A stretch of DNA of 32,000 nt. Source: Aliivibrio fischeri ES114. GTDB lineage: Bacteria > Pseudomonadota > Gammaproteobacteria > Enterobacterales > Vibrionaceae. The position numbers were made by a program, and so were the translations under genes. How positions within the stretch are numbered: position 1 is the stretch's first letter; every line of letters starts with the position of its first letter. The notes beneath the pieces were generated by a model. The model was not told where the DNA came from. It saw nothing but the letters and a program-made list of their open reading frames with translations, and did not search any database. This document shows positions 1 through 32,000 of the stretch, piece after piece. Where the stretch lies: assembly GCF_000011805.1 (NCBI RefSeq), contig NC_006841.2. One strand, 5' to 3'.

Positions 1-11
1 ACATAACAGCA

Positions 12-251
12 ATGGTACGCTTTAGTTATACCGAAAATAGACAAATTACTATCGAAAAATTCGAAAATATAACTGTAATAGAGTCGATAACGACAAAAGA
101 TTTCGACTTCAAAGATGCTGCCAAAGGAGTTTTATTCCTAGGAGAGCGTATTTCCATCGAAATCGTCAATAAAGACTCTGCTGCCATTTTATACCCAAAA
201 GCTTTCAACAAGCTTGGGCACTTTAATCAATTTACACTTAAGTTAACTTAA
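12..251 (+). CDS. Hypothetical protein (79 aa as tracked). The frame is open to the window edge, so it may be 5'-truncated. Cassette ORF oriented against the array.
   Basis: ORF track. Stop lies 7 nt before attC 258-376. No recognisable motif. Confidence 0.3.
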   Translation: MVRFSYTENRQITIEKFENITVIESITTKDFDFKDAAKGVLFLGERISIEIVNKDSAAILYPKAFNKLGHFNQFTLKLT

Positions 252-257
252 TAGGGC

Positions 258-376
258 TAACGCCTGCATAACACGTTTGCTACCATGCAGATTAAGCTTA
301 AATTTACCACTTAACACGGTAAACTAAAAGAAACCTAGAATGCCGAATGTAGCAAATCGTGTTGATGCATTTGTTA
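258..376 (-). repeat. attC recombination site (VCR-like), subtype A, 119 bp
   Basis: TAACGCCTGCATAACACGTTTGCTAC ... GTAGCAAATCGTGTTGATGCATTTGTTA. The arms pair (ACACGTTTGCTAC with GTAGCAAAtCGTGT), leaving one unpaired T. Confidence 0.9.
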
Positions 377-817
377 TAAGCACATTCTTACACGGTTCAT
401 ATGAACAAATTGAGCATCTTCTGATGTTACTTGGAAACCAAATTTACGATATAAACCGCCTACCCGATTGCCTTGTAAATAACACAATTTCACTGGTTTA
501 TTTTCACTATCAGCAAACTCTAAACATTGGCTCAAAACCTGACTTCCTATTCCTTTTCCGTGAAAGCTTGGTAATAAAAAGAAACGGCAAAAATAAAAAT
601 GCTCACCTTTGTTTTGAAGCAAATAGCTACCTATTGCTTCACCTGACATTTCAATAATGGTTGGTTTTTCTTCATCCCATTCATCTTGATGCATTTCACG
701 TTGGATTTTATCGTCCCAACCAAACACAGCCTTAATTGGCTCAAATTCAGCTGCCTTTTTAAGTTCAAATAAGAACTCAAAATCACTATCTTTCGCTGAA
801 CGCGTAGAAAATTTCAA
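374..817 (-). CDS. GNAT family N-acetyltransferase (147 aa)
   Basis: Acetyl-CoA binding motif A-like HGKGIGSQVL, followed by a C-terminal YRKFGF. The stop codon overlaps the attC end, as is typical for cassettes. Confidence 0.8.
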   Translation of the reverse strand: MKFSTRSAKDSDFEFLFELKKAAEFEPIKAVFGWDDKIQREMHQDEWDEEKPTIIEMSGEAIGSYLLQNKGEHFYFCRFFLLPSFHGKGIGSQVLSQCLEFADSENKPVKLCYLQGNRVGGLYRKFGFQVTSEDAQFVHMNRVRMCL

Positions 818-860
818 ACCTTTACCTCTGGCTCAAATAACCTTAATAAATCGGTGCTTA

Positions 861-961
861 TAACGCCACAATAACACGTGCGAACACCTTACTTTCCAAA
901 CCAATTAAACTTCAAACCACAAACGCCGAGTGTAATTAGCATCGTGTTGATTGCTTTGTTA
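861..961 (-). repeat. attC site, short subtype S, 101 bp
   Basis: TAACGCCACAATAACACGTGCGAAC ... GTAATTAGCATCGTGTTGATTGCTTTGTTA. Confidence 0.88.
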
Positions 962-1417
962 TGCGCGCTTACTTAAGTAAACCCTGACAAACCCAAATTC
1001 TTCGTCCTTTTCTTCCCTATCAATTACCCAAGCATTTTTTAGATAAAACTTAATGGCTTGTTCATTACCTTTGAAAGTTTCAAGGCGATAAGTTTGGTGA
1101 CCTAATAGTGTCATTTTATTTTCAACATGTTTAAGAAGATTAGAACCTAGACCAGAACGCTGAATTTGAGGAGAAACCATTAAGATATGCACGAAGTCAT
1201 TTTCAAATGCACAATAACCTTGAATTTGGTTATTTAATTCAAGTACAACACAGTTTGACAGTTGTTTTTCAATTTCCTTATCTGACTCACCACTGTTAAT
1301 AAACCAATCAACACCCTCATCACCCAAGAAAGAACGATAACAAGTATTAATCGTGTCTCTAGCTAATTCTTGGATCGACGTTAAGTCAGTCCCCTGAGCT
1401 TTTCTAATATTTGCCAT
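959..1417 (-). CDS. GNAT family N-acetyltransferase (152 aa)
   Basis: Motif A-like QRSGLGSNLLKHVE, followed by a C-terminal KFYLKNAW. Single ORF filling the cassette. Confidence 0.8.
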   Translation of the reverse strand: MANIRKAQGTDLTSIQELARDTINTCYRSFLGDEGVDWFINSGESDKEIEKQLSNCVVLELNNQIQGYCAFENDFVHILMVSPQIQRSGLGSNLLKHVENKMTLLGHQTYRLETFKGNEQAIKFYLKNAWVIDREEKDEEFGFVRVYLSKRA

Positions 1418-1440
1418 ATAACCTTTCCTTTTTTAGCACA

Positions 1441-1559
1441 TAACGCCTGCATAACACGTTTACTACTATGCAATTATACTCAATATTGACGCCTTAAAAC
1501 GAGAAACACCCGACAACCTGAGATGCCGAGTGTAGTAAATCGTGTTGATGCATTTGTTA
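1441..1559 (-). repeat. attC site, subtype B, 119 bp
   Basis: TAACGCCTGCATAACACGTTTACTAC ... GTAGTAAATCGTGTTGATGCATTTGTTA. The arm sequences covary relative to subtype A. Confidence 0.9.
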
Positions 1560-1571
1560 ACAAGCAATTAT

Positions 1572-2777
1572 CTACCTAGCTTTATAAGCTATTAAAGCTT
1601 GCTGCAACCAAGAATCTTGTTCCTTGATATTTTTAATCACCCAATTAATGAATTTAGCTGAATACCTGTGAATATCAGTATAATTATGATACTCAGAATT
1701 ATTATTTGCTTTAATTTTATGTTTATAACAGATAGCTTGAAAAGAGTGTTGATTTAATACTACCTTTGATTGCTCTCTATTCATTTGTTCAATAGCAGCC
1801 TTTGTTGTAAAAGGATGCGTTGTATTTAAATCTTTAGCTTGAGTGATAATAACTGCTTGTTGACCATTATCACCAACACTCAGAGTTAAATCGGCCTGAC
1901 TTGGATTTTTTGTTAAAGCTAATTTATAGTCAATTGAGATAGAGTATTTATCTGAGCCAATCTCTTTACTTGTACTTTCAAATTGCTTTAAAAAGTTAGT
2001 AACCTCTACAGCTGTTATATCACCATATGATTCTTTTATGATACCGATTTCAGGATCAGGGCCATCTAACACCAAACTTAACATGCCAACACTCTGGCCA
2101 GCTAAAGGAGAATTCCCCATTTGATTTCGATAACGTTCTTGATAATTTAAAACGTTGGCTTGAAATAATCTTGAAAGTTGAGGCTGTAATTCTGGAATCA
2201 GAAGGTGTGTCGCATGATCTCGTAGCTGTATTAGTGTCTCTATATTTAATTTTACAGGATCATTATTTTGCAACCTCAATGGTAAAGAATCAGATATCGA
2301 AATACTTTTCCCATTTTTATAAAATACTTTCTCCTCACCTAAAGCTTCCAAAATCTCAGCTTTCAAAAATAACTCCCAAGCGTTTACCATCATAATAGTA
2401 AATGCCTAAACCCTATAACATAGACTAGGTCGGTTATACATTTCTAAAGCTAATGTAAATGCATCTAAACTTCTTTTTATCAACTTCTGATACATTTTCT
2501 CATTTGGCGATAATTTACGCGCAGAAGTACTTTGTGACATTAAGCGAATAAATTCATCATTAGAAACTTTAGAAAGTCCTTCTGATACCCATCCTCCATG
2601 TTCAGATTTAAAAATATAGGAACCTTTTAATTTCTCACTTATATATTTCCCAACACTTTTAGGGTTGTAACCTGTTGCTATTGCCGCATCTTGATATGTA
2701 AAGCTTTGCGCTTTATCTTCTTGTTCTCGAAAAAAGTCGAGCAAAAGTATTCTTTTATCTTTTCTAGCCATAATCAA
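1572..2777 (-). pseudogene. DUF3644-like protein gene (about 400 codons) interrupted by one in-frame TAG at 2406-2408
   Basis: ORFs 2406-2777 and 1572-2393 are in the same frame and are separated only by TAG plus 4 sense codons (AFTI). The junction reads ...LEMYNRPSLCYRV*AFTIMMVNAWELFLKAEIL. From memory this matches the conserved N.P..YR.E.F..L..AWE.LLKA core of DUF3644. Confidence 0.6.
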
Positions 2778-2797
2778 TATACCCTACTATTGCTTGT

Positions 2798-2917
2798 TAA
2801 CGCTTGCATAACACGTTTATTACCATGCCAACCAACCTGAATTTTAGCGCCTTAATCACGAAACCCAAGACAAACCCAGAACGCCGAATGTAATAAATCG
2901 TGTTGATGCGATTGTTA
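2798..2917 (-). repeat. attC site, subtype C, 120 bp
   Basis: TAACGCTTGCATAACACGTTTATTAC ... GTAATAAATCGTGTTGATGCGATTGTTA. Confidence 0.9.
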
Positions 2918-2926
2918 AATGAACTC

Positions 2927-3241
2927 TTACTGCAAACCACGGTCATTGAGAACAAATTGGCGTAACTCGCGCTCTTCCCTCATGACATAAAGAATATATA
3001 CAATATCATCGTTGGTTACTTTGTAAAAAATACGGCATGGTGGCAATACAATTTCACGATAATCTAAATGAGGAAGCTCAGGAACACTACGGCCTGATAA
3101 TGGAAAATCCTCTAAACGCTCAACACGATGGAAAACTGATTGAACTAACGCCTTAGCCGCTAAGATATTATTAATAGCGATATATTCTGCAATTTCGTCC
3201 AAATCTAATAATGCTGATTCAGTCCAATTAATTACAGCCAT
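2927..3241 (-). CDS. parE: Type II toxin, ParE/RelE superfamily (104 aa)
   Basis: About 100 aa. N-terminal W..A..DL.EI.EYI, and C-terminal RIFYKV...IVYILYVMREER, typical of ParE (plasmid stabilisation) toxins. Overlaps the upstream antitoxin gene by 10 nt. Confidence 0.8.
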   Translation of the reverse strand: MAVINWTESALLDLDEIAEYIAINNILAAKALVQSVFHRVERLEDFPLSGRSVPELPHLDYREIVLPPCRIFYKVTNDDIVYILYVMREERELRQFVLNDRGLQ

Positions 3242-3486
3242 TTATTCATCTTCTCTTTTGCGGCTTCATGAGAAACTACACGATTATCTGAAATTGCTTT
3301 TTCACCGCGAGCAATACCTTCAAGAATAGCAATTCGTTTTTGCATAAACTCGTAATCATCAACATCTAACAAATAAGCAGACGGTTGACCGTGCTCTGTA
3401 ATTAACACTGGTTCTTTTGAAGCATGAAGCTCAGAAAGAATCTTGGTTGCTTGACGTTTTAATGTAGTGACTAATTCAACTTTCAT
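3232..3486 (-). CDS. Type II antitoxin, Phd/YefM family (84 aa)
   Basis: N-terminus TLKRQATKILSELHASKEPVLITEHGQPSAYLLDVDDYE is the classic Phd/YefM fold signature. Sits upstream of, and overlaps, the toxin gene. Confidence 0.8.
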   Translation of the reverse strand: MKVELVTTLKRQATKILSELHASKEPVLITEHGQPSAYLLDVDDYEFMQKRIAILEGIARGEKAISDNRVVSHEAAKEKMNKWL

Positions 3487-3514
3487 ATTCAGTTTCCATT
3501 ATCGAAAGAACAAA

Positions 3515-3533
3515 GTATCACTATTGTATCACT
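3515..3533 (-). promoter_or_regulatory. Candidate TA promoter/operator: direct repeat GTATCACT (3515-3522 and 3526-3533) overlapping a minus-strand TACAAT -10 box
   Basis: The minus strand reads AGTGATACAATAGTGATAC, about 30 nt upstream of the antitoxin start. Type II TA operons are normally autoregulated at such repeats. Confidence 0.35.
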
Positions 3534-3557
3534 TAATTAGCCATTGAGACAGTTCAT

Positions 3558-3659
3558 TTAACGCTTGCATAACACGTGCTAACGACCAACTTTACCAAAC
3601 CAATTACACTTCAAACCAAAAACGCCGAATGTTATAAGCATCGTGTTGATGCGATTGTT
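3558..3659 (-). repeat. attC site, short subtype S, 102 bp (ends TTGTTG rather than TTGTTA)
   Basis: TAACGCTTGCATAACACGTGCTAAC ... GTTATAAGCATCGTGTTGATGCGATTGTTG. Confidence 0.85.
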
Positions 3660-4118
3660 GTGCGGACTTACTTTCGGCTTAGCTAACTTGGTAAAGAACT
3701 GCTCCACCAAGATTTTCTAAGCCCTGATTTTAATTTAACGATGCCGATTAAGCGAACAAAATGTTCTTAAATTGCGAGATAAAGTAAATGGAAAACAGAT
3801 ACATTTTTTACGCCATTTGAACGACTTGGGTTCAGCTAGTTTGGAACTAAAAAACCAAATATATTAGCCACAACTGGGATTGAAAATATTGCGAGGCAAA
3901 CACTAATGCAGGCTAAAATGAGGCAACACTAAAGAACCATTGAAGCGTAAAATAGCCTCTGAAACGCCTGAATTTAGCCCGACAATGCTTAATTGCCGAA
4001 CCTGATGAAAAGAACACTAAAAGGCAACAAAGAAGAGGATTTGTGATAGCTAAATAGCGTTTAAAAATGTCTCATTTCTATTGAGAAACCGTGCAAAAAT
4101 TTTCGGACTCAGTACGCA
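3660..4118. other. ORF-less integron cassette, paralog family copy 1 of 3 (candidate noncoding RNA or regulatory cassette)
   Basis: No ORF of 60 aa or more in any frame. Alignable by eye to 8962-9422 and 11901-12360. Short ATG frames are not conserved between the copies. Confidence 0.6.
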
Positions 4119-4236
4119 CAACGCCTGCATAACACGTTTGCTACTATGCAGATTAAGCCAAATTTACCACTTAATAAGGTAAACTCAAAGAAACCCAGAA
4201 TGCCGAATGTAGCAAATCGTGTTGATGCATTTGTTA
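4119..4236 (-). repeat. attC site, subtype A, 118 bp (starts CAACGCC)
   Basis: CAACGCCTGCATAACACGTTTGCTAC ... GTAGCAAATCGTGTTGATGCATTTGTTA. Confidence 0.88.
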
Positions 4237-4330
4237 AATGCCACTTACCATTAGATTATTGTTAGCAACCATGGAGCTTTTATTTTACAATGACACTACG
4301 ACTATAGAGTTAACTAAAGGATTGATTATT

Positions 4331-5500
4331 ATGAATTATATAAAAATGAGAGATTTGAGAATTGATGGTGATAATTATTTGATGCAAGTAAAGATTAAGG
4401 ACTATCTAGATATATCTCGCCATATTTTAAAGAAAAATGAGTTTCAAAGACGACGAGTCAGAGCAGCAAAGAGCGTGTACTCTCTACTTAAAGAAGATCT
4501 TATTAAGGGTTGTGTTATCCCGCCAATATCTCTAGCACTAAATAAGACATCGGAAACATTTGAGTCCCAACTTAATGATGGCATATCAGGTGCACTATTA
4601 ACTAATGTGGATAACTTATTAATACTTGATGGATTGCAAAGAACATATTCTTTGATAGACATCGAAAAAGATTTACAAGCAGAGTATGGCTTAGAAAGTT
4701 CTGAGATTGAAAACTTTTACAACCACCAAATTCGATTAGAAATTTATTCCGGGTTAAACAAGATAGGCATTTTATATAGAATGCTAACGCTTAATACGGG
4801 GCAAACACCAATGTCATTAAGACAACAAGTTGAAATGCTATACCTTGATTATGCAGATATTGATATAGATGGTATCGAGATAGTAAAAGAATCGGAAAGT
4901 CGAAGCGCTACACAATACCATCAATATAACTTTAAAGAAATTGTTGAAGGTTTTAATTCTTACATTGAAAGAAACGAATTACCAATTGCTAGACAAGACA
5001 TTTTGGACAACATTAAAGGGCTAGAGAAATTAGCACACGAAAATAGTGGTGAAGATATTTTTAAAGAATACTTGGAATCACTTCACCACTTCATTGATAA
5101 ACTGAACAATTTGACCAATGGTTATGAACTTGATAGTGAATATTACGATATTTCATTCGGTGCCAGTACCACAAAAATATTCAAGAGATCTCAATCATTT
5201 ACTGGTTTTGGTGCTGCAATTGGAAAATTAAAAGACAATGGGAGTGTTTCTGGTCTTTCAGATGTCATACCTTTAATTGATCAGTTAAACTTAAGCGCTG
5301 ATGACTCAGAAGAACTTTTAAGTAAATTGAATGACAATTTTAATTGGATAAAAGATCATTCTAGCAAAATTGGTAACGCGCAAAGAAACTATTTACACTT
5401 TTTCTATAGAGAGTTATTCAATCAAGACAGTGAATCTTACCTAGACCTACTAAAATCAGCGACCACAGCATTTAACCGATATAACAGCCTGTATAACTAG
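4331..5500 (+). CDS. ParB/sulfiredoxin-fold DGQHR-type protein (DUF262/DndB-like), 389 aa; gene A of a two-gene cassette
   Basis: Ordered motifs: EFQRRRV (4442-4450), a hydrophobic IPPISLA segment, LILDGLQRTYS (DGLQR at 4628-4642), then LTLNTGQTPMSLRQQ. The start is moved from the tracked 4238, which abuts the attC, to ATG 4331, which follows AAAGGA. Confidence 0.6.
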   Translation: MNYIKMRDLRIDGDNYLMQVKIKDYLDISRHILKKNEFQRRRVRAAKSVYSLLKEDLIKGCVIPPISLALNKTSETFESQLNDGISGALLTNVDNLLILDGLQRTYSLIDIEKDLQAEYGLESSEIENFYNHQIRLEIYSGLNKIGILYRMLTLNTGQTPMSLRQQVEMLYLDYADIDIDGIEIVKESESRSATQYHQYNFKEIVEGFNSYIERNELPIARQDILDNIKGLEKLAHENSGEDIFKEYLESLHHFIDKLNNLTNGYELDSEYYDISFGASTTKIFKRSQSFTGFGAAIGKLKDNGSVSGLSDVIPLIDQLNLSADDSEELLSKLNDNFNWIKDHSSKIGNAQRNYLHFFYRELFNQDSESYLDLLKSATTAFNRYNSLYN

Positions 5501-5516
5501 TGTAAGGTTTTTATAT

Positions 5517-6542
5517 ATGAATTATGTATCAGGTGAAGGCTATGAAGTTGGAGAGACATTATTTTCAACAGATATAAAGCTTTCCCCTTGCTCTGACTTT
5601 AAAAACTTTACAATATTTAGAGCCTATTGTAGAAAGTTTAATGAAATTGATATAAAGCAAATTAAGATTGATGATGACGATTGTGGTTTTTTGATTCCAT
5701 CATTTAGTTTACTTTCTCAAGATCATGACTACTCTTCTAAAGGAAATTTTCAAGTATTTAGTGATGCTATTATAAAGTGGCACCTTAGCAACTTAGATAC
5801 AGAAAACCTTAAAAGTGAAGTTCCACTAGATAGTTTTTTTAATGAAAACCTCGGTTTTATTGCTATATCCAATCGCAATTATTCCAACTCTAAAGATAAG
5901 GAGCGAAAGATATTCTTTGAGTTGATTAACGCTGGCATTTATGTCGATATTTTACATAAAAGCCCTAGCTTTTATACAGAAAACCCTTTGTTCCCTAATA
6001 AAAATCTACCTAGCACTAAGAGGATTACATTTAAGACGACATCTAATAAGGCGATATTAGATGAGTTTATCTGTGACATTTTCAATTCGATTATTTTTAA
6101 TGAAACTGACCACTTTTTACAATTTTTCTATTTATATCAAGTTGTAGAAACTCTTATTGAATTTGTCATGTCACAGGAATACTCTAAAGTTATGACCAAA
6201 ATTAATGATCTTGGGGGAGGTGTTTCTACTCAACAATTAAAGAAGTTAGTAGAAACATTGAACGAAAGTGTGCAGGAAAGAAAGAGAATTAACAAATTGT
6301 GCAATGAATACACTGACACCTATAATGACAGTTTCAATATTCAACAGAGCCTATTTGATTTCATTAAGCAAAATTTAAACTCTGATTTTGAAGTAAATAA
6401 TGATATCGGATCATGTATTTATGAGATAAGGAACAAGTCTTTTCACGAATTTAGAACGTTACGTAATGCCACAAAATTATCATCAATAACACCGCATGTT
6501 TTCGATTATATTCTGCACTTAATTACTAGCTACAAACATTAA
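5517..6542 (+). CDS. Uncharacterised protein with a C-terminal HEPN-like domain (Rx4H motif), 341 aa; gene B of the two-gene cassette
   Basis: EIRNKSFHE (R305-H310, nt 6429-6446) lies in a predicted all-helical C-terminal third. The first ~190 aa show no motif I recognise. TAAGG SD 9 nt upstream of the start; 16-nt gap after gene A. Confidence 0.5.
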   Translation: MNYVSGEGYEVGETLFSTDIKLSPCSDFKNFTIFRAYCRKFNEIDIKQIKIDDDDCGFLIPSFSLLSQDHDYSSKGNFQVFSDAIIKWHLSNLDTENLKSEVPLDSFFNENLGFIAISNRNYSNSKDKERKIFFELINAGIYVDILHKSPSFYTENPLFPNKNLPSTKRITFKTTSNKAILDEFICDIFNSIIFNETDHFLQFFYLYQVVETLIEFVMSQEYSKVMTKINDLGGGVSTQQLKKLVETLNESVQERKRINKLCNEYTDTYNDSFNIQQSLFDFIKQNLNSDFEVNNDIGSCIYEIRNKSFHEFRTLRNATKLSSITPHVFDYILHLITSYKH

Positions 6543-6547
6543 AAACT

Positions 6548-6579
6548 AAATGCCACATTATCGAAAATATGTGGCATTT
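6548..6579 (+). terminator. Hairpin after gene B (11-bp perfect stem AAATGCCACAT / ATGTGGCATTT, 10-nt loop)
   Basis: Begins 6 nt after the stop codon. The stem ends in TTT but no long T-run follows, because it abuts the attC. Confidence 0.4.
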
Positions 6580-6699
6580 AACGCCTGCATAACACGTTTA
6601 TTACTATGACGACTTAGCAGAATTTTACTGCCTTAAACATCAAACTCAAAGACAAACCTACAATGCCGAATGTAATAAATCGTGTTGATTGCTTTGTTA
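6579..6699 (-). repeat. attC site, subtype C, 121 bp
   Basis: TAACGCCTGCATAACACGTTTATTAC ... GTAATAAATCGTGTTGATTGCTTTGTTA. Confidence 0.9.
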
Positions 6700-6707
6700 A
6701 ATGCGAT

Positions 6708-7160
6708 TTAAAGTAATCTACAAACTAACCGCAACATATCTTTATGCTGAATACCATTTTCATAGATGTCTTCATCATAATTATCGAGAAAGAAATCTTT
6801 TACGATTGAGTCAACTCGAAACCCATGCCGTTGATAAAACGACAATTGATAGCCAAAAGTTCCCGTTCCTAGCTCTACGTTACTGTAGCCATTCAAAGCT
6901 AATTCGTTTAATACAAATTTGAGGAGATTTGAGCCAATACCTTTTTGCTGATATTCCGGAGCTATCGCAATATTGTAGATTTCGGCCACAGAAGAACTAA
7001 GCTGCTTACTAATACAAATACCGACTATTTCATGATTTTTAAAAGCACCGAAACAGTCAGAACCATTCAGATACTTATTAATGCATTCTTGAGATGGATC
7101 TGCTTCAAGTAATAATTTCATTGGGGCTAAATCTGATGATATTTTTTTAAACTCAATCAA
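6708..7160 (-). CDS. GNAT family N-acetyltransferase (150 aa)
   Basis: Motif A-like QQKGIGSNLLKFVL, followed by a C-terminal FYQRHGF. Confidence 0.8.
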   Translation of the reverse strand: MIEFKKISSDLAPMKLLLEADPSQECINKYLNGSDCFGAFKNHEIVGICISKQLSSSVAEIYNIAIAPEYQQKGIGSNLLKFVLNELALNGYSNVELGTGTFGYQLSFYQRHGFRVDSIVKDFFLDNYDEDIYENGIQHKDMLRLVCRLL

Positions 7161-7191
7161 ACCATTTTCCTCTCAAAGTCTTTGAAGCATT

Positions 7192-7312
7192 TAACGCCTG
7201 CATAACACGTTTGCTACTATGCAGACCTAGCTGAATTTTACTGCCTTAATCACTGAAACTAAAGGCAAACCGACAACGCCGAATGTAGCAAATCGTGTTT
7301 ATGCATTTGTTA
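7192..7312 (-). repeat. attC site, subtype A2 (A-type arms, C-like centre), 121 bp
   Basis: TAACGCCTGCATAACACGTTTGCTAC ... GTAGCAAATCGTGTTTATGCATTTGTTA. Confidence 0.9.
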
Positions 7313-7801
7313 TGTGCATTTCTCAAGTGAAGTCAGTTGTAAATAAGAACATTCTAATTTTTCAACAAAGGATTCGCTTATATCAGGAAATCCTTTAGTA
7401 AACTTCTCAACATATGACACTTTAAAAAGATCATATAAAAAGCTACTTTCTATTTTCGCAACATGAATTGGGGAATAAGGTCTAAAAGAAATAATAAAAT
7501 CATCAAGCTCATCGTCATCAATTAAGTTATATTGATCTCCAGTAATATCAATTACCATCCCCTCAATTTCTATCCAATAATGCGTTATAGAACAATTATC
7601 AGGACGAGCTCCTCCGACACCTATAATTTCAATATCAGGATAAAGTTTAAGAAAATGATACACAAGAATCATTGATGTCAATTTGCAGCTCATTACTGGA
7701 AAATCGTCTATTACCAACTCTGTTGCTTCAGGATCACATGATTGAATCAGTTTTCTAAACCTAATAGCTTCATTCAGTATTACATTCCGCTCTATACTCA
7801 C
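7310..7801 (-). CDS. Hypothetical cassette protein (about 163 aa) with a Cys...His...Asp arrangement
   Basis: The tracked ATG at 7819 lies in the attC junction. GTG at 7801 follows a perfect AAAGGAGG. Motifs are FPVMSCKLTS, then SITHYWIEIEGMVIDITGD. Confidence 0.55.
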   Translation of the reverse strand: MSIERNVILNEAIRFRKLIQSCDPEATELVIDDFPVMSCKLTSMILVYHFLKLYPDIEIIGVGGARPDNCSITHYWIEIEGMVIDITGDQYNLIDDDELDDFIISFRPYSPIHVAKIESSFLYDLFKVSYVEKFTKGFPDISESFVEKLECSYLQLTSLEKCT

Positions 7802-7818
7802 ATTGCCTCCTTTGCACA

Positions 7819-7939
7819 TAACGCCTGCATAACACGTTTGCTACGATACAGACTTACCTGAATTTTACTGCCTTAATCACTGAAACTAAAGGCAAACTGA
7901 CAACGCCGAGTGTAGCAAATCGTGTTGATGCATTTGTTA
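7819..7939 (-). repeat. attC site, subtype A2, 121 bp
   Basis: TAACGCCTGCATAACACGTTTGCTAC ... GTAGCAAATCGTGTTGATGCATTTGTTA. Confidence 0.9.
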
Positions 7940-8824
7940 TATTGCTGGTCTATGGTCTTCTTTGTTAGGAGGGATCATTGCTGATGTCCATTTTAATATT
8001 ACTGATAATCCATTCCAATTTCGCAGTCTTTCTTGATAAAGAAGTTCAGTAACATAATTACTTAATTTTTCGTCATCAAGCTCAGGGTTAAGATTATTTT
8101 CTTTAATAACATGAAATAATGCTGTCGCTCTTTTTTTACGAAACTTAACATCAGATTTATGAGAAAAAAGAGAAACCGCAGGCATAATAAACATACCTGT
8201 AACCACAACTACAATAAGAACAAAACTAAGCATAAACAACACTAACCAAGAAGTAGTTTTAATTGAATCTCGACTACTTGAAGGACTATTATCTATGTCA
8301 TATTCTCTAGTATCAATACCAATTGCAGACACTTTTACTTTGGGTTCTTCTGTTCCTTCAAAAAGAAGCCGCAATTGTAATCCCGGTTCAGGTCCATCAA
8401 CTCGATTAATTGCTTGAGCAATAAAATTGAAATAGTATTTGTTACCATCAAATACCATTTTCTTTGTTTGTATAACAGAGTCTGTCGTTTCGTGCTCACC
8501 TACTACCGCATGTGCTAATACCTTAAATTCTTTTACATTTTCTGGCTCTATAATTATAGTCACTGGCAGGTCAAGTAAATCTTTAGTCGAAAAGTTAACC
8601 AACGATACATACATGATGCCAATCTTTTCTTTTTCTGCATTATTAACGATTAGTCTTATTTCATCATCAGGAAACTTAGGCTTTGAGAAATAATTACTTT
8701 CAAATTTCTTATGGATATCTAATTTTGGAACTTTAACTTGCTCCAAATATAGTAAATAACCAATCACCGCAGTAAAAATTGCAGTTAAAGTACAAGAGAA
8801 AACGACTCTCCATATTCCATTCAT
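7937..8824 (-). CDS. Membrane protein, 295 aa: N-terminal TM, ~170-aa middle domain, second long hydrophobic segment, charged C-terminal tail
   Basis: Hydrophobic stretches VVFSCTLTAIFTAVIGYLLYL and WLVLFMLSFVLIVVVVTGMFIMPAVSLF. No family recognised. The stop overlaps the attC end. Confidence 0.6.
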   Translation of the reverse strand: MNGIWRVVFSCTLTAIFTAVIGYLLYLEQVKVPKLDIHKKFESNYFSKPKFPDDEIRLIVNNAEKEKIGIMYVSLVNFSTKDLLDLPVTIIIEPENVKEFKVLAHAVVGEHETTDSVIQTKKMVFDGNKYYFNFIAQAINRVDGPEPGLQLRLLFEGTEEPKVKVSAIGIDTREYDIDNSPSSSRDSIKTTSWLVLFMLSFVLIVVVVTGMFIMPAVSLFSHKSDVKFRKKRATALFHVIKENNLNPELDDEKLSNYVTELLYQERLRNWNGLSVILKWTSAMIPPNKEDHRPAI

Positions 8825-8860
8825 CGATTTTAAACTCCTTCTATAATCTCAAGAGCAATA

Positions 8861-8961
8861 TAACGCCACAATAACACGTGCGAAAGACTGACTTACAAAA
8901 CCAATTATACTCCAAACCGCGAATGCCGAATGTAAATAGCATCGTGTTGATTGCTTTGTTA
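8861..8961 (-). repeat. attC site, short subtype S, 101 bp
   Basis: TAACGCCACAATAACACGTGCGAAAG ... GTAAATAGCATCGTGTTGATTGCTTTGTTA. Confidence 0.88.
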
Positions 8962-9422
8962 TACGAGCCTTGCTTTCGCTCCAATTAACTTGGTAAAGAA
9001 CTGATTTACCAAGATTTGCTGTAAACTGAGTTTAATTAGACTGGCTCAATTAAGCGAGCAAAATATCCAACCAACAACAATAATTGTGAAACGAAACAAT
9101 CCCTTTTTCTTACACTATTTGTACGATTTGGTTTCATCAACTTCTGAGCTAATAAACCAAATATCCTAACCACAATTGGGATTGAAAATGCTGCGAGGAA
9201 AACACTGATGCAGGCTAAAATGAGGCAAAACCATGAACAATTGAAGCGTAAATTAGTTTCTGAAACGCCTGAATTTGGGGCAATAATAGTTCAATGCCGA
9301 ACCTGATGAAACGAACACTAAAAGGCAACAAAGAAAAAGGAAAACCACCTTACTTTCACACCTAAAAAACTAATGGTTCAATCGCTGAACTGAACCAAAA
9401 AACTGCATTCTCAGAGTTCGTA
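8962..9422. other. ORF-less integron cassette, paralog family copy 2 of 3
   Basis: No tracked ORF. Shares a conserved core (about 9170-9340: CCACAATTGGGATTGAAAATGCTGCGAGG...AAAAGGCAACAAAGAA) and a 25-nt hairpin at 8989-9013 with the other two copies. Confidence 0.6.
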
Positions 9423-9541
9423 TAACGCCTGCATAACACGTTTGCTACCGTGCAGATTAAGATCAAATTTACCACTTAAAACAGTAAACTCAAAGAAACC
9501 TAGAATGCCGAGTGTAGCAAATCGTGTTGATGCATTTGTTA
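9423..9541 (-). repeat. attC site, subtype A, 119 bp
   Basis: TAACGCCTGCATAACACGTTTGCTAC ... GTAGCAAATCGTGTTGATGCATTTGTTA. Confidence 0.9.
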
Positions 9542-9550
9542 TGCCTTAAC

Positions 9551-10075
9551 TCAGTAAAGTTTCAATTCTCTTAACAACTTAACTGCTGCATCTTTCGGCT
9601 GTATATCACTCGTATCTACTGACGCATCGTATTTTATGAAATTATGAACCAATGGATACTCCGATTCAGCTAATCCGATTGCACGATCACCACGCGCTAA
9701 TTCTCGTGCAATACAGACATCTAATCTACACATTACCTTGACTCGAACTACGTTAAATCCACTCAAAGACTTTTCTAGTGCATTAATTTCGTCTTCATTT
9801 ATCCAAGCATTATCAATAATAAGTCTACAACCAGCTTCTAATAGTCCTTTAACACAATTATGGTAACCTTCGGTTAATTGCCCATAATCATACCCAGAAC
9901 GACTTATTGGATCCCCTGCTATCATTCTCCTGAGGTCTGTTGGAGGTAAAGCATATAAAACACTATCAATACTAAAATTTAGATATTGTATTGATAATAA
10001 TTCTTGTAACTCTTTAGCTAAGCTAGTTTTTCCAGAACTTCCTGTTCCATTAAGCAAGATTATATCTGGGTACAT
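9551..10075 (-). CDS. Chloramphenicol phosphotransferase-like (CPT family) P-loop kinase, 174 aa
   Basis: IILLNGTGSSGKTSLAKELQ (Walker A), then LNFSIDS, LIIDNAW and ARELARGDRAIGLAE. These align well by eye with the Streptomyces CPT layout (ILNGGSSAGKS / FGVD / IIDDV / ARGDR). Confidence 0.75.
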   Translation of the reverse strand: MYPDIILLNGTGSSGKTSLAKELQELLSIQYLNFSIDSVLYALPPTDLRRMIAGDPISRSGYDYGQLTEGYHNCVKGLLEAGCRLIIDNAWINEDEINALEKSLSGFNVVRVKVMCRLDVCIARELARGDRAIGLAESEYPLVHNFIKYDASVDTSDIQPKDAAVKLLRELKLY

Positions 10076-10102
10076 TGTAAGATTCCTTTCTCAAAAGAGG
10101 CA

Positions 10103-10223
10103 TAACGCCGCAATAACACGTTTATTACTACGACAACTTAGCTAAATTTTACTGCCTTAAACACTGAAACCAAAGAGAAACCTACAACGCCGAATGTAAT
10201 AAATCGTGTTGATTACTTTGTTA
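10103..10223 (-). repeat. attC site, subtype C, 121 bp
   Basis: TAACGCCGCAATAACACGTTTATTAC ... GTAATAAATCGTGTTGATTACTTTGTTA. Confidence 0.9.
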
Positions 10224-10271
10224 TGCGGCACAAATAAAATTAATTGTGTGGAACCAAGATACTACCCGCAG

Positions 10272-10300
10272 TTACATTAACCAAAAACGGTTACGATACT
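10272..10300 (+). promoter_or_regulatory. Candidate sigma70 promoter for the reverse-oriented cassette gene (TTACAT-17-GATACT)
   Basis: Hexamers at 10272-10277 and 10295-10300. Both hexamers and the spacing are conserved in the paralogous cassette (12530-12558). Confidence 0.35.
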
Positions 10301-10329
10301 TAAAATTTGCACAAAACTAAGAGAACAGA

Positions 10330-10632
10330 ATGGATGCTATTGCTCATTTAATTATCATTTTAGGGAATCCATTTGTATATAAAATTGGACATCTAATTAT
10401 TTCAATTTTAAGCATTGGTAAATTGTCCATTCAACCATTACCAACTAAATTTTCCGCTAATTTTGTGCAAGCGTTTGACGAAGATAAAATCGTAGAAAGT
10501 CAAAATAAACAAAACTACTCAATCTCATATGTAATTGCCCTTACCATTGGTTACGCTGTAACTATAGCTATCTTTGGAACCCTATTATTTTATAATATCG
10601 ATAGTTTTATTGAAGCTCAATCATCGAACTAA
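10330..10632 (+). CDS. Small membrane protein, 100 aa (paralog of 12588-12890), oriented against the array
   Basis: Hydrophobic N-terminal (IAHLIIILGNPFVYKIGHLIISILSIG) and C-terminal (VIALTIGYAVTIAIFGTLLF) segments. AAGAGAA SD-like stretch upstream. Confidence 0.65.
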   Translation: MDAIAHLIIILGNPFVYKIGHLIISILSIGKLSIQPLPTKFSANFVQAFDEDKIVESQNKQNYSISYVIALTIGYAVTIAIFGTLLFYNIDSFIEAQSSN

Positions 10633-10641
10633 AAACCCGCA

Positions 10642-10762
10642 TAACGCCGCAATAACACGTTTATTACTACGACGACTTAGCTGAATTTTACCGCCTTAAA
10701 CACCTAAACCAAAGACAAACCTACAACGCCGAATGTAATAAATCGTGTTGATTGCTTTGTTA
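10642..10762 (-). repeat. attC site, subtype C, 121 bp; identical by eye to 12361-12481
   Basis: TAACGCCGCAATAACACGTTTATTACTACGACGACTTAGCTGAATTTTACCGCC ... GTAATAAATCGTGTTGATTGCTTTGTTA. Confidence 0.9.
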
Positions 10763-10823
10763 TATTGCCTATTGATAAACGACATGAAATCGTTCCAATA
10801 CAAGAACCATGTCCTCACTAGGC

Positions 10824-11234
10824 TTAATAATTTAACTCTGAACATTCAGCAGCAAAGAAACGCCAATGAGCTTCACGCCACCATTTTAATGAACAGTCGC
10901 CCTCGCCTTCTACATGAGCAAACTCAGCCGTAACTTCGTTATATTTACACGTTTCAACTGAATCAATTTCAATGATACAAATTGGTTTCCCATTCCAATC
11001 AACGACTACTTGTAAATGACCAACGGTTGGCATTGGTTCTTCACCAGATTCATACCAAACATTTAAGCTACAAGTTGCTGTCTTTTGACCAATTCGGATT
11101 AATTCTGCGCATAAATTGGCATTATGCTCATCAGCACAGAAATAGTCTGAACTGAATGATTGATACTTTTCACGTTTAATTTCAGAAAGTGAGCTTAGAT
11201 ACTGATCCAAGTAGATTTGAGACTGTTCTTCCAT
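10824..11234 (-). CDS. ASCH domain protein (136 aa)
   Basis: Layout typical of ASCH/YqfB-like proteins: FCADEHNANLCAELIRIGQKTATCS, then a beta-rich core, then EFAHVEGEGDCSLKWWREAHWRFF. Confidence 0.7.
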   Translation of the reverse strand: MEEQSQIYLDQYLSSLSEIKREKYQSFSSDYFCADEHNANLCAELIRIGQKTATCSLNVWYESGEEPMPTVGHLQVVVDWNGKPICIIEIDSVETCKYNEVTAEFAHVEGEGDCSLKWWREAHWRFFAAECSELNY

Positions 11235-11261
11235 GAAATCCTCTTAACTATTTTCGCAATA

Positions 11262-11380
11262 TAACACCTGCATAACACGTTTGCTACCATGCAGATTAAG
11301 CTTAAATTTACCACTTAACGCGGCAAACCCAAAGAAATCTAGAATGCCGAATGTAGCAAATCGTGTTGATGCATTTGTTA
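11262..11380 (-). repeat. attC site, subtype A, 119 bp (starts TAACACC)
   Basis: TAACACCTGCATAACACGTTTGCTAC ... GTAGCAAATCGTGTTGATGCATTTGTTA. Confidence 0.88.
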
Positions 11381-11471
11381 TACGTGTCTACTTTAGTTTG
11401 AATAAGCATATATACAAAACTTAATATAAATTACATCTTATCACAGCTAAAACAACACAAGAGATATGAAT

Positions 11472-11503
11472 AAAAAAAGGGCTCGATGACTGGAATCGAA
11501 CCC
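11472..11503 (-). terminator. Rho-independent terminator (minus strand), unit A
   Basis: Minus strand GGGTTCGAT-TCCAGTC-ATCGAGCCC followed by TTTTTTT. 9-bp stem with one G-U pair. Confidence 0.7.
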
Positions 11504-11627
11504 TGAACGTGAAATGCCTGTCTACAGCAGCACAAAAATTATGAGGAGCTCCAGTTTATTACTGGAATCACTCTTAACCAACTGTAAAATAAGACAGGTT
11601 TGTTTTTAACGCTACCCCCCTCGGCAC

Positions 11628-11662
11628 AAAAAAAAGGGACTCATTGGCTAAAATTGAGTCCC
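11628..11662 (-). terminator. Rho-independent terminator (minus strand), unit B
   Basis: Minus strand GGGACTCA-(11-nt loop)-TGAGTCCC followed by TTTTTTTT. Confidence 0.7.
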
Positions 11663-11799
11663 AGACATGAAATGCTTGTCTACAGCAACACATAAGTAAG
11701 GAGTGACTACGATTTTATTACATTGACACTGCCTTACTAACTGTAAAATCAGGTAGGTTACTATTAAATATTTATAATTTGGACGTCATTGATTTCGTA

Positions 11800-11900
11800 T
11801 AACGCCGCAATAACACGTGCGAACGACTTACTTTCCAAACCAATTATACTTCAAACCACAAACGCCGAGTGTAATTAGCATCGTGTTGATTGCTTTGTTA
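11800..11900 (-). repeat. attC site, short subtype S, 101 bp
   Basis: TAACGCCGCAATAACACGTGCGAAC ... GTAATTAGCATCGTGTTGATTGCTTTGTTA. Confidence 0.88.
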
Positions 11901-12360
11901 CACGATCTTTGTCAACGCTTCGCTTTAATTGGTAAAGAACTGATTTACCAATAATATTTAGAAACCAATTCTAAATTACAAAAGCTAATTTAGCGAACAA
12001 AAGAACCGTTCAACTACAAAAACTGCGAAACGAAACAATCCTTTTTCTAGCACCATTTGTACGATTTAGTATCAGCAAGTTTGGAGCTGATAAATCAAAT
12101 ATCTTTGCCACAATTGGGATTGATAATGTTGTGAGGAAAACACTGATGCAGGATAAAATGAGGCATAACCAAAGAACAATTGAAGCGTAAAAATATCTCT
12201 GAAACGCCTGAACTTAGATCGACAATAGTCAATTGCCGAACCAAATGAAATGAAAGCTAAAAGGAAACAAAGAAGAAGGAAAACTACCCTACTTTAACAT
12301 CTAAAAATCGAATGGTTCTATCGCTGAACTGAGCCAAAAAACTGCAATCTTTAGTTCGTG
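11901..12360. other. ORF-less integron cassette, paralog family copy 3 of 3
   Basis: No tracked ORF. Alignable to copies 1 and 2. Hairpin at 11928-11952 carries a compensatory end pair (A...T instead of C...G). Confidence 0.6.
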
Positions 12361-12481
12361 TAACGCCGCAATAACACGTTTATTACTACGACGACTTAGC
12401 TGAATTTTACCGCCTTAAACACCTAAACCAAAGACAAACCTACAACGCCGAATGTAATAAATCGTGTTGATTGCTTTGTTA
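12361..12481 (-). repeat. attC site, subtype C, 121 bp; identical by eye to 10642-10762
   Basis: Same 121-nt string as 10642-10762. Confidence 0.9.
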
Positions 12482-12587
12482 TGCGGCACAAATAAAATTA
12501 ATAGTGTGGAACCAAGGTACTACCCACAGTTACATTAACCAAAAATGGTTACGATACTTAAAACTTGCACAAAACTAAGAGAACAGA

Positions 12588-12890
12588 ATGGATGCTATTG
12601 CTCATTTAATTATCATTTTAGGGAATCCATTTGCATATAAAATTGGACACCTAATTATTTCAATTTTAAGTCTTGGTAAATTGTCCATTCAACCATTACC
12701 AACTAAATTTTCTGCTAATTTCGTGCAAGCCTTTGACGAAGATAAGGTCGTAGAAAACCAAAATAAACAAAACTACTCAATATCATATGGAGTTACCCTT
12801 TCCATTGGTTACGCTGTAACTATAGCTATCCTTGGAACCCTATTATTTTATAATATTGATAGTTTTATTGAAGCTCAAACATCAGAATAA
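12588..12890 (+). CDS. Small membrane protein, 100 aa (paralog of 10330-10632)
   Basis: 89 of 100 residues identical to the other copy (11 substitutions counted by hand). The upstream promoter-like and SD region is conserved. Confidence 0.65.
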   Translation: MDAIAHLIIILGNPFAYKIGHLIISILSLGKLSIQPLPTKFSANFVQAFDEDKVVENQNKQNYSISYGVTLSIGYAVTIAILGTLLFYNIDSFIEAQTSE

Positions 12891-12900
12891 AACACCCGCA

Positions 12901-13019
12901 TAACGCCTGCATAACACGTTTGCTACCATGTAGATTAAGTCCAAATTTACCACTAAACACGGTAAACCCAAAGAAACCTAGAATGCCGAATGTAGCAAAT
13001 CGTGTTGATGCATTTGTTA
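12901..13019 (-). repeat. attC site, subtype A, 119 bp
   Basis: TAACGCCTGCATAACACGTTTGCTAC ... GTAGCAAATCGTGTTGATGCATTTGTTA. Confidence 0.9.
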
Positions 13020-13031
13020 TGTGCGATATTT

Positions 13032-13430
13032 CTACGCATTCCATTCTTTGTTTTGAAGCACAATTCTATAACCATCAATATCTTCAAATGTTTTACCAAC
13101 AATATCCCAATATTTATTATAAGAAGAAACTATTTCAAAACCGGCTATCACCATTCTTTCACAGCATTCCACCCAAATATCATTATCAGAAAAATAGAAT
13201 ACAAGTAGATTATCTTGAGTTGGAGCTTTACCTACCATTTTCCCTTTATGGTGAGTAAACTCTAAGTGATAATTATGCTTTTCATGACCAATTATTGAGC
13301 CATCAAAACCATTGTGATCTTCAAAAGTTCCTAATAACTGAAATCCCAAACCATTCACATACATCTCTGTAATTTTATGAAGATTATCAGTTGGTCGAGC
13401 AACTCTCATTTTTGAAGTTTGAGGTATCAT
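13032..13430 (-). CDS. VOC (glyoxalase / bleomycin-resistance / dioxygenase fold) family protein, about 132 aa
   Basis: RVARPTDNLHKITEMYVNGLGFQLLGTFEDHNGFDG...HLEFTHH...FEDIDGYRIVL resembles small VOC proteins. The start is moved from the attC-junction ATG (13457) to ATG 13430, which follows AAGGAAA. Confidence 0.6.
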   Translation of the reverse strand: MIPQTSKMRVARPTDNLHKITEMYVNGLGFQLLGTFEDHNGFDGSIIGHEKHNYHLEFTHHKGKMVGKAPTQDNLLVFYFSDNDIWVECCERMVIAGFEIVSSYNKYWDIVGKTFEDIDGYRIVLQNKEWNA

Positions 13431-13456
13431 GAAATTTCCTTTTCCTTTTTTGCACA

Positions 13457-13576
13457 TAACGCCTGCATAACACGTTTGCTACTATGCAATTATACTTAAT
13501 ATTGACGCCTTAAAACGAGAAACACCCGGCAAACTGAGATTGCCGAGTGTAGTAAATCGTGTTGATGCATTTGTTA
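13457..13576 (-). repeat. attC site, subtype B, 120 bp
   Basis: TAACGCCTGCATAACACGTTTGCTAC ... GTAGTAAATCGTGTTGATGCATTTGTTA. Confidence 0.88.
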
Positions 13577-13700
13577 TAACGCTGCCAATACTTTTCACCC
13601 ATCCTATTAGGCATTGAGTATAAAGGATAATATCTATCACTATGCGACTTGAATTTTTTAAGGCATTCACACTAAATGATAGCTCAAAACTCTTTACCCT

Positions 13701-14072
13701 TTAGTAAAGTCTTTTTAGCCCTTCATCACAAGCATACATAGATTTTGAGTTGCCTTTATAGCCATAGTTCGTCTTATATTCCCATTTATAACCAACATAT
13801 CCACCATAGCTATTTTTCGCATTGTAACGAATGCAATATCCCTTATTTTCTTCAACTGGTTTCTTCACTGAAGGCTCCCAATATTGAAAGATATCAGCAA
13901 ACTTAGCGCTATCCGGATCTTTTAGTGATGATTTCAAATCATCTAATGCCTTTACAATTTCTATTGGTGGCTTAGACATATCAATCTTTTCATATGTAAG
14001 GTTTTCACTAGAAGTCGACTTACAACCTAAAAGGGATAAAGTGAACATTACAACTAATATTAATTTCTTCAT
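13701..14072 (-). CDS. Lipoprotein, 123 aa
   Basis: Signal peptide with lipobox MKKLILVVMFTLSLLGC. GGAGG SD upstream (+ strand CCTCC at 14079-14083). Confidence 0.7.
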   Translation of the reverse strand: MKKLILVVMFTLSLLGCKSTSSENLTYEKIDMSKPPIEIVKALDDLKSSLKDPDSAKFADIFQYWEPSVKKPVEENKGYCIRYNAKNSYGGYVGYKWEYKTNYGYKGNSKSMYACDEGLKRLY

Positions 14073-14153
14073 TGATTCCTCCGCTTAAAATATAAAGTAT
14101 ATGGTACCATATATTTCACTGAAGTCTATTATGCGCTACGACTACATGCGTTA

Positions 14154-14272
14154 TAACGCCTGCATAACACGTTTACTACCAAGCAATTATACTTAAAATT
14201 GACGCATTAAAACGAGAAACACCCGACAACCTGAGATGCCGAGTGTAGTAAATCGTGTTGATGCAATTGTTA
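14154..14272 (-). repeat. attC site, subtype B, 119 bp
   Basis: TAACGCCTGCATAACACGTTTACTAC ... GTAGTAAATCGTGTTGATGCAATTGTTA. Confidence 0.9.
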
Positions 14273-14695
14273 TAACTCTTTCACTAAAAAGTACGTGGTA
14301 TGCCCTTTCGGTGAATCATTTATTTCACCGTAGACTCTATAACCATTTTTTTCGTAAAACGGTTTCGCTTGAAAGTCTAAAGTTTCAGTTCGTATTTGTT
14401 GAAGTCCTTTTTCTTTTGAAAAAAGTTCAAGTTCAGTCATCAATTTGCTACCAATTCCAGAGCCTCTGGTTTCCTCTGATAGCCATAACAACTCTAATAC
14501 ACAGTAACTCCAAACCACGCTAGCTTGAATCCCACCAATTATTTCGTTCTCATCATTTCGAGCAAAAAGAGCAAACCTAAAACCGGCATCAAACGAATCA
14601 TCATTTGGAAGAAATTTTTCGTTAAAAGCAGAGATACCATCGCTTATTCTTTTAAGATCAGCATCCAAAGGCGACGTTGCTAATTCTATTTTCAA
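14270..14695 (-). CDS. GNAT family N-acetyltransferase (141 aa); first cassette next to attI
   Basis: Motif A-like RGSGIGSKLMTELE, followed by a C-terminal FYEKNGY. GGAG SD upstream. Confidence 0.8.
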   Translation of the reverse strand: MKIELATSPLDADLKRISDGISAFNEKFLPNDDSFDAGFRFALFARNDENEIIGGIQASVVWSYCVLELLWLSEETRGSGIGSKLMTELELFSKEKGLQQIRTETLDFQAKPFYEKNGYRVYGEINDSPKGHTTYFLVKEL

Positions 14696-14725
14696 AATTT
14701 ACTCCATATTAAACTTAAAAAGTTA

Positions 14726-14800
14726 TAACATTTAATTATACCCACCACATTCGTAATCTCTACTGAATATATTTCTGTACGTATAAACTCAACATTCTAT
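14726..14800 (-). other. attI: attI site region. Cassette/attI junction at the TAAC of AGTTATAACATT, 14726-14729. The right-hand extent is uncertain.
   Basis: This is the last TAAC-type junction before intI, with no attC-like sequence to its right. Its position between the first cassette and the divergent intI fits integron architecture. Confidence 0.5.
14735..14740 (-). promoter_or_regulatory. Candidate Pc -10 box (perfect TATAAT on the minus strand) directed into the cassette array
   Basis: + strand ATTATA at 14735-14740, 6 nt from the junction. The -35 is poor (GTAGAG at 17-nt spacing). Confidence 0.3.
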
Positions 14801-14957
14801 TTCAAAACCAATAACCTAGCACCTAAAACCACTGAAACTTCAAAAGAATTATACGTAATTGGTTCGTATATCTCACTTTTAGCCTTACATGCATGTAACT
14901 GATTAAATAGACAATTCCATCAAAATTTAATCAAACCTCCAAATATACGAACCCAAA

Positions 14958-14985
14958 TTGAAACTCTAGTGAGGTGACTTACACT
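14958..14985 (+). promoter_or_regulatory. Candidate PintI promoter (TTGAAA-16-TACACT)
   Basis: Hexamers at 14958-14963 and 14980-14985, about 30 nt upstream of the intI ATG. Confidence 0.3.
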
Positions 14986-15017
14986 CAATACACCATTAAC
15001 AACCACGAACAAAGCAA

Positions 15018-16001
15018 ATGGATATCCCATTAGATCTTAAACCAGATTCACAACGCTTCACCGATCAACTTCGAATTTTCATTCGAACACGTGCGCTAGC
15101 CTATAATACAGAGAAACAATACATATATTGGATAAGTTGCTTTATTCGTCATAACAACTACACATCAAAAGACGAAATTAACGCCTTTGATATACCAGCC
15201 TACCTTGAGCACTTAGTCGTAAAACAGAACGTATCGCCAAATACCCAAAAAACCGCGTTAAACGCACTCATATTTTTATGTCGCGAATACCTACAACAAT
15301 CAGTCGATAACCTTGAATTTAAACGTTCTAAAAAAGCCACTAAATTGCCAACTGTATTTACTCATGGTGAAGCCATCTCCGTTATAAATGAACTTAACCA
15401 CCCCACTAAGCTGATTGCACAACTTATGTATGGGAGCGGTTTACGAATAAACGAAGCATTAAGGCTAAGAGTAGATGACATCGATCTTATCCATAAAACC
15501 ATCACCATAAGAAATGGGAAAGGTAATAAAGACAGGACTACTGTACTACCCGAGAGCATCATTCCAGAGCTTAAAACGCAACTCGAGTTTGTAAAACAAC
15601 AACATAAAATGGATGCAATAAACGGGGATGATGAAGTTTATCTACCTAATGCCATTGCAAAAAAATACCCTCACAGAGCAAAAAGTTATGGTTGGCAATA
15701 TGTGTTTCCTTCAAAACAGATCAGCAAAGATCCACGTTCAGGTCAGCATCGTCGACACCACATGTTAGATAGAAGCGTTCAAAAACAAGTAACCAATGCA
15801 ATAAAAAAACTTGAGATAGATAAGAAAGCCAGCAGCCACACATTTAGGCATAGCTTTGCGACACGAATTTTAGAACGGGGTGGAGATCTAAGGACAATAC
15901 AAGAATTATTGGGTCATTCTGATATCAAAACGACCCAAATTTATACTCACGTAATAGGCTTACACTTCTCAGGAACGAAAAGCCCATTAGACTTTGATTA
16001 A
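15018..16001 (+). CDS. intIA: Integron integrase IntI (tyrosine recombinase), 327 aa, apparently intact
   Basis: IntI-specific insertion ...[41 protein letters not shown]... C-terminal box [41 protein letters not shown]. Divergent from the cassette array. Confidence 0.93.
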
Positions 16002-16007
16002 CAATAG

Positions 16008-16181
16008 TTACATTTCATATTGGCGATGTTTTAGTGAATAGAAAATAGCTCTAATCGCTTTCGCCAAAAAGAAAACAGCAACAACAACAAAAAACTTACT
16101 AACAATAAAGCCCGGAGTTAAATAAGAAACAATCGCACAAAAAGCGCCAATTAAGGCCGATAACATCCACTCTTTTTGCAT
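16008..16181 (-). CDS. Small two-TM membrane protein, 57 aa (below the ORF-track cutoff)
   Basis: Hand translation gives MQKEWMLSALIGAFCAIVSYLTPGFIVSKFFVVVAVFFLAKAIRAIFYSLKHRQYEM. The ATG lies 2 nt after the HDOD gene stop (TAATCATG). Confidence 0.45.
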   Translation of the reverse strand: MQKEWMLSALIGAFCAIVSYLTPGFIVSKFFVVVAVFFLAKAIRAIFYSLKHRQYEM

Positions 16182-16183
16182 GA

Positions 16184-17026
16184 TTACACAACTAATCGAG
16201 CCATTTCGACACCCGAACCTCTTACTTCATCAATGTGCTCAATCACATTCTCATTCACAAATAAAATATCCACTTCAATCTGCTCAGAAAGCCATACTTT
16301 TTTAGCATCACGTGTTTCAAGTTTATCCCATTCACGATTAATCGCATTCGCCAAACGAACCGTTGCTGCCAGTGGAGAATAAATGTTATCAACTTTTGGT
16401 TCGTATTGTTCAGAAATAGCAAAAACCAACTCTTTAGAGAAACTCCAACTCTCAGCCAATTTAGCACCTAAAACTGCACTATCTGTATTGATAGTTGAAC
16501 GTTGTGCACTAACTTTCGATCTACCCGCTTCCATTTTCTCAAAGATCTCAGGAACTTTATCTGCCATAACAGTATAAATCATCAAATCACCGATGTTATG
16601 CAGCATACCCGCAGTAAAAGCGTCATTAGGGTTAACTGAACAACTTTCACCAATGGCTTTACTTAATACCGCAACTTCAAAAGTTTCTTGCCAAAAATTT
16701 TCTAGATCTATCACTTCAACATAAGGAAAAGCACTGACAAGCGAAGAAGCAATAATCAGAGTTTTAAGCGGTTCAAGACCTAAGCGTACAACCGCTTGGT
16801 TAACTGATGATACGCTCTTACCACGCGAGAAATGCGCAGAGTTAGCCAAACGTAATACACGACCACTCACCACTTGCTCAAGCGAAATTGTTTTTGATAA
16901 ATCTTGCAACTCAACGTCAGGATCATTTACCAATTCCATCATTTCACGGATCACTTTCGGAATTTTTGGTAACTCGTGAGCATGACTTAAAATTTCATTT
17001 TGTTCCATATTCTTTCTCCACAACAA
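16184..17026 (-). CDS. HDOD domain signalling protein, 280 aa
   Basis: LPKIPKVIREMMELVNDPDVELQDLSKTISLEQVVSGRVLRLANSAHF...AFTAGMLHNIGDLMI is the typical HDOD pattern. Confidence 0.8.
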   Translation of the reverse strand: MLWRKNMEQNEILSHAHELPKIPKVIREMMELVNDPDVELQDLSKTISLEQVVSGRVLRLANSAHFSRGKSVSSVNQAVVRLGLEPLKTLIIASSLVSAFPYVEVIDLENFWQETFEVAVLSKAIGESCSVNPNDAFTAGMLHNIGDLMIYTVMADKVPEIFEKMEAGRSKVSAQRSTINTDSAVLGAKLAESWSFSKELVFAISEQYEPKVDNIYSPLAATVRLANAINREWDKLETRDAKKVWLSEQIEVDILFVNENVIEHIDEVRGSGVEMARLVV

Positions 17027-17030
17027 GTCG

Positions 17031-17456
17031 CTACTTTTTCTTTTTCATCACAGCCACAGTAAAGCGGCTTGTGCAGACTAAGCGGTCTCGTTGATCTTTA
17101 ATATCAATCACCCAAACGTGGGTGGTTGCACCTAAATGTAAAGGCTTGGCCGTGGCGAAAACAGTTCCTTCACGTACAGCTCTAATATGGTTGGCATTTA
17201 TCTCTAGACCAACACAATATTTTGATTCATCAACACACCAGTTTGCCGCGATAGAAGCAACAGACTCAGCTAATGCTACTGATGCTCCACCATGAAGCAT
17301 GCCTAATGGTTGGTGAACCGTTGAAGTCACAGGCATAGATGCAGTAATCGAATTATCATCATATGCGCAATATTCAATGCTTAACGCTTCCATCAAGGTA
17401 TTACGAGACGTCGTGTTTAAGACAGTTAAATCCATCTCACGTTTCCAAATACTCAT
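17031..17456 (-). CDS. Hotdog-fold acyl-CoA thioesterase (PaaI/YbdB/DHNA-CoA hydrolase-like), about 141 aa
   Basis: VHQPLGMLHGGASVALAESVAS motif. The start is moved to ATG 17456, which follows GGGAG. The tracked N-terminal extension has no support. Confidence 0.75.
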   Translation of the reverse strand: MSIWKREMDLTVLNTTSRNTLMEALSIEYCAYDDNSITASMPVTSTVHQPLGMLHGGASVALAESVASIAANWCVDESKYCVGLEINANHIRAVREGTVFATAKPLHLGATTHVWVIDIKDQRDRLVCTSRFTVAVMKKKK

Positions 17457-17600
17457 TTTCACTCCCAATGTAACCGTTAATATATATATCGACAGTTTAC
17501 ACTCAACCTGTACGTTGAAAAACATATTTTCGCTTGTTGAACGCTTTTACTAACTGATAAACTTCACAAAAATATTTGGTTTAACTCATGTAGGATAACT

Positions 17601-18305
17601 ATGTTAAATAAAAGCATGATTACTAACTTGATTTCGTTAATCTTGTTAGGTATTGGTTATTACACGCAACAAAACACACTCTATTATATCGGCCTATTTG
17701 CTTTCTCTGGAGCATTAACAAACTGGCTTGCTATTCACATGTTGTTTGAAAAGGTTCCAGGTCTTTATGGTTCAGGGGTTATTCCTGCACGCTTTGAAGA
17801 GTTTAAAGCCAGCATTAAGCGTTTGATGATGGATCAATTTTTCACCAAAGCAAACGTAGATAAGTTTTTATCGAATGAGATGAGCTCTGTCACTAACATT
17901 AATCTAGAGCCTGTGATTGATAAGATCGACCTTTCACCAGCTTTTGATTCTTTGGTTGAAGTGATCATGAACTCTCAATTTGGTGGCATGCTTGCGATGT
18001 TTGGTGGTCAAGAAGCCATTGATCCAATGCGTGAACCGTTTATTGAAAAAATGAAAGCATCAATTACTGAGATCAGTCAGCAAGAGCAGTTTAAACAAGC
18101 ACTAAAAGAAGAGCTTGAAGCGCCAGAAATGATGGAAGACATTCAATCGACGATTGAGGATATTATTGACCAACGCCTAAATGAACTTACCCCTAAGATG
18201 GTGAAAGAAATGGTTCAGGATATGATCAAAAATCACCTAGGGTGGCTTGTAGTTTGGGGTGGTATTTTCGGCGGTGTTATCGGAATGCTTTCTACGCTAA
18301 TTTAA
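17601..18305 (+). CDS. DUF445-like membrane protein, 234 aa
   Basis: N- and C-terminal TM segments flank FEKVPGLYGSGVIPARFEEFKASI. Family assignment is from memory. Confidence 0.55.
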   Translation: MLNKSMITNLISLILLGIGYYTQQNTLYYIGLFAFSGALTNWLAIHMLFEKVPGLYGSGVIPARFEEFKASIKRLMMDQFFTKANVDKFLSNEMSSVTNINLEPVIDKIDLSPAFDSLVEVIMNSQFGGMLAMFGGQEAIDPMREPFIEKMKASITEISQQEQFKQALKEELEAPEMMEDIQSTIEDIIDQRLNELTPKMVKEMVQDMIKNHLGWLVVWGGIFGGVIGMLSTLI

Positions 18306-18357
18306 TCCATGCCAAGCTCTAAGATACCCAGGTTTTAAATACCAATGTCTTAGATAC

Positions 18358-18391
18358 AAAAATGCCAGCATTTATACGCTGGCATTTTTTA
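18358..18391. terminator. Bidirectional rho-independent terminator between convergent genes
   Basis: AAAA-AATGCCAGC-ATTTATAC-GCTGGCATT-TTTT. Confidence 0.75.
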
Positions 18392-18407
18392 TGGATTCAA
18401 TCTCAAA

Positions 18408-18608
18408 TTAATGGATTGGTGCGCTATCGTCAGCACTGAATTTACCAAAGTGCGCTTCAAGCACTTCTGGTGTTAACTCACCCGCTTCTTCAAGACGTTT
18501 TAGCTCAGCAACAATGGCTTTTTGCTCTTCAATTGATGGCAACGCTTCTTCTGGTTTATCAGCTTCTTGTTGAACCATTTCTTGAAGTTCTTTTTCAAAA
18601 TCACTCAT
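18408..18608 (-). CDS. Small acidic hypothetical protein, 66 aa
   Basis: ORF track. Clean start, with the terminator downstream. No family recognised. Confidence 0.5.
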   Translation of the reverse strand: MSDFEKELQEMVQQEADKPEEALPSIEEQKAIVAELKRLEEAGELTPEVLEAHFGKFSADDSAPIH

Positions 18609-18991
18609 GATTATTTTCTCAATTCATAAAAACAATTAGAGGGATTCTACAAGAGAATAGAAACCAATTGCAATGATTGAGTATAAGTTAATGATAATTA
18701 AATGATTTATATCAGACACTGAAGTGTGTGTGTATTTATATGCACAATTTATTTTACAATGATTTGAAGCCAATCGGCTTGTTTTGAGGAGAAGATAGAA
18801 TAAAAAAAGGGCCGTAAATGTAATCCTTTGGCTCTAACTATCGAAATCGAAAAATGTGACAGCAAGCTTGCAACTAACGAACGTATAAACGAGATACATC
18901 AGTATATAATGCGTAATAGTCTCTTATGCCCCAAAAGTCAAAATAGTAACAACCATTCCAGTTATTGCTAACAGTGCATACATACGAGATT

Positions 18992-19108
18992 ATGCCTAGA
19001 ATTGTTGGCAATGGGATCTGTAAGGCTGTAGGTATTGCCTCTGGCGTTGTAGCTGGTGGTGTTCGAGACAAGATCCAAAAGTGGCACATCATCAGGCGGA
19101 AGCCATAA
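18992..19108 (+). CDS. Possible small glycine-zipper membrane peptide, 38 aa (below the ORF-track cutoff)
   Basis: Hand translation gives MPRIVGNGICKAVGIASGVVAGGVRDKIQKWHIIRRKP. A bidirectional terminator follows at 19159-19187. The SD is weak. Confidence 0.25.
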   Translation: MPRIVGNGICKAVGIASGVVAGGVRDKIQKWHIIRRKP

Positions 19109-19158
19109 CGGAAATAAAAGCTCTACTTCTTGTCTTGGGGCTTGCCACCAATAAAATA

Positions 19159-19187
19159 TAAAAAACCGCCGATAATGGCAGTTTTTT
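19159..19187. terminator. Bidirectional rho-independent terminator
   Basis: AAAAAA-CCGCC-GATAAT-GGCAG-TTTTTT (one stem mismatch), immediately 3' of minus-strand gene 19193-19534. Confidence 0.6.
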
Positions 19188-19192
19188 GTATT

Positions 19193-19534
19193 TTATTTAA
19201 ACCTTTTATTGAGAATTTCAACTAAATCACGGCCCTTTTCTGTCAGCTCTAAGTATTTAGTTCTATGGTCACTAGGCTCATATACCCAGCAACAAATATC
19301 GTAACCTTTTCTATTTGGCCCAGCTCTGTCCGTTAGAACGCGGCAATGACGACTAGCGGAGGCTTGGGAAATTCCGAACCTCTCACATAAATGATTAGCA
19401 GATACGGTAAGCGGCAAAGTAGACATAACTTCTAAAAATGCAACCATTTGCATAGGATGAATTTCATCATGAACCAATTCTCTAAATGCCATGATGTTAT
19501 CTGTAAAGGTTTTTATTTTTGTTCCTGAGATCAT
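19193..19534 (-). CDS. Winged-helix (MarR-like) transcriptional regulator, 113 aa
   Basis: LPLTVSANHLCERFGISQASASRHCRVLTD (HTH), then a wing and a C-terminal LELTEKGRDLV. Confidence 0.55.
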   Translation of the reverse strand: MISGTKIKTFTDNIMAFRELVHDEIHPMQMVAFLEVMSTLPLTVSANHLCERFGISQASASRHCRVLTDRAGPNRKGYDICCWVYEPSDHRTKYLELTEKGRDLVEILNKRFK

Positions 19535-19634
19535 TGCCTTAACTCTTTTAAAAACGGATGTTTAAATTCTACATGGTCACTAATGAGAATGATAGGCATT
19601 AGCAAAGACGAATCACTTACAACTAAACATACGT

Positions 19635-19660
19635 ACAAAAAACCGCCGGTAATGGCGGTT
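19635..19660 (-). terminator. Rho-independent terminator (minus strand)
   Basis: Minus strand AACCGCC-ATTACC-GGCGGTT followed by TTTTTTG. Near-copy of the 19159-19187 hairpin. Confidence 0.6.
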
Positions 19661-19741
19661 TAGTCTATAAAACATATATTATTTTGGGATCACCGAAAGG
19701 CATTAAGATGAAATAATCAACCATGATAGGCATCGCATAAA

Positions 19742-19927
19742 TTACGTGCCGCAAAAACTATAATTTAGAGGTATTATCGAAACAATTGTGAATGCTAATA
19801 ACGAATACCCTACAAACTGCCACTTATACAAATTCACCATTCCGATGAAATAAAGAAACAACGACAAAAGAACTATGAACGCCCAAAAATCAAAATCAAG
19901 CACAGCGTTACTCTGCGGTTTTTGCAT
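19742..19927 (-). CDS. Small two-TM membrane protein, 61 aa
   Basis: FWAFIVLLSLFLYFIGMV and GYSLLAFTIVSIIPL hydrophobic segments. Overlaps the upstream small ORF by 20 nt. Confidence 0.4.
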   Translation of the reverse strand: MQKPQSNAVLDFDFWAFIVLLSLFLYFIGMVNLYKWQFVGYSLLAFTIVSIIPLNYSFCGT

Positions 19928-20099
19928 TCTGTTTTAACTTATCTAGTGCTTCGCCAACGGTAACAGAAATAAACTCCTTAGAATCATCGGACAATGGTTC
20001 TTTGGTTTCCATTAATTGATTAATTACAGCCAATTTCGTTTCTATCGATAAATTATTATTCATGTCACTCCCCTCTAAATAAGAATCATTCGTATACAT
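19908..20099 (-). CDS. Small hypothetical protein, 63 aa
   Basis: ORF track only. GGGGAG-like SD upstream. Confidence 0.35.
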   Translation of the reverse strand: MYTNDSYLEGSDMNNNLSIETKLAVINQLMETKEPLSDDSKEFISVTVGEALDKLKQNAKTAE

Positions 20100-20478
20100 T
20101 CACAAAAGCCACGCAAATTTATGTTATATAAAATAAAATTATAAGTGTTATTTATGCGATCAATGATTCCACAATTGATCATTTATATATTTTCATAACA
20201 ATGTTACCCGTGCAAACTGGTTACAGTTCATCCTAAAAAAGGATTGTTATAAAAAAAGATTACATATAATGAAATATTATGCTTCGATAAGTTAAATTAA
20301 ACACAACATAAAGTACAATTTTTAAATCAAGCCGCATATATGTTACGAAATCCTATAAGAACCCATTTAACTAAAAATACTAGAAACCATGATATATCTA
20401 ATGAAAATATCATCATGTCCACTGTTATTAGGAACAACGCTTATAATTTCAGTCATATTCCTAACCTATATTTAAGCT

Positions 20479-20976
20479 TCATTTCATTTCTTTTACTTTT
20501 TCGTATTGACTATTCAATATCTGCATAAGTTCTTTACTACCGCCAAAATCGGGATGAAATACTTTTGCAAGTAGCTTATACCTTGTACGAATATTTTTTT
20601 GATTCACTTTACAGTCGAAATCAAAAAAAGAAATACCTAAGCAGCTAGAATCAACCGTTTCATTATGTAGGCGAACAAACTTTGCGGCCCCACTTAGCGC
20701 TTCTGTCGCATCTTGGGCCATATCTAAAGCCTCTTTACGTTCAAGCGTAAGCGTTTCTATTCTCTTACGTAACTTATATTCATTCCCAGCGAGTGAACGT
20801 ATGGTTTCATTTGCTCTATCCAATTCAGCATTAACAAAAGTGAAGTCAGAAAAACTAACACGGCACCGTTTTCGATTCCGAGTTAGCAATAACAGAGCTA
20901 CGGTTACCATTAAGACCACCACATAAAGCACACAACTATGTAAAAGAAAATTAATATATTCATTTGAAACAGTCAT
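20479..20976 (-). CDS. Membrane-anchored J-domain protein, 165 aa
   Basis: N-terminal TM (LLHSCVLYVVVLMVTVALLLL), a coiled-coil-like middle, and a C-terminal J domain IRTRYKLLAKVFHPDFGGSKELMQILNSQYEKV (HPD at nt 20548-20556). Confidence 0.65.
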   Translation of the reverse strand: MTVSNEYINFLLHSCVLYVVVLMVTVALLLLTRNRKRCRVSFSDFTFVNAELDRANETIRSLAGNEYKLRKRIETLTLERKEALDMAQDATEALSGAAKFVRLHNETVDSSCLGISFFDFDCKVNQKNIRTRYKLLAKVFHPDFGGSKELMQILNSQYEKVKEMK

Positions 20977-21537
20977 AGATTAAGCCCTCATACCATTAAA
21001 ATTACACAAATGCTTTCTAGCCTCTTCTTGTATTCTCTTTTTGTAAGAACCTCTATAGTATTCTTTAATACTTCCATAACTCTTCTAGGGAACAAATCAC
21101 ATACCTTGCTAAACATCGTCATACCTCTTTAGATGTTTCTATTTCTTTTCTAATCCATTCAACATTCTCACTCCTTTGAACGTATTGTGTTATCAATTCA
21201 CAAACCTAAATGTATTCACTTTTTAATTTTAGAAAGCTTTGATTTCTTAGCCATATATGATCTATCTCAGTACAATACGTACCTATAAAATCATATACAG
21301 AGCTTTTAATACTCCTATATCGCACTCTTGATAAAGACCGTACCTAATTCAAATCAGCCACCTAATTTGTACTAAAGTTGTTGGTTATTTGATCTACCTT
21401 GTTTTTATTGAAAACTATATAGTTCTTTACTATATTTCAATACATACAATAAATCTGCGTAAATACGGGGTCTGTTATTGGTGCCACAACGCCCTTTTTG
21501 GGTTGGGCCAGTTGTTCAGGGCGTAGTGGGCTTTTTC

Positions 21538-23676
21538 TTAGAACTCGTACTGTGCTGATAGCATATAGTTACGGCCCTCGCCGATACTCATACCAGAGTA
21601 ATCACCACTTGTTTCATACTCTTTATCAAATACGTTGTTAATCTTAGCTCTGAATGAAAGCTCATCACCTGAATCCATAGGCATACGATAAATAGCACCT
21701 ACATCCGCCAAGGTGTAAGCCGATTTCTTTGGCTCATCATTGGCGCTATTACCGTAACGCGAACCAATGTAATAAACACCAGCATTCAGATCGATATGGT
21801 CTGTTAACTCATAGTTAGCCCATGCGTTAGCCGTCCATTGTGGAACGTCTGCTATTTTCTTACCGTCATACTTCGGCTGGCCCTCATATTCAGCAATTAA
21901 GTACTGCGCACCAGCCTTAACAGTTAATAACTCTGTCACACGACCCGTGATTGTTGTATCAATACCTGTATTAATCTGTTTGCCGCCCTGCTCTGTTTTC
22001 TTGGTGATAGCTGGATTATTTGGATCACGATACTTTCTATCAGTAACTGAAATGTTTTCTTTCACTATCTGGAATAAAGACGTTTCAAATATAGCGCTGT
22101 TATCCATGAACTCCTGTTTATAACCAATCTCATATAAATGGCCTAGCTCTGGTTCACGTTCCATTCCATCGTTCGCATCGCTTGAACTACTAATAGGCGT
22201 TTGAGGAACAAACGATTGTGAGTAACTAGCGTATATTGTTGAGTCAGCGGATGGATGGAACATAACCGCAGCACTTGGCAAGACGTTGAAATATTCAGTA
22301 TCTTCGCCTTTGCCGTCTCTCTTATCATTCTTAGAACGATATTTGATGTAGTAATCGGCACGAGCACCAGCTAGAACTTGCCAGTAGTCATTAAACGTTA
22401 TCAAATCTTGTACATATAAGCCTGTTTGGAAATTAGAATAAACGTTAGAACTTGGCTTACCTGATTTACTTGGATCAAATCCGTAAATTGGTGTCGCAGG
22501 GTTAGTACTTGCGGCCTGCTTAACACCACCGTATAAACTGTTACGTGAATACTCATGATCTACAAAGTTGGTGCCAACAAGCAACTTATGCTCAATTGAA
22601 CCTGTATTAAAGTCACCCGTTAGATCCATAGTACCTGTATGAACATCATAACTATTATCACGCTTACCAGTATTAAACTCGTACTTACCTGTTTGAGCAC
22701 TATCTTTCATTGGTCTAATGCTTGAAGTCTTAGCAGTATTAACCATATTCAACTTGTGATAGCTTGCCGTTAACTTCCAGTCATTATCAAAGTGGTGCGT
22801 TAGCTTAACGCCAATGCTTTCCTCTTCTTTCTCATTGGTTGACCAAGGTGTATTAAGAATTAAATCACGGTCGCCAATAATGTTGCCGTCTTCATCAAAG
22901 TAAGCGCCACTATCTTGGTGCCCTTTTTGCGTCTTGTAATCATAAGATAGCGATAACATCGTGTCGTCTGTCAGATCATAATCAAGCATGATTGCCAATA
23001 AATCACGGCGTGTAGTTGGATGAACGCCATTAACGTAGTGTCTAAAGTTATCTTTTGATTGTTTTGAGGCAATTACACGATAACGTAAATCGTCCGTTGC
23101 GGAACCTGTAGTATCCACCACTGAACGCGAAAAGTTATTACTACCAACATCTTGAGAAATCATAGTGCGGCGCTGGTATTCAGGCTCTTTTGTTACCATG
23201 TTCACCAATCCTGCTGGTGAACCTTTACCATAAAGAAGACCTGACGGGCCTTTTAGCACTTCAATTCGCTCATACATTTCTACAGGTTCTTGAATAAGGG
23301 AATATTTCTGCTCACCATTACGCAAATAACCATCGTTAGTAGTTAACTGGAAACCGCGAATATAAAAGTTTTCGTGTCCGTCGCTTTCATAAGTAGAAAC
23401 GGTTGAGGCATCGTTCTTAAGCGCTTTATCAAGTGAGGTCGCCTGTAAATCATCAAGTAACTTTCTATCAATGCTATTTACAGAACGTGGGTTCTCAAGC
23501 GGTGCAATATCCATTTTAGTCGCAGTGCTTACGGATTCAGTTTTATAATCTGGGCGTGTACCTACAACCTCAATGGCTTCAAACGTAGAAACATTATCTG
23601 TATCAGCAAAAGATTTAACGGGCGATAATGACGCAGCAATAGCAATAGCAAGAGTGGTTAATTTAGTTTTGGTCAT
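21538..23676 (-). CDS. TonB-dependent outer-membrane receptor (siderophore-type), 712 aa
   Basis: Signal peptide, plug motifs (IEVVGT..., ERIEVLKGPSGLLYG) and a C-terminal ...NYMLSAQYEF aromatic terminus. Confidence 0.9.
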   Translation of the reverse strand: MTKTKLTTLAIAIAASLSPVKSFADTDNVSTFEAIEVVGTRPDYKTESVSTATKMDIAPLENPRSVNSIDRKLLDDLQATSLDKALKNDASTVSTYESDGHENFYIRGFQLTTNDGYLRNGEQKYSLIQEPVEMYERIEVLKGPSGLLYGKGSPAGLVNMVTKEPEYQRRTMISQDVGSNNFSRSVVDTTGSATDDLRYRVIASKQSKDNFRHYVNGVHPTTRRDLLAIMLDYDLTDDTMLSLSYDYKTQKGHQDSGAYFDEDGNIIGDRDLILNTPWSTNEKEEESIGVKLTHHFDNDWKLTASYHKLNMVNTAKTSSIRPMKDSAQTGKYEFNTGKRDNSYDVHTGTMDLTGDFNTGSIEHKLLVGTNFVDHEYSRNSLYGGVKQAASTNPATPIYGFDPSKSGKPSSNVYSNFQTGLYVQDLITFNDYWQVLAGARADYYIKYRSKNDKRDGKGEDTEYFNVLPSAAVMFHPSADSTIYASYSQSFVPQTPISSSSDANDGMEREPELGHLYEIGYKQEFMDNSAIFETSLFQIVKENISVTDRKYRDPNNPAITKKTEQGGKQINTGIDTTITGRVTELLTVKAGAQYLIAEYEGQPKYDGKKIADVPQWTANAWANYELTDHIDLNAGVYYIGSRYGNSANDEPKKSAYTLADVGAIYRMPMDSGDELSFRAKINNVFDKEYETSGDYSGMSIGEGRNYMLSAQYEF

Positions 23677-24692
23677 ATTTTTTTGCCTTTTAAGGTTAAA
23701 TTCGAGTTTTCTTCTAAAGAGAAAATTTCTATTTGCATTTCAAAAGCGCGTAGGCGCTTGTAAATTGACATTAACTCGACACAGCTCGACCATCGGCGGA
23801 TTAGGAACCTTAAGGAACTCTCAACCTTTGAGTATGATGAAGTGATTTGCTTCAACACTCCCAAGGTAATCGCCGCTTGTAATATTGTTGGACTCATAAA
23901 AATGTAAACGGTAAGTTCCGAATACTTGCTATATGCACTTGAACAGCTATCAAACCAAAGATAAGCACGATACATACTAAAATAGTTGTGGCGCACATCA
24001 TCAAACAGTTCTTTTAAGCCTTTCGGTGTAGCTCGGCTTTCATCATCTTCCCCTAAAACTAATTCTTTCCTGAATGCCGCCTCTACTTTTTGGTTGTTGT
24101 ATTCATAAGCTGGTAATTTCCTACCAATGAACATTAAAAACGCGATTCCACCGAATGAGGAAACAACGGCAACGATAACCATTGAATGTTCAACCCCACC
24201 AAAGAACGGGATCACCTTTACGTGCTTGGATAGTTCCCACAACAACGGGATAAACGTCGCTAGTGTCATGAAATTCCTAAGAATGCTTATTCCTAAGTCT
24301 TCAACCAGCTTTGCAAACCTCATTGTGTCTTCTTGTATCCTCTGACTTGCTCCTTCGATTTGACGAATTAAAGGCCAGTGCTTTGTATAGTGCTCGTTCA
24401 TGGCGCAACGCCACCTAAAGATCCAGTGCCTTACGAAGTAATCAACCACCACAGAAATAACGACGTACATAGTTGTGATCTTAAAAAAATCAAAAATAAC
24501 ATTTCTAAAATCAACAAACTTGACGGCATTGGGAGAAACTAACGCCTCTTGGATAAGATCATAAAAATGACCGTTCCAGTAGTTAAGTTCCACATCAATA
24601 CCGACTCTGAACCAATTAACAGCAACCACCGCAGTAGTGCCGTAAATTGACCAAAAGAACCATTTTCTATTTAAAAAGAAACAACGAAACAT
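23673..24692 (-). CDS. SbmA/BacA-like inner-membrane transporter, about 339 aa
   Basis: NYWNGHFYDLIQEAL, FRWRCAMNEHY, IEGASQRIQEDTMRFA and VELMSIYKRLRAFE match conserved SbmA blocks. The tracked start is a TTG; ATG 24692 follows GAGG. The stop overlaps the receptor start (ATGA). Confidence 0.8.
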   Translation of the reverse strand: MFRCFFLNRKWFFWSIYGTTAVVAVNWFRVGIDVELNYWNGHFYDLIQEALVSPNAVKFVDFRNVIFDFFKITTMYVVISVVVDYFVRHWIFRWRCAMNEHYTKHWPLIRQIEGASQRIQEDTMRFAKLVEDLGISILRNFMTLATFIPLLWELSKHVKVIPFFGGVEHSMVIVAVVSSFGGIAFLMFIGRKLPAYEYNNQKVEAAFRKELVLGEDDESRATPKGLKELFDDVRHNYFSMYRAYLWFDSCSSAYSKYSELTVYIFMSPTILQAAITLGVLKQITSSYSKVESSLRFLIRRWSSCVELMSIYKRLRAFEMQIEIFSLEENSNLTLKGKKI

Positions 24693-24735
24693 AAGCGATA
24701 ACCTCAATTAATAAAGTTACCTTTTATTGCTTTTA

Positions 24736-24879
24736 TTAGTTTTTAATAATCACTGGTTCCATACGAAATAAACGATTATCCCATTGCTGGTAATCACTGA
24801 CCTTTGAATCAGACGTATAAGCCACCGCACAACTGAGCAAGGCCAATGTCATAAGAGCTATAATTAAGGCAACTTTCAT
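24736..24879 (-). CDS. Small lipoprotein, 47 aa (below the ORF-track cutoff)
   Basis: Hand translation gives MKVALIIALMTLALLSCAVAYTSDSKVSDYQQWDNRLFRMEPVIIKN. Lipobox LLSC. GGAG SD 8 nt upstream. Confidence 0.5.
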   Translation of the reverse strand: MKVALIIALMTLALLSCAVAYTSDSKVSDYQQWDNRLFRMEPVIIKN

Positions 24880-24924
24880 TTTAAAAACTCCGTGTATATA
24901 AATTGATAGTAAAGATTTATGGAC

Positions 24925-25479
24925 TTAGAACTTAACGCCAAGCATTAAGCTGGAAATAGTAGAATCAACGTAGTAATCATCTGCTATTTCTATATCAGCT
25001 CTCTTAATATCAATAGAAAGAGTCACTTTATCGTTAAACTCGGCACGGATACCAAGCCCTTTAGCGAAGCTGATAACTGAAAAATCGTGACGCTGCCAAT
25101 AATCTGTATAACCAAGAATATTATTCTCAATACCAACCATTACATACGGCTTTACGCTTACAGCATTGTTAAGGTCAAATCTATAACCAAACTCAGGATA
25201 AGCGCCAAAGGTGCCAATCTCGCCAGTAACACCCGTCGCCAGCAATTCGTGACGAGCATAACGTGCAGAGATCCCCACTATCTTATTTATCTCTTTATGA
25301 ACACCGATAGCGAAACCATTGCCATTAGCACTAGCGTCGTCATGAGACGAAAATCCCACACGGCCCACCATAACAGTAACGTCGTTTCGTGTAGCTGGTT
25401 CTTCCTCAGCTGAAAATGCTGGTGAAGATACGAATAATGCTAACGCCAACGGCGCTAATTTAGATTTGTACATGGTCAT
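24925..25479 (-). CDS. Small outer-membrane beta-barrel protein (OmpA-like-barrel / opacity-type), 184 aa
   Basis: Signal peptide ending AFSAEE, alternating beta-strand pattern, and a terminal ...LMLGVKF. Confidence 0.7.
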   Translation of the reverse strand: MTMYKSKLAPLALALFVSSPAFSAEEEPATRNDVTVMVGRVGFSSHDDASANGNGFAIGVHKEINKIVGISARYARHELLATGVTGEIGTFGAYPEFGYRFDLNNAVSVKPYVMVGIENNILGYTDYWQRHDFSVISFAKGLGIRAEFNDKVTLSIDIKRADIEIADDYYVDSTISSLMLGVKF

Positions 25480-25718
25480 ACCTTATTACTTTTTGACTCT
25501 TGTCCATCAAGTATCATCAATTTAGTTGTGTACTTGTGGGTTAGTGTTGCTCTAATGAGTGCGGAGATCATTTGCCTGTCTCTAATCCACCACTTATTTA
25601 ATAAATCACGGCTATAGCGAGACTTTTCAGCTAAGTCAGATATAGACAAATCAAGTTTCTTAAGATGATTAGCTAAACTAACTTTCTTAAAAGTCGTTAC
25701 CTCATAGCTGTTATCCAT
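25476..25718 (-). CDS. Small putative HTH protein, 80 aa
   Basis: LSISDLAEKSRYSRDLLNKWW resembles an HTH. Overlaps the downstream OMP gene by 4 nt. Confidence 0.4.
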   Translation of the reverse strand: MDNSYEVTTFKKVSLANHLKKLDLSISDLAEKSRYSRDLLNKWWIRDRQMISALIRATLTHKYTTKLMILDGQESKSNKV

Positions 25719-26485
25719 CGCACATCATTAACCCGAACAGTGCGAATACTATTGCCAAATGACACGAATAGCAACAACAAACTCAAATTAGAACAAAAAA
25801 GGAGCGCAATCGACACATGAAAGACAAAATAAGCATCGATAGAGTCATTACTGTGAGGTATAAGAAAATCCATTACGAAATGCTATTTACTTTAAATTCA
25901 AAAGATAATTGTTGCGGATAGTGTCCATCATCCTGTTAATCGCCCCCCCCATTTCGTACGGCAATAACCCTTAATACAAATTCATGACATAGTTGAGCCT
26001 CAATGATAAGGCAAGCTCCGCCCTTGCTTGTAAATGCTACTTTACATAGGCTCAGTGAAGTATAGCGATTTGTAACCAAGCACATCACGGTAAAGAATTT
26101 CTACGGTATCGAGTAAAATTTCTATTTTTGTACTTCCCTTCACTATACTTTTTAGTTATGAGCACCGTGCAAGAAAGCCGATTTCCAGAGGACAGAAATT
26201 TCTTTTCGATTTTGTGCCACATAAAAAAGCACAAACTAAATAGATGATCTTTACTATCCATCAAAAATTTACTCAACTGAAAAATAAAATGGCTACTTCA
26301 GAGCAAAAATCACTGTTCAGATCACTAAATGATGATAATAAATTATCTGGGTTATGTGTTTATGAACAGAACGATTAGAAATGACACGATTGATTCAGTG
26401 TCCTGTTTGATGATGCAAGTAGATGCTGTAGAATTAGGCAGTAAAACAAGACAAAAATTTTAATAAAACTGTATAAGGTTCGACC

Positions 26486-27136
26486 ATGAAGCAAAAGTCT
26501 ATACTCGCTCGTAATATCGAACAGCGAAAATATGATCTAGGGATCACTACTAACATTGAAGTAGCACGTAAATCAGGTGTTAGCCGAGCGGTCATTACAA
26601 ATATTGGACTACACCCAAATAAAAGTATCATGTTGGACAGTGCTGTACTTCTAGCTAAGGCTCTTGATTGTCGGCTTGAATGGTTAGCAACTGGTGAGGG
26701 GCCTATTAACCTTGATGATGTAGAAAGATACAACCGTTTACGTTACGGGGCCGTTGTAATTCGTACGTCAGAACTTGAATCATTGACACCAGAAGAACTT
26801 TTAAAGGAACTTTACGACGATCAAAGCCGTGAACGAGTTCCGTGCCCTGCTGGTAATAGTTTTACAACATTCATCGTTAGATTGAATCAAGATCTTGGAA
26901 AATATGCTGCAGGTGGAATGATGTATTTCGACTATGAAAAGACACCAATAACAGGATCTATTGTTCTGGCTAAAACTGCGAAAGATGCAGCACCAGAAAT
27001 CATGGAATACACAAAGGCACACAATAGATCGTTCTTAAAATCGTTAAGTGAAGATTTACCAGCGGAATTAAAATTTATAGAAATTACAGAAGAAATGGCA
27101 ATCATTTCAACTTTAACGGCTTACGCTATCACTTAA
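26486..27136 (+). CDS. XRE/CI-like transcriptional repressor, 216 aa
   Basis: N-terminal HTH_3-type LARNIEQRKYDLGITTNIEVARKSGVSRAVITNI...LAKALDCRLEWLATGEG. The C-terminal domain could be S24-like, but I cannot see the catalytic residues. Confidence 0.65.
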   Translation: MKQKSILARNIEQRKYDLGITTNIEVARKSGVSRAVITNIGLHPNKSIMLDSAVLLAKALDCRLEWLATGEGPINLDDVERYNRLRYGAVVIRTSELESLTPEELLKELYDDQSRERVPCPAGNSFTTFIVRLNQDLGKYAAGGMMYFDYEKTPITGSIVLAKTAKDAAPEIMEYTKAHNRSFLKSLSEDLPAELKFIEITEEMAIISTLTAYAIT

Positions 27137-27165
27137 TAAGCATACAAAAGTTTAGCCACCACAAA

Positions 27166-27195
27166 GCCCCGTTTCTAAGGGGCCTTCTTTTTTAT
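27166..27195 (+). terminator. Rho-independent terminator
   Basis: GCCCC-GTTTCTAA-GGGGC followed by CTTCTTTTTT. Confidence 0.6.
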
Positions 27196-27433
27196 CTCAT
27201 GGAACTGAAACTGATAAAAAATCTTTTTTAATATTGCATGTAGTTCACTTTATTGCACTGAACTATTATCGCATGCTCCGTTCAGATTAAAACCGTACAA
27301 ATGAATTTAAAAAAACGTAATCTTTAAAATGCTTATGGATTAGTATGAACAATATGAAAAATGAATACTGCAAGTAAAACTGTTTCGGGGTTCCACAAGA
27401 GAACCCCTCAAAAGGTAAACCTAAAGCCGTCAG

Positions 27434-29347
27434 TTAGACTTTAAAAGCACCAACTAATTGATCCAATCGCTGTGAAAGTGCATTCAATTGCTGACTTGAA
27501 TCAGCAAGCTCTTGTGCTGTGGCGGTGGTTAACTCATTAATACCATTAATCTCTTCGATATTTTGGTTAATCGTATAAACCACAGTAGATTGCTCTTCTG
27601 TTGCCGTTGCCACTTGCGTATTCATATCAGAAATATCTGTGATACTTTTTGCAATACCCGCTAACACTTGTGTTGCACTGTCTGCGGATTCAACACCACG
27701 AGCCGTTACACTGTGACTTGCTTCCATCGCATCCACCGCATTTTTCGCTTCGTTTTGCAGTTGATCAATCATCTTCTGGATTTCATCCGTTGATTCTGAT
27801 GTACGGCTTGCTAATTGACGAACTTCATCTGCAACCACAGCAAAACCACGACCATGATCACCAGCACGAGCGGCTTCAATGGCTGCATTTAACGCAAGTA
27901 AATTGGTTTGCTCTGAAATACCACGAATAACGTCAAGGATAGAGCCAATGTCTTGTGTTGTACCCGCTAATTGCTCCACCACATGGCTCACTTGAACTAA
28001 ATCACCTTCAAGTTGGGTAATTGCGTCACGAGAGTCAATCACAGTTTGACGACCATCTTGAGTACTTGCTTCAGCTTTACTTGCTGATTGTGCTGCATTC
28101 GCCGCATTGGATGCAATTTCGTTAATCGTACTACCCATTTGGTTAATAGCCGTTACGACTTGAAGCGTTTGGTCACGCTGCATTTCACTGTTATCACGTG
28201 TTGATGTTGCTTTTAACGCTACATTTTCAGCCGTAGTGTGTAATACATGGCCAGTTTCAACCACTTCAGAAACCGTATTGTGAATTTTCTCGACAAAACT
28301 ATTAAAGCCTTTTGAAAGTTCCGTAATTTCATCATTACCTTTCACTTCGATACGATGCGTTAAGTCACCTTCCCCCTCACCTAGCTCTTTAAAGCGATGT
28401 GCAAGTTCGTTCAGTTTATTAGTGATTGAGCCTGCGCCCCAAATAGCTAAAGAGACAAATACCGCAATAATAACCACAATCCACATAATGATGTCTTGGG
28501 TAGAGGCATGCAAACTTTCAAACACTTCAGAAACCGGTACTTCAGCAACAATAAACCACTCCATTGAAGGAATGTAATGCGAAGCGATAAAGATCTCTTG
28601 GCCACCTTTTTCCATGCGGCTTAGATTGAAGTTTTTCTTTGTCAGTAATACCGATGCTTCAGCAGAACCAACCACATCTTTAATGGTTTGCTTGCCCATA
28701 ATCGCTTTGTTTTTATGGATTTTGATATTACCGTCACCATCCATTAAATAAACAAAACCCGTTTGTTCAATTCTAAATCCATTTAACAAAGCAACCATAT
28801 CATCTAATGATTTAGATAAACCGGCCATTGAAACGCCATTTAGCTGTTGGAAATTAACAAACAGTTTTACTTCACCGTTTTGCTCAGTAAATACATTCAA
28901 CATACGCTCAGGGCCACTTTGTGTGAACCCAAAAAACCAACCGTCTTGTTGTTTGTTTAGTTGACGTAAAAAGCCATCCTGATTCCAATAATTTGCTGTT
29001 TGACGGTTAGCAACGGATGCATCATTCAGATTATGTTGTTGTTTTAGTTTATTTAATTGACCAATAAGAACATTTTGGTCTTCAGGAGAGGTGTAAGAAT
29101 CAGAAATAGCATCGATAATGAAAGGGTTATTAGACATTTGCTCAGCAGCAGCAGAAAGTACTGCCACCTCTTTATCTACTTCTCCACCAATTCGGTCAAG
29201 AATAGTAGGAAGCTCAAGCGTGGTTAGCCTTTCATCTAAAGTTTCATACGCTTTTTTTTGGGCGACAATACCCACAAGAGAAGTTGAAGCAATGATAGCG
29301 ATAACGATACCGGCGACGAGTTTCTGTTTTATTGTTAGATTAATCAT
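27434..29347 (-). CDS. Methyl-accepting chemotaxis protein, 637 aa
   Basis: N-terminal TM, periplasmic sensor, second TM, HAMP, and the conserved signalling hairpin ...[37 protein letters not shown]... Confidence 0.92.
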
Positions 29348-29539
29348 AATTTTTCCACAGCTAAAATAGACCCTTCATATAACGACCGCACATTTCATAA
29401 CTTTAATAAATAATTAGAAAAACATTCATTAATTAAATAGTTGAATAATTTCGAACTAAACCCAATCTTATTAGGAACTAATGTGGCTTTATTGAGTCAC
29501 AGACAATAATTACTAAACAATCCAGACATTGGGTGAACT

Positions 29540-30496
29540 ATGCTAGCGTTAAAAATTCAACAATTACAAACTTACCTTGAATCTCAAGTCATTGGTCAAC
29601 CAGATTTAGTAAAGCAGTTATTAATTGCCCTACTTGCAGATGGTCATATTTTAGTTGAAGGTCCTCCGGGTCTTGCAAAAACGCGTGCAGTTAAAATTTT
29701 GGCAGACTCTATTGAGGGAGATTTCCACCGTATTCAATTCACTCCTGACTTATTGCCATCAGACTTAACCGGTACCGATATTTACCGTCAAGAGACCGGT
29801 GAATTTACGTTCCAACCGGGCCCTATTTTCAACTCATTAGTATTGGCTGATGAAATCAACCGTGCGCCAGCCAAAGTCCAAGCGGCGATGTTAGAAGCCA
29901 TGGCTGAAAAACAAATCACAGCGGGTCGAAATACCTATCAACTGCCTGAGCTATTCTTAGTAATGGCAACGCAAAACCCGATTGAACAAGAAGGGACTTA
30001 CCCACTACCAGAAGCGCAGCTTGACCGTTTCTTAATGCATTTGGATGTGGATTACCCTGGCGCACAAGACGAACTAGCCATTCTGCGTTTAAATCGTGGT
30101 GAAGCCTTGGGTGAGCAAGCACAAAGACCACAACCATTAGCACAAAGTGAGATTTTCAGTGCTCGTAAAGAAGTGTTATCCATTTACATGGCACCTGAAA
30201 TCGAGCAATACATTATTCGTATTACGATGGCGACACGTAAGCCTGCACAATACTGCCAAGAGTTAGCAAACCAACTTGAAATGGGTGTTAGCCCACGTGC
30301 GACATTAGCGTTAGATCGTTGTGCTCGTGCACATGCATGGTTAGCAGGTCGTGATTACGTAAGCCCTGAAGATGTTCAAGCTATGGCTTATCCTGTATTA
30401 CGTCACCGACTGCTATTAAGCTTCCAAGCGCAAGCAGAAGGCACAACGGCAAATAAAGTCATTGAGCGTTTATTACAAATGGTAGCGGCGTCTTAA
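29540..30496 (+). CDS. MoxR-family AAA+ ATPase, 318 aa
   Basis: VIGQPDLVKQLLIALLADGHILVEGPPGLAKT, LADEINRAPAKVQAAMLEAMAE, TYPLPEAQLDRF. Confidence 0.92.
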   Translation: MLALKIQQLQTYLESQVIGQPDLVKQLLIALLADGHILVEGPPGLAKTRAVKILADSIEGDFHRIQFTPDLLPSDLTGTDIYRQETGEFTFQPGPIFNSLVLADEINRAPAKVQAAMLEAMAEKQITAGRNTYQLPELFLVMATQNPIEQEGTYPLPEAQLDRFLMHLDVDYPGAQDELAILRLNRGEALGEQAQRPQPLAQSEIFSARKEVLSIYMAPEIEQYIIRITMATRKPAQYCQELANQLEMGVSPRATLALDRCARAHAWLAGRDYVSPEDVQAMAYPVLRHRLLLSFQAQAEGTTANKVIERLLQMVAAS

Positions 30497-30544
30497 TTTA
30501 ATCAAGACACATTGCTAAACGTTAATTCGACATAAGCAGATATT

Positions 30545-31504
30545 GTGAAGAAAACAAATACACTAACACTGCCACCACACAGCAATGGCGTTACCTTGTC
30601 ACTTAATGAGTTGGTTCACTATAAGAACCACTCATTACAGTGGTTACCGCCAGCACAATCTGTATGGTCAAAAATGAATGGCAGTCATCAAAGCCGTCAA
30701 AAAGGCCGTGGCATGGATTTTTCTGAAGTACGCCAGTATCAACCGGGGGATGACATTCGCTCTATTGATTGGCGTGTCACTGCACGTACAGGAAAACCAC
30801 ATACCAAGCTCTACAGTGAAGAGCGAGAACAACCAACCATGCTTTTTGTGGATGTCAGTGACACCATGCGTTTTGGTTCACAGCTTCTATTCAAATCCGT
30901 TCAAGCTGCGCATTTTGCCAGTTTGCTAAGTTGGATAACCTTAGCTGAAAAAGATCGCGTTGGTGGGATCATCTTTGATGGTAAATCCACACTCGATTGT
31001 AAGCCCTCTTCTCGTCAGAAAGTGGTCTTACAATTTCTTCAAAAGATCATTGAGCGTCATAACACCACGTCATCAAATACAGAGCAAACGACAACGCAGC
31101 AAACGGATTCTTTTGTTAAAGGGTTACAGCAGTTACAACGTTTGTGTCCAAAAGGCAGTGAAATCGTCATCATCAGTGATTTCTACGCACTTACGGACGA
31201 TTGCAAAGCGATATTCAGTCAATTAAGCAAACACAATCGCATTCAGTTTGTGATGATAAACGATCCATTAGAGCAAGGGGTGACCCGTTTTAATGGCGTA
31301 GAGCATGTGTCTGATAACAAACGTTCAGCATGGTTAGATTTCTCCTCTCTTTCCACTAAAAATGCCTTACAACAACAGGCGAACCTACATAAAGCGTATG
31401 TACAAAACATGGCAATGCAATTGGGCATTCATTTACATACCCTATCGTCAGGTTTTCCTTTATTAAACCAATTAACCACAGCACAGGATAAAGGAAATAA
31501 TTAA
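30545..31504 (+). CDS. DUF58 domain protein (MoxR-operon partner), 319 aa, GTG start
   Basis: GMDFSEVRQYQPGDDIRSIDWRVTARTGKPHTKLYSEERE signature. Confidence 0.88.
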   Translation: MKKTNTLTLPPHSNGVTLSLNELVHYKNHSLQWLPPAQSVWSKMNGSHQSRQKGRGMDFSEVRQYQPGDDIRSIDWRVTARTGKPHTKLYSEEREQPTMLFVDVSDTMRFGSQLLFKSVQAAHFASLLSWITLAEKDRVGGIIFDGKSTLDCKPSSRQKVVLQFLQKIIERHNTTSSNTEQTTTQQTDSFVKGLQQLQRLCPKGSEIVIISDFYALTDDCKAIFSQLSKHNRIQFVMINDPLEQGVTRFNGVEHVSDNKRSAWLDFSSLSTKNALQQQANLHKAYVQNMAMQLGIHLHTLSSGFPLLNQLTTAQDKGNN

Positions 31505-32000
31505 TGTCTTTATCTTCAACAGCAGCGCCAAATGCTGCATCACCGTCCGCCCCATTGCCTTTAGCGGATTTACATTTACCAGAAGCACCAAGCTTCTCGC
31601 TGTCATGGCAAGGTTACGGATTAATTTTTCTTATTATTGCTTGTATTGCTCTTCTTGTTTGGGCTTTTATGGCTTACAGAAAAAAACGACGCCTTCAACG
31701 GGTCGCTTTATCGGAATTAGCGAAATTAAAGCCAGAACAGACTCGTGATGTAGCAAAGCTATTAAAACAAGCTGCATTGAGTCATTTCTCTCGTCAGCAA
31801 ATTGCAGCGCTGCATGGACTCGCTTGGTGGAATTTTATTGAACAAAAGCTTCCGACAAAAAAACAAGCCAATGTTCACTTTGCTACTCGCTCAGAAATGC
31901 TAGAGAAAGCCTTATACGGCAAAGTGCCTTTATCTGAAACCAATCAGAAACGCTTTTATGATGATGTGCGTTACTGGTTGATTCATGCATTGCCTGCAAA
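31504..32000 (+). CDS. DUF4381-like membrane protein, 3'-truncated by the window edge (not in the ORF track)
   Basis: The ATG overlaps the DUF58 stop (TAATG). The frame is open to position 32000 (checked codon by codon). It has a single TM (GLIFLIIACIALLVWAFMAY) then RKKRR, at the usual position in MoxR/DUF58/Bat-type operons. Confidence 0.6.
   Translation, partial: MSLSSTAAPNAASPSAPLPLADLHLPEAPSFSLSWQGYGLIFLIIACIALLVWAFMAYRKKRRLQRVALSELAKLKPEQTRDVAKLLKQAALSHFSRQQIAALHGLAWWNFIEQKLPTKKQANVHFATRSEMLEKALYGKVPLSETNQKRFYDDVRYWLIHALPA

Follow-up and report, generated by a model that had tools for sequence, protein, structure and literature searches.

The three ORF-less units found in the window, by which we mean the whole 32,000-nt stretch of Aliivibrio fischeri ES114 DNA that was analysed, are paralogous gene-less cassettes of a sedentary chromosomal integron, and the family to which they belong is non-coding. 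This finding is already known and is ordinary for Vibrionaceae integrons, and its discovery value is small, as copy 2 had already been cloned and assayed and paralogous non-coding Vibrio cassettes have been described since 2006. The modest additions made here are that two published cassettes, F2 and F3, belong to a single family, modular and recombining, that is highly amplified in Aliivibrio superintegrons, and that explicit tests speak against a protein product of this family as well as against a structured RNA. We consider its members to be probably, though with some reserve, promoter cassettes, in which sense transcription is started near the 3' end and the cassettes downstream are expressed. 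The sequence-only reading, in which the three units were candidate structured noncoding RNAs carried as integron cassettes, is largely refuted here.

The three cassettes, their array and their family

The array lies beside intI, a tyrosine recombinase gene from which it is divergently transcribed, with attC repeats to the left of intI running from ~14274 down to 254. Most of the cassette ORFs of the array, GNAT, glyoxalase-like, ASCH, CPT and Phd/ParE genes among them, lie on the minus strand. This, together with the plus-strand position of intI (15018-16001), makes the minus strand the sense strand of the array; since the array reads in this direction, the plus-strand sequence presented in the sequence-only reading is the antisense of the cassette, and the attC belonging to each copy is the one to its left. 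Starting at attI, the approximate ranks in the array are 5th for copy 3, 10th for copy 2 and 15th for copy 1. Core sites (GTTRRRY / RYYYAAC) were present at both cassette ends as GTT(G/A)T(G/A)C and its inverse, and single-strand folds of the three attCs displayed R''/R' and L''/L' pairing, a bulge and an open central loop. The features of the locus are as follows.

15018..16001 (+): intI integron integrase, 327 aa, with Pfam matches to Phage_integrase (E=2.9e-38) and Phage_int_SAM_4 (E=7.8e-19)
3660..4118 (-): cassette body of copy 1, F3-like type, with a different 5' module and a shortened attC-proximal hairpin (three-copy alignment)
8962..9422 (-): cassette body of copy 2, the published gene-less cassette F2 (alignment to the supplementary F2 sequence, PMC11014356)
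11901..12360 (-): cassette body of copy 3, cluster 3 subtype (three-copy alignment, BLAST and clustering)
3553..3659 (-): attC of copy 1, short subtype (repeat analysis and fold)
8855..8961 (-): attC of copy 2, short subtype (repeat families D8 and D10; single-strand fold)
11794..11900 (-): attC of copy 3, short subtype (repeat analysis and fold)
3801-4041 in copy 1, 9103..9341 in copy 2 and 12042-12280 in copy 3 (-): shared core module, ~230-240 nt (alignment)
9364..9397 (-): terminator-like hairpin with a T-run behind it, at the 5' (sense) end of copy 2; F2-type 5' module only
3687-3711 in copy 1, 8989..9013 in copy 2 and 11928-11952 in copy 3 (-): attC-proximal hairpin (alignment and folding)
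8916..9018 (-): region with 8 of the 9 published F2 5'-RACE start sites, sense 408-510 (Table S3, PMC11014356)

The three bodies, of 459, 461 and 460 nt, had been described as alignable along most of their length, and they could indeed be aligned in 462 columns with a mean column identity of 84% and a few 1-nt gaps. In BLAST comparisons with copy 2, copy 3 was 80.9% identical in an alignment of 439 nt (E=1e-110), and copy 1 was 77.7% identical in one of 355 nt (E=5e-71). That these units are integron cassettes belonging to a retained, diverged, non-coding family was also borne out, with a family far larger than the window shows. All three had further been said to carry the same short attC, as if the whole cassette unit had been propagated; this subtype does flank each of them on the low-coordinate side here (a fourth attC of the short subtype, at 855-960, is part of a GNAT cassette), but across the family at least three attC types accompany the body.

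Gene-less cassettes of four Vibrionaceae superintegrons were assayed by Blanco et al. (NAR 2024; PMC11014356), and the supplementary sequence of their cassette F2 aligned to positions 9425-8949 (-) of the window with 97.5% identity, 11 of the 12 differences being single-base gaps such as PDF text extraction commonly produces. In the available text of that paper, F2 of V. fischeri ES114 is placed between VF_A0655 and VF_A0656 (PMC11014356). The published cassette F1 was found at 11802-11261 (-) of the window with 99% identity, and these matches identify the locus as the integron on chromosome 2 of ES114 or of a nearly identical strain. Copy 1, which formed a singleton cluster at 85% identity, was 88.6% identical to the published cassette F3; F3 is a paralogue of the copy-1 type, probably positioned further along the array and outside the window. 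The present family and the Blanco promoter cassettes (PMC11014356) have these two identities in common, together with the definition of a gene-less cassette (no ORF above 70 aa), the sense strand, measured promoter activity and, for F2, mapped 5' ends; in agreement with this definition, neither an ORF longer than 210 bp (70 aa) nor a protein homologue was found here. The difference is that F2 and F3 are treated as separate cassettes in the available parts of the paper, in which no mention of paralogy, amplification or modularity was found.

A pattern scan for homologues across species-representative genomes gave 82 stretches, nearly all from Aliivibrio (sifiae, logei, fischeri, finisterrensis and several further species), and 129 unique full-length copies were extracted from the scanned loci. 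Each of four genomes carried at least 20 copies and three more carried at least 10, these counts being lower bounds, and adjacent tandem copies with a spacing of ~560-580 nt were common. Draft Aliivibrio assemblies were often seen to break into cassette-sized contigs (255-600 nt) at family members (loci L004, L014, L020, L022, L023, L026, L059, L061 and others), so that the family repeat is a major cause of fragmentation in superintegron assemblies, and draft copy numbers are underestimates. A Photobacterium lutimaris contig (L037, ~3380-3960) contained a complete member of the F3 type whose attC is of the Aliivibrio type, on which grounds it was rejected as a deep homologue; this copy indicates a recent inter-genus cassette transfer, or contamination. 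An Ignavibacteria locus (L019) was rejected as a chance pattern match, and BLAST of copy 1 against annotated plasmid and phage collections gave no match.

Coding potential and RNA structure

No ORF of 60 aa or more was present in any of the three copies, the longest being 43-49 aa, just as had been stated from the sequence alone. The accompanying statements on shorter frames held equally well: on six-frame translation the frame beginning MQAKMRQ stopped after 8, 32 and 14 codons in the three copies, and the minus-strand frames were interrupted by stops and 1-nt indels.

Among the wider family, sense-strand stop-free stretches of 100-128 codons were seen in some homologues, one open sense frame was hydrophobic, and a few copies have been gene-called as hypothetical or membrane proteins, all of which would fit a small protein gene, a type I toxin or a decayed protein-coding cassette. 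The open frames were, however, two different ones in different copies, neither with a conserved start codon, and the T-rich composition of the strand would itself lower the frequency of stop codons. Diversity across the core had no 3-nt periodicity (permutation p=0.86), a crude dN/dS-like ratio ranged from 0.49 to 1.17 over all six frames, and the indels among copies were nearly all of 1-2 nt, with frame-breaking indels common. Searches against Pfam gave nothing above cut-offs, the single match lying far below its own, and when both long frames were compared with 5.8 billion proteins, the matches were limited to sporadic 'hypothetical protein' calls in Aliivibrio that differed in length, with no domain and no relative outside Aliivibrio. 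A small protein gene was rejected on periodicity, indels, start codons and homology, and a type I toxin was rejected likewise, the hydrophobic frame having neither a conserved start nor periodicity; taken as a whole, the protein reading is highly improbable.

The proposal of an Rfam-type structured non-coding RNA carried as a cassette did not agree with searches and folding. There was no Rfam match in the whole window at the gathering score, and copy 1 gave only chance-level matches at E up to 10. Consensus energies from RNAalifold were near zero on both strands, at -6.6 (sense) and -3.5 (antisense) kcal/mol for the whole body. For 122 core sequences the sense fold reached -3.45 kcal/mol; its covariation term was -0.76, and any double change was seen in only 2 of its 22 predicted pairs. 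The antisense fold of these sequences reached -2.21 kcal/mol with four invariant pairs. When consensus folds were made per subfamily they disagreed, their common element being the pairing of the cassette's R' and R'' ends. Single copies did fold more stably than shuffled sequences (mean z of -2.9 for sense and -2.6 for antisense), in favour of a structured RNA, but values so nearly equal on the two strands point to local inverted repeats and to the R'/R'' end pairing that is common to every cassette. In the best recurrent hairpin of the core 96% of cells pair, and its covariation was reached by 464 of 500 shuffles. A shared structure of the body or of the core was rejected on the consensus folds of both strands, for all copies and per subfamily.

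Some covariation was found in two terminal hairpins, which is the other point in favour of a structured RNA. The first, the attC-proximal hairpin, lay where it had been described in the window, with 9 pairs at 8989-9013, an A-T closing pair at 11928-11952 and a shortened form at 3687-3711. Family-wide, 89.8% of cells pair in this hairpin and its 3' arm TTTACCAAG is nearly invariant; in ~30 variants two inner pairs are G-U, so that pairing is kept only on the sense strand, and the covariation score exceeded all but 7 of 500 shuffles. The closing pair, for which a compensatory double change had been claimed from two of the copies, was C-G in 43 variants and A-U in 7, yet unpaired in 20, and that claim could not be upheld. 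The second, in copy 2, is a 5' hairpin with a ten-pair stem TGGTTCAGTTCAGCGATTGAACCA, followed by TTAGTTTTTT. Across the 37 variants of this F2-type 5' hairpin the stem is paired in 94.6% of cells, with covariation at one pair (C-G in 14, U-A in 14), a result matched by 2 of 500 shuffles. With its G+C-containing stem-loop and a T-run directly after it on the sense strand, the F2-type 5' hairpin is a predicted intrinsic terminator; the terminator-like hairpin was present in 100% of cluster 4 and in ~11% of F3-type copies. Terminators at both ends throughout the family were considered and rejected, only the F2-type 5' module having a convincing one. Support for conserved pairing in the two terminal hairpins is modest to weak, coming in each case from one or two pairs, and we regard the structured-RNA reading overall as extremely improbable.

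Promoter activity and the shared core

In sense orientation, all three ES114 gene-less cassettes gave 27- to 101-fold GFP expression (PMC11014356), in reporter assays that used a multicopy plasmid in V. cholerae and not the native array. The sense promoter activity of F2 and F3 fell between those of the class 1 Pc variants PcW (19-fold) and PcS (525-fold) (PMC11014356). Promoter activity has thus been measured for F2 (copy 2) and F3, and is presumed for copies 1 and 3. By 5' RACE, which as described does not tell primary from processed 5' ends, F2 had ends at positions 239, 408, 430, 440, 455, 466, 474, 490 and 510 (PMC11014356). When these were placed on the window, with a numbering offset of a few bases possible, 8 of the 9 fell between the attC-proximal hairpin and the attC, and position 239 fell at ~9187, in the core. 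The promoters of gene-less cassettes are, according to the paper, not predictable in silico (PMC11014356), and our consensus scans, which are uninformative for promoters of this kind, found no conserved sigma-70 promoter across the family.

In the mechanism that we propose, sense transcription would start mostly in the AT-rich 3' third of the cassette and in the attC, RNA polymerase would then read through the attC into the next cassette, and internal promoter cassettes would in this way express downstream cassettes that are otherwise silent. In F2-type copies the 5' hairpin and T-run may in addition stop read-through from upstream, which would amount to a transcriptional reset; if this arrangement of terminator and promoter is functional, it bears on how long arrays avoid transcriptional silence.

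The 5' ends of F2 lie scattered, and spurious transcription from AT-rich DNA is a possibility that the authors of the study discuss themselves (PMC11014356), so that promoter activity may be incidental and not the selected function. The same two points favour a selfish or neutral repeat, spread by integrase-mediated duplication and recombination with no benefit to the host, in which promoter activity would be a by-product of AT-rich sequence. Against such a by-product stand the lacZ control fragments of similar length, which had no activity, and the position of F2 and F3 among the strongest cassettes in the available data (PMC11014356). Since the promoter region lies outside the shared core, promoter function also does not explain why the core is the part that is shared.

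Between the two main cassette types the core differed by 8-13% and the flanks by ~50%, and the body was found in several combinations of 5', 3' and attC modules. Pairs of copies with nearly identical 5' flanks still differed by ~10% in the core, and these included copies from long contigs. The core variants were mostly biallelic; 1 of 78 informative core sites was near-fixed between flank types, with 56 of the 78 polymorphic in both, and in the four-gamete test all four combinations were present for 52-73% of site pairs, rising with distance. The density of singleton (recent private) mutations did not differ significantly between core and flank (ratio 0.95-1.20), and 49 invariant core columns were observed where 68 were expected under uniform scatter. 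A comparison of diversity within clusters is biased, because the clusters were defined by their flanks. On the strength of the flank and core divergence, the module combinations, the reshuffled sites and the lack of excess invariance, we conclude that the core is a shared module set on alternative flank modules, with its polymorphisms reshuffled by recombination or gene conversion among paralogues. The family thus evolves as a mosaic, in which a core of ~230 nt is joined to one or another 5', 3' and attC module and recombination or gene conversion redistributes the core polymorphisms.

No site-specific constraint such as a functional RNA or a binding platform should show was detectable in the core by the singleton, invariant-column and four-gamete tests, and on these tests the core as a constrained element was rejected as unproven. 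The patchiness of conservation, which had been read from three copies as a sign of RNA or DNA structure, lost that meaning when invariant columns proved fewer than expected, singletons no rarer and polymorphisms reshuffled. A diversity-generating mechanism acting at the variable core sites was considered and dropped, as these sites are mostly biallelic, of mixed types and with linkage that falls with distance.

The absence of detectable site-specific constraint and the extensive reshuffling are what a selfish or neutral repeat would lead one to expect, as is a family that, but for one transferred copy, stays within a single genus, and this explanation was proposed for non-coding Vibrio cassettes by Boucher et al. 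(BMC Evol Biol 2006; PMC1382264). The body occurs, however, with several attC types, so that a single efficient attC does not explain its spread, and useless cassettes are easily excised, yet several species have kept at least 20 copies. We judge the selfish or neutral repeat, which is the main rival, to be rather unlikely, and promoter cassettes remain the reading that we prefer; since the two differ only in whether the activity is selected, they are not separable by the data here.

The non-coding Vibrio cassettes described in PMC1382264 are paralogous, conserved and clade-restricted, and were proposed either to be selfish or to supply promoters or RNAs, with gene conversion also proposed. 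ES114 is listed there with 36 cassettes, 7 of them non-coding, and one non-coding family has 45 copies in V. vulnificus CMCP6 (PMC1382264). Those families resemble the present one in being ORF-less and highly paralogous, in having close homologues within their clade only and in having no BLASTX relatives, but they are of other sequence, the present family being Aliivibrio-specific, and tests of coding, structure and constraint were run explicitly here on 122-129 copies. ORF-less cassettes from Treponema and an oral metagenome likewise drive reporter expression in the available account of Tansirichaiya et al. (Sci Rep 2019; PMC6557892), and are unrelated in sequence to the Aliivibrio family.

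The core could instead be part of a trans- or cis-acting element that works by its sequence, such as a core-derived base-pairing RNA or a protein-bound DNA platform that regulates the integron. It is the only part common to all cassette types and is kept across species, the 3' arm CAGTTCTTTACCAAG hardly varies, in contrast to its partner arm, and the published 5' end at position 239 lies inside the core. Core columns showed no excess invariance, however, new mutations were as frequent there as in the flanks, and such an element has no known target or binding partner, and we therefore consider it very unlikely. A fuller version, in which the family is a purpose-built transcriptional reset with a 5' terminator, a 3' promoter and a core with a sequence-dependent role, maintained by selection at 20 or more copies per genome, is decidedly unlikely; the core would in that case act, for instance, as a base-pairing RNA or as a platform to which proteins bind, tuning the expression of the integron or its recombination.

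Small RNAs in integrons and neighbouring cassettes

Integron-borne small RNAs exist, for example sRNA-Xcc1 of Xanthomonas, and type I toxin-antitoxin loci have been reported in the V. cholerae superintegron. These are like the Aliivibrio family in that integron cassettes carry non-protein or very small products, but the Aliivibrio family is without a defined promoter-to-terminator unit, a conserved small ORF or a conserved fold. The neighbouring cassette F1 fits the pattern of small RNAs and type I loci better than the Aliivibrio family does. F1 (11261-11802, -) is ORF-less and contains two diverged direct repeats of ~74 nt (11472-11545 and 11630-11703), each of which ends, in the sense direction, in a G+C-rich hairpin followed by 7-8 T (11504-11478, and the second near 11662-11636). 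The sense starts given for F1 in the available published data, at 35 and at 191-197, lie ~140 nt upstream of each of these putative terminators, and F1 had no Rfam or tRNA match. From these sequence features F1 looks like two tandem small-RNA units, and would be a better sRNA candidate than the ~460-bp family.

Directly upstream of copy 1 in the sense direction is a two-gene cassette (4238-6542, +) that runs against the array; its genes encode 420 and 341 aa, and neither product had a Pfam match above the curated cut-off. Two further cassettes, 10103-10402 and 12361-12660, were 95% identical over 300 nt, and each has a plus-strand ORF of 100 aa, antisense to the array and with no Pfam match; one of this pair is directly upstream of copy 3. 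A DUF3644 / restriction-endonuclease-like gene (1572-2777, -) is seemingly split into two ORFs, with positions 1-26 of the DUF3644 profile matched by ORF 2406-2777 and the remaining positions by ORF 1572-2393, which suggests a frameshifted pseudogene in a cassette, or a sequencing error. Cassettes downstream of the copies include a 295-aa ORF (7937-8824) and F1 with the ASCH gene. The cassette directly downstream of copy 1 in the sense direction holds a Phd/YefM antitoxin and ParE toxin pair (2927-3486, -), and this toxin-antitoxin module would receive transcription from copy 1 if that copy acts as a promoter cassette.

Follow-up and report, generated by a model that had tools for sequence, protein, structure and literature searches.

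The chromosome II integron of Aliivibrio fischeri ES114 has an array in which one cassette is much larger than its neighbours and carries two genes that face against the array, which raises the question of what this gene pair is and what it does there. The window analysed here (the whole stretch of 32,000 nucleotides) contains the integron integrase gene intIA (15018-16001, plus strand), whose product is an exact match to A. fischeri ES114 IntIA and matches TIGR02249 with E=7.9e-113 and 377 bits, against a curated cut-off of 265 bits. A fuzzy search on conserved attC ends located 19 attC-like sites at positions 259-14272. Because the integrase lies on the plus strand and the cassette open reading frames lie mostly on the minus strand, the array reads leftwards on the minus strand, and the two genes on the plus strand are therefore reversed. 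The attC site of their own cassette (4120-4236, minus strand; conserved-end match, imperfect hairpin z -2.8) forms the 3' end of the cassette in the array sense, with a G|TT recombination point at about 4121/4120. The attC site at 6580-6699 (minus strand; conserved-end match, imperfect hairpin z -3.3) belongs to the preceding cassette in the array sense, which carries a GNAT gene (6708-7160), and the two-gene cassette begins at the G|TTAAAT core of this site (about 6582/6581). The cassette is thus bounded by attC on both sides with no internal attC between the two sites, and its 2460 bp make it the largest of the array; the next largest is 1357 bp, and most of the others have a start-to-start spacing of 529-761 bp. 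An earlier note on this DNA, made from the sequence alone, had described a two-gene, reversed integron cassette that is the largest in the array, and this description was confirmed. An Rfam search of the window returned zero families. A neighbouring defence-type cassette (PDC-S19) has an in-frame stop codon, which indicates that decay occurs in this array.

The first gene, dzbA (VF_A0651; 4331-5500, plus strand), encodes 389 aa and the second, dzbB (VF_A0652; 5517-6542, plus strand), encodes 341 aa, with a gap of 16 nt between them. The longest open reading frame for the first gene begins at 4238, inside the attC, but the homologues and the PADLOC profile begin at the ATG at 4331, and the NCBI annotation agrees on a 389-aa protein. 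The gene coordinates, the gap and the positions of the DGLQR and RNKSFH motifs given in the earlier note all checked out. Judged by their protein sequences, the two genes belong to Dazbog, a named two-gene anti-phage system (Millman et al. 2022). DzbA matched PADLOC PDLC03835 (E=2.2e-137, profile positions 7-391 of 393) and DzbB matched PDLC03836 (E=2.4e-49, profile positions 21-338 of 341), both over the full length, and the proteins are exact matches to A. fischeri ES114 VF_A0651 and VF_A0652, respectively. The DzbB model of PADLOC was also matched by all 118 DzbB relatives. The pair had been put forward as a candidate unnamed defence system, which this result overturns; since the earlier note itself held that a clean match to a named system would remove the novelty claim only, that claim alone falls. 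No mention of VF_A0651 or VF_A0652 was found in the papers searched. The cassette represents a type of system already described, at a type of location already described, a sedentary chromosomal integron, and not a new type of system.

The two genes also travel together elsewhere, as had been anticipated. In 78 of 80 genomes dzbB lies immediately downstream of dzbA on the same strand, and the pairwise identities of the A and B proteins correlate (Pearson 0.85, Mantel p=0.001). The genomes with the pair span at least five bacterial phyla and include Proteobacteria, Bacteroidota, Firmicutes (including B. mycoides GOE10), Actinobacteria, Cyanobacteria and one archaeon. No conserved third gene was found next to dzbAB when the loci of relatives were searched. 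Full-length DzbA was found by tblastn in only 3 copies on plasmids and in none on phages; outside integrons the pair is common on chromosomes and in islands, including next to SIR2-HerA. The window copy agrees with other Dazbog systems in matching the family profiles over the full length, in the order of its genes and the short gap between them, and in forming a self-sufficient unit of two genes, and its invariant motifs are common to B. mycoides GOE10 and at least 70 other genomes. It differs in being a reversed integron cassette and in having a DzbB whose length falls about 28 aa below the family median.

The published data on the action of Dazbog that are used here come from B. mycoides, and the trigger has been studied by Stokar-Avihail et al. 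(2022). The B. mycoides system shows an abortive-infection phenotype with growth arrest at high multiplicity of infection, its co-expression with the cytosine methylase of phage SPR is toxic, and phages escape it through loss of methylation (bioRxiv 10.1101/2022.08.27.505566). The same source states that DzbA contains a DUF262 domain, and deletion or mutation of the DUF262 gene abolishes defence (PMC10952713). A dzbB deletion was not transformable, "possibly due to toxicity", and was listed beside antitoxin deletions (Millman et al. 2022). The mechanism is still called unclear in reviews from 2025-2026. The distance between the two copies should be kept in mind when these data are applied here, as the window proteins share 43% (A) and 21% (B) identity with their counterparts in B. 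mycoides GOE10, which is related to the GOE9 strain used in the published tests.

The DUF262 assignment of the first gene, which the earlier note had also made, was supported by several lines of evidence. DzbA contains QR at residues 39-40, DGLQR at 100-104 (nt 4628-4642) and NTGQ at 155-158. Q39, R40, DGLQR and NTGQ are invariant in alignments of 50 and of 74 sequences (DGLQR in 74 of 74), and a role of DGxQR in nucleotide binding has been described (PMC12065111). PF03235 (GmrSD_N/DUF262) was matched at E<=0.01 by 47 of 50 DzbA relatives, and one of nine relatives that were scanned singly (P0112, 35.2 bits) scored above the 33.2-bit cut-off of this family. The window's DzbA did not reach the gathering score and had no PF03235 match at E<=1, and neither window protein had a significant match in Pfam or NCBIfam. 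When the AF2 model of DzbA (pLDDT 84.9) was compared by Foldseek with the predicted structures in BFVD, it resembled GmrSD_N/DUF262 proteins (best E=2e-6) as well as DndB-like and ParB/Srx predicted structures. Against the PDB nothing significant was returned, with BrxU appearing only at E ~2. A PDB sequence search with both family profiles and one DzbB relative gave only coiled-coil and designed-protein noise, and solved relatives from Dazbog, BrxU or HEPN proteins were not detectable there by sequence. The relatives, the motifs and the predicted structure suggest that the assignment of a divergent DUF262/ParB-like NTPase-type domain to DzbA is largely right, and the helical C-terminal half of the protein is probably a ParB-associated DNA-binding domain.

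These features place DzbA beside the sensor parts of GmrSD, BrxU and SspE, where a DUF262/ParB-like domain with DGxQR serves in modified-DNA sensing and NTP hydrolysis, and its model resembles proteins annotated as GmrSD_N. However, the likeness does not extend to the whole protein. Those systems, which resemble type IV restriction enzymes, fuse DUF262 to a DUF1524 (His-Me) nuclease, whereas Pfam profiles detected neither DUF1524 nor another nuclease domain in DzbA or in 50 relatives, in line with the earlier note, which saw no DUF1524 motif. The solved structure of BrxU had no significant sequence or Foldseek match to DzbA. In Dazbog the putative effector is instead a separate protein with an RNase-type motif.

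That motif lies in DzbB. The N-terminal ~190 aa of DzbB form a domain with conserved E43, G57, P61, S67 and H70, and they are followed by a helical C-terminal domain with Y302-x2-R305-N306-x3-H310 (RNKSFH at nt 6429-6446). HEPN proteins are defined by an Rx4-6H motif in which the R is followed by a polar residue (PMC3710099), and R305-N-K-S-F-H310 has this form. R305 and H310, like Y302, show no variation among 118 representatives or among 74 genome copies, and the residue that follows R305 is Asn in 44 of these copies, Cys in 28 and Ser in 2. Of the same 74 copies, 73 share E254 and 64 share R257; both residues fall in a helix predicted at 238-261 in a low-confidence model, and their E-x2-R spacing differs from the HEPN-typical Ex3[KR]. 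The order of helices in the same model (the E254 helix, an insert, the R305-H310 helix and a last helix) is compatible with the published description of HEPN. Among the relatives of DzbB, 19 of 118 matched a Csx1/Csm6 CARF+HEPN profile (best 1.7e-7) and others matched Csm6, Cas13a, CARF_HEPN, RTasHEPN, HEPN_Apea, HepT-like and the Csm6 HEPN domain. These cross-matches span ten PADLOC models and three Pfam families, and in the stretches that were inspected it was the motif-bearing C-terminal domain of DzbB that aligned with the HEPN part of the profiles. On relatives and motifs, then, DzbB looks like a HEPN-type RNase, as the R-N-x3-H motif had led the earlier note to suppose. This assignment was not found in the literature searched on Dazbog, and one survey of HEPN systems does not include Dazbog. 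The resemblance of the second Dazbog protein to a HEPN-type RNase is the main addition of this study.

One caveat is that DzbB may not be an RNase, in which case the R-x4-H motif would be convergent or would serve in binding a ligand or nucleic acid, and Dazbog would act on DNA as other DUF262 (type IV restriction-like) systems do. The window's DzbB itself had zero HEPN family matches in the Pfam, NCBIfam and PADLOC profiles, and an hhalign comparison of the DzbB family with the DUF3644 HEPN family of a neighbouring cassette found no similarity (probability 0.1%). The AF2 model of DzbB, made from a 6-sequence alignment, had a pLDDT of 42 and was too poor to test for a HEPN bundle, and the empty Foldseek search with it was uninformative. 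The characterised DUF262 systems GmrSD, BrxU and SspE do target DNA. However, neither Dazbog protein has a recognisable nuclease domain, the relatives match independent HEPN profiles with all inspected stretches in the motif-bearing domain, and the predicted helix order is compatible with the HEPN description. For these reasons a DzbB that is not an RNase is considered unlikely.

The architecture has parallels in other systems, though these are analogies and not grounds for membership. PD-T4-2 has been described both as DUF262-containing and as HEPN-containing and would thus share the logic of pairing DUF262/ParB with HEPN, and HEPN families have been reported in operons with ParB or fused to ParB/DUF262 (Anantharaman et al. 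2013, PMC3710099). The profiles of PD-T4-2 had no PADLOC match at E<=1 to either window protein, and the likeness of PD-T4-2 and of the HEPN-with-ParB operons to Dazbog is one of architecture only. In ApeA, as proposed for DzbB, a non-catalytic N-terminal part precedes a HEPN domain that has diverged, and HEPN_Apea was matched weakly by 6 of 118 DzbB relatives. However, ApeA is a single-protein HEPN anticodon nuclease activated by deoxydinucleotides, whereas the DzbB of Dazbog needs a partner gene, and DzbB falls far short of the length of Ec2ApeA, in which residues 335-583 make up the HEPN domain alone. A UniRef entry names VF_A0652 an "ApeA N-terminal domain-containing protein"; this name was not reproduced here, as neither half of DzbB matched ApeA_NTD1 or HEPN_Apea in Pfam at E<=10.

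This study shows directly that the pair belongs to the Dazbog family, that its two genes are strictly syntenic and co-vary, that they carry conserved motifs of a catalytic type and that they lie in an integron, and the published data allow a model to be built on these observations. DzbA would be the sensor, through a nucleotide-dependent domain of the DUF262/ParB-like type and a helical C-terminal half that probably binds DNA. It would survey DNA and respond to phage-type DNA modification, and would then relieve or activate DzbB. Once released, DzbB would cleave RNA with its HEPN-like C-terminal domain, in which R305 and H310 are invariant, and the infected cell would halt growth by abortive infection. 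We infer that DzbB would be an RNase effector which receives a direct signal from DzbA, and that the copy in A. fischeri would sense the same DNA modification, or any at all. As a whole, the proposal that the cassette holds a full Dazbog system for defence against phages, in which a modified-DNA sensor and a HEPN-like RNase effector bring about abortive infection, is considered fairly probable. The model can be taken further, with the N-terminal domain of DzbB being regulatory or ligand-binding as in ApeA/Csm6, with DzbA using a nucleotide-dependent switch, or a small signal derived from DNA, to gate DzbB in place of simple binding, and with the coupled DUF262 sensor and HEPN RNase also serving, in integrons, to protect the array as an addiction module. 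This extended version is highly speculative.

One observation that sits uneasily with this model is the dzbB deletion of Millman et al. (2022). The earlier note had treated the second protein as the effector, and the expectation that this protein alone is toxic is questioned by the deletion, which was not transformable, possibly because of toxicity. In a different reading, dzbAB would be mainly a toxin-antitoxin-like addiction module that stabilises the array, with DzbA being harmful through DNA binding, nicking or NTP consumption by its ParB-like domain, DzbB restraining it, and defence being secondary or absent. The grouping of that deletion with antitoxin deletions agrees with this reading, as does the reversal of the cassette, since toxin-antitoxin cassettes are reversed in the related V. 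vulnificus array, which has a ParE toxin-antitoxin pair on the same strand as dzbAB. Toxin-antitoxin systems are also the commonest "defence" class in integron cassettes and are said to stabilise chromosomal integrons (PMC13108822). However, the B. mycoides system provides measurable phage defence with a specific phage trigger, and that defence is lost when the DUF262 gene is deleted or mutated (PMC10952713). The invariant R and H of DzbB suggest catalysis over simple neutralisation, the pair is widespread outside integrons, on chromosomes, in islands and beside SIR2-HerA, and the failed transformation may have trivial causes. A primary role in addiction is therefore considered unlikely, and the sensor and effector model remains the preferred one.

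For the pair to act in A. fischeri it must also be expressed and, because the cassette faces against the array, expression must come from its own signals. A scan identified a candidate sigma-70 promoter, TTAGCA-18-TACAAT, at 4262-4291 (plus strand; 9 of 12 consensus positions), and the -10-like element is partly retained in relatives with 88% identity. The element proposed in the earlier note is thus present, but this AT-rich region contains 10 promoter-like sites against 14.9 +/- 4.7 in shuffled sequences, which is no enrichment, and TTAGCA-18-TACAAT as the promoter of dzbAB is unproven. The terminal hairpin of the earlier note was confirmed. Its 12-bp stem (6547-6581; dG -15.4 kcal/mol, z -4.1) was matched in stability by 0 of 200 shuffles, and it lies directly 3' of the dzbB stop codon and overlaps the core of the neighbouring attC. 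The terminator scan did not class it as a canonical terminator on the plus strand, and a U-rich tail is present on the minus strand only. The same hairpin stem adjoins a different attC in Shewanella colwelliana.

These signals bear on a further possibility, that the cassette is a silent stockpile whose genes are intact and stay unexpressed, at a distance of some 8-10 kb from attI and in the wrong orientation, until they are rearranged. A candidate promoter no better than chance agrees with this, as does the description of large chromosomal integrons as having mostly non-expressed cassettes, and the in-frame stop in PDC-S19 makes decay in the array evident. However, both dzbA and dzbB are intact with all family-invariant residues present, and rearrangement would be of little help, as a reversed pair placed beside Pc would still not be expressed from it; selection for intact genes therefore implies an internal promoter. 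In addition, the reversed layout and the terminal hairpin are kept in V. vulnificus and Shewanella at 48-88% protein identity. A silent cassette is thus considered unlikely, and an expressed Dazbog system is favoured over it.

Integron cassettes have recently been described as reservoirs of defence systems (10.1101/2024.07.02.601686 and 10.1101/2024.07.02.601719), and the dzbAB cassette resembles those reported from chromosomal integrons (Darracq et al.; BRiCs of Kieffer et al.) in being a known system in one Vibrionaceae cassette. As in those cases it has no more than two genes, is shorter than its relatives elsewhere and has homologues outside integrons as well. In contrast to them, it is reversed and unusually large for its own array. 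Dazbog is not named in the text of either study, nor was it found in the supplement of the Darracq preprint that was searched.

The data presented here thus add a two-gene, reversed and self-contained example to the view of chromosomal integrons as defence stores. The sister cassettes in V. vulnificus and Shewanella, together with the copies outside integrons, illustrate the traffic between defence islands and integrons. For the Dazbog family, the invariant HEPN-type R-x4-H site in DzbB offers a concrete and mutable hypothesis for the effector step, and A. fischeri ES114 is a genetically tractable host with a compact copy of dzbAB.

Pfam and NCBIfam searches with both proteins returned nothing significant. 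PADLOC matched each over its full length, the product of gene A (VF_A0651; 4331-5500, +; 389 aa) to DzbA (E=2.2e-137) and that of gene B (VF_A0652; 5517-6542, +; 341 aa) to DzbB (E=2.4e-49). DzbA and DzbB together make up Dazbog, a defence system described by Millman et al. 2022. The earlier note had called the pair a candidate unnamed system, which was wrong because PADLOC identifies both proteins as Dazbog components. Its novelty claim fails, since the pair belongs cleanly to a system that already has a name and its setting has already been described in general terms. The observation itself was confirmed, the domain-level reading was largely right, and the positions given for the motifs, intergenic gap and hairpin were all correct.

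The window belongs to chromosome II of Aliivibrio fischeri ES114, and IntIA and the products of genes A and B matched ES114 proteins exactly. The integron integrase gene (IntIA) is located at 15018-16001 (+) (TIGR02249, E=8e-113, exceeding the curated cut-off), with 19 attC-like repeats to its left (259 to 14272). Because the repeats are to the left of the integrase gene and most cassette ORFs are on the minus strand, the array reads leftwards on the minus strand. The dzbA and dzbB genes, separated by 16 nt, lie on the plus strand between attC sites at 4120-4236 and 6580-6699, both of which fold as imperfect hairpins, so the pair is transcribed against the array as had been proposed. The cassette is also the array's largest, as the earlier note held, measuring 2460 bp attC-to-attC compared to 1357 bp for the next and 530-760 bp for most.

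The pair is followed by a hairpin at 6547-6581 with a 12-bp stem, whose stability is much greater than that of shuffled sequence (z -4.1). Its U-rich tail (UUUAGUUUUUAAUGUUU) is found on the minus strand only; the structure looks more like an intrinsic terminator against read-through from the direction of the array promoter (Pc) than one for dzbAB, and it might shield the reversed pair against antisense transcription. The stem is kept in a Shewanella cassette. The proposed promoter TTAGCA-18-TACAAT is present at 4262-4291, but the region has only 31.5% G+C, and its 10 promoter-like matches do not exceed the number expected from shuffles (14.9 +/- 4.7), which leaves the promoter a candidate only.

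Several other cassettes were noted. The second largest, at 1572-2777 (-) between attC 1442-1559 and attC 2799-2917, encodes a DUF3644 (EC042_2821-type HEPN, motif RDHATH) plus REase-like protein matching the PADLOC candidate system PDC-S19 (E=4.6e-60). Its frame contains an in-frame stop at 2406-2408, and an intact homologue of 399 aa shares 100% identity with it over the last 272 aa; the cassette looks like a second defence-type cassette that was recently inactivated. Three cassettes, each ~460 bp long, are paralogous (3661-4119, 8962-9423 and 11901-12361; mean column identity 85%), the first directly adjoining the promoter side of dzbA. They had no consistent ORF of >=40 aa and no Rfam match, and might belong to a "gene-less" type that acts in regulation or as a promoter. 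Each of two duplicated cassettes (10103-10402 and 12361-12660; 300 nt at 95% identity) contains a 100-aa ORF in reversed orientation (10330-10632 and 12588-12890, both +) with no Pfam or PADLOC match. The array also encodes a chloramphenicol-phosphotransferase-like protein (9551-10075, -; CPT, E=5e-34), an ASCH-domain protein (10824-11234, -) and two GNAT acetyltransferases (959-1417 and 6708-7160, both -).

Dazbog forms a large family: a word-seeded search found 2420 DzbA relatives, and an exhaustive profile search found 353 DzbB cluster representatives. In 78 of the 80 genomes holding a DzbA relative, a DzbB relative was directly downstream on the same strand, the locus being truncated at a contig end in one of the other two. 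These genomes span Proteobacteria, Bacteroidota, Firmicutes, Actinobacteria, Cyanobacteria and one archaeon; among them is Bacillus mycoides GOE10, sister to strain GOE9, which has been tested experimentally. The pairwise identities of DzbA correlate with those of DzbB (Pearson 0.85, Mantel p=0.001), DzbA being the more conserved (mean 47% vs 27%), so the genes co-occur and co-vary elsewhere, which the earlier note had proposed to check. No third gene conserved beside the pair was found. The two genes form an autonomous module and are inherited together.

The reading of DzbA as a nuclease-free, divergent ParB/DUF262 module was supported. Q39-R40, D100-G-L-Q-R104 and N155-T-G-Q158 do not vary among 50 relatives at close to medium distance or among 74 genome copies, and 47 of 50 relatives match PF03235 (GmrSD_N, formerly DUF262), with scores bunched at or just under the gathering threshold; the window protein itself has no PF03235 match. 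Neither DUF1524 nor another nuclease domain is present. The helical C-terminal half is probably equivalent to "ParBDB", a DNA-binding domain of DndB and NsnA-type proteins (PMC12065111).

The HEPN claim for DzbB stood in part. F203, Y207, Q208, E211, Y302, R305 and H310 are invariant across 118 representatives only ~20% identical to the query, and Y302, R305 and H310 are again invariant in 74 independent genome copies, where N, C or S comes after R305 and 73 copies retain E254. These residues agree with the published definition of a HEPN active site: an Rx4-6H motif whose R is followed by a polar residue, plus an acidic residue further upstream, in helix 2 (PMC3710099). All 118 representatives match the DzbB model, 19 match a Csx1/Csm6 CARF+HEPN model (best E=1.7e-7), and fewer match Csm6, Cas13a, CARF_HEPN, RTasHEPN and Csx1 models; small numbers of relatives match Pfam HEPN_Apea, HepT-like, pEK499_p136 and Csm6 HEPN domains. 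In the aligned stretches inspected, the motif-bearing C-terminal domain matches the HEPN part of the profiles. However, the case is weakened because the window protein has no such match, the family profile showed no similarity to that of DUF3644, a genuine HEPN family, and a structure prediction from six sequences failed (pLDDT 42). On sequence grounds, HEPN homology of this domain is likely. Dazbog was not listed among HEPN-containing systems in the literature searched. UniRef names VF_A0652 "ApeA N-terminal domain-containing protein", and an attempt to reproduce the ApeA label gave nothing. The N-terminal ~190 residues (residues 1-195, 5517-6100) have near-invariant E43, G57, P61, S67 and H70 in about 190 sequences, and no family match was found for them.

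When the multiplicity of infection is high, the B. mycoides Dazbog system brings about growth arrest or collapse of the culture; co-expression of the phage SPR cytosine methylase leads to toxicity, and phages losing CCGG methylation escape (10.1101/2022.08.27.505566). Removal of the DUF262 gene abolishes defence (PMC10952713), and the mechanism is still unclear according to reviews as late as 2026. The best-supported model combines this literature with the anatomy of the pair: DzbA would be a nucleotide-dependent sensor of modified DNA, like DUF262 in GmrSD, BrxU and SspE, and DzbB a HEPN RNase responsible for cell arrest. One result fits this simple sensor-effector model poorly, in that no transformants of a dzbB deletion could be obtained, "possibly due to toxicity" (Millman et al.). 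This suggests that DzbA is harmful without DzbB. The two may be related in a toxin-antitoxin-like way, and such a relationship would also fit a reversed chromosomal-integron cassette; toxin-antitoxin modules are reported to stabilise such arrays (PMC13108822; 10.1101/2024.07.02.601686; 10.1101/2024.07.02.601719).

Related pairs occur in several settings. The Vibrio vulnificus pair (48-66% identical) lies between attC sites of that species' own type, is followed by a hairpin and is oriented opposite to most neighbouring cassettes. Shewanella colwelliana has a 77-88% identical pair that ends in the same hairpin stem and adjoins yet another attC type, and in Vibrio alfacsensis the pair is within an integrase/DUF3987 island. 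An 88% identical metagenomic pair adjoins SIR2 and HerA-like genes at a locus with no recognisable attC sites. Upstream of an 88% identical dzbA at a metagenomic locus outside integrons (L083), positions 667-800 still align with window 4200-4330 across the attC core (TTTTTAAAT vs TTTGTTAAAT); this may be a decayed cassette boundary, pointing, if so, to a copy that came out of an integron. Defence systems have been reported to move between islands and integrons, where they have <=2 genes and are shortened (10.1101/2024.07.02.601686; 10.1101/2024.07.02.601719). The dzbAB contexts match both reports, and DzbB here has 341 aa compared to a family median of ~370. The putative HEPN-type catalytic site of DzbB would provide a testable effector hypothesis for Dazbog, and a compact natural copy of the system is available in a tractable Vibrionaceae host.
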